Source: Candidatus Poribacteria bacterium (GTDB lineage Bacteria > Poribacteria > WGA-4E > WGA-3G). Taken from it: 64,000 bases of DNA. Below the pieces are notes generated by a model, which did no database searches, was not told the origin of the DNA, and saw only the letters and a list, made by a program, of their open reading frames with translations. The DNA lies in NCBI GenBank assembly GCA_965197475.1, contig CBDANF010000003.1:2144001-2208000 (forward strand), read 5' to 3'. A program made the position numbers and the translations under genes. Below are positions 1 through 64,000 of this stretch, in pieces (within the stretch, counting starts at the first letter, position 1; the number at the start of each line of letters is the position of its first letter).

Positions 1-1105
1 ATCTGAATTGTTCCTTACCAGTGATTGTATCCCACGCTCGAATTGTACCATCGTCGCTGCCAGTGAGAAGTGTTTTTCCATCTGGTGAAAATGCTAACGC
101 AGAAACACCGTCTTTGTGCCCCTTGAGCGTTAGAGTGGGCAAAAATCGGTTGATAGCACCCCGCCACCCTTCTTGTTTGGATTCTGCATTCCACAAACGC
201 ACACTCCCATTACCACTTCCACTTGCAAGGAGTTTACCATTTGGTGAAAAGGTTAATGCAGAAAAACTAACTGATGCTTTGTAGGTTGCGTGAGATGTTG
301 CAGTGTCCAGGTCCCACAAATGGATTGTTCTGTATTCATCACCACTTGCAAGCACCTTACCGTCAGGTGAAAAAGCCAAGGATTTGATCCTTCGTGTATG
401 TCCTGTCAATGTTAGCAAACGCTTCCCAGTGTCAGTCTTCCATATATGTATCGGGTAACCGTTTTTTCCTTCATGTATTGCGGTTGCGAGAACACGTTTA
501 TCTGGTGTGAGTGCGATAACTGGTATGAAACCGAATCCTGCTTCTAAAACAATCATCGTAATAGTCGGCGGAGCTGTGATGTTACTATTGTCCCATACAT
601 GAACCTTCATTTGACTACCCGCGCTAACAAACTTTGTGCTGTCTGCAGAAAAGGCTACTGAGTTTATGGGCCGGATTTTTTCAGTAGTTGTGAAAGTTGA
701 GAACAGTTCACCGGTATCTGCATTCCATCGCGATATTCCTCCTGTAAAATTTGCCCCCGTGAGCAACCTCCCGTCTGCTGAAAAAGCGATTCCTTTGACA
801 TCTTGTCTATCCCCCTTAAACAGTGAGATTTCTGTCCCTGTGAGTGCATCATACATCCAGACACCGATAGTGGTTGCCACAGCAAACCGAGTGCCATCCG
901 GTGAAAACTTTATGTCGTTTATGCTGCCTTTGCCTAAACGGGCTTTCGCACCTTCAGGCAATTCCCATTGGGTATACTCAACATTAGATGACTGTGGTAT
1001 CAGTTCCGTTGAATCCCGATTCTTTATCCAACGGACTAATACTGCCACAGCAATGATGGCGAACACCACCTGCAGTATTACAAAGACAATACGTGAGGCT
1101 TTCAT
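1..1105 (-). CDS. WD40-repeat protein, N-terminal part (runs off window start)
   Basis: Manual translation from the ATG at 1105 (GAAAGGA upstream): MKASRIVFVILQVVFAIIAVAVLV...EYTQWELPEGAKARLGKG, then repeated AFSPDG/GH...W units. Absent from the ORF track because it is truncated by the window edge. Confidence 0.9.
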   Translation of the reverse strand, partial: MKASRIVFVILQVVFAIIAVAVLVRWIKNRDSTELIPQSSNVEYTQWELPEGAKARLGKGSINDIKFSPDGTRFAVATTIGVWMYDALTGTEISLFKGDRQDVKGIAFSADGRLLTGANFTGGISRWNADTGELFSTFTTTEKIRPINSVAFSADSTKFVSAGSQMKVHVWDNSNITAPPTITMIVLEAGFGFIPVIALTPDKRVLATAIHEGKNGYPIHIWKTDTGKRLLTLTGHTRRIKSLAFSPDGKVLASGDEYRTIHLWDLDTATSHATYKASVSFSALTFSPNGKLLASGSGNGSVRLWNAESKQEGWRGAINRFLPTLTLKGHKDGVSALAFSPDGKTLLTGSDDGTIRAWDTITGKEQFR

Positions 1106-1249
1106 CTTCAAGTTCCTTTCACACCGTAATTTTCTAATAGTTTATCACAAAACACATTAAAATGTAATTTGTAAAAAATTGAATGGGGCAGCATTAGACC
1201 GTGCAAGGTATATTCAAATGGGAAGGATTTGGAGGAATTTGCTATTTTG

Positions 1250-3679
1250 TTACTGCTTAACAATCGTAAGGGGAAGGCTTGTTGATCTGCCTGCACCGTC
1301 AATACATGTCAATTCATGCTTTCCAGCAATAGGGGTTAAGAAAGTCGGTTCTACTGCTTGCCCCTTAAAAACAAGTTCACCGTTTAGAAACCAGAAGATC
1401 TCCTGCGTATCACCCGAAACTGAAGCAGCTAACCGAATTTTTTGATACTCTGGCGGAATGTTAGCACGGATATGATAGACAGCATCACGTGCTGGAGACA
1501 GAATAACTGGATGAGTGCCAGCAAGAGGACGTGTGCAATCAGCATTATGTGCGGGAAGCCGGGACACACCAAATCCGTTTGCATCCAACCAAGTCGCAAC
1601 CGCTGCAGGCCACACCGCAATCGTCTCTTCACGGAAATGTTTTCCGGGTCTGCACGATGAACAGAGGCGTTCGCCTGTAGTTATATCTACCTGTATGCTT
1701 TTATGTATGTGACACTCACGGACGGAAGAAACGCCTGGGATATATACATCGGATATTGAAGTTAGGCAATGAGGTGACAGTGGTAGACCTGTGAGGGCAC
1801 AAACCAGACGCGTTTTGAGGTTGACTGGTTCGGTAAACCACTGATGCGCCTTTTCTCCAGATAGTGTTGTGAAAAGAGCGAAAAGAATAGGTGCTGCGGC
1901 TTCAGAACCGCTAAGAATAGGGACTCCAGTTCCGTTGAAATTGCCGATCCATACGCCGATAGTTAGTTCTGGTGAATAACCGATACTCCACGCATCTCTG
2001 TGCCCATAGGAGGTTCCCGTTTTCCACGCCACCTTCGGCATAGTGCCAGTTACTTCAAAAGATTCAGGAAAATCGGGGCGTTTTAAGGTCGTCAACATTT
2101 CCGTGATGACCCAACTGGTCTCAGGTCGCAGTAAGCGCGATACAGATGCAGAAACAGATGCCCCACCTCTTTTCTCATTACCTGCAGCTCTGTCTACTAT
2201 TAATTGATACGGTGCAAACTCACCCATATTTGCTAAACCTGCGTAAAGATTTGTCAGTTCAAGTAGATTAACACCACATCCGCCAAGCACAAGCGAAAGT
2301 CCATATTCCACTTGATCGGAGAATGTGGAGATTCCCGCTTGTTGTAGGAGACCGTAAAGTTGACTTTCTCCCAATTTGGCATAGAGATTGACGGCGGGAA
2401 CATTAAGGGAGCGCGCTAATGCCTCTTGTGCTGTAATATATCCTGTGAATTTTCCATCGAAATTCACAGGGGAATAGCCGACATAATCAACGGGCACATC
2501 AAATAAAAGTGTTCGTGGGGTAATTATTCCTTTATCAATTGCAAGTGCATAGATAAAAGGCTTGAGCGTTGATCCGGGGGATCGTAAAGCAAGTGTGCCG
2601 TTGACTTGTCCTTCAGATGCTTTATCGAAAAAATCATGTGAGCCGACCATGGCAAGCACTTCACGGGTTTTAGTATCTATAATGACAACTGATCCTGTTG
2701 AGACACCTTGTCCTTGTAGTGGTCGCAAGTGTTCACGTAAAATACGTTCAGCAGTGTCTTGGTAGTGTTGATCAATTGTTGTGTGTATCCGCTGATTACC
2801 GACATGTTGAGATACTTGAGAAGGTTGTTCGTTGACAAGGAGGCGGGACAGATGCGGAGCCTTGAAAGGAAGCGAGTATCGTTTTTTCGGGATTGGCTCT
2901 TGTCCTGCTTCTTGCAGCTGTTGTTTAGATATTTTCCCAGCGTCTTTCATGCGTTGCAATACCTTTTTTCTTGCCTTGCGCGCACGTTCAGGAAAGCGAT
3001 CAGGACGCAATCGTTCCGGTGAATTTGGTATTGCTGCTAAAAGTGCGGCTTCTCCAAGGCTAAGCGCACTTTGCGGTTTATTAAAATAGAGACGTGCAGC
3101 TGCACCTGAACCGACAATGTTCCCGCCATAAGGTAACATATTGAAGTAAAACGTTAAAATCTCCGATTTCGTGTAGGTCAGTTCCAGTTGAAATGCTCGA
3201 AACATTTCGAAAAGTTTATTCGGCAACGTGCGATTCTTCGGTTCCATAAGCCGGGCAAGCTGCATTGTAATTGTAGAACCACCCCGTACGATTTTACCTG
3301 CTTTAAGGTTATCAAATGTTGCCCCTGCAAGTGAAACAGGGTTGATGCCCCAATGATGGTAAAACCACCGATCTTCATAAGTTAACATAGCAGTTTGGAA
3401 TCGAGGGGAGATGGCATCAAGAGAGGTTTCAGGCAATCGCCACATGTCATCGGGTGCTGTGAAAGCACGGAGCCATTCACCGTTTCTATCAAGCACTACA
3501 GTTGATGGTGGAAGTTGGAGTTTTTCCGTAGACAGTGGAAAACACCAGTTGGCGAGTGCGAAAAAGCAGAACGGAATTAGAGGTAATATAAAAATATACC
3601 ATCTTTTCCGTACGATTTTTGCAAATTTGAGATATGGGAGCGTTCGCAGATGGGAAAGACTAAGTTTCGTCAGTTTCAT
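1250..3679 (-). CDS. pbpC: Penicillin-binding protein 1C
   Basis: Transglycosylase motifs EDRWFYHHWG and GGSTITMQLAR; transpeptidase SxxK (STLK), SLN and KTG; BiPBP-type C-terminus; downstream of A2M. Start uncertain (ORF is open to 3763). Confidence 0.95.
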   Translation of the reverse strand: MKLTKLSLSHLRTLPYLKFAKIVRKRWYIFILPLIPFCFFALANWCFPLSTEKLQLPPSTVVLDRNGEWLRAFTAPDDMWRLPETSLDAISPRFQTAMLTYEDRWFYHHWGINPVSLAGATFDNLKAGKIVRGGSTITMQLARLMEPKNRTLPNKLFEMFRAFQLELTYTKSEILTFYFNMLPYGGNIVGSGAAARLYFNKPQSALSLGEAALLAAIPNSPERLRPDRFPERARKARKKVLQRMKDAGKISKQQLQEAGQEPIPKKRYSLPFKAPHLSRLLVNEQPSQVSQHVGNQRIHTTIDQHYQDTAERILREHLRPLQGQGVSTGSVVIIDTKTREVLAMVGSHDFFDKASEGQVNGTLALRSPGSTLKPFIYALAIDKGIITPRTLLFDVPVDYVGYSPVNFDGKFTGYITAQEALARSLNVPAVNLYAKLGESQLYGLLQQAGISTFSDQVEYGLSLVLGGCGVNLLELTNLYAGLANMGEFAPYQLIVDRAAGNEKRGGASVSASVSRLLRPETSWVITEMLTTLKRPDFPESFEVTGTMPKVAWKTGTSYGHRDAWSIGYSPELTIGVWIGNFNGTGVPILSGSEAAAPILFALFTTLSGEKAHQWFTEPVNLKTRLVCALTGLPLSPHCLTSISDVYIPGVSSVRECHIHKSIQVDITTGERLCSSCRPGKHFREETIAVWPAAVATWLDANGFGVSRLPAHNADCTRPLAGTHPVILSPARDAVYHIRANIPPEYQKIRLAASVSGDTQEIFWFLNGELVFKGQAVEPTFLTPIAGKHELTCIDGAGRSTSLPLTIVKQ

Positions 3680-3784
3680 CGGTAGTGTTATGGGGAAGAG
3701 TAGAGGGAAGAGGAAAACCCTCCTACTCTTCCAGCTTGCCCTATGAGTTTGGGCATAGAACAATATGTATGAATCTAATTACAA

Positions 3785-3920
3785 CAGGACTTACGCAAAT
3801 TGAGTAGAAAAGGCAGAATACGCGTGTGGTATTCTGCATGATATTGGCCTTAAAAAGTCGTTATTTCGGTATTTTAACCCCCTTATCAAGGGGACTTTTG
3901 AACCTATTGCGTAAGTCCTA
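3785..3920. mobile_element. MITE, CAGGACTTACGCAA family, copy 1
   Basis: Inverted ends AGGACTTACGCAA...TTGCGTAAGTCCT, flanked by 5-bp direct repeat TACAA; internal hairpin CCCCTTATCAAGGGG. Confidence 0.85.
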
Positions 3921-3926
3921 TACAAC

Positions 3927-6900
3927 TTACTCAATGACTTTGAGTTTACCGCTACCAGCGACAGAAGATCTCGCTGGATCATACATAGCTTCTGCGGAAA
4001 CAGGCGGTAAGGTAAAGTTTCCGCGGGTCACGGCGCGAAGTGCATAGTGGAATTTCCGTTCCCGTTGACGCGGGAAAGTACCAAAGAAGATCAACCGATC
4101 ATCGCGAATATCAACGTAATCCGGTTTGAAATTCTGCGTTTTCAACCATGGAATTCCTGCACGCGATGCTAACCTGGCATTCTCAATCTCAAAACCTGCT
4201 GGCAACATATCTACAACAACTACATTTTCAAGGTTTGATGTCAGTGCTTTTACAGTAACTTCTGCAATTACCATATCCCCATGTCGAAATTCATTATCAT
4301 AAGGCATTCCATCTTGTTTAAGATAACGTCGGCGCACCTCCAAATCCCGATCATACTCCTCAATAAAGGAATCACGCCGGATTCCGAAGGCTGACCAATA
4401 GTAATAACAACTCCCTTCGCCTTCAATAGCAATTTTCACTTGTGCGCCGTCCCAATCTGTATTCGCTAATCGAACCGAAGGCGTTGTTGAATCAAAATCA
4501 GTAAGATGCGTATCATTTAGGGTAAGTGTGCCGGTGTAGTTGCCATCCATTTTCTTCTTAAGGATTTTGCCGAGCGCGAGAAAGGCGAATGCGTTCTCTT
4601 GAGTCGTGCCCCATCGTTTTCTTTGAGACGCAGCGTCGCTAAGATAGCTCACAAGCATCGGAATTGACGGATGGTTTTCGTTGACCTCAGCGAGTACGTC
4701 AAGGATAATCGCTTGCGAACGCACAGGCGAATCGAAGTTTGTACCTGTCTGGCGGCTCCCTCCATTTTGAGATGAGATAGAAATAGGCAGCATAGAGAGT
4801 GCTGTTTCCAACTCACCACTGAGCGCAAAGGCACCCGCCAATTGAAACTGACTATAGTCCGCGAGACTACTGAGGAGGTTATTTTTAAAGTAGTGCATCA
4901 CGCCTTTTTCTGGTTGTCCTGCTGCTGCTAATACATAGCAGGCATAGACCGCACGCTCAACTTTGTGTCTATTAGATTCATTAACGGACTTTTGGTCGCT
5001 TGATATTTGTTTCGCTTGCTGTCTTAGTCCATCAAGCAATCCGTTGTAGACACGATCAGAGACTTCGTAGCCTGCTTTACGAGCTTCAACCAGAAAGTGA
5101 GAAGCATAAACACTACTCCAGTGATTGATATAACGCCCGCCCGGCCAATACGAAAAATGGTTTTGAGAGGTGAGCATACCTTCAAGTTTAGCGATACCAG
5201 ACGTAATGTAGTAATCAACGCTTTCATCCGAAACGAGTTCAGGATCAACAGTTCGCGCAACATCACTAAAATAGAGCAGTGGAAATACTCGACTTGTTGT
5301 TTGCTCAAGACAACCGTAAGGATAACGAAGTAGGTAACGAATCCCACCGGCAAACTCAATTGCAGGAAACGGAGATACAGTGAGGGTAAAGTCGGAGGAC
5401 TCTGCTATCAAATTGGAAGGCAAGACGAAATCCGCAGCATTTTCCGCGCTGACCACTCCATGCCCTGTCTCAGTTATCGGCGGCGCAGCAGACCGAAGGG
5501 GAAGTTGAACAGACATCTGTGTGCTTTCGTTATTCCCAGAAGCAGACAACGTGAAAATAGCTTTACCGATTGAATCATGAGTAAGCAGATCAAATATAAG
5601 TTGTTCCTCTCTTCCCGCTGCAATCTGGACATGCTTTCGAAGGTGATTTTCTTGAGCCTGCGGTTCTGATTCTGTAGTCCCAGGTAGGAGTCGAACATCA
5701 CCGGTCGCCTTAATTTCTACATCAAATTCTCCATCCTTTCCAGTTCCGTTGTGAACACTAACGGGGAATTGGATGCGATCACCACCTGAAAGGAAGCGTG
5801 GAAATGTCGGTGTTAATACCACCGGTTCCCGAACTTTCGTGAATTTCTCTGCGGAACCGTAGTACGCGTTGGAAAAAGCGACAGCCATTAATCGTATGGT
5901 ACCGTTAAACTGCGGAATGTGGAAACTTGCCGTGCCTCTTCCATAACGATCTGTTTTCAGAATTCCTGACCAGAGCGAGACCGGTTTCACACGCATGACG
6001 CTGGCGGTGTTGAGGCGTTTAGCACGACCACCAAGGTTCGCGGATGCATCACCACCAATGCTGGAATCGCCACGCACAATCTCAATCTCCGGTAAAATTG
6101 CGGAGTAGAGGTCATAGGCGCGTGTTTTCAGCCCACGCTGACGGTAAAAGTAACCGTGGGGATTAGGCACCCGAAAATCGGTTAACTGAAGTATCCCTTC
6201 ATCAACCGCAGCAATGGTAACATGGGAGAACGCGCTTTGTTGCCCACGCACACGGAACTTAACAGTTACATCGCTATTCGGACGAATCTCCTCAGGCGCA
6301 TCCAAATCAATGCTGAGACGATTAGGTTCAGAGTCCAATTTCAGCGGAATGATGCCAAAAGCACGCGCAGGCGCGTGTTCTTCCAACGAATCTGTTGACC
6401 GAATCAAAGTTCCGGAGAGGTATATGTTCGGTTTATAGCTGTACTTGACCGGGATCCTCAAACTCGCTGTATTGCCTTTTAAGTTAACAGTTCGGTAACT
6501 TAAAATCTTTTCCCGCTCTATTGTCAATAACAGTTTGCCGGGGAATGGTGCTTTAATCTGAAGTTTCGCAGTCTGTCCGGGTTGATACGCTGGTTTATCT
6601 AACGTCATCTCAAGCAGGCTCGGATTTTCCATGGACAAAGGAACGGATCCCCAACCGGTAGTTTCCATTTTGAGTTCCGTTTTCGCGCCGGAGGCGGTAT
6701 CTTCCAGATGTACACGATATTCGCCATACTCAGAAGGTGTAAAAGTGAATGTCCCCATCTCTGCTGCTGAAACAAATTGATGCGATTCCAAGGAAGTAAT
6801 TTGTTCATCCGACACATATTCATAACGACCTCGCGAGTTGCGGCGGAGTATAGTGTTCCAATGGACTTTATGAACAGTGAGTACTAAGTCACGTCCGGCT

Positions 6901-9371
6901 ACTGCATTTCCATTTTTGTCCACGGCAATATAGTTAAAAGAAACATTTTGATTAGGTTTAATAACCCCTGAACTTGAACGTTTGATGCCGACATAATGTG
7001 AATACGGATGAATAACAACGCGATATGAAGCCGTTACGGCTCTGCCACCAGGTTCGTTCACTGTTGCTGTTAGTACCCCATTCAACTGAGAAGGTGCTTT
7101 GACAGTGTCCGGCAGCAGGAATTTATAATGCGCTTTACCTTCAGCATCAGTCTTGGTATCTTCTAAAGTAGTCCGTTGTTTCTCAAACGGCATAGTACTC
7201 GAAAAGTGGAATGAACGCCACTTTTCCACTGGAACATACGGTACTGCTTCAAGCATGTAAGACGCTGTTACTTTTCGGTTTACAGCAGGCGGCCCGAAAA
7301 GATTAACAGCAGAAACATCCATTCCGACCTCAACGCCTAAGTCATACTCAGATTTGTCTGCCGTAACAGAGACTTTCATCCGGTCGGGCATAAACTCTTC
7401 CACCTGAAATCGTGAACGACCAATCTCCTTGTCAGCAACGCTCATCTTGGCAACATAACTTCCTGTCTGTGCGTAAGCCGGTAACGGGATTGTTATCTCA
7501 CAACCCCCGCGTCTATCCGTATTTTGACGAAATTCATTTATAACTCTACCATCTGGTGCTAAAATCTGAATGTGGGTTGGAAGCGACGGAGGTGTTGCAT
7601 TTTGCTTTCCACGGACGATTGCAGCCAGTGCTACCTTCTCACCAGGCCGATAAACCCCACGACTCGTGTAGAGAAACGCCTCATAGCCTGCTGTTAAATA
7701 AGCAGAACCGCCAACATTAAAATCTCCAGTGGAAAGTTGATGTCGGTTTAGCTGAATGAAGGATAGGTCATCCCCTTTCTCCACTGTCAGCATAAATGGG
7801 GTAAAACCCTCAGTTTTTTGATCAACTGAGGGAAACTTGACGAAGCCTTCCCAATTTGTTTTTCCAGTCAGTAGCGTTTGGTTGTTATCGCTGACTAACT
7901 TAACTGTGGCTTGTGAAACAGACTTTAAGTTGGTAAGCGAATTGACCCAAACCCATAACTCATCCCCTGCTCTTTTAGTAATGATCCCGAGGTCCGTCAA
8001 CATCACCCATTGTGTCGCACGAGCCCGATAACTCTTTGGGTCTCGAACATTAACTTTAAAAATACCGACATGTTTATCATTCAAGTACTGTCCAAGAGTA
8101 ATATACGTACGGACTTCCTCGTTCAGTTTTGAGGGAATATTAAGTGTTTCGGAATGAATTGGCTTCCCTAAATTATCTGTCCAAGCACTCCAATTTCTTA
8201 GTTTAGACACATAAACAAGGTTGTTGCCGAAGACTTTTTCTATTCGCACTTCAACATTATGTACATTTATCGTTGCCAAACCGAGATTCATATTTTGATT
8301 TCTGGTAAGAAAGAAACCATTGCCCACAAAACGGATTTGCGGAGGCACATCTGGGATTGTAAGTCGGACAGAATGTGACTTCTTTAATACGGAACCGTCG
8401 GCAGCTGTCAACCCTTCCTGAACTGTGACTTCATATTTACTACGTCGCTTGAAATCACCATGGATTTCAATCCCACCGTATCTGGTAATAATCTGAGTAT
8501 CTACCTCTGGTTTGATACGAATATACGGTTGCACCGTGTCAATTGGAATGCGGGAACTAAAACGGAGGGCAATATGAGGTTTTCCAGAGCCTTCTTGGAC
8601 ATTGGCATACGTAACACCGAGTGTGTCTCTGCCGGTTAAGGTCATTGATTTAACGTTCGCCTCTTTCAACCCGATCTGCCCACCTGTACATTTAAACCTT
8701 TTCTCAATTCGCACCTTGAGATTTTGGTCTCCGAGCAGACGCGGAATCTCTTCAGTTTCTAATTTAATCTCCCTAGCAATTCCATTTTGTGGTTGAAGCG
8801 TATAAGGTATATCAACATCCTCTTGAAGTCGGATAGACAGGTTTGCGCGTAAATCAGCAATATTGACCGGATAATTAAATGTTAACTTCCCAACAACCTT
8901 TGCGTGTGTTTTAGTGTATTTGAATTCAAGGCTTTTCTTTTGTACGCGGAAGGGTTCAGTTGAAAAAGTGAATTTTCGATCACCGGTGATGACAAACCCA
9001 AGGGGGCTCTGGTGTAATTTGGGGGAAAGTTCCACAGTATAACTTGCGGAGGGGGCTAAGGGGCTTTCTAAAAAGAAGCGGATTGTATCGCGCGCTATCC
9101 AACGGGCGACTCCCTTAACAGTGGGGGTAAATTGAATCGCACGATCCGGTAATTCAGTGTTAATCACTGAATTATCAATTATCGGTTCCGAAAACGTAAA
9201 CGTAAAATCAACCCATTGCGGAACTTTTTCGCCTTTCGGCGTAAAGGATTTAACGGTGACGCGCGGCTTTGCATCCGATATCAAACTATGGATATAGAGT
9301 GACCCGATAATCAAAATGAGCAAAGAAAGAAGGGCAACAACACCTGTTAAAAGTTTTTTTGATTCCATCAT
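3927..9371 (-). CDS. Bacterial alpha-2-macroglobulin (YfhM-like)
   Basis: 1814 aa; motifs YRPGE, FQVEEFMPDR, AAVDEGILQLT; thioester motif YPYGCLEQ; WGTTQENA; C-terminal AEAMYDP; adjacent to pbpC. Confidence 0.95.
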   Translation of the reverse strand: MMESKKLLTGVVALLSLLILIIGSLYIHSLISDAKPRVTVKSFTPKGEKVPQWVDFTFTFSEPIIDNSVINTELPDRAIQFTPTVKGVARWIARDTIRFFLESPLAPSASYTVELSPKLHQSPLGFVITGDRKFTFSTEPFRVQKKSLEFKYTKTHAKVVGKLTFNYPVNIADLRANLSIRLQEDVDIPYTLQPQNGIAREIKLETEEIPRLLGDQNLKVRIEKRFKCTGGQIGLKEANVKSMTLTGRDTLGVTYANVQEGSGKPHIALRFSSRIPIDTVQPYIRIKPEVDTQIITRYGGIEIHGDFKRRSKYEVTVQEGLTAADGSVLKKSHSVRLTIPDVPPQIRFVGNGFFLTRNQNMNLGLATINVHNVEVRIEKVFGNNLVYVSKLRNWSAWTDNLGKPIHSETLNIPSKLNEEVRTYITLGQYLNDKHVGIFKVNVRDPKSYRARATQWVMLTDLGIITKRAGDELWVWVNSLTNLKSVSQATVKLVSDNNQTLLTGKTNWEGFVKFPSVDQKTEGFTPFMLTVEKGDDLSFIQLNRHQLSTGDFNVGGSAYLTAGYEAFLYTSRGVYRPGEKVALAAIVRGKQNATPPSLPTHIQILAPDGRVINEFRQNTDRRGGCEITIPLPAYAQTGSYVAKMSVADKEIGRSRFQVEEFMPDRMKVSVTADKSEYDLGVEVGMDVSAVNLFGPPAVNRKVTASYMLEAVPYVPVEKWRSFHFSSTMPFEKQRTTLEDTKTDAEGKAHYKFLLPDTVKAPSQLNGVLTATVNEPGGRAVTASYRVVIHPYSHYVGIKRSSSGVIKPNQNVSFNYIAVDKNGNAVAGRDLVLTVHKVHWNTILRRNSRGRYEYVSDEQITSLESHQFVSAAEMGTFTFTPSEYGEYRVHLEDTASGAKTELKMETTGWGSVPLSMENPSLLEMTLDKPAYQPGQTAKLQIKAPFPGKLLLTIEREKILSYRTVNLKGNTASLRIPVKYSYKPNIYLSGTLIRSTDSLEEHAPARAFGIIPLKLDSEPNRLSIDLDAPEEIRPNSDVTVKFRVRGQQSAFSHVTIAAVDEGILQLTDFRVPNPHGYFYRQRGLKTRAYDLYSAILPEIEIVRGDSSIGGDASANLGGRAKRLNTASVMRVKPVSLWSGILKTDRYGRGTASFHIPQFNGTIRLMAVAFSNAYYGSAEKFTKVREPVVLTPTFPRFLSGGDRIQFPVSVHNGTGKDGEFDVEIKATGDVRLLPGTTESEPQAQENHLRKHVQIAAGREEQLIFDLLTHDSIGKAIFTLSASGNNESTQMSVQLPLRSAAPPITETGHGVVSAENAADFVLPSNLIAESSDFTLTVSPFPAIEFAGGIRYLLRYPYGCLEQTTSRVFPLLYFSDVARTVDPELVSDESVDYYITSGIAKLEGMLTSQNHFSYWPGGRYINHWSSVYASHFLVEARKAGYEVSDRVYNGLLDGLRQQAKQISSDQKSVNESNRHKVERAVYACYVLAAAGQPEKGVMHYFKNNLLSSLADYSQFQLAGAFALSGELETALSMLPISISSQNGGSRQTGTNFDSPVRSQAIILDVLAEVNENHPSIPMLVSYLSDAASQRKRWGTTQENAFAFLALGKILKKKMDGNYTGTLTLNDTHLTDFDSTTPSVRLANTDWDGAQVKIAIEGEGSCYYYWSAFGIRRDSFIEEYDRDLEVRRRYLKQDGMPYDNEFRHGDMVIAEVTVKALTSNLENVVVVDMLPAGFEIENARLASRAGIPWLKTQNFKPDYVDIRDDRLIFFGTFPRQRERKFHYALRAVTRGNFTLPPVSAEAMYDPARSSVAGSGKLKVIE

Positions 9372-9439
9372 AAAATGTCTCCTAAAGTTGGCATGTTATT
9401 CAAATCTCTGAAGGTCATTTTTTCATTCGTAAGGTATGT

Positions 9440-9456
9440 AGCAATTTTCGTGCCAA
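9440..9456 (-). promoter_or_regulatory. Putative sigma54 (-24/-12) promoter of the A2M-pbpC operon
   Basis: Minus strand TTGGCACGAAAATTGCT matches TGGCAC-N5-TTGC, about 70 bp upstream of the start. Confidence 0.7.
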
Positions 9457-9724
9457 AATTTGCGTTTTCTAACGGTATCCCGGAATCGTTTAGGTTTTGT
9501 GTTTTGCCCTCCTCTATCTACAACACGCAACAAACCACGTGAGGACACTCAAATCAATGGGTTATAGAATGTGTATCTTGGTTCCTGACGTTATCTGATC
9601 TTCAGGTTTATCCTTATAAACAACCAAAAATAATATGTTCTGTTATTAACTTATGCTCCAAACTCAAAATGGGATCTTAAGCAAGGAACAAGGGTAAACA
9701 TTTTACCATAGACATTATAATGAA

Positions 9725-10723
9725 TTAAATAGAAGGAGTTTCATAACGCCAGGGTCTGAAGTTTAGGCGAAAATTGTGTAAACCACAACAGGTTTCCATA
9801 ACTAAATCACAAAACCCTTTCTTCCAATTCCTGAGTTTATCTTTGACAATGAACTAAATCACAAAACCCTTTCTTCCAATTCCTGAGTTTATCTTTGACA
9901 ATGCGGCATCTTTTGACACCACTAATCGCATGTTCAACGCGTATGCGTATAGACGCTATCTTTCTATTGTTTTCTTTTTCTTCATTCGTCCGTTCTCTAC
10001 CTCTCGGTTTTTTCTTCGGTTGAATGATGTTTATATCCGGGAGAACGAAACCCTGAAAACCGGTATCTTGGGACAATGTGCTACCCTGTGGCACACAATA
10101 GCCCACCATATCGGCTATGTGTTTGTCATGATATCTCCCTTCAAAGAAGGTGTCAATAGGACAACTTTGCAGGTCTCATTGATAATCAAATTATTTTTCA
10201 CTGTATGACATTTCTTTTTACCACTATAATAACCCTTTTGAGTTTGTGGGTCTTTGGGGCATCGTATCGGGCGTTCGGTGCTATCATGAAAAAAATGTTC
10301 TCCTTCTTGATTTTGAGTTGATACTTTTGATGGAGCACATATAGGGGCGGGGTCTGTTTCCCGAGATGGCAACTCTCCAAGTTCTGCTAATGCTTTGTTC
10401 AATATCGATAAAAGCAAGTGAATCCATCTATTAGCAAGAGGTTGAGACATGCCAAAGAGCGCACCGAATAGCACTTGTTTCGGTGCTTCACGAAGGTAAA
10501 TCAGTATAAATAGCAACATATCTTCAGGTGTATCAAAACGACTATTTTTATACGGTTTATATCTCCGTTTTTTGCGCGGTTTTCCTGCAAGGGTATGTGT
10601 TTGAACATACTCTAAAAAACATTTAGTAAAATAAGGTGATAGTTCAGTCCAATCTTCTAAGGTATATCCGGTGAGGGACAGGAGCGTATCAGGTTTGTCC
10701 CTTAGTTCTTGAAAACTTATCAT
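9725..10723 (-). pseudogene. Transposase (HTH_Tnp_4 + DDE_Tnp_4 type), frameshifted
   Basis: Motifs DSTERPI, YYSGKKKCHTVKN, DTGFQG, RIRVEHAISGVKR; -1 shift near 10145; 52-bp duplication near the 3' end; original tail CDLVMETCCGLHNFR...PSI* ends at 9725. Confidence 0.85.
9800..9903. repeat. Perfect 52-bp tandem duplication in the transposase
   Basis: 9800-9851 is identical to 9852-9903. Confidence 0.95.
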
Positions 10724-10854
10724 GAGTTAGCCTCCTATTGTCCGATTGTAATAAGTATAATAGAGACTAACCAAACGGACAACTAATTAGTTATAATGTC
10801 TCATGTGTAAAAATAAACACACTTATTTTAAAATAGCAAGGAATCCAAATACCT

Positions 10855-10977
10855 CAGGACTTACGCAAATTGGGGAGAAAAAGGAAGTATTGGACTTAAA
10901 AAGTCGTTATTTCGGTGTTTTTAACCCCCTAAATCCCCCTTATCAAGGGGATTTTTGAACCTATTGCGTAAGTCCTG
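10855..10977. mobile_element. MITE, CAGGACTTACGCAA family, copy 2
   Basis: CAGGACTTACGCAA...TTGCGTAAGTCCTG; 5-bp direct repeat TACCT; interior similar to copy 1. Confidence 0.85.
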
Positions 10978-10980
10978 TAC

Positions 10981-12198
10981 CTAAAACCAGAATCGCGACA
11001 TCAAAATAAGCTGATTCGTCCCTTCAAGTTGTCTTAACATACTTTTGCTGCTGATATCCTCATCAGGTTTTCGGTCAGCGTTAGGCAGATTTGCCCAATA
11101 GAACAGTGAAATCGCGCCGTTTTCCATAAAATTATATTGCGCGATAAATGTCAACCGCTTACCAGCATCACCTAAAACAGTTCTGTCCGGATCAAACAAA
11201 CCGTAACGGCCTGCTACAGTTAATTGCGGAAGAACACGGTATTTTGCTCCGAAGTAGTATCCCTTAGAATCAACGGCATCGGATGCGAAAGAGGCGACCT
11301 CATCGCTATTTCCAAAGTTGAATTCTCCTTCTAAACTCAAACCGGCGTAAGAGGCAGTTACAAACGCACCGATAAGACGTTCCCACTCTTCACCGGGTTT
11401 TTCAAATATGCAGGACACTCCTGCACGAATCGGACCAAGTTGTCCGCCGAGAGTACCGAGTGCGCCCTTGGCTGTTGCATTGCCAGCGTTGAAAAACGCT
11501 GCGTTGTAGAATGCTTTTCCGAAACTACCACCGAGTTCCAGTCCAACATCTCGTTTATTTGAACCGAGGCCGTAGCCTTCCCGGACAAGGATATTATGAT
11601 CCTTCTGTTTGATGCCGAAGGGTAGCCGAAATTGTCCCACTTTGAAGTAAAGATGTTTTGGAATAGCATCTACTGTGGCGAAAGCATTAAGTGTCGTGCC
11701 AACGTTGTTGGAAAGGGTTAAGCGAACCCGTTCTGAGGCTTGCGCGTTGAACGTCACCTCAGCTTGCATCAGAAGAAATCTGTCAACAGATGAATGGCAC
11801 GAGTTACATCCAGCTACTGTGCCCTCTTCTTCGTCTACATGTGTAGTTTTGATAAAAGCTGTCTGTAGATCAAGTGAGGTTATAAGTTGTTTAACAACCT
11901 CCTTTGCTTCTTCAGTGACAGCATCCATATCGAAATCTTCAGGAAACTCAAAATAGTTCTCTTCAAAAATTTCACCGATCCGATTGCGAGGACCACCACC
12001 TGCTGGGTCAATGTGGCAGAAATTACAGTCTTTGTCTAATTCAGCCGCAAACTCTGGTCGTGCTTCAGCGAAATCTGCCCAAAAAAGAGCTAACGAGAAA
12101 TTTGTTATCAGGGCAAATACCAACAATGCACGGAAACATTTTCGCAGCATAGTCCTGTCGTGAAAAGGTTTCATAAACCTACTGTGATATATCTTCAA
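10981..12198 (-). CDS. Outer-membrane porin-like beta-barrel with two CxxCH haem-c motifs
   Basis: Signal peptide; CNFCH and CNSCH; porin-like motifs KVGQFRLPFG and RDVGLELGG; amphipathic strands; C-terminal aromatic FWF. True start may be at an internal Met. Confidence 0.75.
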   Translation of the reverse strand: MKIYHSRFMKPFHDRTMLRKCFRALLVFALITNFSLALFWADFAEARPEFAAELDKDCNFCHIDPAGGGPRNRIGEIFEENYFEFPEDFDMDAVTEEAKEVVKQLITSLDLQTAFIKTTHVDEEEGTVAGCNSCHSSVDRFLLMQAEVTFNAQASERVRLTLSNNVGTTLNAFATVDAIPKHLYFKVGQFRLPFGIKQKDHNILVREGYGLGSNKRDVGLELGGSFGKAFYNAAFFNAGNATAKGALGTLGGQLGPIRAGVSCIFEKPGEEWERLIGAFVTASYAGLSLEGEFNFGNSDEVASFASDAVDSKGYYFGAKYRVLPQLTVAGRYGLFDPDRTVLGDAGKRLTFIAQYNFMENGAISLFYWANLPNADRKPDEDISSKSMLRQLEGTNQLILMSRFWF

Positions 12199-12293
12199 AA
12201 GCGTACTCCTTTTCTATTGTGTAAAATGCTAGGTTTTACTACGTTCTATCACTATGTGTCAATTTATTTATAAGTTAGGTTGCAGCGGATTAT

Positions 12294-12337
12294 TGTCTGA
12301 ACCAGGATTCACATGATTATCGGATTTACAGGATTAT
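12294..12337. repeat. Half copy of the TGTCTGAACCAGGATT repeat element
   Basis: Same end and GGATT sub-repeats as the element at 54173-54347. Confidence 0.7.
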
Positions 12338-12339
12338 AG

Positions 12340-12806
12340 AAGTCGCTCTTACAGAAGCCCCGATGACCGATACTGAGGTGCATAGACTGATTTGAGGCAG
12401 CTATGTAGAAACTGTAAGATCATAGGTTGTTACCCTTTGCAACGATCCCTTGGAAGCCTGCATTAGTCGGTCCTGTGTATCTTTCAATATTAACCCACGC
12501 CATGACGGTAACATCTTTGTCAACAGTGAGTATCTCATGATGGGAAACTTCAACCCAATCGCTGTCTCCGTTCAGCTTCACTGCCATGCCATATTTTCCA
12601 TTAACTAATTTAGGATCCCCTTTCAGTTCTCCATGGTTTTCATACTGTGAATGGTCAATCACTTTACCGTCACCATTAAGTTCATCAAAAGAGATATAAA
12701 GAACGAGTGAGTCGTCAGCTGCATTTAATCCGTAGGCAGAAGATACTACAAAGGTTAGCAACACGAAAAACGTGACAAACTTTACAAAGAGATAGTTAAT
12801 TGCCAT
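12340..12806 (-). pseudogene. LamG-like jellyroll protein, nonsense-mutated and truncated
   Basis: Signal peptide, SLVLYISFDE, GKYGMAVKLNG, VTVMAWVN; in-frame TGA at 12420 followed by SYSFY; coding lost at the repeat near 12337. Confidence 0.75.
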
Positions 12807-12839
12807 ACAATACCTTCTCCAAAAATAGTTGAATAAATA

Positions 12840-13500
12840 GGGTCGTCCTAAGGTTGTAACAACTAAACATAACTTAGAAAGGACAATCACCCATGCCTGA
12901 AATTATAGCACTGTTTACTGTTTTTATACCACATTTATCCGCAACGACGACCCGGCAGTTATCCGCTCTGTCATCGCACTGCTTGCGATGACAGAGCGGA
13001 TAACAATGTTAAATATATCTCGCTGGACTGGACAAGGAGGTAGCTACCGCACCGGACAACGCTTTTTCAACACTGTTATCCCTTGGGCTACGATCTGCTG
13101 TATGTTTTTTCGCACACATCTGCTTGATCGTGAAAGTGACTATATCCTCACAAGGACAAAACAATCGTGCCAAAATCGGGCGACTTTACCTATGGTTTAT
13201 CTCGTTTCTTTTCCTCATTGTATGGAAAACGATCCCCGCTTGGTGTTTTAGCCGTGTCCTTAGTGAGCGTCAATCAGCGACGCTCCTATCCAATAGTTAT
13301 GGAGCAAATCTTGCGTGACGACTCATCATTAAATCCGGGCGTTTCAACACAGGAACAGCGCGATGACACTGAGACAGCAGCAAAACTGAAACGCGGATGT
13401 CCAAAGGAAGCCGAAACCGGAACAAGGATGATATGGTCTCACCGATACGCTGAAACAACTTCAAACGATGGTTAAGACGATGCTATTGCAGATTCGCGAC
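12840..13500 (+). pseudogene. Degraded DDE transposase remnant (IS4/IS701-like)
   Basis: Frameshifted fragments from the ATG at 12893: MPEIIALF...TRQLS, MTERITMLNISRWTGQGGSYRTGQRFF, TYGLSRFFSSLYGK, KRGCPK; boundaries approximate. Confidence 0.7.
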
Positions 13501-13539
13501 TTGATCCCACTCCATTAATATTTATATTTCACCAAGATA

Positions 13540-14133
13540 TCAATCAAGTTCAGTAATAACATAGTCCATATCTTCAGCTTGAGCGTGACAACTCCAACAT
13601 ATCCCGTCAGAGGCGATAACTTTAAATTCAGCATCTGACGCATTTCGAGTATATTCAATGAATTCCCAATCATTATGGTCTGGATCACTGCCAGCTACCT
13701 TCCGCATAATCGCTATGAGTCCCACGTAGTCTTTATTTGGTCGATATGCTTCTTTTACGACGATGCTTCCATCCGGATATGGGAATTGCTGCTCGCCGTC
13801 AGGTGCGATGGTCACCCGTGTTTGGTTAACGTAAACGTTCTTTGTCCCTCTGTGTGGATCACTGCCTGCAACAGGTGGAATCGGTTCGGCATTTAATTTA
13901 AGCCACTTCTCATAACCTGCTACATCTTCTGGTAGCCCTGGCAGTGCGACAGCGGGTTCTTCAGTTTCCTGGTCTGTTTCTTCTTTAGTTGTTTCCTGAA
14001 CAAGTTCGTCTAACTGTTGTTCTTCTACACAAGACGTGAACATCACGCTGGACATTAGCACAATGGCAATCCCAAGGTAGACATTCAAAAAGTGGCGGAT
14101 GTGTTTTTTGCTTCGCATTATAAATCTCCTCAT
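13540..14133 (-). CDS. Cytochrome P460 family lipoprotein
   Basis: Lipobox FTSC; PYPDGSIVVKE; MRK...NDWEFIEY; C-terminal CWSCH followed by DYV. Confidence 0.85.
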   Translation of the reverse strand: MRRFIMRSKKHIRHFLNVYLGIAIVLMSSVMFTSCVEEQQLDELVQETTKEETDQETEEPAVALPGLPEDVAGYEKWLKLNAEPIPPVAGSDPHRGTKNVYVNQTRVTIAPDGEQQFPYPDGSIVVKEAYRPNKDYVGLIAIMRKVAGSDPDHNDWEFIEYTRNASDAEFKVIASDGICWSCHAQAEDMDYVITELD

Positions 14134-14406
14134 TTTAACATGCCTTTAGTATATAACAAAAAGGCAATCATAGCAATAATTAATTTATACCATACGTTTC
14201 GTTTATGTTTCAAAATTGAACGCTCAGATTACGAATTGTTTTACATAACCTTGACGTAGCAGAAATTGAAAATTGGGACGGAATTCATTTTTATTTGTCA
14301 TTCCAGTTCTGTTAATGTATCATATCATAATGGAGAATAGAGATTTAAACTGAACACTTCTATATGTCTAAAAGAATAAGTTGGTTTTCGAATAAAGGAG
14401 AAATGG

Positions 14407-15402
14407 ATGCTCAGAAACCTGTTTAAAGGTGGTGATAAAAACCGCACTGAACCGGAAGCTACGGATCAAAAAGAGAATTGGTTCAATCGCCTCAAATCCA
14501 GTTTAGCGAAGACTCGTAACAGTTTTATCTCTCAACTGTCAGGATTGCTTCGGGTTGGTAGAAAAATTGACGAAGAACTGATGGAGGAGATCGAAGAGAT
14601 TTTAATCCAAGCAGACGTGGGAGTTGATACGACTCTGACGCTGATGGATAACGTGAGAGAGACTGTGAAGGAAAGAGGATTAGGCGATTCTTCTGAATTG
14701 GGAACAGTCATAAAAGAGGAAATACTGCATCTTCTGGGAGAAGATGTTCCCTTGAAGTTTGAAGGTGAACCACCTTATACGATTTTAGTTCTCGGTGTGA
14801 ACGGTGCTGGAAAAACGACAACCATCGGCAAACTCGCAAGCCGTTTTAACGCTGATGGCAACCGTGTTCTCGTTGCTGCAGGCGATACATTTCGTGCCGC
14901 GGCGGAGGACCAATTGGCGATTTGGTGCAAACGCGCGCGGGCAGAACTAATTCGCGGCGGGGAACGTGCGGAACCCGCTTCAGTAGTTTTTGATGCTATT
15001 CATGCGGCAAAAAACCGAGAAGCAGACGTTCTGATTGTGGACACAGCTGGCAGACTCCATACCAAAAAACCTTTGATGGATGAATTATCAAAAATCGGAC
15101 GTGTGATGGGACAAGCACATTTAGGCGCGCCTCACGAGGTGCTACTTGTCATTGATGGCACAGTAGGACAGAATGCACTAATGCAGGCTAAAATTTTTAA
15201 CGAGGCAGTGCCGATTTCTGGTGTAGTAGTCACGAAGCTGGACGGCACAGCGAAAGGTGGGATAGTAATAGCGGTAAAAGCCGAACTCAATGCTCCCGTC
15301 AAACTGATCGGCATCGGTGAGAAACTTGACGATTTACGGGATTTCGCGGGGGCAGATTTCGTTGAAGCACTCTTTGCATCAGATGAGACTGAAGGGACGT
15401 AA
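14407..15402 (+). CDS. ftsY: Signal recognition particle receptor FtsY
   Basis: GVNGAGKTTT, DTFRAAA, DTAGRLH, TKLDGTAKGG, GIGEKLDDL. Confidence 0.98.
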   Translation: MLRNLFKGGDKNRTEPEATDQKENWFNRLKSSLAKTRNSFISQLSGLLRVGRKIDEELMEEIEEILIQADVGVDTTLTLMDNVRETVKERGLGDSSELGTVIKEEILHLLGEDVPLKFEGEPPYTILVLGVNGAGKTTTIGKLASRFNADGNRVLVAAGDTFRAAAEDQLAIWCKRARAELIRGGERAEPASVVFDAIHAAKNREADVLIVDTAGRLHTKKPLMDELSKIGRVMGQAHLGAPHEVLLVIDGTVGQNALMQAKIFNEAVPISGVVVTKLDGTAKGGIVIAVKAELNAPVKLIGIGEKLDDLRDFAGADFVEALFASDETEGT

Positions 15403-15526
15403 CCCGCAACTTATGTAGTTTTTCTTGGCTGCGGGATACGTCCATCAAACAAGTGGCTTATACGAACAGTCTCAAGGAAGCTAATTATTCTTAATCACGC
15501 CTATTTACAACAAGAACTTGTTCCCG

Positions 15527-16141
15527 CTAAACTTCTGCCTCTTTCAGATAAGGGCGTAGATGTTTGCGGAGATTGCGATGTGCATGGAACAAGTGGGCTT
15601 TGACCGTTCCATCCGATCTGCCGACTACAGCCGCAATATCTTTAAGGGACAATCCATCCCAGTGACGCAGGATAAAGATTTGCCGTTGCTTGGGGGGCAG
15701 TTGACGAATCGCCTTCCGAATCTGGACTCTGAGTTCCTTATTCTCAGCAGCTTTGGCGGGGGAATCTGACCGTAAATCAGGAAAATTTGCCATCGGCAAT
15801 TCATCCGATTCGTCGGATTCGTATACCATTACTTCCGAACGTGCTTTTTTTCGTAAAAAATCAATACAAAGGTTGACCGTAATTCGGTAAAGCCAACTAT
15901 AAAACTGACACTGGTTCTTGAAATTACCTAACCCTTGGTAAGCACGAATAAACGCATCTTGCGTAATATCAAGGGCATCTTCATGGTTCGGGACAAAACG
16001 TTGAACTAACCGATAAGTGCGTTTCTGATAGCGGGTAAAAAGCGTATCAAACACAGCCGTATCGCCACTCTGAAATTGCTCAATCAGTTGGGCATCATCA
16101 TTACAGGCTGGAGGGATACTTTCGGGGCTTTGGGACTGCAT
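15527..16141 (-). CDS. ECF sigma-70 factor
   Basis: DALDITQDAFIRAY, FYSWLYRITVNLCID; region 4 LSLKDIA...GTVKAHL. Confidence 0.95.
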   Translation of the reverse strand: MQSQSPESIPPACNDDAQLIEQFQSGDTAVFDTLFTRYQKRTYRLVQRFVPNHEDALDITQDAFIRAYQGLGNFKNQCQFYSWLYRITVNLCIDFLRKKARSEVMVYESDESDELPMANFPDLRSDSPAKAAENKELRVQIRKAIRQLPPKQRQIFILRHWDGLSLKDIAAVVGRSDGTVKAHLFHAHRNLRKHLRPYLKEAEV

Positions 16142-16207
16142 GTTCTCCTCTTAAGTGTCATTGGCGGCCGGCAACTGAAACTCAGACGGCCGTTGATAGA
16201 ATAGAAG

Positions 16208-17086
16208 TCACCGATTTTTTTCTTTGTGGACGCTGCGAAACCATCGTTTATATCTGTGGCTATCTTGAAGCATTTGTTGGAGGATAAGTAATTCCTCATC
16301 ATCTTCGGCACAAGGGGCACCATCAAGTAACGCTAACAACTCCTCGTAAACTACTTTGTCTTCATCAACAAGTGCTGAGAGAAGTTTGTCAAAATTTTCT
16401 CCATGACCAAGTAGTGCGAACAACTGGTTCGTATGCCGAATTTCTTCAGAGGCGGCTTGGTTGAGGTATGCCGCAAGTTCGTGCTCATTCCGTTTCTCCG
16501 CGATTTGTGCAAGAATTAACCGGATCCCGACGAGTTTGAGTTTTACCTGTGCGAGTTCGTCAAGTTCCGTTTCAAACTTTTCTCGCAAATGGTCCTCATC
16601 ACGTGGATGTAACTGTGCATAACTTGGCCATACCGGTTTTGCCATCACCTGTTTCAACTTTTTCAAGCTCTCAATCAGGTTTTCCCGCTCTTCAGGTGAA
16701 AGTTGACCAAAGGTATGTTCCCAAAAGTCTGTAGCGTGTTGCACCCGTTCTCGGAAAAGTTGTTGTGATTGCGGCGTAAGTTGAATGCGGGCACGCCTCC
16801 GATCCTCATCACATTTACGACGGACAACCCAACCGTGCCGTTCAAGCCGACTAACTAAGCCAGAAACTGTATTGTGCGCAAGGCCTAAATGTTCACCTAA
16901 TTCACTAACATACATACCGGATTCTCGACCGTACCAATGAAGGTGCTGCAAAGCGTTGAACTGTACAATCGTCAGTCGATTGGGAACTACTTCCTGAATG
17001 AACCTGGATTTGACCGCCGCTTGGGCATGACGCATCACGCGCATGACGACATCAATTTCTTGATTGAACTCCGGATTTTGAGACAT
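16208..17086 (-). CDS. MarR-family regulator fused to a rubrerythrin/ferritin-like domain
   Basis: wHTH VSELGEHLGLAHNTVSGLVSRLE...DRRRARIQLT; C-terminal helical domain with AASEEIRH. Confidence 0.8.
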   Translation of the reverse strand: MSQNPEFNQEIDVVMRVMRHAQAAVKSRFIQEVVPNRLTIVQFNALQHLHWYGRESGMYVSELGEHLGLAHNTVSGLVSRLERHGWVVRRKCDEDRRRARIQLTPQSQQLFRERVQHATDFWEHTFGQLSPEERENLIESLKKLKQVMAKPVWPSYAQLHPRDEDHLREKFETELDELAQVKLKLVGIRLILAQIAEKRNEHELAAYLNQAASEEIRHTNQLFALLGHGENFDKLLSALVDEDKVVYEELLALLDGAPCAEDDEELLILQQMLQDSHRYKRWFRSVHKEKNR

Positions 17087-17119
17087 TTTCCAATACGTCC
17101 TATATGAGAGGTATATTCC

Positions 17120-17164
17120 GTCGTATACGACATAAATTATATCTCAAATTTCCGTGAATGTCAA
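17120..17164 (-). promoter_or_regulatory. Sigma70 promoter with a palindromic operator
   Basis: Minus strand TTGACA-N17-TATAAT (17164-17136); perfect palindrome GTCGTATACGAC at 17120-17131. Confidence 0.8.
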
Positions 17165-17208
17165 ATTAAAATGCAAAAAAGCTGGTTTTTATTAAAAATT
17201 CGCCATTT

Positions 17209-18945
17209 TTAATTGCTTCCAACCAAACGTTGTGCCTTCATCTTTCGTTTACGTTTGGATTTCGACTTCGTCTGTTTCGGTGTTGCATCGTCCTGAACAT
17301 TTTTATATTGCTGCTGATTCTGTTCTGCATCCACAATTTGTTCCTGCTGTGCTGCTTCATATTCGGCGTAGGTGCCTTCAAAAAAGCGCGTTTTCGGACC
17401 CTCTTTTGTGACATCAAAGATCAACAACTTTGTTGCCAAACTGTTCAAAAGAAAGCGGTCATGAGAGATAATGAAAAATGTCGCAGGGTAATCAGCAAGT
17501 GCCGCTTCGAGTGCTTCACGCGCTGGGATGTCCAGATGGTTTGTCGGTTCATCAAGTAGAAGGACGTTCGCATTTTCCAACAGCAGCTTCGCAAGTTGAA
17601 CGCGGTTCTGTTCACCTCCGCTCAAAATCCCAATACGTTTGAACACGTCATCTCCGGAAAAGAGAAACCTCGCTATAAAACTACGAATCTCTGTCTGCGT
17701 TTGGTGTGGACAAAGTTCCCAAATTTCGGTCAGTATATCATTATCCAAGTTGAGTCCTTCCAATTCTTGCGTATAATACCCAAGTTTAAGAGAAGAACCG
17801 ACCCAAAGATCGCCTTGTGTTGGTTGTTCCTGGCCCAAAATCATACGGAAAAGCGTTGTTTTTCCGGTACCGTTTGGGCCAATTATCCCAATTACGTCAT
17901 TACGGTACACCTCAAAATTTAAATCCGTGAATAGGACCTTGTCGCCAAACTGTTTACCAACATTTTGGCATCGTAGAATATCGTCTCCGCCACGGGCTGA
18001 AGGTGTGAAGTTGAGCTTCAACATTTGCGCATCGGGTTTCGGTTTTTCGATCTTCTCCAACCGCTCCAGTCTATTGCGTCTTCCTTGTGCCTCACGAGTT
18101 CGTTGCCCCGCTATATTGCGTTCAATGAATTCTTGTTCCTTTTCAATAAACGTTTGCTGTATTTTGAATGTCCGTTCCCTAACCAACTGCCCCATCGCTT
18201 TCATTTCACAGTACTTTGAGTAATTCCCGCGATAGATATTTATTTTTTTCGCATCCAACTCCCACACCTTGCGAACAATCTTATCCAAAAAATATCTATC
18301 GTGAGAAACAACTAGAACTGCCCCGTTGTATTCCGTATTGAGATAATTTTCCAGCCATTCAATTCCATTAATGTCAAGGTGATTCGTCGGTTCGTCAAGA
18401 AGTAATAGGTCCGGCTCTTCCAGCAGCAATTTCGCCAAAGTTCCCCGACTCTTTTGACCACCACTGAGGACGCGGATCGGTAGGTTGAAGTCCTGTTCGC
18501 TAAAACCCAAACCACCGAGCACGCGATTTATCAGATGTTCATAATCGTAACCACCGAGCCGTTCATGCTGTTCCTGAATACGTGCGTACTGCTCCAAGAG
18601 GTGTAGTGATTCTTCTGTTTCCATCTCCTCTGCAAGCATCAGCATCTTATCCTCAAGGGTGAGTCGTTTTTGAAAAACTTTGAGCATTTCCTGTCGTAAT
18701 GTACAGGCATGCTCCAACTCCGGTTCTTGGCTTAGGTATCCAATACGTCGCCCCTTCGCCAAAACAACTTCCCCTTTGAAATCGGTGAGGATTCCACACA
18801 TTATTTTTAGTAACGTTGTTTTTCCACATCCGTTACGACCAATTAACCCTATCCGGTCTCCAGGCGCGATTGCGACTGAAATATCGTCCAGAATTATGTC
18901 TGGGTCATAACGTTTTGTGACACTGTTTATTGTTACTAAAGACAT
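17209..18945 (-). CDS. ABC-F family ATPase
   Basis: Two ABC cassettes (GRNGCGKTT and GPNGTGKTT, LSGG, LLDEPTNHLD twice); no TM segments. Confidence 0.95.
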   Translation of the reverse strand: MSLVTINSVTKRYDPDIILDDISVAIAPGDRIGLIGRNGCGKTTLLKIMCGILTDFKGEVVLAKGRRIGYLSQEPELEHACTLRQEMLKVFQKRLTLEDKMLMLAEEMETEESLHLLEQYARIQEQHERLGGYDYEHLINRVLGGLGFSEQDFNLPIRVLSGGQKSRGTLAKLLLEEPDLLLLDEPTNHLDINGIEWLENYLNTEYNGAVLVVSHDRYFLDKIVRKVWELDAKKINIYRGNYSKYCEMKAMGQLVRERTFKIQQTFIEKEQEFIERNIAGQRTREAQGRRNRLERLEKIEKPKPDAQMLKLNFTPSARGGDDILRCQNVGKQFGDKVLFTDLNFEVYRNDVIGIIGPNGTGKTTLFRMILGQEQPTQGDLWVGSSLKLGYYTQELEGLNLDNDILTEIWELCPHQTQTEIRSFIARFLFSGDDVFKRIGILSGGEQNRVQLAKLLLENANVLLLDEPTNHLDIPAREALEAALADYPATFFIISHDRFLLNSLATKLLIFDVTKEGPKTRFFEGTYAEYEAAQQEQIVDAEQNQQQYKNVQDDATPKQTKSKSKRKRKMKAQRLVGSN

Positions 18946-18996
18946 ATTTTTGTAGGTGTGAACTACTTTCCTATTGCAAGGAAGTACTTTTGTGTA

Positions 18997-19923
18997 TTAT
19001 AGACGTATTGATTGCCAATTTACGCTGCGGGTAATCATCTCCATATATGTATCTGCTTGACGTGCATCAGGATAGCGGATATTGAATTGTCTAAACCGCC
19101 AGAACGCTATCGCGAGTGCAGCATAGTGAACAAAACCATCCAAACTGTGCCATTCGGCATCCGTTAAGAGACGTAATGCGTTGTAAGCGTCTAAAAAACT
19201 TTGGACGGAGGCGGCATCCAATTGATGCTGTGCTGTATAACAACATCCAATAATTGTCATCCCAACATCAACCAGCAAAGTATCATGGCACCCTTCTTCA
19301 AAGTCAAGAATCGCTACCATCTGATCGCCATCAAAAATGGTGTTGTCTAAAAAAAGATCTCCGTGTAGAAGTCCAGTAGGAAGAGATTTATCCAATTCCG
19401 GTTTTAGCCATTCAAGTTCCGATTTTAGCCATATAAAAAACGGATGTGTGGCAAATTGTGTGTCTTTCACCTCTTCCAGAAAAGGTGTTATTTGTGCGAT
19501 TCCCATCGGAAAACGTGGAAGTCCCGCAAGTGATGGAATACAATGTAACTTTGCCAACGCTTCGCCAATCTGCGCCGACACCTTTTGCGAAGGCTGTGGT
19601 GTCCCTCCATCCAAAAACGGATAGATCATTACGCGGTCGTTTGGAGTTACGAAAAGTGCATCACCGTTTTTCTGTAAAATCGGATACACTGTCGGGTACG
19701 CATGTTGACGAAGATGTGCCAACAGTGCGATTTGCATCTGAAGTTCATGGCGACTTTTCTCATCGCATATTTTCAGGAGGAACATGCCATCCGTCGTTGT
19801 CAACTTGAAATTGCTGTTTCCAAACCCACCCGGAATTCCCTCAAATTTCAGTGGTGTGCCGATTGCGTAATGTGCCACAATGTCCGTGAGTTCGGCTGGT
19901 GAAAGGGTCGTATAACGTGCCAT
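18997..19923 (-). CDS. thrB: Homoserine kinase type II (APH-like)
   Basis: MARYTTLS start, NSNF, HGDLFLDN, ILDFEE. Confidence 0.8.
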   Translation of the reverse strand: MARYTTLSPAELTDIVAHYAIGTPLKFEGIPGGFGNSNFKLTTTDGMFLLKICDEKSRHELQMQIALLAHLRQHAYPTVYPILQKNGDALFVTPNDRVMIYPFLDGGTPQPSQKVSAQIGEALAKLHCIPSLAGLPRFPMGIAQITPFLEEVKDTQFATHPFFIWLKSELEWLKPELDKSLPTGLLHGDLFLDNTIFDGDQMVAILDFEEGCHDTLLVDVGMTIIGCCYTAQHQLDAASVQSFLDAYNALRLLTDAEWHSLDGFVHYAALAIAFWRFRQFNIRYPDARQADTYMEMITRSVNWQSIRL

Positions 19924-19942
19924 GTGGTGCCACTGTTTTGGT

Positions 19943-21007
19943 TCAGTGGCTTGCGAACCATTCGCTAAAGATTTCGCTGTCATTTCTTTCAAACAAACGC
20001 TGCGTTATAATCGGGGTATCATTAACACGCTGCCGGGCATATTCACAGTATTCAGCATTGATGTCATAACCGATGTAATATCTACCAAGTTTTTTACAAG
20101 CAACCGCTGTTGACCCTGACCCCATAAATGGATCAAGAACCATAGAACTCGGAGGCGTGAGGAGATGTAAAAACTCCTCTACCACTTCCACCGGATAGAT
20201 TGCTGGGTGTTTATTTCCTTTAACCGCAGCAACGGGTGTCTCAATCACATCTCGCTTGAGCTTATTGCCATGAATCCGAATGATTGTAAATCCTTTATTC
20301 TTTAATTGTAATGTGCGTCCACCCATCTGTCCGCCGAATGGAACAGCATGAATGCCACGGATTTTCATCCGAAAACTTTGTGTTTTGCCGCGTTTTACCT
20401 CTTGAATAACCTCTGCCAGTTCAATCCGGGCAACGGCTTTCTCTGCTTCAGATAGATCGGATTCATCAATAAGCTCGAAATACCGCTGCCCAATGTTAGT
20501 ACTAGTTTTCTTTTTTGAGGGCTGCTGGGCACGCGATTCTGCCAAGAAAGCTTTGGGGTCGTAGAAATAGTCATCTGATTTTGCAAAATGAAAGAATGGC
20601 TCAGTACTACTGACAAGGCGGCGGCTAAATTGGCGCGGGGTCGGATTTTTTTTGACCCATGTGATTTCATTTACGAGTCTAACTAATCCTGTATCTGTGG
20701 CTGCGAGTGCGAAACGGTATGGAACAAGAAGTAAGTTACTGTCCTGGTACTTGTCGCCTATATTGAAAACTATATTGCCATCATTCCTCACAACACGAAC
20801 ACATTCGCGGAAGAGGCAAAGTAGCGTATCAACGTACTTACTAACATTAATTTCATTTCCCATCCCGCCTCCGTAATCGCGCTGCTGAAAATAGGGAGGG
20901 GAGGTAATCACCAATTGAATGCTACAATCAGGTAACTGCCGGATAAGTTCCAGATTATCCCCGCACAGTATTTGGTCAATTGGTAAGTTATCATCAGTAT
21001 AGGACAT
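19943..21007 (-). CDS. Orphan beta-class amino-DNA methyltransferase (probably m4C)
   Basis: Motif IV TSPPY precedes HPAIYP and motif I DPFMGSGST. Confidence 0.9.
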   Translation of the reverse strand: MSYTDDNLPIDQILCGDNLELIRQLPDCSIQLVITSPPYFQQRDYGGGMGNEINVSKYVDTLLCLFRECVRVVRNDGNIVFNIGDKYQDSNLLLVPYRFALAATDTGLVRLVNEITWVKKNPTPRQFSRRLVSSTEPFFHFAKSDDYFYDPKAFLAESRAQQPSKKKTSTNIGQRYFELIDESDLSEAEKAVARIELAEVIQEVKRGKTQSFRMKIRGIHAVPFGGQMGGRTLQLKNKGFTIIRIHGNKLKRDVIETPVAAVKGNKHPAIYPVEVVEEFLHLLTPPSSMVLDPFMGSGSTAVACKKLGRYYIGYDINAEYCEYARQRVNDTPIITQRLFERNDSEIFSEWFASH

Positions 21008-21094
21008 ACTTCATACTCCTTTTCTACGGTCAACAACAAGATAGTTCAGTGGCGCGTTGATTGTAAAAGTTACCATGTGATGTAACGTGAGATG

Positions 21095-21643
21095 TCACTG
21101 TTTCAGTTCAGAGGCTTGGATCAATGCTTTATATTCGGGTAGATCACGGATTTTATCAAATGCAGGTTCCGTTTTTGCGGTAGAAAGCACTGCTTTATCC
21201 ACTCGAATCGCTTCGCGTAGAGACGCAATTGATTTTTCAATATCGGCAACTTGGGTGCCATTTCCTAAAGGTTTCTCTGCCTTCAACGCATAAGCAACAG
21301 CAAGGTTATAATGTGCCTTCGCGAAATCTACATCCAGTTGTGTTGCACGTTCCCACGCACGGATAGCTTGTTCAAGATCACCCATATTCCCATATACAGC
21401 ACCCAGGTTGAAATAAGGAATTGCCCAGCCCGGTTCGTTCTGAATTGCCAATTTGAACTCGGTGACAGCTAGTGTGAAATTACTTTCCTTGGCATACGCG
21501 AGTCCCCAATTGTAATGTGATTTCGCTGCTTCATTCGGTTCAGAGGCATCCGTGCTTTGTGAATACGGAATGCTTTTCAGACCACATCCAATCAGCAATA
21601 CCGCTGAGCAGAATATAAGAATCATTCTCATTTCTCTCTCCAC
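21095..21643 (-). CDS. TPR lipoprotein
   Basis: Lipobox LIGC; TPR repeats HYNWGLAY, YFNLGAVY, HYNLAVAY. Confidence 0.85.
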   Translation of the reverse strand: MEREMRMILIFCSAVLLIGCGLKSIPYSQSTDASEPNEAAKSHYNWGLAYAKESNFTLAVTEFKLAIQNEPGWAIPYFNLGAVYGNMGDLEQAIRAWERATQLDVDFAKAHYNLAVAYALKAEKPLGNGTQVADIEKSIASLREAIRVDKAVLSTAKTEPAFDKIRDLPEYKALIQASELKQ

Positions 21644-21726
21644 ATCTTTTATAACACTTTACCCGAATTTAGGTTGTCAGTCAACCGGTTTGTGCTGCTC
21701 CAGAAACGTTTAGTTTCCAACAACTG

Positions 21727-23949
21727 TTATTTAGACGGTACATTCCAAAGGAAAATAGTTCCGTCTTGTCTATAATCGTGGCCGCTTATGCTTGCGAGTG
21801 TTTTGCCATCAGGTGCAAACGCCAATGTATGGATAAAGTTTTTATGTCCATCATAGGTTGCAAGAAGGCGGCGGGTAGCAAATTCCCATAGATGAATTTT
21901 ACCGCCCGTATCCCCGCTGGCGAGAATAGTACCATCCGATGAAAATGCTAACTTGCAGACTGCATGTTGGTGTCCACTAATAGTTTCAATAAGGTTTTGG
22001 GTGGCAACATCCCACAAATGTATTTTCTTGTTTCCATTTCCAGTTGCGAGCGTTTTTCCATCAGGTGTGAATGCTAACGCATAAACATTAAAGTTGCGCA
22101 AGTGGAAACGTTCTAACAATCCACCCATTAATCCCTTAGAAATTTTAAGTGCTGCAAGTTGTTCGCCGGTGTTCATATTCCATAAATATATGCGATTTCC
22201 CATACTATAAGCAAGCATTTTGCCATTGAATGTTGATGTCATCCAATACCTATCAATCTTCGTAAAGGTATTCAGATTTTTGGCTTTGAGCGTGTCCCAT
22301 ATTTCTGTTCCATTATTTGTTTGAATAACCAGTTTTTCACTATTTGGTGCAAAAACACCTACGATGTCCCCCCTAAGTGTTGTGCCATCATTAAATGAAT
22401 CAGAAAAACCTCCGTTTAATGTGTCTGGGATGGTGTAGGCGTTTTCCTGTATTCCTGAGGTAATATCCCACACTTCAATATTGCCTCTACTCTCACTGAT
22501 AAGCGTTTTGTTGTCCTTCGCGAATGTTAATGCACGGATATAATTGTCATCTGTGTTGATCGTAATCCATTTGTTGTGTTCATTTGCATTCCAGAGTTGG
22601 ATGTTTCCCGTAATGTCACCGCTTGCGAGCACTTTTCCATCATGTGAGAACACTAACGCCGTGAGTGGTTTTGTATAGCCTGAAGTGAGAGTCAGCAGTG
22701 GTTTGTTGGTACGTGTGTGCCACACATTTACAGTGCCGTTCCCGTTTGCTGTGGCAAGGGTTGCTCCCTCTTGTGATAACACGAAACGTTCAGGGAAAGG
22801 TTTAAACTCATCTAAAACGGGACTGAGTTTTGCTATTTGACGGTGGGTGGCAATGTCCAATAGTGTATAACTATCTTTGGCAATTAGAACGAGGGTTTTT
22901 CCGTCGCCTGAAAATCTTACGGTTTTCGCATCGGGGAACGTAGCGATTTCACTGCGGGCAGGAACGTCCCATATAGCGCAACCATCATACCCTGTTATGG
23001 CGAGGATTTTTCCACCCTTTGAAAACCTTACGTCTTGGACACGGCCCCCTGGAAGTGCCGCGAGTTGTTCACCTATGTCAACATCCCATATTTCAATTGG
23101 TCCTTGGGTATTTCTGCTGCCATTTCTCAAGGGGATCCTGTAGGATATTCTACTCACAAGCGTTTTTCCGTCCGGTGCAAACTCCAATCCCTGATGCCAT
23201 TTTATAGGTTGTTTTTCAAAAAGCGTGTAGCTTTGGCTGTCGTGTCCCAGCGGATATTGGATTGGAAAAGGTATCCTATCATCCATTGTGCGTGGTGTAA
23301 GTGTTATTATTTCTCTGCCGGTTTGTCCATTTTTGATGCTGATTGTGCCATCCTTATTTCCGATAGCAAAGGTAACAACGCCTATGCGATCAACAAAGGC
23401 AGCTAATGCACGAGTCCATACTCTACCTTTGATTCTGATTTTGGAAGCCTTTGGATTGAATGTATTTAGTAATTTTCCAGTGGAGGTATCCCAAAGCGTA
23501 ACTATCCGTTGCCAATTGACTCCTACAAGCGTTTTTCCATCGGGTAAGAATTTCAGAGAAAAAAGTGTGCCTTTGGGAATAGCAAATGTCTGCAAGTTTT
23601 TACCGGTTTTAGCGTCCCAAAGCCGAACGGTTTTATCATCCGCGCTGCTGGCAAGCATCTTTCCATCCGGTGAGAATGCTACATGTCTAACGGCATCCGT
23701 ATGCCCTGAAAGGAAAGCAGTTTCGTCGCCTGTGTTGACATCATAAAGCCATACACCGATAGAGCTTGCTATTGCCAACTGATTGCCATCAGGTGATAGC
23801 TGCATATCATTTAAGATGCCTTTACCGAGACGTGCTTTAGCACCTTCAGGTAAACTGAATTGCGTATAGTCCTGGGCGAAAGAATTCAGTGGATATAGGG
23901 TAAAAAAGATAAATAGTATTAAGAAAATCGAAAATAGTTTAGTCTTCAT
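21727..23949 (-). CDS. Secreted WD40-repeat protein
   Basis: Signal peptide, YTQFSLPEGAKARLGKG, many AFSPDG...LWD repeats. Confidence 0.92.
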   Translation of the reverse strand: MKTKLFSIFLILFIFFTLYPLNSFAQDYTQFSLPEGAKARLGKGILNDMQLSPDGNQLAIASSIGVWLYDVNTGDETAFLSGHTDAVRHVAFSPDGKMLASSADDKTVRLWDAKTGKNLQTFAIPKGTLFSLKFLPDGKTLVGVNWQRIVTLWDTSTGKLLNTFNPKASKIRIKGRVWTRALAAFVDRIGVVTFAIGNKDGTISIKNGQTGREIITLTPRTMDDRIPFPIQYPLGHDSQSYTLFEKQPIKWHQGLEFAPDGKTLVSRISYRIPLRNGSRNTQGPIEIWDVDIGEQLAALPGGRVQDVRFSKGGKILAITGYDGCAIWDVPARSEIATFPDAKTVRFSGDGKTLVLIAKDSYTLLDIATHRQIAKLSPVLDEFKPFPERFVLSQEGATLATANGNGTVNVWHTRTNKPLLTLTSGYTKPLTALVFSHDGKVLASGDITGNIQLWNANEHNKWITINTDDNYIRALTFAKDNKTLISESRGNIEVWDITSGIQENAYTIPDTLNGGFSDSFNDGTTLRGDIVGVFAPNSEKLVIQTNNGTEIWDTLKAKNLNTFTKIDRYWMTSTFNGKMLAYSMGNRIYLWNMNTGEQLAALKISKGLMGGLLERFHLRNFNVYALAFTPDGKTLATGNGNKKIHLWDVATQNLIETISGHQHAVCKLAFSSDGTILASGDTGGKIHLWEFATRRLLATYDGHKNFIHTLAFAPDGKTLASISGHDYRQDGTIFLWNVPSK

Positions 23950-23960
23950 TGTTCAGACAA

Positions 23961-24908
23961 TCACCTCCGCCACCAACTCTTTTTACTCTGATAAAATGCA
24001 AAGAGTTTTGAAATAGCTTTGTCATTTTTGTTGAGACGCAATACTGCCTCACACGCCGCAATCACCTTCTGTTTGTCAGAATCAGCACCAGTTTCTTGAT
24101 ACATAAAATGATAACTTTGTGCGATAGCAGTAAAATACACCGCCTGATCAATCTCTGTCGGTACTTCAGCAGGAAGTTCGGTGCTGACTGAAACTGCCTC
24201 ACTCCATGCTTCAAGCGCAGCATAGCAGATAACCTTCTGAAATAGCGGTGCCAATTGCGAATTGTCAAGCCAATACGCTTGCGTATAGCAGCTAATGGCT
24301 TCCGAATACGCGGAATTGTCAATGTGCAGTTGGGCAAGTGCAGTATAAAAAGCGTCCAACCCGCTATCGGCGATGGTGTATAGTTCAGCACCGGTGTTGA
24401 TGAGCCATTCTTTTTCTATTAGAAATTCAAGTGCGGAATTACGCTCCTCGTCTGTAATACTAATATCCGTCAGGAGATGTTTTGCAACAGCGGCGTTTGG
24501 AAAAATCTTTGTGCGGCTTTTCATTAACGGATATGCTTGCGCCGGTTTATCCATCGCCAAAAGTTTGATGCCGGTCGCAATGCGAAAGAGTGAAACAATT
24601 TGATCGCTGTTTTGGCGAGACATCTGATCGGCAATCTGTTCTCTATTTTCAGAAAAATGTTGGTTGAGATTATCAACTGCCTGTCGAATGTCGGTATTTT
24701 CAGGGTTGAGTTGGTGCGCTTGGGATAAAAACCGCTGTGCAGCGAAGAGTTCTCCCCATTCTTGATAGATGCGGCCGAGGCGAAAGTTGGCATACGCAAG
24801 CGTCTTCGAATCGCTCTTGCCTCGGATAACGTCATCATAGGCTTGGATAGCTTCGGCTATATGTTCTTGGGTTTCTAATGTTTGAGCGTGATTAAGTAAT
24901 TTTGACAT
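23961..24908 (-). CDS. TPR-like hypothetical protein
   Basis: Helical TPR-like repeats; directly downstream of holB. Confidence 0.7.
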   Translation of the reverse strand: MSKLLNHAQTLETQEHIAEAIQAYDDVIRGKSDSKTLAYANFRLGRIYQEWGELFAAQRFLSQAHQLNPENTDIRQAVDNLNQHFSENREQIADQMSRQNSDQIVSLFRIATGIKLLAMDKPAQAYPLMKSRTKIFPNAAVAKHLLTDISITDEERNSALEFLIEKEWLINTGAELYTIADSGLDAFYTALAQLHIDNSAYSEAISCYTQAYWLDNSQLAPLFQKVICYAALEAWSEAVSVSTELPAEVPTEIDQAVYFTAIAQSYHFMYQETGADSDKQKVIAACEAVLRLNKNDKAISKLFAFYQSKKSWWRR

Positions 24909-24920
24909 AAAGGATTTCTT

Positions 24921-25892
24921 TCATCTACCCTGTAATAACTTGAGACACATAACCTCAAGCGCAAAGACTTTGGTAACGTTTGTCCTTTTGAGCAGTTCCT
25001 TCGTTTCAAAAACGGTCTTGATGGCACGTTGAAGTCGGATTTGAGAGTAGCGTGGCACAAGTGTTTGAAGTTTTTCTAATGCGTTGGCGTGTGTAATTAA
25101 GTCTTTAGGTGCGCCTTGTTGCAGAAGAAGGAGATCGCGATACCACGTTATCAATTCGTCTAAACTGTCCTGTTTTTTCCCAAATTGTTCTGCTAATCGA
25201 AAGGCAGCTAACGGGTCAGTCTCCCCTAAGATTTCTGGCACTGTTTCACTTTCGGTAATACCTTTTTCAATAAGTGCGATTGCTTTTCCAACAACACCAC
25301 CTGACAATATAGCAGCTGCGGAAGCTGTCGCTTCATCAATAGAAAACCGTTCCATTAATGCTGCGGTTAATTGTTCAGTGGGCATTGGGTAAAACGGAAG
25401 AATCTGACAACGGGATCGAATCGTAGGCAGAATGGATTCAATGTTTTCTGTCAATAGGATGAGTGTTGATGCAGCGGGGGGCTCTTCAAGCGTTTTGAGT
25501 AGGGCATTTGCTGCAGGATTGTTCGGATCGCTCATCCTTTCGGTGTTTGCTAAAATGTAGATTTTTCGTGGTCCTTCAAGTGGCTGATAAACAATTGCTC
25601 GTTGCAGTTCACGGATTTGGTCTATCTTCATCTGTGCGCCATCAGGTCGAATTATTCGTAGGTCTGGGTGATTACCGCTTTTTATCTTACGGCAAGCACG
25701 GCATTCATCACAAGATGCCGATCCTTCCGCACGTTGTTCACATAGAATTAAATTCGCAAAGTAAAGCGCGACAGTCTCTTTGCCAACACCTTGCACGCCT
25801 GAAAAAAGGTACGCGCCAGCAATACGTTCTGATGCTACAGCGTTTTGGAGTTGTGTAATGATGTTCTGATGACCGAGTATAACGTTTTGCAT
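24921..25892 (-). CDS. holB: DNA polymerase III delta' subunit
   Basis: AYLFSG, Zn module CDECRAC, HPDL, ANALLKTLEEPP, TIRSRCQ; follows tmk. Confidence 0.95.
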   Translation of the reverse strand: MQNVILGHQNIITQLQNAVASERIAGAYLFSGVQGVGKETVALYFANLILCEQRAEGSASCDECRACRKIKSGNHPDLRIIRPDGAQMKIDQIRELQRAIVYQPLEGPRKIYILANTERMSDPNNPAANALLKTLEEPPAASTLILLTENIESILPTIRSRCQILPFYPMPTEQLTAALMERFSIDEATASAAAILSGGVVGKAIALIEKGITESETVPEILGETDPLAAFRLAEQFGKKQDSLDELITWYRDLLLLQQGAPKDLITHANALEKLQTLVPRYSQIRLQRAIKTVFETKELLKRTNVTKVFALEVMCLKLLQGR

Positions 25893-25931
25893 TTTTTTAA
25901 TGTAGCCGACACATTTTGATGTACGGTGATC

Positions 25932-26561
25932 TCAGGGCGTTTGTGATAACTGAATTCTTTTTCTGGATTCTGTCACGAGAAGATCGTGGATAGTATCAAC
26001 GTCAAGTTGTGCATTGATGGAGATGACGCGCTGCGGTTCCGATTCTGCCACAGCTAAATACCCCTTTCTCACTTTTTCGTGTGAGGCTAAGGTTTCAAGT
26101 TCAAGGCGAGTGAGAGGTTCCTCTGAATCCCGTTTGCGTTGGAGTCCGATATCCGGCGGCAAGTCAAGAAGAAACGTAATGTCAGGTGTTAATCCTCTTG
26201 TCGCAATGTGGTTCACTTGTTCTATGAGTTGGAGGTCAATCCCTTTGCGATACCCTTGATAGGCAATAGTAGCATCGCTAAATCGGTCACAGATAACGAT
26301 CTGTCCTGCATTTAATGCGGGCAGGATACGTTCGGTGACGTGTTGTGCGCGTGCGGCGGCAATCAGCAACAATTCGGTTGATGCAGACATAGTAGAAGGG
26401 GTTAGAAAAATATCTCGGATCTGTTCCGAAAGCGGTGTGCCGCCCGGTTCGCGGGTAACAAGCACATTTTCACCGAGGGCTGCTGCTAATCGGTGTATCT
26501 GTGTTGTTTTGCCTGCGCCTTCTACGCCTTCAAGTGTGATGAAAAAGCCTTTGTGTTTCAT
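25932..26561 (-). CDS. tmk: Thymidylate kinase
   Basis: EGVEGAGKTTQ, TREPGGT, CDRFSDATIAYQG. Confidence 0.97.
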   Translation of the reverse strand: MKHKGFFITLEGVEGAGKTTQIHRLAAALGENVLVTREPGGTPLSEQIRDIFLTPSTMSASTELLLIAAARAQHVTERILPALNAGQIVICDRFSDATIAYQGYRKGIDLQLIEQVNHIATRGLTPDITFLLDLPPDIGLQRKRDSEEPLTRLELETLASHEKVRKGYLAVAESEPQRVISINAQLDVDTIHDLLVTESRKRIQLSQTP

Positions 26562-26617
26562 TAGTTTAAATAATACCACGTAGTAAACGGTGTATCAAGT
26601 GCAATTTTGATGAATCA

Positions 26618-27349
26618 CAGAACCATTCAATTTTCGAAATACATATTGTTGTATAGGTTATCATCATGTGTGGCCTGACTTTTCACGCCGCACATGATGG
26701 ACTTCACCTTAGAGAATAGTCTAAAATCATTTGAGGTGAAAAATGACAAAACAAAAGTCTCGTCATCTACTTGAAATGTTAGCAGAAGTTCCTGATTCTC
26801 GCAAGTCACAAGGCAAACGCCATCCGCTCCCAGCCATTTTAGGTCTCACGGTTGTCGCAATGCTGTGTGGGTGTCGCAGTTATAGTGCTGTTGAAAAAGG
26901 ACACGGTTGGATACAAACACGCACGCTTACTGCCAGCACAGTCCTTACAGATACAGATTATGTGGAATGGCCGGGACTTGCACAAGTTTATCAATACTGA
27001 TGCGAACGCACGCATACCCGCACAGAAAAACAACACATTGGATACAATATGGGATAAGAAGTTTGCCACCAGAAGACGGCTCCGCAGCACGACTTTTGAC
27101 ACTACGGCGTGGACATTGGGCAATAGAGAGCTTGGCGCATTGCTCCCGCGATATGTTGTTTGGTGAAGATGCTTCACAAGTGCGTTGTGGTAGTATTCCA
27201 CAAGTAATGTGTGCATTACGAAATGCGGTGACCAGTCTTTTGCGCACATCTGGATACACTGAAATAGCATACGCACTCCGATATTTTGCCGCACATCCAG
27301 AGCAAGCACTCAACTCATCGGGAGAGATACCGAAAATTGGATGGCTCTG
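26618..27349 (+). mobile_element. Internally deleted ISAs1-family element
   Basis: 19-bp TIRs with 17/19 match (CAGAACCATTCAATTTTCG / CAGAGCCATCCAATTTTCG); N-terminal VPDSR..GKRHPL joined directly to EKGHG; RGHWAIE, RDMLFGED; internal stop and frameshift. Confidence 0.85.
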
Positions 27350-27367
27350 CCACATTCCCAAACCCTC

Positions 27368-27396
27368 TTGACATTTCTCACTGATTCTGGTATTAT
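27368..27396 (+). promoter_or_regulatory. Putative sigma70 promoter
   Basis: TTGACA-N17-TATTAT upstream of 27435. Confidence 0.6.
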
Positions 27397-27434
27397 ATCA
27401 ATATATTTATCAAGAATATAGATGGAAAGGAACC

Positions 27435-29384
27435 ATGCAGAAATCTTATTTTCTTTTTTCATTACTATGCCTTGTTGTGATGTTTCTACTATTCACAAGG
27501 ATTGGCTACAGTGAGCAATATGTCATCGTAGACAGGGAAAATGGCGACAGACTCACTGGTCGTTGGCTCAATTCTACAGATACACACTTTGAAATTGAAT
27601 ATAACGGACAGGTTTTAAGGTTTCCATTAGAAGGACACACGCTCAGTTTTACCTCGGAACTCGAAAATGTCCCAAACCAAACAGCGGCGAAGTATTATCG
27701 CAATGGACGTGACCTGTTAGATTTAGAAAAACCTGAATCAGCAAAACGACTATTTGAAAAAGCGTTGGAAGAATTTCCGAAATTTGTAGATGCCCATTAT
27801 CAACTCGGATTACTTTATAAAGCTGATGGAGACATTCAAAAAGCATTAGCAAGATTTCGAGCTGTCTTACTCATAGATGCAAAGAATTTCGACCTTGTAC
27901 CACTACTTCAAGAAATTGGGGACAATGCCGTTACTACTGAGGATTATGCCCAGGCAGTTAACGCCTTCCAACTAATACTTACACATTATCCCAAACATGA
28001 ATCCATTCCGAAACTTACTTACCAGACAGGATTCCTGCTCATGAAGGAATTGAAAGACCCTGAAGCAGCACTTGAATTGTTGCAAAAAGCAGTCCATCAA
28101 TTCATTAATTTCACTGAACACGAGGAGGCAGTTTACCAGATAGGGGTATTACAAGCTGAAACAGGGGAACTTGAAAATGCTTTAAATACTTTGCAACGAT
28201 TCGTTGATATCTATCGAAATAGTGATTGGGTTGATGATGCAAACTTAAAGCGGGCAATTATCTATCTACAACTCGGACAAACGAAAAATGCAGTTAACAA
28301 AGCAAAACGAGTTCAACAAAATAGCGTAGACCCCGCCATAATTGCGCAAGCAAAAGAGGTCGTTAGATCAAGTGCATGGAACATCTTCACACACGATTTA
28401 CCCGACCTCAACATTCAGGCTATTGCCGTTGATGGAACATCCCTCTGGATAGGCACACCGAAAGGAATAGCACAAATCGAAACCGGCGGTAATGTCGGAT
28501 GGCAAGCGAATGAAGCTGCCGCATGGAAAATTAATGAGTATATGCCGACAGTCCCTGATGTCCGAGCAATCGTAGTTAACGCCACTCAAGTATGGGTCGG
28601 CACACGAAATCAAGGCATCATATATTATAACAAAAAAACACATGAGGTTAAAAATTACTCGATCGCCCAAGGTTTCCCTAGTGTGTGGATTCGAGACATC
28701 AAGATGGATAACGAGGAAATTTGGTTGGCTACAGATATTGGAGTTGTTCAATGGATTCTTGACACCGGAGAACTAAACCATTATCATGGAAATGACCCGG
28801 TCCCCAACGATATTCACTCTATAGCACTTACCCCCGAGGCTGTATGGGTAGGCACATCAGGAGATGAAATCGCTGTTTTTGATCGTAAATTAAAACTTTG
28901 GATCCCTAAAAATTTCTTGGACATTGCACCGGAAACACAGATTGTCCGATTTGATGCTGTTGGTGATAAAATGCTCTTTTCCTGGTACAATGAAGAAACC
29001 AACGAAAATGGTTTCTTTCAAGCAGATTGGGATGGACAAAATGGTAATTCTAACTCAGTGTTATCGTTATCCGGAACTGATGAAAAGACAGTACTAGATG
29101 ACATCTTGATCACCGGTGTTGTTGATAAAACGATACCACAACTTCCATTGGAAGACGGAAAATCCGAATCCACACCGCTTGTGCTTTGGCTTGCTATGAG
29201 TGATTACGTTGCGATTAATTACACACGTACTCAGGAGTGGGATGGTGATATCGGATACCCAAAAATCGTATTGGAAGATTCTACTATTCAGTGCATCGCA
29301 GTTGATAATAATCGGATTTGGATTGGCACCACGAAAGGCATGCTAACGATAGACGAAGAAAAAGTCAGTAAAACAACCGAATAG
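27435..29384 (+). CDS. Exported TPR + beta-propeller protein
   Basis: Signal peptide; CpoB/BamD-like TPRs; propeller blades LWIGT, VWVGT, IWLAT, IWIGT. Confidence 0.8.
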   Translation: MQKSYFLFSLLCLVVMFLLFTRIGYSEQYVIVDRENGDRLTGRWLNSTDTHFEIEYNGQVLRFPLEGHTLSFTSELENVPNQTAAKYYRNGRDLLDLEKPESAKRLFEKALEEFPKFVDAHYQLGLLYKADGDIQKALARFRAVLLIDAKNFDLVPLLQEIGDNAVTTEDYAQAVNAFQLILTHYPKHESIPKLTYQTGFLLMKELKDPEAALELLQKAVHQFINFTEHEEAVYQIGVLQAETGELENALNTLQRFVDIYRNSDWVDDANLKRAIIYLQLGQTKNAVNKAKRVQQNSVDPAIIAQAKEVVRSSAWNIFTHDLPDLNIQAIAVDGTSLWIGTPKGIAQIETGGNVGWQANEAAAWKINEYMPTVPDVRAIVVNATQVWVGTRNQGIIYYNKKTHEVKNYSIAQGFPSVWIRDIKMDNEEIWLATDIGVVQWILDTGELNHYHGNDPVPNDIHSIALTPEAVWVGTSGDEIAVFDRKLKLWIPKNFLDIAPETQIVRFDAVGDKMLFSWYNEETNENGFFQADWDGQNGNSNSVLSLSGTDEKTVLDDILITGVVDKTIPQLPLEDGKSESTPLVLWLAMSDYVAINYTRTQEWDGDIGYPKIVLEDSTIQCIAVDNNRIWIGTTKGMLTIDEEKVSKTTE

Positions 29385-29407
29385 TATTTTGGAACAAGAC
29401 TACAGTC

Positions 29408-29551
29408 TATCTCATAAATCGTTAAACACGGTTGGTTCCCTTCAGAGAATCCAACTTCATGTAGGGGCGGGTCTCTGTGCCCGCCCGTTGTTTCCGTTCT
29501 CAAGACATAGCGAGGCACAGAGACTTCGCCCTACAAATGATTTATGAGATA
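29408..29551. repeat. Inverted-repeat shell enclosing an inverted pair of GTAG-type REPs
   Basis: TATCTCATAAATC...GATTTATGAGATA around GTAGGGGCGGGTCTCTGTGCCCGCCC (29461-29486) and an inverted copy (29510-29534). Confidence 0.8.
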
Positions 29552-29575
29552 CGCTCTAAGAACAACGATTAAACC

Positions 29576-30424
29576 ATGCAACAGACATCCACAAAACATA
29601 TCATCCGTTGGGATCGGTCAAAACCGACGCATGTTAAAGACGAATTGGTTGTTGAAGAACCGCTTGAAATTCGGGTAGGACAACAGAGCTTAATCGTTGT
29701 CATGCGGACACCGGGGCATGATTTTGAACTTGCCGCGGGTTTCCTTTATACCGAAAGTCTCATAAAATCCGGAGACGACATTGAAATCATAGCATACTGC
29801 GATGAAGAGAACACCGCAACAAAAACTAACGGTCAGCACTCGCCTCTACCAATGTTCCAAAATATCGTCAACGTTCGCTTAGTTCAGGAGTTGAATCTTG
29901 AAGAACAAGCCGGATGGCAACGCAACTTCCATGCAAATGCAAGCTGCGGACTCTGCGGAAAAATGACAATTGAATCTGTCAAACACCAAATCATGCCGTT
30001 GGATTCGGTGTTCCGATTGAATCAAACAGTATTTTATGAACTCAATGATCGTTTACGCGCAGCACAATCGGTTTTTGAAAAGACAGGTGGTCTGCATGCA
30101 GCAGGACTTTTTGATGAAAATGGTGAACTCCTCATTGTCAGAGAGGACATCGGTAGACATAACGCAGTTGATAAAGTTATCGGTCAAGCATTGCTATCAG
30201 ATATGCTACCGCTTGACAGACATGTTCTGATGATAAGTGGGCGCGCCAGTTTTGAAATTGTTCAGAAAGCACTCTTTGCACGAATCCCAATAGTTGTCGC
30301 TGTTTCGGCTGCATCCACACTCGCTGTTGACTTAGCAGCGGAAGGAAATCTCACATTAATCGGTTTCATGCGGGGACAAAGTATGGCAGTCTATAGTCAC
30401 CCTGATCGGATTCTCAAGAAATAG
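29576..30424 (+). CDS. fdhD: Formate dehydrogenase accessory sulfurtransferase FdhD
   Basis: EEPLEI, MRTPGHD, SCGLCG, TGGLHAA, EDIGRHNAVDK. Confidence 0.97.
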   Translation: MQQTSTKHIIRWDRSKPTHVKDELVVEEPLEIRVGQQSLIVVMRTPGHDFELAAGFLYTESLIKSGDDIEIIAYCDEENTATKTNGQHSPLPMFQNIVNVRLVQELNLEEQAGWQRNFHANASCGLCGKMTIESVKHQIMPLDSVFRLNQTVFYELNDRLRAAQSVFEKTGGLHAAGLFDENGELLIVREDIGRHNAVDKVIGQALLSDMLPLDRHVLMISGRASFEIVQKALFARIPIVVAVSAASTLAVDLAAEGNLTLIGFMRGQSMAVYSHPDRILKK

Positions 30425-30561
30425 CAGGAATATGAACTGACAATTTCATTGATGCCAACAAGTACTGCTATCCTTTTAAGACGTAGTGTCTCTATATTAG
30501 CAAACAAACTTATATAGTCTACGCGCTTGCCGTGTAGGTCAAGATAAAAGAGGAGTTTCAC

Positions 30562-30849
30562 ATGGATTTTATTTTTGATAGCATCCAAACAAGTATCAAT
30601 TTGCTTTTTCTCATCGTCGTACTCGGCACCTTAGGAATTTCATGGATTTTCGCGGATAGGTTGCGTAAACGTCATAATGCAGATTTCCCGTGGAGCAAAG
30701 CTTTAATGATTCTCGGTGTTGAAATTCTTATCTGGATAGCGTTTAACTTCTTCTTTGAAATTTTCCAAGCACATTGGGTGTTGATTTCCATAGTCGGGAT
30801 AATTGTAATTTTTATAATCCTCTCACGAAAGAAACGAAAATATGTCTGA
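30562..30849 (+). CDS. Small membrane protein (about 3 TM helices)
   Basis: RBS GAGGAG; hydrophobic helices; basic tail. Confidence 0.75.
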   Translation: MDFIFDSIQTSINLLFLIVVLGTLGISWIFADRLRKRHNADFPWSKALMILGVEILIWIAFNFFFEIFQAHWVLISIVGIIVIFIILSRKKRKYV

Positions 30850-30916
30850 AGACGATAAAAAGTGGGGCGCAGGTTGGTTTGTCGACTGTTCCTTCACACG
30901 TTTATAGGAGGTAACT

Positions 30917-31969
30917 ATGCCTCGGACCGGTAGAGCCGTAGTCGCTTACGGCAAAGATTTTGAGATACGCGAATACCCGGTGCCCGAACCTGATCCCAAC
31001 ACGCTCCTGCTTCGTCAAGAGTTAGCGGGTATTTGCGGCACCGACCTCCATAACTGGCAGAACGGTTTCAAAACAGAGATTCTATTGGGACATGAAAATG
31101 TCGGTATTGTTGAGGCTATTGGTGAAGACGTGAAAACCGACTATGTAGGTAAACCTATTAAAGAGGGTGACAGGGTTATCTTCGCACCGGGGACTGACTA
31201 CGGCGGTTATGGCTTTCAATGGAATCCGGATGAGGCACCCCATTTTCGCGGCGGGTTTGCTGATTATATGTACCTCACCTATCCGAATACCTGTTTCATT
31301 AAAACAGATGCTTCACCAGAGGTCGCTGTTCTTACAGAGCCTTTTACTGTCGGTGTTCACGCTGTCATGCGGGGAGAGATAAAACTCGGTGATACCGTTG
31401 TTGTGCAAGGTTCAGGTGCAATCGGCTTGGTAACACTTGCCTGTGCAAAATTGAGCGGTGCCGGAAAAATAATTATGGTCGGCGGTCCCGCCGGACGATT
31501 GGAACTGGCAAAAAGGTTCGGGGCAGATGTTACAATTGATATTGAAGAAGTTACCACTGTTGAGGAGCGAACAGAACTCGTGAAAGCGGAAACCCCACGT
31601 AATGAGGGAGCTGACGTTGTCTTTGAATGTGCTGGCTTCCTTCCTGCAACACCAGAAGGATTAGGGTATACAAGACGTAGCGGTACCTTTGTTGAAGTCG
31701 GTCACTTTGTAGATATGGGTTCAATTGACTTCAACATCAACCAATTACTGATGCGAAAGAATCTTCGCCTTGAAGCGATCTGGGGAAGCACTTACGAGCA
31801 CTTCGTTCGTGGACTACCACTCCTTGAAAAAAGCGAATTGCCCTTCGCTGACATGATTAGCCACCAGCTCCCCCTATCACAAGTCGAAGATGGATTTAAG
31901 GCACTTGATGGCGGATACCGTATCAACGGCGAAACAGCGATCAAAATTGCTGTTCGCGCTGCCGAATAA
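30917..31969 (+). CDS. Zn-dependent MDR dehydrogenase
   Basis: GICGTDLH, GHE, GSGAIG; lacks the structural-Zn four-Cys loop. Confidence 0.9.
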   Translation: MPRTGRAVVAYGKDFEIREYPVPEPDPNTLLLRQELAGICGTDLHNWQNGFKTEILLGHENVGIVEAIGEDVKTDYVGKPIKEGDRVIFAPGTDYGGYGFQWNPDEAPHFRGGFADYMYLTYPNTCFIKTDASPEVAVLTEPFTVGVHAVMRGEIKLGDTVVVQGSGAIGLVTLACAKLSGAGKIIMVGGPAGRLELAKRFGADVTIDIEEVTTVEERTELVKAETPRNEGADVVFECAGFLPATPEGLGYTRRSGTFVEVGHFVDMGSIDFNINQLLMRKNLRLEAIWGSTYEHFVRGLPLLEKSELPFADMISHQLPLSQVEDGFKALDGGYRINGETAIKIAVRAAE

Positions 31970-31993
31970 ATAGAACAAATACATTAACAGGAG

Positions 31994-33022
31994 ATGCAAC
32001 TTATGTCAAAAACCTATCGCGTTGGCTTTGCTTCGTTAGTACATGACCATGTCTGGGGTGAACTGAACCGTTGGAAAGCACACCCAAACGTTGAAATCGT
32101 CGCGGCAGGCGATGTCAACGCGGAATTACGCGACCAATTCAAATCAGAAACTGGTGTTGAAACCGTTTATAATTCTTGGCAAGAATTGCTGGAAAAAGAG
32201 GAATTAGACATCATTCAAGCATGTGCAGAAAATAACGCGGGACCAGAAATAGTTGAAGCAGCAGCGGCGAAAGGTATTCACGTTGTTTCTGAAAAACCGA
32301 TGGCAGCACGACTATCACAGGCTGATCAGATGCTTAATGCTGCACAAAACGCTGGCATCTACCTTATGATCAATTGGCCTACTGCGTGGAGTCCTGCGCT
32401 GAATATCGCAATGGAACTTATCAAAGATGGCGCAATCGGTGATGTTTTCTATTTCAAATGGCGTTCAGCACATAATGGTCCAAAAGAAATCGGGTGTTCC
32501 CGCTATTTCTACGAGTGGCTATACGATGAAGAGAAAAACGGCGCAGGTGCTTTGATGGATTACTGCTGTTATTGCGCCGATATGTGCGCTTATCTACTCG
32601 GTTTACCTGAACAGGTAACAGCCTTCCGTGGCACGTTTGTCAAAAACTATCCACTTCCTGACGATAACGCCGTTATCCTGATGAAATACGGCAACGCATT
32701 CGGTATCACCGAGGCATCGTGGACACAGAAAACAGGCTATGTCACACCAAATCCTGTAGTCTACGGCACCGAAGGAGCCTTAACGGTAACTGGTAATCAA
32801 GTAAATTTGAGTCCCGCTGGCGGCGATGCCCAAGTCATAGACCCTGACCCACTTCCAGCAGGCAAGCGCAATGCGGCAGAATACTTCATCCACTGCTTGG
32901 AAACAGGAGAACCGATAGAAGGTTTGTGTTGTCCCAAAATCAGTCGAGATGCGCAAGAAATCTTGGAGGCAGGTCTCGTTTCAGCAGATAGCGATCAGGT
33001 TGTCAACTTGCCGATGACGTAA
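31994..33022 (+). CDS. Gfo/Idh/MocA oxidoreductase
   Basis: HVVSEKPMA, GAGALMDY. Confidence 0.9.
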   Translation: MQLMSKTYRVGFASLVHDHVWGELNRWKAHPNVEIVAAGDVNAELRDQFKSETGVETVYNSWQELLEKEELDIIQACAENNAGPEIVEAAAAKGIHVVSEKPMAARLSQADQMLNAAQNAGIYLMINWPTAWSPALNIAMELIKDGAIGDVFYFKWRSAHNGPKEIGCSRYFYEWLYDEEKNGAGALMDYCCYCADMCAYLLGLPEQVTAFRGTFVKNYPLPDDNAVILMKYGNAFGITEASWTQKTGYVTPNPVVYGTEGALTVTGNQVNLSPAGGDAQVIDPDPLPAGKRNAAEYFIHCLETGEPIEGLCCPKISRDAQEILEAGLVSADSDQVVNLPMT

Positions 33023-33099
33023 GACTTCATAAACAGACGAATAATTTATATAATTTCTCTGGCTCTTTTCACAAACTAATTCAAACAAGGAGAACCTAA

Positions 33100-33858
33100 T
33101 TGAGCGAAAGAATACCGATAGCATTACAGTTATATTCCGTTAGAGGGGATTGTGCGCAAGACCTATCCCTCACACTTCAAGCAGTCGCACAGATGGGATA
33201 TGAAGGCGTTGAATTTGCTGGCTACCATGACCGAACTGCCGAAGAATTGCGGGGAATGTGTGATGACCTTGAATTAAAAGTTGTTGGAACACATACAGGT
33301 TTGAACACACTGCTCGGCGACGAGCTCGCTACGACAGTGGAATTCAATAAAATCCTTGGCAACCCCTATCTGATTGTTCCAGGATTGCCAGCAGAGTACA
33401 GTAATTCGCGGGAGGCGTGGCTGAGCACAGCAAAACTTTTCAATGAGATTGCAGAAAAAATCTCTGACCAAGGCATGTTCACCGGCTATCACAACCACAC
33501 TGGTGAATTTATGCCTATAGATGGAGAAGTTCCATGGGATACGTTTGGCAGTAACACTCGTGATGATGTCGTGCTGCAACTTGACACGGGACACGTACTC
33601 CGCGCAGGTGCCGACAATGTCTCATTTATCGAACGTTACCCAGGCAGATCGAAACTGGTACACATCAAAGAATACTCTGCCACGAACGACAAAGCAATCA
33701 TTGGAGAAGGTGATATACCTTGGGATGATGTGTTTCATGCCTGCGAAACCGTCGGCGGCACCGAGTGGTACATCGTTGAGCAAGAAAGTTATGCGTATCC
33801 ACCGCTTGAATGTGTCGAAAAATGCCTTGAAAATCTAAGAAAGATGGGGAAAATTTAG
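33100..33858 (+). CDS. Sugar-phosphate isomerase/epimerase (xylose-isomerase-like TIM barrel)
   Basis: LQLYSVR, YEGVEFAG, YHNH, QLDTG, VHIK, IVEQE; TTG start with RBS. Confidence 0.9.
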   Translation: MSERIPIALQLYSVRGDCAQDLSLTLQAVAQMGYEGVEFAGYHDRTAEELRGMCDDLELKVVGTHTGLNTLLGDELATTVEFNKILGNPYLIVPGLPAEYSNSREAWLSTAKLFNEIAEKISDQGMFTGYHNHTGEFMPIDGEVPWDTFGSNTRDDVVLQLDTGHVLRAGADNVSFIERYPGRSKLVHIKEYSATNDKAIIGEGDIPWDDVFHACETVGGTEWYIVEQESYAYPPLECVEKCLENLRKMGKI

Positions 33859-33860
33859 GT

Positions 33861-34601
33861 TTGCGTGAACCCGATGCATCGCAACTGAAAGGTGGTGCCA
33901 ACGCCATTGAGACAGACCTCTTGCTCTGGTGGGAAGATTTCTACCTACCTGTCTTTGAGTACATCCTCCTCAAAATGGGGGCGTTGGAAGGAAAAAAGAT
34001 ACTTGAGTTAGGCACAGGCACAGGCGGCACTGCAACGTTGCTCGCAAAACAGGGAGCAACCGTTGTCGGAATTGACTTGTTGCTCTTTCGGATCGTTGAA
34101 GCAAAAGAGAGAGCAGCACTACACAAAGTCGCTGATGCAGTTGATTTTGCACTAATGGATGCCACCCAACTTGCATTTCCAGACAACACCTTTGACTTTA
34201 TCATCTCGAAATCTGTGCTGGTATTTACTGATCACGAGCAAACTGCTAAAGAGTGCTATCGTGTTCTCAAACCGGGCGGCAAGGCGATTTTCATCGAAAA
34301 TATGCGAAATCACCCCGCGGTGTGGCTCTATCGCAAACTGTTTCTAAAATATTCCCGCGAGTTGCATTATTTTTCTCTCACCGATATTGAGGCAATTGGC
34401 AAAAAATTCGAGGAGATGGAACACCGTGAATTCCATCTCCTCTCTTTAGCAGCACTGTTTTGGAAAAAAGGCATCCCTATCCCAACATTCTATCAAGGGA
34501 CACTTCAGTTTCTCAAATCAATCGATAGAAATCTTTTACGAATGTTCCCAATACTTAAACGTTTTTGTTGGATCACTGTGATGATTTGCCACAAACAATA
34601 A
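33861..34601 (+). CDS. Class I SAM-dependent methyltransferase
   Basis: ILELGTGTG, FPDNTFD, RVLKPGG. Confidence 0.88.
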   Translation: MREPDASQLKGGANAIETDLLLWWEDFYLPVFEYILLKMGALEGKKILELGTGTGGTATLLAKQGATVVGIDLLLFRIVEAKERAALHKVADAVDFALMDATQLAFPDNTFDFIISKSVLVFTDHEQTAKECYRVLKPGGKAIFIENMRNHPAVWLYRKLFLKYSRELHYFSLTDIEAIGKKFEEMEHREFHLLSLAALFWKKGIPIPTFYQGTLQFLKSIDRNLLRMFPILKRFCWITVMICHKQ

Positions 34602-34613
34602 AAAACCTATCTC

Positions 34614-35340
34614 ATACTACTTCTAAGTGATTATATTGCATTAATTCGTAGGTTAGGTAGAGCTTGCGAAACACAACACTTTTCCTGCGTGGTTTGATGG
34701 ATATGGTGCTACAAAGTTGGGTTTCACTGCCGCCTTGTTGGAAAATGATACGTATAGTTTTGAGGTATGTTTGAGTATTTACCCATCTTTCTCTGTTCCG
34801 TTCTACCCAACCTACAAACTAATACCATTTCTAAGTGATTATATTGCATTAATTCGTCCGTTGGGTAGAGTTTGCGAAACACATTATAGCCATCAATTTA
34901 AGGATTTTCCGAATATGAGAAACCCTCTTTAGTCTCGTAGGGACGATGTGTTTATAGAAAACGTGGTAACCAATTTCTTGAGCCCCGTAGGGGTGGTATG
35001 TTTATAGCGATGGGTTACCAATCGGGATATGCCGCTCCTACGGAGCTCAAGAGATGTGCCTAAACGAGGCCCTATAAACATATCGTTCCTACGGGACTGA
35101 ATATAATACCAAATTAACTTGATTCAACTTGTAGGCGCGCTTTGTAAGCGCGCTGTCTGCCCAGAAAAATGAGATAAATCTCGTTAATTTGGTATAAGAC
35201 AGTTTCAATCCTCATGCATATTGAGAAGTGTTCATAAAAACAGAGTCGTTTCTTAAGTTGACACATAAGGGTAGAACGCAGCGAAACACAACAAAAGTGT
35301 GACAGAGTTGGGTTTCGCAAACTCTACCTAACCTACAGGC
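34614..35340. repeat. Composite REP/MITE cluster between convergent genes
   Basis: About 55-bp direct repeat (34621 and 34829); GTAGGTT(A/G)GGTAGA-type inverted pairs; CGTAGGG...TGTTTATAG inverted unit (34936-35098); TACCAAATTAAC MITE (35107-35194) with TAA duplication. Confidence 0.85.
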
Positions 35341-35384
35341 TACTATGACAATTTGTCAATTAGATATAATATAATAAGCATCAG

Positions 35385-36533
35385 TCAATCTCTCTGATAA
35401 ACCATTTGTCCCGCCAGAATCGTCGCTATCAACTCTATTCCACAAGTTGCATCATTCCATTCAAATAATATTAGGCTTGGTTGATTATTTTCAACGACTC
35501 TACCAATATCTTCTATACCGAGCAGCCGGGAGGGTTGTAGTGTAGCGAGTGAAACAGCTTCTTTAAGAGAGATTCCTGCAAACCGCACAATGTTTTCAAC
35601 ACCTCGCGCCAACACAATGGCAGAACCAGCGAGATACTCAGTACCAGCTAAACGGATACACCTATCCGCAGTCAATTCCACCGGTTGTCCAGCGAACTGA
35701 TAAGTCCCAGGAGGCATTCCTGCTAATGCCGTAGCATCGCTGATGAGGATACACCTATCCAGCGTTTTTGCACGCATCATTGACTTGACAACAGCAGGCG
35801 GAAGGTGATGTCCATCAACGATGAGACTTGCCCAGAGTTCATCAGCACCGAGCTGTTCCCAAATATAGTTCGGGTGTCGCCGAATCATGGCGTGTGCACC
35901 ATTGCCGAGGTGTGTAGATAGTTTCGCACCTACGCTAATTGCCGCGCGGATATCTTCCGCAGACGCGTTCGTATGCCCTAATGCCACAACGATGTCATTC
36001 GCAACTAATTTTTCTATAAACGGAATAGCACCTTTTTTCTCAGGGGCAAGTGTTACAATACGGATCATGCCTTCAGCAATGTCCTGCCACCGCTGAAACT
36101 CGTCTAAATCCGGTTCCCTGACGTGTTTTAACGGATGCGCTCCGCGCGGTCCATCTACTGCAGAAATATAGGGTCCCTCAAGATGAATGCCAAGTATTGA
36201 GTGAGCAACCATTTGGTCTGCTTTACACGCTTTTACAACTGCGCGGAGGGAATTACGGATGCTGTCAAAGGATGCTGTCACTACCGTCGGACATAAAAAA
36301 CTGGTGCCCGCACGCCAGAGTGCGCGAACCATCTTACACACATCCGCTGCCGTGACGGTGGCAACATTGAGATCATATCCCGCAAAACCGTTCACTTGGA
36401 TATCAACCAAGGCAGGTGCAATCCACGTTTTGCTGTCAATAGATTCTACCTCTTGGATTGACTGAACGCGATTGTTCGCGAGGGTAATTTCAATAGGTCT
36501 GTGATCAAAAATAGTACGTCCACTAAATTTCAT
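35385..36533 (-). CDS. nagA: N-acetylglucosamine-6-phosphate deacetylase-like amidohydrolase
   Basis: DIQVNG, GIHLEGPYIS, GAH, VTLAPE, LGHT, THLGN, DGHH, LISDA. Confidence 0.85.
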   Translation of the reverse strand: MKFSGRTIFDHRPIEITLANNRVQSIQEVESIDSKTWIAPALVDIQVNGFAGYDLNVATVTAADVCKMVRALWRAGTSFLCPTVVTASFDSIRNSLRAVVKACKADQMVAHSILGIHLEGPYISAVDGPRGAHPLKHVREPDLDEFQRWQDIAEGMIRIVTLAPEKKGAIPFIEKLVANDIVVALGHTNASAEDIRAAISVGAKLSTHLGNGAHAMIRRHPNYIWEQLGADELWASLIVDGHHLPPAVVKSMMRAKTLDRCILISDATALAGMPPGTYQFAGQPVELTADRCIRLAGTEYLAGSAIVLARGVENIVRFAGISLKEAVSLATLQPSRLLGIEDIGRVVENNQPSLILFEWNDATCGIELIATILAGQMVYQRD

Positions 36534-36739
36534 TTTTCGTTGGTAGCTTGGCAATAGGGTATCAATTGTTATTGCATTTATGAGATGATACCCAAAAAAT
36601 GGATTTGTCGCAAGAAAAAGGTTGCATTTTTAGTCAAATTCGGCTAATGTATGTTAAACCTTGGATGAATCATGAACGGTATATGGGCAACATGCAATTC
36701 TGCTCTTGCGCCTGAATATGTGAAAAAGTGGAGGCATAA

Positions 36740-37519
36740 ATGGAATACTTAACTTATGGAAAAACAGGTTTGGAAATCTCACGTCTCTGCTTCGGTGCAG
36801 GACATCTTGGTAAGACCTACGACAATGAAACCGGTGGTAAACTGATGCTGCAGGCATTTGATGAAGGAATAACTTTCTGGGATACTGCGGAGGGATATGG
36901 AACCCAACCGCACCTCGGAGAAGCAGTCCGTCAAATTAACCGAGAAGAGGTTGTCATTCAGACGAAAACCGCTGTAAAGGATCACGAAAGTGCGTCCGCC
37001 AGTATTCAGAAAGCATTGCGAGAATTGCAGACTGAGTACATAGATGTCATGTTGTTGCACGCAATCTCTTCACCTGATGATTTAGCGACGCGCGAACGTG
37101 AAGGCGCGTTTGATGCGTTCCGAGAAGCAAAAATCGCTGGCAAAATCCGAGTCATCGGATGTTCCACCCATTTCTACACGGGTCCTGTGATGGATGCTGT
37201 CATTGACCATCCTGAGATTGATGTTATCCTCACAACGGCGAACAAGGAAGGCAGAATGTTGGAAGGTGGAACGTTTGAAAAACATCTGGAATATATTCAA
37301 CGTGCTTATGGCCTCGGTAAAGGCATTAGTATTATGAAAGTTGTCGTAGCGGGAGATATTCCGGAGGCAGACATGCCCGAATGGATTGAGTGGGGTTTCA
37401 ACCTTGAAACAGCACACGCGATTAACCTTGGCATGACTGAATATAGACATATCACGCTCAATGTTGGATTGGCACGGGCAAGCGCGCGGAAACGTCTCGT
37501 CCAACGCAAGGCGGCATAA
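36740..37519 (+). CDS. Aldo/keto reductase
   Basis: GKTGLEISRLCFG, DTAEGY, IQTK, YIDVMLLH, GKIRVIG. Confidence 0.9.
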   Translation: MEYLTYGKTGLEISRLCFGAGHLGKTYDNETGGKLMLQAFDEGITFWDTAEGYGTQPHLGEAVRQINREEVVIQTKTAVKDHESASASIQKALRELQTEYIDVMLLHAISSPDDLATREREGAFDAFREAKIAGKIRVIGCSTHFYTGPVMDAVIDHPEIDVILTTANKEGRMLEGGTFEKHLEYIQRAYGLGKGISIMKVVVAGDIPEADMPEWIEWGFNLETAHAINLGMTEYRHITLNVGLARASARKRLVQRKAA

Positions 37520-37543
37520 TACACCTATCCGAGGAGACTTCGG

Positions 37544-38617
37544 ATGTCAAAAACGATGCGCGCTATAATGTGTCGTGCACCGCAAGATTATCAACTTGAA
37601 GAAGTCCCGATACCGCAAGCTGGTCCTGGCGAAGTCGTCATTAAGGTAAATGCGTGCGGTGTTTGCGCAAGCGACATCAAATGCTACACAGGCGCACCAC
37701 TTTTCTGGGGTGATGAAAACCGCAAGCCTTATGTAGAAGCACCCGTCATCGCTGGACATGAATTTATTGGAGAAGTGGTTCAACTCGGTGAAGGGGCAGG
37801 TAAAAAGTACGGGCTTCAACTCGGAGATATAGCTATCGCCGAACAGATTGTCCCGTGTTGGGATTGTCGGTACTGCCGAACTGGAAAGTATTGGCTCTGT
37901 CAAGTTCACAACATTTACGGATTTCAACAGGTTGTCAACGGCGGCATGGCGGAGTATATGAAATTCCCCGCACGCTCGCTTGTCTACAAGGTGCCATCTG
38001 ACATTCCCACAGCAAGTGCAGCGATGATTGAACCACTTGCCTGCTCAATTCATGCTGTCCAAAGAGGAAACATTGAGTTCGGCGATGTTGTCGTAGTTGC
38101 AGGCGCGGGCCCACTCGGTCTCGGCATGATAGGCGCGGCAAAGTTGAAAAACCCCGCGACACTCATTGCCATTGACCTCATCCCTAAACGGTTAGATGTA
38201 GCCAAGAAATTAGGAGCAGATATCGCCATCAATCTATCGGAAACGGATGCAGTTCAACAGGTGTTGGACTTAACTGATGGCTACGGGTGTGATGTCTACA
38301 TTGAGGCAACGGGACACCCGAAGGCAGTAGAACAAGGACTTCACATGATTCGGAAGGCAGGCACTTTTGTTGAATTCAGCGTCATGCGGGAGCCAGTAAC
38401 CGTAGATTGGACAATCATAGGCGACACGAAAGAGTTGAATATCCACGGTTCACATTTAGGTCCCTACGCGTATCCGCTCGCTATTGATTATATTCACAAA
38501 GGTGCAATTGATGTGAACCTTATAGTTACGAATCAACTACCGCTGGAAGACTATCTAACTGCATTTGAGATGGTGCAAAAAGGATCTGATTCCATTAAGG
38601 TACAGTTGGTACCGTAA
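37544..38617 (+). CDS. Zn-dependent polyol dehydrogenase (erythritol/L-threitol dehydrogenase-like)
   Basis: CGVCASDIKC..GAPLFWG, GHEF, CWDCRYC...C, VDWTIIGDTKEL. Confidence 0.8.
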   Translation: MSKTMRAIMCRAPQDYQLEEVPIPQAGPGEVVIKVNACGVCASDIKCYTGAPLFWGDENRKPYVEAPVIAGHEFIGEVVQLGEGAGKKYGLQLGDIAIAEQIVPCWDCRYCRTGKYWLCQVHNIYGFQQVVNGGMAEYMKFPARSLVYKVPSDIPTASAAMIEPLACSIHAVQRGNIEFGDVVVVAGAGPLGLGMIGAAKLKNPATLIAIDLIPKRLDVAKKLGADIAINLSETDAVQQVLDLTDGYGCDVYIEATGHPKAVEQGLHMIRKAGTFVEFSVMREPVTVDWTIIGDTKELNIHGSHLGPYAYPLAIDYIHKGAIDVNLIVTNQLPLEDYLTAFEMVQKGSDSIKVQLVP

Positions 38618-38636
38618 GCGTTCATATTACATACTG

Positions 38637-38676
38637 AAAACAACTTGCCTCATTTCTTTTTTCTATGGTATAATAA
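38637..38676 (+). promoter_or_regulatory. Promoter-like cassette, copy 1
   Basis: AAAACAACTTGCC...CTATGGTATAAT (extended -10); repeated at 39333. Confidence 0.6.
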
Positions 38677-38780
38677 ATTAAGTAGAAACAGCATAACGTA
38701 TTTTAAATTTGCGCGAATGTTTAATGTAGTCGTAAGTTGGGTTAAGAGATAAAAATCAATTTTCAAGGAACGAAGATATT

Positions 38781-38969
38781 ATGGGAGAAAAGGATAAAAA
38801 ACGAGACCCAATGCCTTCTCCTGATGCTACACCAGAGGAAATTGGCGAATTTTGGGACACACATAGCCTTGCCGATTTTTGGGACGAAACCCACGAAGTG
38901 GAATTTAAGGTTAATCTCAAATCAGGGCAGAAGCATATTCAAAATGACACAAAAAGTAAGACGTGTTAA
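38781..38969 (+). CDS. Short CopG/BrnA-type antitoxin-like protein, no toxin partner
   Basis: EEIGEFWDTHSLADFWDETHEVEF motif. Confidence 0.6.
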   Translation: MGEKDKKRDPMPSPDATPEEIGEFWDTHSLADFWDETHEVEFKVNLKSGQKHIQNDTKSKTC

Positions 38970-38974
38970 ACGGT

Positions 38975-39095
38975 CAGGGCTTACGCAAATTTGAAATACA
39001 TAACAAAATTGAGTATATTTTGCTAAAGAACGCACAATGAATTGTACTACTATAGACGCTACAACGCTTGAAAAAAGTAGATTGCGTAAGTCCTA
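38975..39095. mobile_element. MITE, CAGGACTTACGCAA family, copy 3
   Basis: CAGGGCTTACGCAA...TTGCGTAAGTCCTA; flanks ACGGT and ATGGT; interior unrelated to copies 1-2. Confidence 0.8.
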
Positions 39096-39332
39096 ATGGT
39101 AATAAAGTCGTAGTGAATCAACAACTAAATCCTTTTACCAAACTGATGTTGGTATAAACTACGGCAGCACAATTTAACATATTCGCTGAAAACCGTAAAA
39201 TTTCAGAGTCGCATTTTTCCTAAAATTCCGATAAACCCACGTACAGACTAATCGGATAGGTATTTTTCGCTAACTGTTTTTTAGCATTTTACTCTGAAAA
39301 CTCTGAAACTTGGTAAAACGACTCTACAAACT

Positions 39333-39380
39333 AAAACAACTTGCCCGATACCGCTTCTCTATGGTATAATGGTATAATAA
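39333..39380 (+). promoter_or_regulatory. Promoter-like cassette, copy 2
   Basis: AAAACAACTTGCC...CTATGGTATAATGGTATAAT. Confidence 0.6.
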
Positions 39381-39467
39381 AATCCGAACAACGCGGAAAA
39401 ACATAACGATTTTGAGATTGTTTGGTCCTTTTAGAATTAATCTGGAGTTATGTTGCCCTGAGAGAAT

Positions 39468-40352
39468 ATGCTATTAGATGTCAAGAAACCGAAAGCATCT
39501 CGAATCGCGCTAATTGAAAGCGATACCCCAGAAGCATTTCAACAACTGCTTCAAGATTACTGGACCTGGCACTATAACGATTCACTCTGTGATGCTGTCA
39601 AACTGCTATTAAGTATAGAATTAGGATGGGAAAAAGTCCCACAACTCACAACACCACCAATAGGTGAGGTCATTTCTCCTCTGGGATATGCGCTTGCACA
39701 CAAGGCAACGGAGGTGCACGATGCGGCCCTTCAAGTATTAGATGCAACCGTGTGTGTTCCTATGGGAACTGCACTTATCGGTGAAGAATGTGCATCACTG
39801 AATATTGGCGAATTTGAAATCGGTGTCTATCCCGTTTCTAACGCGCAATACCTTCGGTTCGTTCAGGAAACTGGATATGAACCTCCAAAAGACTGGACGG
39901 ACAGTCCTCAGCTAAGTTATAATGTTTACGCACTAAAAGGTGACCATCCTGTCGTTTGGGTTAGCTGCGAAGATGTAGAAGCGTATGCCAATTATGCAGG
40001 AGGTAGATTACCAACATTTCCAGAGTGGCAATACACAGCGCGCGGCACCGATGATAGACTTTTTCCGTGGGGGTATGAAATAGATAAACCACGGTGCAAC
40101 ACTGCAGAACTTGGTGCTGAAGGCACTACACCGGTCGGAGCGTTCAAAGATGGGATAAGTCCTTTCGGGTGCTACGATATGATTGGTAATGTTTGGGAAT
40201 GGACTGACACACCCTATGACGACAAAGAAGCTTTCCGTGTGGCTTGTGGTGGAGCATGGTACTACAATCACGACTATAGCACCTGTACCAGTTTCGATTT
40301 TTTTAGTACTAACTATGCAGAGTTTGTGATAGGATTTCGCATTGCTCGTTGA
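39468..40352 (+). CDS. FGE-sulfatase (SUMF1/EgtB/PvdO-like) domain protein
   Basis: HPVVWVS, RLPTFPEWQ, FPWG, YDMIGNVWEW, GFR. Confidence 0.9.
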   Translation: MLLDVKKPKASRIALIESDTPEAFQQLLQDYWTWHYNDSLCDAVKLLLSIELGWEKVPQLTTPPIGEVISPLGYALAHKATEVHDAALQVLDATVCVPMGTALIGEECASLNIGEFEIGVYPVSNAQYLRFVQETGYEPPKDWTDSPQLSYNVYALKGDHPVVWVSCEDVEAYANYAGGRLPTFPEWQYTARGTDDRLFPWGYEIDKPRCNTAELGAEGTTPVGAFKDGISPFGCYDMIGNVWEWTDTPYDDKEAFRVACGGAWYYNHDYSTCTSFDFFSTNYAEFVIGFRIAR

Positions 40353-40465
40353 TACCGCATTAACCGCGATCGAGCGAAAATCTCTATTTTTTGCCACTTT
40401 TTCAGGACAAAGGTGTTAAGTACAAACAATCGATTTTTCTGCAATTGGGCAAATGGAGTTAACGG

Positions 40466-41074
40466 ATGAAAGACATTAAAACCAATGAAGAACAGGCAAC
40501 TACTAAAGACGAGTCCGAAAGCTCTGCCCTCAAGCCTGATGATTCAGTTATTTCATCAGAAAAATTACAAAATCAGTTTATTCAGCGCGGACGTTTGGAT
40601 ATTCATCATCATCAAGCCGCTGCCAAACATTTAAAACAGGGGGCGGATGCCTTAAACGCTCGGAACTATCAAAAAGCAATTGAAGAATTTCTACTGGTAA
40701 TTCAACATAATCGTGAATCCGCTGAAGCACACTTTCACCTCGGTTTGGCTTATTTTATGTTAGAGGACTATGAAAAGGCAATAGATGCTTACAAAATGGC
40801 GATTGCTTGTGAACCGAGCGAAGTTGCAGTTTATACCAATCTTGCTGCGACCTATCGTTTGCTAAGACGTTATGATGAGGCTATTGACGTTTACGAACGC
40901 GCCATCCGGTTTATTCCGAATAACCCTGAATTACATTCGGAACTCGGAGCAGTTTACTCTCTTCGAGGTAAACGCAGTGAAGCCGTCGGTGCCTTTAAAA
41001 CGGCAATGCGTCTGAAGTTAAAGTCTTCTAAAGAGTTTCGCCCAACAGAAACAGAAAACACTGAGGAAGAATAG
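40466..41074 (+). CDS. TPR protein
   Basis: About four canonical TPRs (e.g. AEAHFHLGLAY). Confidence 0.88.
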   Translation: MKDIKTNEEQATTKDESESSALKPDDSVISSEKLQNQFIQRGRLDIHHHQAAAKHLKQGADALNARNYQKAIEEFLLVIQHNRESAEAHFHLGLAYFMLEDYEKAIDAYKMAIACEPSEVAVYTNLAATYRLLRRYDEAIDVYERAIRFIPNNPELHSELGAVYSLRGKRSEAVGAFKTAMRLKLKSSKEFRPTETENTEEE

Positions 41075-41132
41075 AACAAGCCAATCACTTGAGTTGTCAT
41101 CTTACTTTTACCTGACCAAACAGGAGAACACC

Positions 41133-41732
41133 ATGATAGTTTCAGATGAAGATTTGATGATGGAATGTCGCAAAGGGGACATGAGTGCGTTTGAGCTACT
41201 TGTCAGAAGGTATCAGGATGCACTCGTTAACTATATCCACTACACTATCAACGATTATCATCGTGCCGAAGATCTGGCGCAGGAAACGTTTCTACGTGTT
41301 TTCAAGAACGCGAGTCGTTATGAACCGAAAGCCTCCTTTAAAAGTTGGCTTTATACAATCGCAACCAATTTGTCTCGAAACGAAATCCGGAATCGTGCGC
41401 GTCGAAAAACCTATTTTCTGGAAGACATGGTTGAAGAAAATGAAGATGTCTACCACTCCGAATTTATGATAGATACCCGTTTCCAACCGGATATCCTTTA
41501 CGAAAAGAAAGAACGACAGCAACTCATTAAGAAAGCTCTGAAGCAGCTTCCTGAAAATCAACGTTTAGCATTAACACTCGTAACATATCAAGAACTAAGT
41601 TATGAAGAAATCTCAGGGATTCTGAATTGTTCAGTTGGAGCGGTGAAATCGCTAATTCATCGAGCACGTCAAAACATGAAAAAACTGCTTATTAAGGCCG
41701 GAATAGGAGGCGGTGTCAATGCCAAAATATAA
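41133..41732 (+). CDS. ECF sigma-70 factor
   Basis: AEDLAQETFLRV, FKSWLYTIATNL, LSYEEIS...GAVKSLIHRAR; RBS AGGAG before ATG 41133. Confidence 0.95.
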   Translation: MIVSDEDLMMECRKGDMSAFELLVRRYQDALVNYIHYTINDYHRAEDLAQETFLRVFKNASRYEPKASFKSWLYTIATNLSRNEIRNRARRKTYFLEDMVEENEDVYHSEFMIDTRFQPDILYEKKERQQLIKKALKQLPENQRLALTLVTYQELSYEEISGILNCSVGAVKSLIHRARQNMKKLLIKAGIGGGVNAKI

Positions 41733-42246
41733 AACAAACGAATGTGAAAACGTTCAAACCCAACTTTCTGCCTATTTTGACAATCAAATACCAACGTGGA
41801 AACGACATCTCATTCGATGGCATCTAAAGCGATGTTCGGTTTGCAAAACCCAAGCCAAGACGATAGAGCAAACGGATAAACTCCTCCGCTTTGTAGAACC
41901 TGTCAAAGCTTCTAACACTTTTCTTTCAGATGTAATGCTACAGGCATCCGCGATGAAAACATCTCAAAAAACACACCAGTCACTCTTTAACCGTTTTGGA
42001 TCGTTTGTTGAAAGCTTACAAGTATGGACGCGAAACAATATTCGTGCCTATAACCCAATTTATATGTTCGGGCTAATTTTCGGTGTATTCATGATGATAG
42101 GTGTAACACTTTACTCCCCTCGTATGGAAAAACTTAATCCGTTCCCGCAATTTAGTTCTAAATCACCAGAAGACCAACAGGAAAGACTAATTTCGTTTGA
42201 AGTAATTTTACAGCAAGAACCCAAACGTTCCCTTAAAATTCGTTGA
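41719..42246 (+). CDS. Zinc-binding (zf-HC2) membrane anti-sigma factor
   Basis: C...LSAYFD...HLKRCSVC; one TM helix; overlaps the sigma stop. Confidence 0.88.
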   Translation: MPKYKTNECENVQTQLSAYFDNQIPTWKRHLIRWHLKRCSVCKTQAKTIEQTDKLLRFVEPVKASNTFLSDVMLQASAMKTSQKTHQSLFNRFGSFVESLQVWTRNNIRAYNPIYMFGLIFGVFMMIGVTLYSPRMEKLNPFPQFSSKSPEDQQERLISFEVILQQEPKRSLKIR

Positions 42247-42259
42247 TGAGGTATAAGCA

Positions 42260-44062
42260 ATGAAAAATATAACCCACCGTACTGTGAAATCGATTACTCG
42301 TAATGCGTTGTTTATTTCAATGATACTCCATGTATTCTTCCTAACTGCGCTGTTTTATTTTACTGTCCGTAACCAGCCAATTTTTCCTTTTCAAGACAAG
42401 CTGGACGCAACAATTGAAACACTACCGAAACAACTATCAAAGAAGCCGATGAAAACACCGATACGTGAACACAGGAAAACAACTGTATTTCAAGCAGCAA
42501 AAATGCCATCTACTACAGTTGAAACACCTAAGCCGCAAATGCCATTTCAACCGAGAGTAGGACCAACTTCACCTGTTATTACAGCACAACCGAGACTCAA
42601 GGAGACAAATACTGCCCCAGATGTAGAAGTGAATGTCAGCACCGCACTCCGCGAACTTCGTCAAGTTGAAGATGGGTTATCAAGGACTGAAGCAGCACAG
42701 CCAACAGTTGATGACACTCTCGGTTCAAAACGCTCTGGTGGCGTACCAGGGGTTCAACGTACACCTGTCCGTTCAACGCTTGATTTTGCTGAAACAGTAG
42801 GTGGTGATGGTGATGGCGCGGCACAAGTAGGCGGTTTATTTGAAAATAAACCTGCTTTACCTAACATCCAATTTAGTGATGTAATGAGGATGCTCGGAAG
42901 TGAAATTATAGGAACAAGTGATGGCGGGCCTATTGATGTCGTTTTTGTTATTGATGCCAGTGGTAGTATGGGGGATAACATCAAGGCAGTCGCTAATCAT
43001 TTAATTCATATGATTGATGTATACAAATCCACTGGAATTGACTACGCCCTCGGATTGACGCATTTTTCCACGCGGCCAGGTGAGGACGGGCGTGAAAGGG
43101 AAAATGAAATTCAAGTTATCCCATTGACCACGGATATACAAGATTATAAACGGGAAATATACGAAATTTTCGTTCGCAGAGACGAAAACGCATTGGATGC
43201 TATTGTGAAAACTGTTAACGAGATGCGGTTCCGTGCCACATCTAAAAAACATCTTATCCTCGTCACCGATGAACCTTTCACAAGCATAGAAGGCAAGACA
43301 GTGTATGACGCAATTGCACTCTGTAGCGAGTTCGGTATCTATGTCAACGTACTCGGGTTGCCAGACAAGGAACACCAATTACTCGCAGCAAGGACGCAAG
43401 GCAAATGGCACCCCATTCCTGGAAGACAAGGTGCCCCACAGTCCGTAGTCCAACGCAATACTGCCAGTACAGCAGCTGCGAAAGCAGAATTACTTAGAAA
43501 AGCACAATGGCAGAATGTCCAAAGGCTCAGCAGGGTCTTACTTCAAAATCCTGCGAATACGCCAGCGGATATTGTTTTGTTTATAGATAGTAGTAAAAGT
43601 ATGGAAAATAAACTGCCACATTTTGTAAATCAACTGGAGGTTTGGACTCGCGATTGGGATAGTGCACTCATTGACTATCAGATAGGTGTAGTGAGGTTTC
43701 ATTCACACGAATCCGATAATTCAGTGAATGTTTACAATGCTCCCCAAACCCTTGAGCAGGTCCGCAAAACCATTGAAATGCCGTGTCAAGATGATGAAAA
43801 TCTCCTACATGCAATTGCTGAAGCTTACAGACAGATTGAATTTCGTCAAGGCGCGAAAACCTATCTTTTTATTGTCACAGATGAACCTATAAGTAATAAA
43901 GCTTCATCTGCTGATGCTGTTATTCAGTTTCTGGAGAAAAAACTTGCCATTGTAAGTATTGTAGGAACTATTGACTATTTCCAAGAAGAGGTAACGGCTA
44001 AAACAGGCGGTATGTGGGTGCCGATCCCAGATGGACATACCACTAACGACCCAAACTGGTAA
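42260..44062 (+). CDS. Membrane-anchored double-VWA protein, paralog 1
   Basis: TM FISMILHVFF; Pro/Lys/Thr linker; MIDAS DASGS and DSSKS, each with a downstream TDE. Confidence 0.88.
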   Translation: MKNITHRTVKSITRNALFISMILHVFFLTALFYFTVRNQPIFPFQDKLDATIETLPKQLSKKPMKTPIREHRKTTVFQAAKMPSTTVETPKPQMPFQPRVGPTSPVITAQPRLKETNTAPDVEVNVSTALRELRQVEDGLSRTEAAQPTVDDTLGSKRSGGVPGVQRTPVRSTLDFAETVGGDGDGAAQVGGLFENKPALPNIQFSDVMRMLGSEIIGTSDGGPIDVVFVIDASGSMGDNIKAVANHLIHMIDVYKSTGIDYALGLTHFSTRPGEDGRERENEIQVIPLTTDIQDYKREIYEIFVRRDENALDAIVKTVNEMRFRATSKKHLILVTDEPFTSIEGKTVYDAIALCSEFGIYVNVLGLPDKEHQLLAARTQGKWHPIPGRQGAPQSVVQRNTASTAAAKAELLRKAQWQNVQRLSRVLLQNPANTPADIVLFIDSSKSMENKLPHFVNQLEVWTRDWDSALIDYQIGVVRFHSHESDNSVNVYNAPQTLEQVRKTIEMPCQDDENLLHAIAEAYRQIEFRQGAKTYLFIVTDEPISNKASSADAVIQFLEKKLAIVSIVGTIDYFQEEVTAKTGGMWVPIPDGHTTNDPNW

Positions 44063-44095
44063 GGTCTTACGAAATTCGTTGATGAGGTATAAACA

Positions 44096-45871
44096 ATGAA
44101 AAGTATAACCAACCGTACTGTGAAATCAATTACTCGTAATGCGTTGTTTATTTCAATGATACTTCATGTATTCCTCTTAATTGCGCTGTTTTATTTTACT
44201 GTTCGTAACCAGTCTATCTTATCTTTTCAAGACAAATTGGACGCAACAATTGAAACAGTACCAAAACCACCGCCATCAAAGAAGCTGGTGAAAGCACCAA
44301 TACGCCAACAGCGGAAAGCAACTGTGTTTGAAGCAGCAAAAATGTCACTTGCAGAAGTTGAGTCAATTGCCCCTGAAATAACATTTCAACCTCGTATTGC
44401 TCCAACGGCACCCGTTGTTACAGAACAACCACGACTTAAGCAGACAAATACTGCACCGGACATAAAAGTCAATGTTAGCACTGCACTCCGCGAACTCCGT
44501 CAAGTTGAAGATGGGTTATCAAGGACAGAAGCAGCACAACCGACAGTAGGCGGTTCCCTCGGTTCAAAACGCTCTGGTCCTCACGGTGTGCAACGTACGC
44601 CTATCCGTTCTACACTTGATATTGCTGGAAAAATAAGTAGTGATAACCCTACACAAATAGATGATCTCCAAGATAAAAAACAGCCTCTACCCCGTATTCA
44701 ATTTAGCAATGTTATGAAGAGTCTCGCAAACCAAATTGCTGAAACAAGCGATGGTGGACCGATTGATGTCGTTTTTGTCATTGATGCCAGCGGTAGCATG
44801 GGGGATAACATCAAGGCAGTTGCTAAACACCTAACAGAAATGATTGATGTTTACAAATCCTCTGATATTGATTATGCACTCGGCTTAACGCAATTTAATA
44901 CGTTTCAAAAGGAAAATGTCATTGAAGTTCTCCAATTGACCAAAAACTTATCCGAATACAAGCAGAATATACTTGCGATTGTCCCTGGCAAAGACGAAAA
45001 CGCATTGGATGCTATTGAGGAAACTGTCAATGCAATGCGGTTCCGTGCCACATCTAAAAAACATCTTATCCTCGTCACTGATGAACCTTTTACAAGCATA
45101 AAAGGCTTGAAAGTGCATGACGCAATTGCGCTCTGTAGTGAATTCGGCATCCATGTTAACGTACTGGGGCTCCCAAAAAAGGAACACCAACTACTTGCAT
45201 CTAAAACAAAAGGTAAATGGCACGCTATTCCTGAAAAACCAAGGAAACTACGGACAGCGCAGCGACGCAGTACTAACCTAACAGCAAACGCAAAAGCACA
45301 ATGGTTTAGAAAAGCACAATGGCAGGACGTACAGCTGATAGGCAAGGTACTGCTCCAAAATTCTGGGAATTCATCTGTGGATATTGTCTTATTTATTGAT
45401 GGAAGCAAGAGCATGGAAGATAAAATTCCACAATTTTTACAACAACTTGATATTTGGACTCGGGACTGGGATAACGCTCACCTCAATTATCAGATAGGTG
45501 TAGTTAAGTTTCGGAAACGTGGCTCCGTTAATACCGTGAATGTTTACAAGCCTCCCCAAACCCTTGAGCAAATACAAAAAATTGTTGAACTGCCGTGTCA
45601 AGATGACGAAAATCTATTACATGCCATTACTGAAGGATTGAGCCGGATTAAACTCCGACCGGATGTCCAAACGCATCTCATCCTCGTTACGGATGAACCC
45701 GTAAGTAAAAACGCTCCAACTTCAGCAATGATTCAGTATTTAATGGAAAAACCCGCAGTCGTAAGTGTTGTCGGAACTTTTGACGATTTCCAAGAAGAAG
45801 TTGCAGTTAAAACAGGCGGAATATGGGTGCCGATCCCAGATGGATACATCAGTAACAACTCAAACTGGTAA
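44096..45871 (+). CDS. Membrane-anchored double-VWA protein, paralog 2
   Basis: Same layout; DASGS and DGSKS; long identical stretches with paralog 1. Confidence 0.88.
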   Translation: MKSITNRTVKSITRNALFISMILHVFLLIALFYFTVRNQSILSFQDKLDATIETVPKPPPSKKLVKAPIRQQRKATVFEAAKMSLAEVESIAPEITFQPRIAPTAPVVTEQPRLKQTNTAPDIKVNVSTALRELRQVEDGLSRTEAAQPTVGGSLGSKRSGPHGVQRTPIRSTLDIAGKISSDNPTQIDDLQDKKQPLPRIQFSNVMKSLANQIAETSDGGPIDVVFVIDASGSMGDNIKAVAKHLTEMIDVYKSSDIDYALGLTQFNTFQKENVIEVLQLTKNLSEYKQNILAIVPGKDENALDAIEETVNAMRFRATSKKHLILVTDEPFTSIKGLKVHDAIALCSEFGIHVNVLGLPKKEHQLLASKTKGKWHAIPEKPRKLRTAQRRSTNLTANAKAQWFRKAQWQDVQLIGKVLLQNSGNSSVDIVLFIDGSKSMEDKIPQFLQQLDIWTRDWDNAHLNYQIGVVKFRKRGSVNTVNVYKPPQTLEQIQKIVELPCQDDENLLHAITEGLSRIKLRPDVQTHLILVTDEPVSKNAPTSAMIQYLMEKPAVVSVVGTFDDFQEEVAVKTGGIWVPIPDGYISNNSNW

Positions 45872-45957
45872 GATTACTCACATCTGTTTTCTTAAGGGAC
45901 AGTTTATAATAAGGTTTTAGACAGCAAGTGGTTTCAAAATCATAAAAGAGATAAACA

Positions 45958-46563
45958 GTGAAAATTGCGGTCCTCGTTTCAGGAAGCGGAACTAATCTGC
46001 AAACCCTGATTGAGCAGTTACATGAAGACAAAACCAGCGGCATTGAAATCGCAGTTGTGATTAGTGACCGGCAGAAAGCATACGCATTGACACGGGCAAA
46101 ACATGCTGGTATACCAACACAAATTGTCAGAACCCAAGATTTTGAGAGCCGCGTTGCATTTGATGCTGAAATTGCAAGGCAAATTGAAAACTACTCGGTC
46201 GAACTAATTGTGCTTGCGGGTTTTATGAAATTGTTTCAACCCCCGTTCGTCCGAAAATATCGCAATCGGATTATTAACGTACACCCCAGCCTTTTGCCTG
46301 CTTTTCCAGGTGCAACCCCTGTTGCTGATACGTTAGCTTACGGCGTTAAAGTGACAGGTGTTACCGTTCATTTCGTTGACGAAGACGTAGATTCAGGGCC
46401 GATTATAGCGCAAACACCTGTCCCAGTTTATGATACAGACGATGAAGAGACCCTGCACAACCGGATTCAGATTGCAGAACATAAACTCTACCCGAAAGTG
46501 ATAAAGCACTATGCACAAGGCAAACTGAAAGTTGAAGTACGAAAAGTTATCAAAATGCCGTAA
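45958..46563 (+). CDS. purN: Phosphoribosylglycinamide formyltransferase
   Basis: SGSGTNLQ, LAGFM, NVHPSLLPAFPG, GVTVHFVDEDVDSGPII. Confidence 0.97.
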   Translation: MKIAVLVSGSGTNLQTLIEQLHEDKTSGIEIAVVISDRQKAYALTRAKHAGIPTQIVRTQDFESRVAFDAEIARQIENYSVELIVLAGFMKLFQPPFVRKYRNRIINVHPSLLPAFPGATPVADTLAYGVKVTGVTVHFVDEDVDSGPIIAQTPVPVYDTDDEETLHNRIQIAEHKLYPKVIKHYAQGKLKVEVRKVIKMP

Positions 46564-46642
46564 GATTCCAGTACTTCCAAACGCAAATATCTGTTTTCCC
46601 ACACCATACACATTTTTTCTCCCGCAGAATTCGGAACAAATA

Positions 46643-47569
46643 ATGTTAGCAATTTCAACAATGTGGAACGCTTTGAAGCAACCGGATGGAGTTGCCCTAT
46701 TTGATGAGTTGAAAGAGCTCGGCTTTGAAGTAATCGCACTCAGTCGCCATCTCTCTCTTGAACAGGTTGAGCAACTCAAACCTATACTTCGTGACATTGG
46801 ACAAACGTCTCCCTGCACTGTCCAGAATTTCTGTCCCATCCTTCCCGGAACGCCACAAGCAGAAGCTGAAAATGACAAAATTCTCCTATCCAGCCTTGAT
46901 AACGATGAACGGAAAGAAGCAATTCGAAGAACCGTTCAAACAATGGAACTGGCTGCTGAAATGGAAGTGCCTACGATGATTCTCCGACTTGGGGAAGTGG
47001 ATACCTATGATCGCTCGTATCTGATGACGGATCTTTACGAGTACGGAGAACGAGAGTTTGAGGCATTTCGCAAAAAAGTGACCGAAGCAACAGAATGGCG
47101 AAAACGAAAAGAAACGAAACATCGTGACGCAGTGCTGCGAAGCCTGGATGAACTAAATGAACGCGCTTTACGAATGGAACTCTGCATCGCTATTGAAAAT
47201 AGACAACATTATTACCAAATTCCCAGTTTTGATGAAGTCGGGTTATTCTTTGATGAATTTTATGGCAGCCCGATGCGTTATTGGCACGATGTCGGACACG
47301 CCGCCCTCCAGGAAAAACTCGGACTTTGTCGGGCACATGAATGGCTTGAAGCATACAATGAACACCTCATCGGCGTAACGCTGCACGACCTACAAGAACT
47401 TGAGCCTTATCATCCACCAGGAGCCGGTGACCTTGAGTGGAATGAGTTTTTCACACAATTGCCATCCGATATAGTGAAAGTCATGGAAATTCAACATGGA
47501 GAAGCAGAAACAGTAATACAAGCACGAGAATTATGCGAATCGCTAACGAATACACAGAACGAGGCATAA
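46643..47569 (+). CDS. Xylose-isomerase-like TIM-barrel protein
   Basis: LAISTMWNA, IENR, WHDVGHA, LHD, HPPGAG; probable start at 46643. Confidence 0.8.
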   Translation: MLAISTMWNALKQPDGVALFDELKELGFEVIALSRHLSLEQVEQLKPILRDIGQTSPCTVQNFCPILPGTPQAEAENDKILLSSLDNDERKEAIRRTVQTMELAAEMEVPTMILRLGEVDTYDRSYLMTDLYEYGEREFEAFRKKVTEATEWRKRKETKHRDAVLRSLDELNERALRMELCIAIENRQHYYQIPSFDEVGLFFDEFYGSPMRYWHDVGHAALQEKLGLCRAHEWLEAYNEHLIGVTLHDLQELEPYHPPGAGDLEWNEFFTQLPSDIVKVMEIQHGEAETVIQARELCESLTNTQNEA

Positions 47570-47688
47570 TCTTCGTATCTCCCGAATCTATCTCGTATGA
47601 AAAATAAAAGGATTACCTACCTTTTGCAAAACGCACTTGAAAATACGAATCGCGTCATTTTTTTACAAGAAAAGATTAAACATTATAT

Positions 47689-47717
47689 TTGACAAAATTT
47701 TGCTAAATTGGCATAAT
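47689..47717 (+). promoter_or_regulatory. Putative sigma70 promoter
   Basis: TTGACA-N17-CATAAT upstream of the LamG gene. Confidence 0.6.
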
Positions 47718-47784
47718 AGTTAACATTAAATAATTAGTCAAAAATTGGATCTCATCTGTCTCAAAACAGTAACTTCATTCCTAA

Positions 47785-47871
47785 CAGGACTTACCCAAAT
47801 TTGTTGATCATTATTAAATGATCGCACCTTACCAAAAAATCGAAAAATGGGAACTTATTGCGTACGTCCTA
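47785..47871. mobile_element. MITE, CAGGACTTACGCAA family, degenerate copy 4
   Basis: CAGGACTTACCCAA...TTGCGTACGTCCTA; no clear target duplication. Confidence 0.7.
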
Positions 47872-47919
47872 TTATTCTAAGGCGGATAAGGTTCCGCTTC
47901 CACAAAGGAGTACTATCAA

Positions 47920-48774
47920 ATGACGAAACTTATTTCCATATTAAGTATCTTGCTTATGCTGGTAGCAGTCACAAGTTTTGCAGCAAAAGATGAAGCCACT
48001 GTTAAAGCAATTTGGAATTTTGATGAAGGTAATGTTACAGATTCCGCCGAAAACAATGTGATAGATTCTTCTGGTAACGAAGTGCACGGAACGTTCCTCG
48101 GCGAACCGGAAATCGTGGATGGCATCGTAGGAAAAGCGTTACATTTTGACGGTGAAACCCAAGGCGTTAAATTACCAGATGAAGAAGGTCTCAACACGGG
48201 TGGACCTTTTACTGACCGAACGATTATAGCTTTCTTCAAATGTGATGATGTGAGCATTCCAGAAAAAAAGCAAACGATTTTTGAAGAAGGTGGACGGTCA
48301 CGCGGTTTGGTTCTTTACGTCTTTGAGAGTAAAGTTTATGTTGCTGCTTGGAACCGCGCCGAATACAATTGGCCAGGGGCGTGGCCCTCAGTTGAAGTTG
48401 CTTCAGAGAGATGGTATCACGTTGCGCTGGTGATCCGTGAGGGTGGCAACGCAGTTGAAGCTGGCAAATTTGAGATGTGGCTTGATGGTGAAATGGTTGC
48501 AAGCGAACCCGGCGGACAAGTCTTCGCACACAGTGCTGATATTGGCATCGCGCATATGAATAGTGATACTCTTTTCCACGATGAAGACGGTTCAGGCACC
48601 GATATGCACTTTTTTGGTGGAACTGTTGATGAAGTAGAAGTCTATAACTCTGCATTTGATGCAGCTGATTTCGCGCATTATGCCGAAGTAATTAGTGAGG
48701 CTACAAGTGTGGAACCACAAGGGAAATATACGACTACGTGGGGCACGCTTAAAGTAGAAAGGACAAAACAGTAA
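47920..48774 (+). CDS. Secreted LamG-like jellyroll protein
   Basis: Signal peptide, IWNFDEG, GKALHFDG, WYHVAL, GTVDEVEVYNSA; tail VEPQGKYTTTWGTLK. Confidence 0.9.
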   Translation: MTKLISILSILLMLVAVTSFAAKDEATVKAIWNFDEGNVTDSAENNVIDSSGNEVHGTFLGEPEIVDGIVGKALHFDGETQGVKLPDEEGLNTGGPFTDRTIIAFFKCDDVSIPEKKQTIFEEGGRSRGLVLYVFESKVYVAAWNRAEYNWPGAWPSVEVASERWYHVALVIREGGNAVEAGKFEMWLDGEMVASEPGGQVFAHSADIGIAHMNSDTLFHDEDGSGTDMHFFGGTVDEVEVYNSAFDAADFAHYAEVISEATSVEPQGKYTTTWGTLKVERTKQ

Positions 48775-48825
48775 TAGCGCAGCACGCATTCAAACAGTGT
48801 GCGGACATACGTTATCTCTGTTCTG

Positions 48826-48863
48826 AAGCACGGTAGTTTTTCTGACTACCGTGCTTTTTATTT
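48826..48863 (+). terminator. Rho-independent terminator
   Basis: 11-bp stem AAGCACGGTAG/CTACCGTGCTT followed by a T-rich tract. Confidence 0.8.
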
Positions 48864-48866
48864 GCG

Positions 48867-49015
48867 TTGCAAAATTTACACAGTCGTTGCCAAAATGGCA
48901 CAATTCGTGCCACATTTGTTCAATCTATACTCCAATTATTCCCAATCAGATGCAGGGCAAAGCTTAGTCCCTCAGCCTGCCAAACTAACAGACAATTATT
49001 GGCACAAATTTTGCT
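48867..49015 (+). promoter_or_regulatory. Putative sigma54 promoter of clpB with upstream activator-like sites
   Basis: TGGCAC-AAATT-TTGC at 49000-49014; near-palindrome TGCCAAAATGGCA plus two related motifs at 20-bp spacing (48867, 48887, 48907). Confidence 0.7.
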
Positions 49016-49029
49016 CCTAATAGTAAAAT

Positions 49030-49146
49030 AACGTGAGTTCGATTTATGGTAATATTGAACATAATTCACCATTTCAGCGAACTTTACCCACAAAACCACA
49101 CACGAGTAGGTGCGGTTTCCTAACCGCACATTATCAAACTCACGTT
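49030..49146. mobile_element. MITE with AACGTGAGTT(C/T)GAT ends containing a GTAG REP
   Basis: 14-bp TIRs with one mismatch; AAAAT on both flanks; internal GTAGGTGCGGTTTCCTAACCGCAC (49106-49129). Confidence 0.8.
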
Positions 49147-49174
49147 AAAATAGGAATGTCCAGGGAGATAAAAA

Positions 49175-51762
49175 ATGAGATTAGATAGATTTACAATTAA
49201 AGCACAAGAAGCACTACAAACAGCACAAACTATAGCAACCGAAGCACAAAATCCAGAACTCGGGATTGAGCACCTGATGCTTTCCCTCATCAAACAGGCA
49301 GACGGAATAGTCACACCAATTTTTCAAAAATTAGGGGTGGATATTCAAGGAATTACATCAGCACTTGAGGATGTCGTTCAGAAATCACCAAAAGTCCAGG
49401 GGCAAGTTCGGATCTGCGTATCTCCGCATCCTTACAATCCGTTCTGGAGAATGCTCTCAAAGAGGCAACTACGCTAAAAGATGAATACGTTAGCACTGAG
49501 CATCTCCTTATTGCTTGTGCTGAATCAAAGCAGGGCAAAGCAGGACCAATCCTACGGGATGCTGGTGTAACGAAGGATAAAATCCTCAAAGCACTCGTTG
49601 ACATCCGCGGCACACAGCGAATAACCGATCAAAACCCTGAGGACAAATACCAAGCACTCACCCGATTTGGCAGAGAACTCACGCAAGAAGCGATGTCCGG
49701 TAAACTTGACCCTGTAATCGGCAGAGATGACGAAATTCGTCGCGTGATGCAAGTACTATCCCGCAGACGCAAAAATAATCCTGTACTTATCGGTGAACCG
49801 GGGGTTGGAAAAACCGCTATTGTGGAGGGCTTAGCACAGCGCATTGCCGATGGTGATGTACCAGAAAGTTTGCGGGAGAAACGACTCATCGCGCTGGATT
49901 TAGGCGCGCTCATTGCAGGCAGTAAATACCGTGGTGAATTTGAGGACCGACTCAAAGCGGTTCTTGCTGATGTTGAACAAGCGGAAGGACAGGTTGTCCT
50001 ATTTATTGACGAACTTCATACGATTGTCGGTGCAGGTGCTGCGGAGGGAGCGGTGGATGCATCAAACATGTTGAAACCAGCATTGGCACGCGGCGAATTG
50101 CGATGCATCGGTGCGACCACACTTGATGAATACCGCAAACATATTGAAAAAGATGCCGCTTTGGAACGGCGATTCCAGCCAGTTCAAGTACAGGAACCTT
50201 CTGTTGAAGGGACGATTGCGATTCTACGTGGCTTAAAGGAAAGGTATGAAACACATCACGGCGTTCAGATTCAGGACAATGCTATCGTTGCTGCTGCTAC
50301 CCTTTCAAAGCGGTATATTTCTGATCGCTTTCTGCCAGATAAAGCCGTCGATTTAGTTGATGAAGCAGCGTCTCGATTGCGGATTGAAATTGACAGTGTA
50401 CCAGAGGAAATTGACGAGGTGGAACGCCGTATTATCCAACTCCAAATTGAACAGCAGGCATTAGAAAAAGAGGAGGATGATACATCAAAACAACGCTTAG
50501 AAAACCTGAATGCTGATCTTGCCGAATTAAAAGAGAATGCAGATGCCTTGAAAGCAAGTTGGCAAAACGAGAAAACAAACTTGATACACATTAGAGAGTT
50601 GATGGAGCAGATTGAGGGATTACGTATTGAATCTGAACAAGCAAAACGCACCGGTAACCTCGCCAAAGCATCTGAACTTGAATATGGCAAAATACCTGTG
50701 CTTGAATCGCAACTCAAAACCTTGCGAGAGGCAATTGAGGCAGATGCTAACGGCATACACATGCTAAAGGAACGCGTTAGCGCAGAAGACATCGCTGAAA
50801 TTGTAGCGAAATGGACCGGTATTCCGGTGTATCGCCTCATGGAAGGTGAAACACAAAAACTGCTTCACATGGAAGAACGGTTACGTGAACAGGTAATCGG
50901 GCAGGATGAGGCGGTTTCTGCTGTATCCAACGCCATTCGCCGTTCCCGTGTCGGTCTCGGCGACCCGGAGCAACCACTCGGTTCGTTCCTCTTTATGGGA
51001 CCTACAGGTGTAGGCAAAACACACCTCGCAAAATCACTCGCTGAATTTCTGTTTGATGATGTCAATGCTATGGTGCGAATTGACATGAGCGAATACATGG
51101 AGAAACATACCGTCTCTCGACTTATCGGTGCACCCCCAGGATACGTCGGTTACGACGAAGGTGGGCAGTTGACCGAAGCTGTCAGACGACACCCGTATTG
51201 TGTTATCCTCCTTGACGAAGTTGAAAAAGCACACCCGGAAGTATTCAATATCCTACTCCAGATGCTTGATGATGGTAGAATGACAGATGGGCAAGGACGC
51301 ACGGTGGATTTCAAGAATACGGTTGCTATCATGACCTCTAATATCGGCAGCCAGTGGATTAGCGACACACATCTTGGCACAGAAGAAATTCGGCGTAAGG
51401 TGACGGAAGCTTTACAGACACATTTCCCGCCAGAATTTCTGAACCGTGTTGATGACCTAATCATCTTCAAGCGTCTTGGCATTGAGGAATTGAAGCAGAT
51501 TGTCACACTTGAACTGTCCAAACTAAGCGTTCGATTCGCAGAGAAGGATATGACGCTAACGTTATCTGAATCGGCGAAAGCGGAATTGGTGAACCGTGGT
51601 TTTGATGCGGTTTATGGTGTGAGACCACTTCGGCGGACATTACAGCGCGATATTCTCAATCCGTTGGCAATTGATATACTTGAAGGCAACTTCCGCGATG
51701 GTGATGCCATTGTGGTAGATTTCACGGATGATGAGTTCGTTTTCAGCAATGAAAAAGATTGA
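49175..51762 (+). CDS. clpB: Chaperone ClpB, apparent single-base frameshift at GGGG 49399-49402
   Basis: MRLDRFT N-domain; frame resumes ...KDEYVSTEH; [15 protein letters not shown], two AAA modules, coiled-coil M domain, [12 protein letters not shown]. Confidence 0.95.
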
Positions 51763-51765
51763 TTT

Positions 51766-51790
51766 GTAGAGCGGGTCTTTGTGCCTGCCT
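51766..51790 (+). repeat. Single GTAG-type REP
   Basis: GTAGAGCGGGTCTTTGTGCCTGCCT, related to the REP at 29461. Confidence 0.65.
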
Positions 51791-51798
51791 TCCATTTC

Positions 51799-54141
51799 CT
51801 ACTTCGTTTTCAAATCACCCCATGTTTGGATCAACTTCCCACCGGCAGACACATGTCCTTTCATGCGAACGGTTGCTAATTGCTTCCTGTCTCCAGCATA
51901 AGAGACATCCTCTATCCGATAATAATAGACAACATTTGGTTTGGCAGTAGTATCTGTCCAAGTGTAGGTATTCCGTTCGCCGGTGGTGCCTGCGCCTTGA
52001 ATTAGTGTGGAGTTGACAACCTTGAATTCACCGTCTTTTGTTGGACTGCGGTAGATATAGAACCCTGCATTGTCAATTTCCGATTCGGTTGTCCACTTGA
52101 TCATAACACCTTTCGCTGTGTGTTCGGCACGAAAATAAGACAGAGTAACAGGCAACACACCGCCAAGTGTATACCCAGGATTTCCCACATCTGTAGCATT
52201 TCCAAAATAAGTAGACTTACCCAGTTTTGCATCTACAGCGCGCCGCCAACTTGATGCCTCCGTGCCTACAAGCGGCATCCGAGTCGCATGATGATAAAGC
52301 CTAAGCACCGAATTACGGCTTCCGTTTTCTGTCTTTCCAGAAGGCAATTTCCAAACGGGAGCATCCTGTGTTTGGCTATCACCATCAAGATTGCCAACCG
52401 TGTCAACCACAGTCCCATCCGGTGTTGATAGCTGCAGGAAAAACCCATCCGGACTTAGCACGTTATTACGTCCAAACTTAAATGCAAAATCCGCAATATG
52501 CTGAAGGAAAAAATTATAAATGCGGCTTTCTGGAACATTGGAACTTCCTGCTGTTCCTGATACCAAAAGCACCGTTTGCTTCGGCAAGACAACCAAATCT
52601 TTAAGGGTGAAAACCACATGACGATTCTGTTTACCGTGCCGCGCCTCAATTTTTATTTCCCATCCAGTGAAATTAACCGTTTCCATTGCGGAATTGTTGT
52701 CCAGTTCTATCCACTGCGGCACCGTTCGATTGCCGACTTTGTTGGTAAACATGACCTCGCTTATACTTATCTGTTCAATGCGCGCCTGCCTTACTAATGT
52801 ATCGTTATGGTATCCGGGTGTGCCGGGGCTTGTGTCTTTTGGAGCCGTCGGTTGATATCCAATTCCTACTTGATACCCACTTTCACTCCACGCCGCAACA
52901 GCATATCCTACATATCCGATTGTTGTACGCTGCCATGCTGTCCCCTGTGTTAATGGTTGATCTGCCGAAAACTTGTCATGGAAATATGTTCCTGCCACGT
53001 CTTCAATTGCTTCCTGTGTGTCATTTTTATCCCGCGCACTTCGTAGCAACAGTAGATATGGGATGTTCGGTAATATCAATTTTTCTGCGATCAGATAATC
53101 GTGCTGTGCGCCCCTTCTAATATCCGGTGTTCTGATATTGTGTCCCCGCAGCAGTGTGGTCTCACGCGGATCGGTGTTGGTTATCAGCAAAATCCCGCCA
53201 ACTGGCAGTGTGTAGTCGGGAAATGAGACGACATCAATTTCCGGGTTGACCGTTTTATCTTCACGGGTGATGATGCTAATCTCCCACTCGTTGAGAGAAA
53301 TATCGCTACTGCTGATGTTTCTGAGTTCGACCCAGTCGTTTTTATCGTCAGTTGCGTTACGGATTTCATTAAAAAGCACACCTGTTAATGCGACTTGGGA
53401 TTCGTGCGGCACTGAAGTTTCAAAGTCAATTTCCACGCCCGCGGCAATCAGTTCATGGATTTGAAAAATATTCGTAATCGGGTTATCCGTTATATCTAAT
53501 TCCTCTAAATTCGGCAATAATTTGAGCGGACCTACGCTGCTTATCTGATTGAAGCCAACTAATAAAACCTCTAATTCTGTCAATCCCCGAAGTGCACTGA
53601 CGTACCGAATTTGATTGGATTCAAGGTCTAATTCCACCAGTTGCGTTAACTCTCTAAGCGGGATTAGATTGCTAATTTGATTAGAGCCAAGCAACAACTC
53701 CTCTATTCGTGTTAATTCTGTGAGTGCCGTGATGTTGCTGATTTGGTTGTCCGTGAGCCGCAACGCTGACAGATTTGTTAACCCCGCAAGCGGTGTGATG
53801 TCACTGATCTGATTGGATTCAAGGGATAAGCTTCTTAATTTTGTTAGCTCCGTAAGTGGTGTGAGGTCAGTGATCTGATTGTTGTTTAGATTTACATTTC
53901 TCAGATTTGTTGCGTGTTCCAACCCCGTTAAATCGGTAATTTCTAAACTTTTCGCATTGAGGCTTGTAAGTTGCTGCATCAATTGTTGTGTGATAAGTAT
54001 CTCTTGTGATAACTCAAGCGCGTTCCGCACAGCAGATTCTAAATTCGGGTCGGGGATTGATATCTCCTGTGCATAAGTAGTTCGGTTCAATCCGATGATA
54101 ACAATTAGGACACAAAATATCGTATAAATTCGTTTTGTCAT
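51799..54141 (-). CDS. Secreted LRR + lamin-tail-like domain protein
   Basis: Signal peptide; IPDPNL cap and internalin-like LRRs; two LTD-like units (FNEI...DWVELRN; ISEVM...QWIEL); LPVTLSYF...WTTESE Ig domain; tail GKLIQTWGDLK. Confidence 0.88.
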   Translation of the reverse strand: MTKRIYTIFCVLIVIIGLNRTTYAQEISIPDPNLESAVRNALELSQEILITQQLMQQLTSLNAKSLEITDLTGLEHATNLRNVNLNNNQITDLTPLTELTKLRSLSLESNQISDITPLAGLTNLSALRLTDNQISNITALTELTRIEELLLGSNQISNLIPLRELTQLVELDLESNQIRYVSALRGLTELEVLLVGFNQISSVGPLKLLPNLEELDITDNPITNIFQIHELIAAGVEIDFETSVPHESQVALTGVLFNEIRNATDDKNDWVELRNISSSDISLNEWEISIITREDKTVNPEIDVVSFPDYTLPVGGILLITNTDPRETTLLRGHNIRTPDIRRGAQHDYLIAEKLILPNIPYLLLLRSARDKNDTQEAIEDVAGTYFHDKFSADQPLTQGTAWQRTTIGYVGYAVAAWSESGYQVGIGYQPTAPKDTSPGTPGYHNDTLVRQARIEQISISEVMFTNKVGNRTVPQWIELDNNSAMETVNFTGWEIKIEARHGKQNRHVVFTLKDLVVLPKQTVLLVSGTAGSSNVPESRIYNFFLQHIADFAFKFGRNNVLSPDGFFLQLSTPDGTVVDTVGNLDGDSQTQDAPVWKLPSGKTENGSRNSVLRLYHHATRMPLVGTEASSWRRAVDAKLGKSTYFGNATDVGNPGYTLGGVLPVTLSYFRAEHTAKGVMIKWTTESEIDNAGFYIYRSPTKDGEFKVVNSTLIQGAGTTGERNTYTWTDTTAKPNVVYYYRIEDVSYAGDRKQLATVRMKGHVSAGGKLIQTWGDLKTK

Positions 54142-54172
54142 TTTTTCTCCTTTTGATTTTGTTTGAACATTT

Positions 54173-54347
54173 TGTCTGAACCAGGATTCTCAGGATTATA
54201 GGATTTTCAGGATTGTTGGAAGATAAATGTTTGTGAAACGGATAATCGTTCCACGCTAAAATACCGATTGTTTTTATTGTGAGACTATGACGAGAGCCTG
54301 AGAGTAATCCTGGTAATCTGGTAATCCTGAGAATCCTGGTTCAGACA
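54173..54347. repeat. Inverted-repeat element TGTCTGAACCAGGATT...AATCCTGGTTCAGACA
   Basis: Long terminal IR with 9-10-bp GGATT sub-repeats on both arms. Confidence 0.85.
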
Positions 54348-54349
54348 GA

Positions 54350-54372
54350 CGCGATTCGGAGATCGCTCCTAC
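54350..54372 (-). repeat. GTAG-type REP overlapping a stop codon
   Basis: Minus strand GTAGGAGCGATCTCCGAATCGCG; its TAG is the stop of the giant ORF. Confidence 0.7.
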
Positions 54373-57300
54373 TTTCTTATCAACATCTTTCGTATTTTCG
54401 TCCAATCGCCCGCCTTGAATTTGACGAAATAGAGCCCTGCCGCCACCTTCTCACCGAGATCGTTCTTACCATCCCAATGCGCCGCACGGCTCCGACTATA
54501 ATAGACTCCCGCTGACCGATGCCCCAATGACAATCGCCTAACGACTACACCTTGCACATTGTAGAATGTCAATGCTACATCCGCAGGTTTTGCCAACTGA
54601 TACGGTATCCACGTCTCTGGATTGAACGGGTTGGGGTAGTTGGGGAGCAGTACTGTTTCTGTGGGAGTTGCCTGTGCGGACGGTGCATTGTTGGGATCTG
54701 TTGTGATATCAACACCAGAAATACTTACATCCGGGTTCGCCGCCTTGAGCCTACGGAGTGGTGCAAAATCCGTAATAGAATTTCCGAAGAGAGATACGAA
54801 TGATAGAGAAGTCAAACTCTCAAGTGGTGATACATCGCTGATTTGATTCTGTTGAAGAGACAAAATCTGAACTGATTTTAAATCTTTAAGTGGTCTGATG
54901 TCGCTGATTTGGTTACTATCAAGACTTAACGTTGTGAGTGCGGTCAAATCTTCAAGCGCACTGATGTCACTAATCTGATTATTAGAGAGAAGTAACGTGG
55001 TAAGAGCGGTCAAATCTTCAAGCGCACTGATGTCACTAATCTGATTATTCCAACCCCTTAACGTTGTGAGTGCGGTCAAATCTTCAAGCGCACTGATGCC
55101 ACTGATCTGATTATCAGATAGATATAACCACGTGAGTGCGGTCAAATCTTCAAGCGCACTGATGTCACTGATCTGATTATTAGATAGATATAACCACGTG
55201 AGTGTGGTCAAATCTTCAAGCGCACTGATGTCACTAATCTGATTATTAGATAGATATAACGTTGTGAGTGCGGTCAAATCTTCAAGCGCACTGATGTCAC
55301 TAATCTGATTATTAGATAGATATAACGTTGTGAGTGCGGTCAAATCTTCAAGCGCACTGATGTCACTAATCTGATTTTCATCAAGTCTTAAACTCGTGAG
55401 TGCGGTCAAATCTTCAAGCGCACTGATGCCACTAATCTGATTATTAGATAGATATAACGCTGTGAGTGTGGTCAAATCTTCAAGCGCACTGATGTCACTA
55501 ATCTGATTATTAGATAGATATAACGTTGTAAGTGTGGTCAACTTTTCAAGTGCACTGATGTCACTAATCTGATTACCAGAGAGATTTAACGTCGTGAGAG
55601 ACGTTGCATATTCTAATCCTGTCAGATCACTAATTTGACTTGCGGGAGCATTAAACAATGTTAGTTTTGCTATTGCTGACTGTATCAAGACATCACCTTC
55701 CACTAGTCTAAGGCTAGCGCGAACTGCAGCACGTAAATTGGCATCTGGCATCAAAGTCTCCTCGGGAACAGCAGCATTGACAGTCACGGAAATAGTCTGT
55801 GTTCCAGTTAGTGTGCCATCACTGGCTGTTATCGTGATTGTCGCGCTGCCAGCGGCCACAGGTGTTATTGTTACCACAGCACCGGACACGCTTACGGTTG
55901 CTATGCTGGTATCACTGGAACTTGCGGTATAGGTGAGATTGTCGTTATCCGGATCGTTGAACTTACTGGAGACATCTACCGTCGCCGCGGAACCACCTAC
56001 TGTTACGGACTGATCTGAAATCGTGCCGACTGCCGTAGGTGCCTGATTGGTAACTTGCCCAGCTGAAACAGTCACAGAAATAGTCTGTGTCGCTGTTAGC
56101 GCGCTATCACTTGCGGTAACCGTGATTGTCGCACTCCCCGCCGCTACTGGTGTGATTGTTACCACGGCACCGGATACACTGACAGTAGCAACACCGGTGT
56201 CACCGGAATTCGCTGTATAAGTAAGAGTATCATTATCGGCATCACTGAAGTTGCCGGAAACATCCACTGTTACGGATGAACCACCAACTGTCAGTGTTTG
56301 TGATGTAATCGTGCCGACTGCAACGGGCGCACGGTTGGGAGTAGGCTCTGAGGGAATCGTAATGTCTATATTCACATTTGGATTCGCTACCTTGAGTCTG
56401 CGGAGTGGTCCGTAATCCGTAATCGAATTTCCCGAGAGATATAAGCGTGTTAGAGCAGTCAAATTTTCAAGTGAGGATACATCACTGACTTGATTATTTT
56501 CAAGATCTAAGTGTGTAAGTGCTGTTAGATCTTCAAGCGGACTTAGGTCACTTATTTGATTATTACGGAAACGCAATGTTGTAAGTGCTGTTAGATCTTC
56601 AAGGGGACTAATGTCGCTAATTGAATTCCCCCAGGCATTTAATTGCGTAAGTGCGGTCAAATCTTCAAGCGGACTTAGGTCACTTATTCCAGTCTCATTT
56701 ATATGTAAACGTGTAAGTGCCGACATATCTTCAAGAGGTGTTATACTGCTGATCTGATTGCCAGTGAGTGATAAGTTATTAAGTGCGGTCAAATCTTCAA
56801 GAGAACTAATGTCACTAATTTCATTACCATCCACAGATAAGGTGGTTAGTGCGGTCAAATCTTCAAGGGGCGTGAGATCGCTGATTTCATTGTCAGAGGC
56901 TACTAACCACGTGAGAGCGGTCAAATCTTCAAGGGAGCTAATGTCGCTAATTTGATTGTCAGAGAGATTCAATTGCGTGAGAGATGTCAAATCTTCAAGT
57001 GGACTAAGATTGCTGATTTGATTGTCCCAGAGATATAATGTTTTTAAATTTGCTGCATATTCCAACCCAGTAAGATCCTTTATCTGTTTTTGTTGGGCAA
57101 CTAACCTTGTTAACGACTCCATTGCCTGCTGGGTGAGATCATCGTCTTCCTGTAATGAGAGTGCGGAACGGACTGCTGAGCGTAGAATCGGATCTGGCAT
57201 CCAAGTCTCCTCAGTCACATCGGTAATAACAGAAACCGATATACGCTGTGTTGCAGTCAATGTGTCATGGTTTGCCTCTACCGTCACAATCGCGCTGCCC

Positions 57301-60300
57301 GCTGCCACCTGTGTGATGGTTACCACGCTACCACTCACACTCACAGTTGCAACCGCAGTGTTATCAGATGTCGCATCATAAGTAAGAACGATACTATCTG
57401 GAGATACATTAAAGTATTGTGCTACATTAATAGATCTTGTTGTGCCGCCTGTTGTGAGTGTTTGAGAAGGAATTGTGCCAACTGCTACGACGGTGTTCTC
57501 AATTTCCGGGATACTAATATCTATAGCCACATTCGGATTTTGAAGCTTTAGTCTACTAAGCGGTGACAAATCAGAGATCGGATTCCCGATGAGAGATAAT
57601 GTTCTTAACGATGTCAAACTTTCAAGAGATGTGACATCACTGATATGATTCCGTTGAAGACCTAAATTCGTAAGATTTGTTAAATTTTGAAGGGGTGTTA
57701 TGTCACTGATTTGATTATCATGAAAATATAAAGCCGTAAGTTGAGTCAAATTTTGGATAGATGTTATGTCGCTAATTTGATTATATCCAATAGATAAATG
57801 TCCAAGATTTGTCAAATCTGCAAGGGAACTAATATCGGTAATACTATTTCTATTAAGACTCAAAAATGTTAATGCTGTCAAACTTCCGAGAGGTGTGATA
57901 CTGTTGATTTGATTCGTCCCAAGATGTATGGACGTTAATGTTGACAAATTTTGAAGAGGTGTGACATCGTTGATTTGATTCGTCGTGAGATCTAAACTCG
58001 TGAGAGCAGTTAAATTTTGAAAAGCACTGATGTCACTGATTTGATTATGTGAGACATCTAAGTTCGTGAGTGCTGTCAATTGATTAAGTGGAGTGACATC
58101 GCTAACTTGGTTATTTTCGATCACTAAGGTAGTAAGCGCAGTCAAATTTTGAAGCGCACTGATGTCGCTGATTTGATTCCCGTTAAGATATAACTGTCTT
58201 AGATTCGTTGCACGTTCCAATCCTGTGAGATCACTTATCTGTCTATTGCTTGCATTTAGCCTTGTTAATCCTGTCATTGCATCTTGGGTGAGGGCTACAC
58301 CTGACTGCAAACCGAGTGTGGAGAGTACAGCAGCACGTAAGTTCGCATCTGGGATCCAGGCAGCCTCAGCTACAGGAGTAGTAACAGATACCGAGATGAG
58401 CTGCGTTGCCGTGAATTCGCCATCGCTGGCTACCACGGTAATCGTTGCAATACCAGCATTGACTGGCGTAATTGTTAGCTGGTTCCCTATTATACTCGCT
58501 GTTGCCACTGTCGTGTTATTGGATGTCGCAGTATAGGTAAGTGCGTTGTTTTCAGGATCATTGAAATATAGTTCCATCGGCAAAGTCTTAGCATCATCGT
58601 CAGTTGTGAAATGTTGAGCAGGTATTGTGCTGACGGGTACCGGGGGTTGATTCGCAACAGGAACATTAGTAACAGAAATGGCGATAGTCTGAGATGCTGT
58701 CAACTCACCATCGCTGGCTACCACGGTAATCGTTGCACTACCAGCATTGACTGGCGTAATTGTTAGCTGGTTCCCTGTTATACTCGCTGTTGCTACTGTC
58801 GTGTTATTGGATGTCGCAGTATAGGTAAGTGCGTTGTTTTCAGGATCATTGAAATATAGTTCCATCGGCAAAGTCTTAGCATCATCGTCAGTTGTGAAAT
58901 TTTGCACAGGTATCGTGCTGACAGGTACCGGGGATTGATTGGCAGCAGGTACATTAGTGACAGAGATAGCGATAGTTTGCGTTGCTGTCAACTCACCATC
59001 GCTGGCTGCCACAGTGATGGTTGCACTGCCTGCAGCTACGGGCGTGATTGTGATTTGAGAACCGGACACACTTGCGGTTGCTACACTGGTGTTATTGGAG
59101 TTTACAGAATAGGTAAGCGTATCATTATCCGGGTCTTGGAAGTTACCAGAAACATCTATCTGAATAGAAGAATCACCTTCTGTCAGTGTCCGAGAGGATA
59201 TAGCACCTACGGTGAATGGCGCGCGGTTTACCACAGGAGTAACAGAGATGGTGATAGTCTGAGATGCTATCAACTCACCATCGCTGGCTGCCACAGTGAT
59301 GGTTGCACTGCCTGCGGCTACGGGCGTGATTGTGACTTGAGAACCGGACACGCTTGCGGTTGCTACACTGGTGTTATTGGAGTTTACAGAATAGGTAAGC
59401 GTATCATTATCCGGGTCTTGGAAGTTACCAGAAACATCTATCTGAATAGAAGAATCACCTTCTGTCAGTGTTCGAGAGGATATAGCACCAACGGTGAATG
59501 GCGCGCGGTTTACCACAGGCGCGGCTGTTACCGTGATAGAGATAGTCTGCGTCGCTGTCAACTCACCATCGTTTGCTGTTATGGTGATTTTCGCATTCCC
59601 CGCACTCATAGGTGTTATTGTGATTTGAGAACCGGACACACTTGCGGTTGCTACACTGGTGTTATTGGAGTTTACAGAATAGGTAAGCGTATCATTATCC
59701 GGGTCTTGGAAGTTACCAGAAACATCTATCTGAATAGAAGAATCACCTTCCGTCAATGTCCGAGAGGATATAGCACCTACGGTGAATGGCGCGCGGTTTA
59801 CCACAGGCGCGGCTGTTACCGTGATAGAGATAGTCTGCGTTGCTGTCGACTCACCATCGTTTGCTGTTATGGTGATTTTCGCATTCCCCGCACTCATAGG
59901 TGTTATTGTGATTTGAGAACCGGACACGTTTACCCTTACCACACTTGTGTTACTGGAGCTTGCCGTATAAGTGAGGGTATCATCGTCTGGATCGTTGAAG
60001 TTGCTGGACACATCTATAACTATTGCGGAATCGTTGACTGCTAACGTCCGATCAGAAATCGTGCCGATTGCTACCGGCGCATTGTTGGAGACCTCAGGAA
60101 TGTCAATATCTATAGACATCGCTGGATTTTTTGTCTTGAGGTTACGGAGCGGTGCAAAATCAGCTATCGGATTATACTTAAGATACAAGAACCTTAGTGC
60201 TGCCAAGTTTTCAAGTGGCATGACATCTTTGATTTGATTGTCAGTGAGATTTAGGCTCGTAAGCGATATCAGATTTTTGAGTGGCTCAATGTCAACGATT

Positions 60301-63260
60301 TTATTCGTCCCAAGATGTAAGAATGTAAGTGCTGTTAAACCTTGGAGAGGTGTGATGTCAACAATCTTTTGGGTATACCAGAGATTCAAACTTGTAAGTG
60401 CCGTCAGATTTTGGAGGGGTGTGATGTTACTGATTCCATTAAACGAGAGATCTAAATACGTGAGTTTTGTTAAACTTTGCAGGGAGGTTATGTCCGTGAT
60501 ACCGTTTCTTCCAAGGTCTAAGTGTGTAAGTTCTGTTAAACCTTGGAGCGGTGTGATGTTGCTACTGGAATTCTGATGAAGATCTAACCACGTGAGTTTC
60601 GTCAGATTTTGGAGTGACGTGGTGTTCCGAACCTGATTATACTTAAGATCTAAGTTCGTGAGTTTTGTTAGTTTCGCAATTGGTGTTATGTCACTAATTT
60701 GGTTCCTACCAAGGTTTAAGTGTGTGAGTTCTGTTGCATGCTCCAATCCTGTCAGATTTTGTATATTTCGTTGATCACTATTTAATGTTGTTAATCCTTC
60801 CAGTGCTTTTTGTGTGAGGGATTCACTTTGTTGTAATCCGATTGCGGAACGCACAGCGGCGCGTAAATTCGCATCCGGCATCCAAGATACTGCTTCCAAC
60901 AAAACAGAAATAGTGAAAGTCCGCTTTCCTGTGAGGGTGCCATCGCTTGCGGTTACCGTAATGGTTGCACTCCCTGCACTTTTAGCAGTGATTGTCACTT
61001 GTGAACCAGAAGCGGTCGCCGTGGCGATACTGTTATTACTGGAATTCACACTATAGGTCAACGTATCGTTATTTGTATCTGTGAAGTAGGCGGAAACATT
61101 TAGAGTATTTGGTGCTCCCACATTCAACGTCTGTGCTGGAATTGTTCCTCGCGCACGAGGCGCGACATTTCTAATCGTTATTTGAATAGGATTGGAGCAG
61201 TTATTGTCTGCATCAATTTCATTTGCCAGAGTATCTACGCAGACAAAGCAGTAGAAAACGCCTGAGGTATAAGGCGAGCGGATCGTTGCAGACTGCGCGT
61301 TAGTTGACGCACCAGAATTGATAGCACTTATGCTGACTGTTTGAACTTCAGAATCATCTAATTCAGAAAAGGTTTGGTCAGTGGAGATATAGTAACGGGC
61401 TGTTGTCGCAGCTGCAGTGCTTGTCCCCTGATTTCTGATGGTGGCATTCAGTGTAAAAGTTCCGTTAGGATTGATACTGCCTGTCTGTCCTAATAAATCT
61501 GCCGAAACTGATTCAACAACCAAGTCAGCACCGCGAACACTGATTAAGAGAAAGTTAGAGTAGTTATTATTCGTATCATCTTCATCTGTCACACTGTCCA
61601 CGTACGCATAGTAATAGTATTGTCCCGGCTGACTCGGCGCACGGACACCGTGATCCTCGTCGCCTGAACTACCTTGATTTAGACTCCTGACAGAATCTGT
61701 GGCGATTAATTGATCGTCCGATGAAACTGCTGCATCCGTGGAACGATAGTAACGTAACGTTGTAGAATTTGACGCATCTGCCGCGCCTTGATTTTGGACA
61801 GTGGCTACCAAATCAATATATTCATTCGGCTCAACGAGGCTACTGTTTGATGAAAGCGAAACAACCAAGTCAGGCGAACCCGTAACTTCAACGGGGGTTG
61901 TCGTAGCACGCACAGTAATAGCAACAGCTGCAGAGCAATTATTATCCTCATCACTCTCATTATCTACATCCGACACACATGCACCGTAATAGTAGACACC
62001 CGGAGTAGTCGGTGCCGTCAGACTGACGGATTCATTGCCTGTTTCATCTGTATCTAATCTGGACACAGTGTCATCGCCTACCCATCTGTCACTTGTTGAT
62101 ATACGTGCATCGGATGAGCGGTAATAATCCAGATCAGCAGAAGATGTCGGCTCACCTAATCCTTGATTACGGATAGTGGCTTTCAGCGTAAATGACTCAC
62201 CAGGGTCAAGGGTCGTTCTATTATTGCTCAGTCTAATGGATTCAACGATATAGTCCGGAGAACCGACAACCCGAACCCGTTCCTCGCGGGCGAAGTGATT
62301 TCCAAAAAAATCATCAATATCAATATCTTGGACGTAATCTGTTGTATGGACATTAGATGTTAATATAGCACCATAATAGTATCTATCAGGTGTCATAGGT
62401 GCATCTACTGTGCGTGTCAACGTTATGTCCTCATCTTCTTGTAAGGCAGGCACGCGAAGCGTCCAACCGCCTCGTAAATCACGTTCTTCACGTAATTCCT
62501 CAAGGTCATCGTTACGCCTACCTGAATGATAGTAAAAAGAAACTTCTGTCGCAGCAGACTCGCCGGGACCGTTGTTGCGAATCTCAACTTCTAACTCAAT
62601 TTCTTCCCCTGGACCGACCTCATCATCATCAACATTAAGGTCTCTAATTTCCAGGTCCGGCGGACGGCGTAATAATACCTGGACACCCCAAATAGCTTCT
62701 GCACTCCATCCTTCTAAATTTCTGGAATCCCACTCTATTTTCCACCATCTGTGATTTTCGGTATCTTGAGGACCGTCTATGATAATCCCGGTGTAATCTC
62801 TGTATACATCACCTATATCCCTATAGTTAGTTCCGGGTCCTGTTCTAACATTAAGATTACCAGTAAGTTTTTCACCAGCAATCACAGAAGATCCCACTCT
62901 AAGTCCCTCAGCGCGAGGGTTGCTTACGACAGAGGGATTCCATTCCGGATCAGTGTTTATGGGACGAAAGATAACAGCACCGGTTTGTCTCACTGAAACA
63001 GAGATAGTCTGGACTGCGGTTAAGCCTGTTACTGTATCGCTTGCTGTGACGACTACTGTCGCGACACCTGGTGATACAGGTCTAATCGTGACTCGCGAAC
63101 CGGAAACAGATGCAGTTGCGATACTGCTGGGATTTGACTCTATCTCATAAGTAAGGTTATTTTCTGAAGAGAAGTATGGTGCAACGTCTACAGTTTGAGA
63201 ACTACCGCCCAACGTCAAGTCTTGATGAGGGATCGCACCTTCAGGCAACGGGGGCGACAA
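54369..63260 (-). CDS. Giant surface protein (cadherin/Ig-like, SH3b, CARDB-like, four LRR blocks, C-terminal FlgD-Ig/T9SS-CTD-like domain); probably the 3' part of a frameshifted gene
   Basis: LNVRTGPGTNY; PDL/PDY...N.G repeats; N.AP..VG.I repeats; four PD.xLR-capped LRR arrays; LLPNYPNPFNPETWIPYQL; no signal peptide at the TTG start. Confidence 0.88.
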   Translation of the reverse strand: MSPPLPEGAIPHQDLTLGGSSQTVDVAPYFSSENNLTYEIESNPSSIATASVSGSRVTIRPVSPGVATVVVTASDTVTGLTAVQTISVSVRQTGAVIFRPINTDPEWNPSVVSNPRAEGLRVGSSVIAGEKLTGNLNVRTGPGTNYRDIGDVYRDYTGIIIDGPQDTENHRWWKIEWDSRNLEGWSAEAIWGVQVLLRRPPDLEIRDLNVDDDEVGPGEEIELEVEIRNNGPGESAATEVSFYYHSGRRNDDLEELREERDLRGGWTLRVPALQEDEDITLTRTVDAPMTPDRYYYGAILTSNVHTTDYVQDIDIDDFFGNHFAREERVRVVGSPDYIVESIRLSNNRTTLDPGESFTLKATIRNQGLGEPTSSADLDYYRSSDARISTSDRWVGDDTVSRLDTDETGNESVSLTAPTTPGVYYYGACVSDVDNESDEDNNCSAAVAITVRATTTPVEVTGSPDLVVSLSSNSSLVEPNEYIDLVATVQNQGAADASNSTTLRYYRSTDAAVSSDDQLIATDSVRSLNQGSSGDEDHGVRAPSQPGQYYYYAYVDSVTDEDDTNNNYSNFLLISVRGADLVVESVSADLLGQTGSINPNGTFTLNATIRNQGTSTAAATTARYYISTDQTFSELDDSEVQTVSISAINSGASTNAQSATIRSPYTSGVFYCFVCVDTLANEIDADNNCSNPIQITIRNVAPRARGTIPAQTLNVGAPNTLNVSAYFTDTNNDTLTYSVNSSNNSIATATASGSQVTITAKSAGSATITVTASDGTLTGKRTFTISVLLEAVSWMPDANLRAAVRSAIGLQQSESLTQKALEGLTTLNSDQRNIQNLTGLEHATELTHLNLGRNQISDITPIAKLTKLTNLDLKYNQVRNTTSLQNLTKLTWLDLHQNSSSNITPLQGLTELTHLDLGRNGITDITSLQSLTKLTYLDLSFNGISNITPLQNLTALTSLNLWYTQKIVDITPLQGLTALTFLHLGTNKIVDIEPLKNLISLTSLNLTDNQIKDVMPLENLAALRFLYLKYNPIADFAPLRNLKTKNPAMSIDIDIPEVSNNAPVAIGTISDRTLAVNDSAIVIDVSSNFNDPDDDTLTYTASSSNTSVVRVNVSGSQITITPMSAGNAKITITANDGESTATQTISITVTAAPVVNRAPFTVGAISSRTLTEGDSSIQIDVSGNFQDPDNDTLTYSVNSNNTSVATASVSGSQITITPMSAGNAKITITANDGELTATQTISITVTAAPVVNRAPFTVGAISSRTLTEGDSSIQIDVSGNFQDPDNDTLTYSVNSNNTSVATASVSGSQVTITPVAAGSATITVAASDGELIASQTITISVTPVVNRAPFTVGAISSRTLTEGDSSIQIDVSGNFQDPDNDTLTYSVNSNNTSVATASVSGSQITITPVAAGSATITVAASDGELTATQTIAISVTNVPAANQSPVPVSTIPVQNFTTDDDAKTLPMELYFNDPENNALTYTATSNNTTVATASITGNQLTITPVNAGSATITVVASDGELTASQTIAISVTNVPVANQPPVPVSTIPAQHFTTDDDAKTLPMELYFNDPENNALTYTATSNNTTVATASIIGNQLTITPVNAGIATITVVASDGEFTATQLISVSVTTPVAEAAWIPDANLRAAVLSTLGLQSGVALTQDAMTGLTRLNASNRQISDLTGLERATNLRQLYLNGNQISDISALQNLTALTTLVIENNQVSDVTPLNQLTALTNLDVSHNQISDISAFQNLTALTSLDLTTNQINDVTPLQNLSTLTSIHLGTNQINSITPLGSLTALTFLSLNRNSITDISSLADLTNLGHLSIGYNQISDITSIQNLTQLTALYFHDNQISDITPLQNLTNLTNLGLQRNHISDVTSLESLTSLRTLSLIGNPISDLSPLSRLKLQNPNVAIDISIPEIENTVVAVGTIPSQTLTTGGTTRSINVAQYFNVSPDSIVLTYDATSDNTAVATVSVSGSVVTITQVAAGSAIVTVEANHDTLTATQRISVSVITDVTEETWMPDPILRSAVRSALSLQEDDDLTQQAMESLTRLVAQQKQIKDLTGLEYAANLKTLYLWDNQISNLSPLEDLTSLTQLNLSDNQISDISSLEDLTALTWLVASDNEISDLTPLEDLTALTTLSVDGNEISDISSLEDLTALNNLSLTGNQISSITPLEDMSALTRLHINETGISDLSPLEDLTALTQLNAWGNSISDISPLEDLTALTTLRFRNNQISDLSPLEDLTALTHLDLENNQVSDVSSLENLTALTRLYLSGNSITDYGPLRRLKVANPNVNIDITIPSEPTPNRAPVAVGTITSQTLTVGGSSVTVDVSGNFSDADNDTLTYTANSGDTGVATVSVSGAVVTITPVAAGSATITVTASDSALTATQTISVTVSAGQVTNQAPTAVGTISDQSVTVGGSAATVDVSSKFNDPDNDNLTYTASSSDTSIATVSVSGAVVTITPVAAGSATITITASDGTLTGTQTISVTVNAAVPEETLMPDANLRAAVRASLRLVEGDVLIQSAIAKLTLFNAPASQISDLTGLEYATSLTTLNLSGNQISDISALEKLTTLTTLYLSNNQISDISALEDLTTLTALYLSNNQISGISALEDLTALTSLRLDENQISDISALEDLTALTTLYLSNNQISDISALEDLTALTTLYLSNNQISDISALEDLTTLTWLYLSNNQISDISALEDLTALTWLYLSDNQISGISALEDLTALTTLRGWNNQISDISALEDLTALTTLLLSNNQISDISALEDLTALTTLSLDSNQISDIRPLKDLKSVQILSLQQNQISDVSPLESLTSLSFVSLFGNSITDFAPLRRLKAANPDVSISGVDITTDPNNAPSAQATPTETVLLPNYPNPFNPETWIPYQLAKPADVALTFYNVQGVVVRRLSLGHRSAGVYYSRSRAAHWDGKNDLGEKVAAGLYFVKFKAGDWTKIRKMLIRK
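54900..55590 (-). repeat. Coding 66-bp tandem repeat (about 10-11 LRR units)
   Basis: Near-constant AATCAGATTAGTGACATCAGTGCGCTTGAAGATTTGACC plus a short variable segment per unit. Confidence 0.95.
58380..60080 (-). repeat. Coding 282-288-bp tandem repeats (about six Ig-like units)
   Basis: Near-identical units at 59221, 59503 and 59791, and at 58573 and 58861. Confidence 0.92.
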
Positions 63261-64000
63261 AAGTGGTGCAAAAAATCCTGCCTGTTCAAGAGCTGCTCGG
63301 GATTGTTTTTTCCCTCCGCTATACGGGCAAGGGTATTTTTCTTAATCTCCTCCTCACCTTTCTCAGCTAAGTCCAGCAATTGCTGTCTATGTTCCTCAAT
63401 TGTATCAATGGCATTGTTTGTTTCAATAGTTGATATGACTAACGATGTTATAACACCAGCACTCTGTATTCCCGTTGTTGATGACGCAATTTGGCCGGCA
63501 GCTATGCTACCGGATCGATCTACCAAGCGATCACTTAAATCAGGTGCCTGGAGATAGTTATTCACGAGTTCGTAAGTAAGCAAATGGTACTGGACCATAT
63601 AGTCGTAACCCTTCCACGTTTCGTTTATATCATCAATTGAAATGGTAATGCTTGGCGTTTCGTAAGATGTCCTACGCTGACGAATTAAACTCTCTAAGTT
63701 TGTTGTCACTCTTCCACAAATTATAGCAAGCTTGCCCGCAAATATTAACAACTGATATTCAGGTTCAAGTGGTCTTGCTGTATTAATTGCTGATACAATT
63801 ACGCCGACTACACTTGTGAGTGAGAAACCACTAATTGCGGAACCAAGAGCACTAATTGCACCACCAAAAATCATGTCTCCCAATTGTGTTAGATTTAGGT
63901 TAATTAGCGCAGTTTTGGCAATGCCTCTAACTACCTGCTCCCAATCCTCTAAAGGTATTTCAGGAGAATAATAAGTCCTAATAACCCACAACAGTTTTGA
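63215..64000 (-). CDS. Helical hypothetical ORF, open to the window end; probable N-terminal part of the giant protein
   Basis: Frame open to 64000; overlaps the giant ORF in the -1 frame across GGGAAAAAAC near 63305-63314. Confidence 0.7.
   Translation of the reverse strand, partial: SKLLWVIRTYYSPEIPLEDWEQVVRGIAKTALINLNLTQLGDMIFGGAISALGSAISGFSLTSVVGVIVSAINTARPLEPEYQLLIFAGKLAIICGRVTTNLESLIRQRRTSYETPSITISIDDINETWKGYDYMVQYHLLTYELVNNYLQAPDLSDRLVDRSGSIAAGQIASSTTGIQSAGVITSLVISTIETNNAIDTIEEHRQQLLDLAEKGEEEIKKNTLARIAEGKNNPEQLLNRQDFLHHFCRPRCLKVRSLIKT

Follow-up and report, generated by a model that had tools for sequence, protein, structure and literature searches.

Fused cytochrome-porins of the Cyc2 type are described as monohaem proteins with a 16-strand barrel that oxidise Fe(II) (PMC8406198; PMC13692758). 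On the current view a single haem serves each such protein, so that the substrate, dissolved Fe2+, has to enter the pore. Their barrels have been modelled on OprO/OprP-type porins, as stated in PMC8406198. Among the members compared here, Acidithiobacillus ferrooxidans Cyc2, Mariprofundus Cyc2PV-1, Ghiorsea Cyc2TAG1_1 and Leptospirillum Cyt572, one chain combines a signal peptide, an N-terminal CxxCH and a predicted 16-strand barrel, and the Poribacteria protein analysed here is predicted to have a similar layout. MtrAB, MtoAB, PioAB and Geobacter Pcc have the same proposed task, moving electrons across the outer membrane via haems in a barrel. In contrast to the protein described here, with its single chain, 16 predicted strands and two haem sites, they are built from separate proteins, with a barrel of 26 strands and 8-12 haems, according to the account in PMC8406198. 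In the present case, a second CxxCH is located in the first loop of the predicted barrel. We tentatively propose, at a little under an even chance, that the protein is a two-haem trans-outer-membrane electron relay in one polypeptide, for which we infer haem loading and function from the sequence.

The gene for this dihaem cytochrome-porin precursor occupies 10981..12198 on the reverse strand of the window (the whole 64,000-nt stretch of DNA analysed), as placed from the open reading frame list and its translation, with AGGAG 6 nt before the TTG at 12198. Features below lie on the same strand except where indicated otherwise. The precursor is 405 aa long from this TTG and 389 aa long from the ATG at 12150; the latter form (P0001) provides the residue numbers used here, to which 16 should be added for the TTG start. 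An in-frame start preceded by a Shine-Dalgarno sequence was present in 73 of 74 related loci, and it was TTG in 64. The signal peptide (12061..12198), read by eye, has a long basic n-region, a hydrophobic core and an AEA cleavage-type site. The sequence AEARPEF is conserved and the N-terminal parts of the signal region are poorly conserved. It is followed by an N-terminal haem-1 module (RPEFAAELDKD-CNFCH-IDPAGGGPRN) and an acidic linker, residues 31-90 (11881..12060), the linker itself being residues 61-90. Both were delimited by family and clade conservation and show a mean conservation of 0.91-0.94 in 201 Poribacteria-clade sequences. The first haem c attachment motif, CNFCH (C42-H46; 12013..12027), lies within CNFCHIDPAGGGPRN and is invariant family-wide: C42, C45, H46, G51 and R55 do not vary among 113 family members. 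Residues 91-389 (10984..11880) are predicted to form a 16-strand beta-barrel, based on loop/turn asymmetry, strand coevolution and a weak Porin_4 match. This body ends in RFWF, and the C-termini were RFWF or HFWF in 80 of 80 loci.

The second haem c attachment motif, CNSCH (C115-H119; 11794..11808), recognised by sequence and conservation, comes after LDLQTAFIKT and before RFLLMQAEVTF. Both motifs were confirmed by hand against the DNA. Four of the five Cys residues of the mature protein are inside them, and in 200,000 shuffles of the mature sequence at least one CxxCH arose in 0.076% of cases and two in none. A first-pass annotation of this DNA had noted CNFCH after the signal peptide, followed by an acidic linker and a porin-like body that ends in FWF, as well as CNSCH, all of which are present in the translation, and had read them as a cytochrome-porin fusion with two CxxCH motifs, as the sequence bears out. 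It had also placed the second motif between the first two strand-like blocks, with which the family alignment agrees.

We compared 80 loci, drawn from 180 genome matches. The second CxxCH was found in 79 of these 80 Poribacteria loci, the sole exception being cut by a contig end, as well as in all 120 close database proteins and in each of the 201 Poribacteria-clade sequences. It is kept even by relatives whose identity is as low as about 30% (27 of the 28 sequences of alignment A2), and with a profile of the distant dihaem forms 60 of 61 further matches carried it. Together with the invariance of the first motif in the 113 members, these counts answer the call of the first-pass annotation for conservation of both motifs in homologues. 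The coding sequences of the loci use both synonymous codons at each of C115, C118 and H119. When the L1 columns were removed before tree building, a split with an SH-aLRT of 100 set 27 dihaem rows and one nested monohaem row, whose loop is deleted, apart from 85 monohaem rows. The second motif has a single origin: on the family tree, it was gained once and lost once. Eleven residues upstream of the motif lies His104 (11839..11841), a candidate distal ligand of haem 2 judging by its conservation. This position is His in 196 of 201 clade sequences and in 75 of 80 coding sequences; it is absent from the other five and is not conserved in distant dihaem relatives, most of which are without it.

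CxxC motifs can form disulfides or bind metals. The second CxxCH could accordingly carry no haem and serve as a metal-binding or disulfide element stabilising the surface loop, all the more as the literature searched showed no earlier case of a haem bound covalently to an extracellular loop of a barrel. However, a disulfide has no need of a His. In the second motif the His is as invariant as both Cys while the two positions between them differ among sequences (N, T, S, A, Q or V at the first, S or A at the second), the pattern of a haem c constraint, and the upstream His is present in nearly all clade sequences. The family has, moreover, added further CxxCH or CxxxCH motifs elsewhere. We regard a haem-free second motif as distinctly improbable.

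A family search returned 371 representatives at E<=1e-3. Among the 118 of at least 300 aa, 108 carry one N-terminal CxxCH and 10 carry two. Sequence comparison places the dihaem protein in a large, unnamed family, that of monohaem cytochrome-porin fusions with a Cyc2-like architecture, whose records from Ignavibacteria, Bacteroidota, LCP-89 and Phycisphaeraceae are annotated 'hypothetical' or 'Porin'. Alignment of the dihaem and monohaem profiles by hhalign gave a probability of 100 and an E of 3e-61 over 361 columns, and in the N-terminal half the monohaem profile has just one gap, which coincides exactly with the second motif (GTVAGCNSC). Common to both groups are CxxCH-x-[ND]-P-x-GGG-x-R, the strand blocks and the positions of M128 and H185. 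The monohaem proteins differ in having one haem site and a shorter L1, with a median of 13.5 aa in 86 relatives versus 23 aa here. In other branches of the family, additional CxxCH or CxxxCH motifs occur as well, at an N-terminal site that differs from L1. The two-haem reading of the first-pass annotation is upheld in part, by the conserved motif on L1.

Relationships to characterised porins were weak. The query matched Porin_4 below its cut-off (18.6 bits versus 27, E 0.0017) and gave no Porin_O_P match; at E<0.01, Porin_4 matched 19 of 113 members and Porin_O_P 5 of 113. In Pfam and NCBIfam, nothing was above cut-off for the query or the family. PDB sequence searches returned a match of the N-terminal haem motif to 6qvm and otherwise non-significant porins (Porin O, E 0.39-0.71). 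The Atlas search with the homologue P0004 gave unnamed porin and cytochrome clusters only, and a tblastn search of plasmids with P0001 and P0149 was negative for both. The OprO/OprP phosphate porins, which are without a haem module, are therefore connected to the dihaem protein by weak sequence signals that are below any curated threshold.

The Cyc2 criteria of Keffer et al. 2021 / FeGenie (PMC8406198) were applied with the main-text consensus motif. The protein has a signal peptide followed by CXXCH (a leader ending in AEA, then CNFCH at residues 42-46, by eye), and its 389 or 405 aa lie above the minimum of 365 aa. Its size is near that of Cyc2TAG1_1 (389 aa), and an AxPxFA-type motif precedes the haem site, as in Cyc2 proteins. 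In contrast to Cyc2, which has a single haem site, two CxxCH are conserved, the second on loop 1, and the neighbouring gene encodes a P460-type lipoprotein. The signature AXPXFAR[Q/K][T/Y], screened as PXFAR[Q/K][T/Y], is replaced by ARPEFAAEL in the query. In its strict form it was found in 0 of 119 sequences (the query and 118 representatives), the family consensus being PxFAARxG. The PXL motif four residues after CXXCH is also missing: the query has IDPAGGGPRN at this place, and CH-V-N-P-x-G-G-G-x-R-N is the consensus of the family. Judged by the published motif, the parent family is not canonical Cyc2.

Function could still follow Cyc2, with Fe2+ entering the pore and being oxidised at haem 1, and with the loop haem as an accessory (tuning, protective or Fe-handling) and not a needed relay step. 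The signal peptide, the N-terminal CxxCH and the porin-like barrel of about 390 aa fit the Cyc2 description, and the family consensus AxPxFAARxGxxCxxCH is similar to the Cyc2 motif. Monohaem relatives evidently function with one haem, and a FeGenie table in PMC12482716 lists cyc2 for one Poribacteria genome. Apart from the missing signature and PXL, such an Fe(II) oxidase is disfavoured by its partner, which is P460-type and not the small periplasmic cytochrome discussed for Cyc2 pathways, and by the second motif, whose retention phylum-wide without exception argues for an essential role. We consider it unlikely. As for MtrB/PioB-type conduits, these are defined by a separate 26-strand porin and a decahaem partner, whereas a single fused chain is found here. 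The MtrC-domain match of the query was weak and sub-threshold (E 0.26), and none of the 80 loci contained a multihaem gene within 8 kb. No description of a dihaem fused cytochrome-porin was found in the literature searched, consistent with the first-pass annotation, which had not recognised the architecture as described.

The 16-strand model was drawn by hand and eye and then tested by coevolution and loop lengths; a first amphipathicity scan was dropped as too crude for defining strands. In this model, predicted strand 1 (residues 91-100; 11851..11880) is followed by loop L1 (residues 101-123; 11782..11850), which carries His104 and the second motif. Odd connections total 110 aa and their mean length SD is 4.3 family-wide; even connections total 17 aa (SD 0.37), each being 1-4 aa and of almost constant length. 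Since L1 belongs to the long, length-variable odd set, it is taken as extracellular and predicted to lie on the side opposite the termini. Coevolution scores were 0.97 for strands 1-16 and 0.78 for strands 1-2, compared to 0.39 +/- 0.15 for 104 non-adjacent pairs. In these thin data (Meff 175), 12 of 16 adjacent strand pairs exceeded the non-adjacent mean + 2 SD and the remaining four were at background. Loop/turn asymmetry and strand coevolution therefore agree in placing the second motif in the connection between strands 1 and 2, predicted opposite the termini, where the first-pass annotation had put a surface loop.

Couplings of L1 itself were split about evenly between surface loops and periplasmic turns (for the latter, for example S117-A138 and S121-E343) and, being mixed, were dropped as a guide to L1 packing. 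The periplasmic ones, like the fact that haem attachment happens in the periplasm, would suit another arrangement in which both haems face the periplasm or the lumen. Strand 1 would then not be a membrane strand, or L1 would be folded deep into the pore, and the protein would be a barrel-anchored dihaem cytochrome facing the periplasm, with a possible role alongside the P460-type enzyme in the chemistry of hydroxylamine or nitric oxide. The coevolution of strands 1-16 and 1-2 above the non-adjacent background and the length and variability of L1, typical of odd connections and not of the short even ones, stand against this. We judge it rather improbable.

For the haem-1 side, the couplings G53-T145 and D48-K170 (ranks 5 and 7 of 62,481) hint that haem 1 may sit near the barrel interior. 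Loop L3 (residues 175-199; 11554..11628) carries a family-wide PFG...DH motif that includes H185 and is a candidate constriction loop. Its conservation is 0.96 in the clade, and H185 is present in 100% of dihaem and 83% of monohaem rows. M128 is on the hydrophobic face of strand 2 according to the polarity pattern. We do not accept M128 and H185 as an established pair of haem ligands. Their strong coupling (rank 8) is due to a single divergent subfamily in which both residues are altered, and since this subfamily carries the covariation of M128, H185 and P49, that covariation is not contact evidence.

The first-pass annotation described the cytochrome-porin gene itself but overlooked a conserved partner. 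In 74 of 80 loci the next gene upstream, in the same orientation, is of the P460 type; five loci with upstream sequence have no P460-type gene next door. In the window, this gene (13540..14133) codes for a lipoprotein that contains a domain of the cytochrome P460 fold and a single CxxCH, namely CWSCH (nt 13585-13599). Its match to Pfam PF16694 (E 2.1e-13, 51.2 bits against a cut-off of 27) places it in the P460 fold. Lipobox Cys35, H94, K127 and C179/C182/H183 are present in 75 of 75 sequences, CWSCH (residues 179-183) being C-terminal, and the sequence predicts a lipoprotein of outer-membrane type. The two genes form an operon-like pair. They are set apart by a spacer of 10-22 nt in 25 related loci and of 47-126 nt in 32 others, and in the former 25 the Shine-Dalgarno sequence and start codon are placed 10-22 nt past the stop of the P460-type gene. 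In this genome only, an insertion of about 1.3 kb (12199..13539, no strand assigned) with transposase and LamG-like fragments, detected as DDE_5 fragments, separates the two genes. The P460-type protein and the cytochrome-porin are the only conserved CxxCH protein families within 8 kb. There was no other respiratory gene and no tRNA in the 64,000-nt window, Rfam found nothing on 9000-15000, promoter and terminator scans were at shuffle level and the composition around the gene was unremarkable.

The best solved relatives of the partner are c'-beta proteins (E 5e-7). K127 aligns with Phe61 of the M. capsulatus protein, the Phe changed in the Phe61Val entry 7zqz; Table 2 of PMC11928373 equates Phe61 of McCP-beta with Lys70 of NeP460, the haem cross-link position. 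With Lys in 75 of 75 sequences, the cross-link position is occupied and the cross-link itself putative. A141, invariant in alignment A4, aligns with Gly82 of McCP-beta (= Glu96 / Asp102, the distal carboxylate), so the distal carboxylate needed for hydroxylamine oxidation is missing from the partner. The Ala resembles the Ala131 form of P460 that PMC11928373 reports as inactive on hydroxylamine. Unlike known P460 and c'-beta proteins, the partner combines a lipoprotein signal and an acidic tether with a His at the capping position and an Ala at the distal carboxylate, and its gene is paired operon-like with a cytochrome-porin. Known P460 cofactors are described in the same paper as five-coordinate, ligand-binding and of low potential, properties that would be unusual for a simple electron carrier. 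For the arrangement with both haems facing the periplasm, the evidence from the partner is divided: the P460-fold neighbour with Lys at the cross-link position would favour it, as would the speculation in PMC10415592 tying P460 to extracellular electron release in Nitrosomonas communis, but the Ala at the proton-relay carboxylate position is that of a P460 inactive on hydroxylamine.

The relay across the outer membrane, which we prefer, would work as follows. The protein would be an outer-membrane protein in which one chain joins a short c-type haem module, at the N-terminus, to a porin-like barrel of 16 strands. In the Poribacteria lineage, L1 would have lengthened and gained the second CxxCH, usually with the His 11 residues upstream as a possible sixth ligand. 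Both sites would be loaded with haem in the periplasm before barrel insertion, so that the barrel-assembly machinery would have to pass a haem-bearing surface loop. Haem 1 would lie at the periplasmic half of the barrel or within it, haem 2 would lie at the outer mouth, and electrons would hop from haem to haem across the outer membrane inside one chain. The periplasmic partner would most likely be the upstream P460-fold lipoprotein with its occupied cross-link Lys position. The sequences themselves show the fused architecture, the conservation of both motifs, the single origin of the second one and the operon-like pairing of the genes. We infer that both sites are loaded with haem, that L1 lies at the surface, that the haems are close enough for transfer and that the lipoprotein is the partner, and likewise the direction of electrons and the external substrate. 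A bolder extension, which we hold to be unlikely, is that the two-gene module is the smallest known trans-outer-membrane wire, a barrel with an inner and a surface-loop haem wired to a tethered P460, by which sponge symbionts would couple periplasmic hydroxylamine, NO or other redox chemistry to outside donors or acceptors.

If the two-haem relay is correct, a haem at the outer mouth would lift the pore-entry limit and allow electron exchange with partners unable to enter a pore, along a route through the outer membrane that is very small. Covalent attachment of a haem to a surface loop would moreover be a first for any barrel and pose a concrete question of barrel assembly. The protein is small, and E. 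coli has already served to produce Cyc2 relatives (PMC13692758), which makes the hypothesis directly testable. The gene is kept with a P460-type haem protein in a widespread, uncultured, sponge-associated phylum (80 loci compared), and this points to an unrecognised redox capability of these symbionts.

The cytochrome-porin gene occupies 10981..12198 on the minus strand, in agreement with the coordinates of the first-pass annotation. Two starts are available, a TTG at 12198 with AGGAG 6 nt upstream, giving 405 aa, and an ATG at 12150, giving 389 aa (P0001). Residue numbers used here refer to the ATG form; 16 is added for the TTG start. A Shine-Dalgarno-preceded in-frame start was found in 73 of 74 loci, at TTG in 64 and ATG in 9, whereas several database entries begin at the downstream ATG as 389-aa forms. 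The translation displays a leader that is both basic and hydrophobic and terminates in AEA, then RPEFAAELDKD-CNFCH-IDPAGGGPRN, an acidic stretch, LDLQTAFIKT, a CNSCH-bearing loop and RFLLMQAEVTF, followed by a long body rich in glycine and aromatic residues that ends in RFWF. Both haem motifs, CNFCH (nt 12013-12027) and CNSCH (nt 11794-11808), were checked against the DNA on the minus strand. The layout proposed earlier for a dihaem cytochrome-porin, with leader, CxxCH, acidic linker, CNSCH between the two strand-like segments and a final FWF, is thus confirmed in both translation and DNA. Four of the five cysteines of the mature protein lie inside the two motifs; shuffling of the mature sequence (n=200,000) yielded one CxxCH in 0.076% of cases and two in none.

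Both CxxCH motifs noted in the first-pass annotation are conserved in homologues. They are present in all 120 close proteins listed and in 79 of 80 loci, the exception (L075) being one where the contig end precedes the first motif. These loci are 80 of the 180 relatives matched in a genome scan, and every one belongs to a Poribacteria assembly, 77 by name and 3 labelled 'uncultured bacterium'. The two motifs are 73 aa apart in 77 loci and 77 aa apart in 2. C115, C118 and H119 of the second motif occur in 201 of 201 pooled sequences (query, loci and database proteins, sources that overlap), and the 80 coding sequences use synonymous codons at these positions (TGT/TGC 59/21 and 26/54, respectively, and CAT/CAC 40/40). 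Between the two cysteines there is variation, the first position being N, T, S, A, Q or V and the second S or A. Set beside these invariant and variable positions, a second motif that carries no haem appears very unlikely.

We then placed the protein among known families. Neither Pfam nor NCBIfam gave a match above cut-off: the best Pfam match was Porin_4 (E 0.0017, 18.6 bits versus a cut-off of 27), and NCBIfam returned a weak c-type cytochrome match only. A word-indexed search matched 343 proteins; among the 120 matches listed, identity was at least 77%, and all five with an organism name were Candidatus Poribacteria. Exhaustive HMMER search of cluster representatives retrieved 371 proteins at E<=1e-3. 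Among the matches listed, 118 representatives of at least 300 aa carried one CxxCH (residue ~25-75) in 108 cases and two in 10. The family consensus comprises a signal peptide, AxAxPxFAARxGxxCxxCHVNPxGGGxRN, a linker and conserved strand-like blocks, with C42, C45, H46, G51, R55 and G172 invariant in 113 aligned sequences. A profile built from 85 monohaem members matched proteins labelled 'hypothetical' or 'Porin' from Ignavibacteria, Bacteroidota, candidate division LCP-89 and Phycisphaeraceae (8 rows with an organism name). Porin_4 and Porin_O_P were detected in 19 and 5 of the 113 members, respectively, at E<0.01; no specific NCBIfam model matched any of them, nor did the barrel show significant sequence similarity to solved structures. 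Given the CxxCH counts, the consensus and these search results, the parent family is, on sequence grounds, large and unnamed, and consists of cytochrome-porin fusions of the monohaem type. When the dihaem profile is aligned with the monohaem one, the two are colinear across 361 columns (E 3e-61 at probability 100), and GTVAGCNSC coincides exactly with a gap in the latter.

Cyc2 is defined by a signal peptide, a single CXXCH and a 16-strand porin modelled on OprO/OprP, with the haem site preceded by the consensus AXPXFAR[Q/K][T/Y] and followed, four residues on, by PXL; FeGenie sets its minimum length at 365 aa (Keffer et al. 2021, PMC8406198). Cyc2TAG1_1 has 389 aa and, in its AlphaFold 3 model, 16 strands; its haem is low-spin and has two axial ligands (PMC13692758). 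The query shares the general Cyc2 architecture, with a barrel predicted to have 16 strands, and the size, equally 389 aa in its ATG form. However, its ARPEFAAEL and IDPAGGGPRN fail the upstream signature and PXL, respectively, and it carries two motifs where Cyc2 has one. The strict upstream pattern was found in 0 of 119 sequences tested. Since the signature is absent though architecture and size match, we regard the protein as probably similar to Cyc2-type fusions in its way of working but do not classify it as Cyc2; its family may be either a divergent Cyc2 cluster or a sister group. A Cyc2-like Fe(II) oxidase with an accessory loop haem would fit the shared architecture but not the divergent signature, and is rather unlikely. 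A survey reports FeGenie 'cyc2' matches for a Poribacteria genome, which may or may not include the gene studied here (PMC12482716).

The first-pass annotation had proposed one haem on a periplasmic plug and the other on surface loop 1. We drew a 16-strand model by eye and tested it afterwards by loop lengths, compared in 113 family members, and by coevolution. Outer-membrane barrels have an established asymmetry: the loops of one side are long and variable, whereas the opposite, periplasmic side has tight turns and both termini. The odd connections L1-L8 measure 23, 4, 25, 7, 6, 14, 9 and 22 aa in the query (sum 110; mean length SD 4.3 across the family), and the even connections T1-T7 measure 3, 4, 3, 1, 1, 2 and 3 aa (sum 17; mean length SD 0.37). 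L1, the strand 1-2 connection carrying CNSCH, belongs to the long set; its 23 aa compare with a median length of 13.5 aa among the 86 monohaem rows. In a mean-field coupling analysis (437 sequences, Meff 175), antiparallel pairing scores of adjacent strands ranged from 0.40 to 1.35, compared to 0.39 +/- 0.15 (maximum 0.93) for 104 non-adjacent pairs. Twelve of 16 adjacent pairs exceeded the mean + 2 SD, including 1-16 (0.97) and 1-2 (0.78). These scores support a closed barrel in which residues 91-100 would form a true strand. With strand 1 real and the C-terminus periplasmic, as reported for the termini and tight turns of outer-membrane barrels (PMC13692758), the model supports a position of the second motif outside the cell. 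The surface placement thus stands in part: long-loop membership and the coevolution of strand 1 favor it, but four adjacent pairs (6-7, 8-9, 10-11 and 14-15) remain at or below the threshold and the couplings of L1 itself are mixed. The mixed couplings of L1 would also suit an arrangement in which both haems face the periplasm or the lumen and serve P460 chemistry; this is at odds with the strand 1 scores, and we regard it as quite improbable.

Couplings run from the tail of the first haem motif to the barrel wall or L3 (G53-T145, D48-K170 and P49-H185, ranks 5, 7 and 57 of 62,481, respectively), a hint that the haem-1 module may be packed inside the barrel. The haem is similarly placed in AlphaFold 3 models of Cyc2 (PMC13741234). 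M128-H185-P49 coupling was discarded as contact evidence, its signal being carried by one divergent subfamily. His104, 11 residues before C115, is a candidate sixth ligand of haem 2; it occurs in 196 of 201 sequences of the clade and 75 of 80 coding sequences, and is absent from most distant dihaem forms.

The conserved gene order is MarR, sigma factor, FtsY (opposite strand), P460-type gene, cytochrome-porin, alpha-2-macroglobulin (A2M) and PBP1C. Among the 80 loci, the P460-type gene was found in 74, A2M in 76, PBP1C in 73 and FtsY in 56, and the P460-type protein and the cytochrome-porin are the only conserved CxxCH proteins within 8 kb. The Shine-Dalgarno-preceded porin start follows the P460-type stop by 10-22 nt in 25 loci and 47-126 nt in 32, an operon-like spacing. 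Five loci (L015, L035, L044, L049 and L050) retain upstream sequence and lack the P460-type gene beside the porin; large mobile- or restriction-like ORFs, or a masked stretch, replace it. In the window, the P460-type gene (13540..14133, minus strand) is separated from the porin by a ~1.3-kb insertion (12199-13539) containing DDE_5 transposase fragments (12988..13475, plus strand), a weak LamG-like fragment (12420..12890) and a perfect 21-nt hairpin (12958-13004). On the other side, before A2M, lies a decayed IS element (9710-10801) with 18-nt inverted repeats, a DDE_Tnp_4 transposase in split ORFs (10115..10723 and 9837..10109) and an exact 52-nt tandem duplication (9800-9903). A2M (1814 aa) and the PBP1C-type penicillin-binding protein, at 1250-9371, form a known gene pairing, probably unrelated to the cytochromes.

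Other features were observed around these genes. A perfect 14-nt inverted repeat (10855-10868/10964-10977) lies just 3′ of the porin stop; in the same region, the opposite strand carries a terminator-like site (10936-10950). In the 45 nt that follow the stop codon of the P460-type gene, seventeen loci display a conserved 10-bp GC-rich hairpin, GCTGGCGAGG...CCTCGCCAGC, starting 8 nt after that codon (L011, L016, L018, L019, L020, L023, L025, L027, L029, L030, L032, L034, L053, L056, L058, L067 and L071). It has no U-run, shows a compensatory change at one pair and may be an intercistronic element for stability or processing. The window also encodes many eukaryote-like repeat proteins, namely WD40 propellers, TPR proteins, an LRR/lamin-tail protein and a 2963-aa LRR/Ig-domain giant (2-1111, 21727-23949, 51799-54141, 54369-63260 and several TPR ORFs).

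The partner protein matches Pfam Cytochrome_P460 (E 2.1e-13, 51.2 bits) and has a lipobox whose cysteine is invariant; the next residue is V, A or T, and an acidic tether comes after it. Among solved structures it is most similar to cytochromes c'-beta (E 5e-7), with true P460s coming behind at E 0.003-0.07. Invariant K127 and H94 align with the Phe changed in the Phe61Val and Phe32Val entries, respectively; in the M. capsulatus protein, Phe61 holds the cross-linking lysine position of cytochromes P460 and Phe32 is the capping residue (PMC11928373, Table 2). Because K127 holds the cross-linking position, we predict that the partner is a P460-type haem lipoprotein able to form the cross-link. 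The proton-relay carboxylate position (Gly82 in the M. capsulatus protein) is Ala141, as in a P460 reported to be cross-linked yet hydroxylamine-inactive (PMC11928373).

We tentatively prefer a model where two haems in one chain would relay electrons across the outer membrane, and this relay would serve the tethered P460-type protein. It is weakened because our literature search returned no earlier example of a barrel with a haem-bearing surface loop and because known P460 cofactors are ligand-binding, with low potential (PMC11928373). The first-pass annotation did not recognise the architecture as described, and our search of open-access main texts likewise found no fused cytochrome-porin with two haems. 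None is described in the accessible text of PMC8406198, PMC13741234, PMC10654088, PMC7029218, PMC5566968 and PMC13692758, nor in that of two papers naming both Poribacteria and Cyc2. The search likewise returned nothing on the P460-type/cytochrome-porin gene pair in Poribacteria.

The second motif occurs at the same place in six of seven distant forms (29-45% identity). A profile of these six matched 107 proteins; 60 of the 61 new ones carry two motifs 72-77 aa apart, and all four matches with an organism name are Poribacteria. In the seventh form, P0132, the whole L1 insert is deleted with its motif. A family tree computed without the L1 columns separates 27 dihaem rows plus P0132 from 85 monohaem rows (SH-aLRT 100), and P0132 nests with P0123 and P0124 (support 95). 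Given this split and nested position, the simplest reading would be one gain and one loss of the second motif, P0132 being an apparent natural reversion to one haem. Six other family proteins carry an extra motif ~25 residues before the canonical site, CxxCH in four and CxxxCH in two (P0147, P0194, P0241, P0256, P0218 and P0233), and fall outside the L1 clade. Their sequences point to a different route to the dihaem state. Since these N-terminal motifs lie outside that clade, the family would have gained further haem sites on two or more occasions and in different places, as expected of an electron-transfer scaffold.
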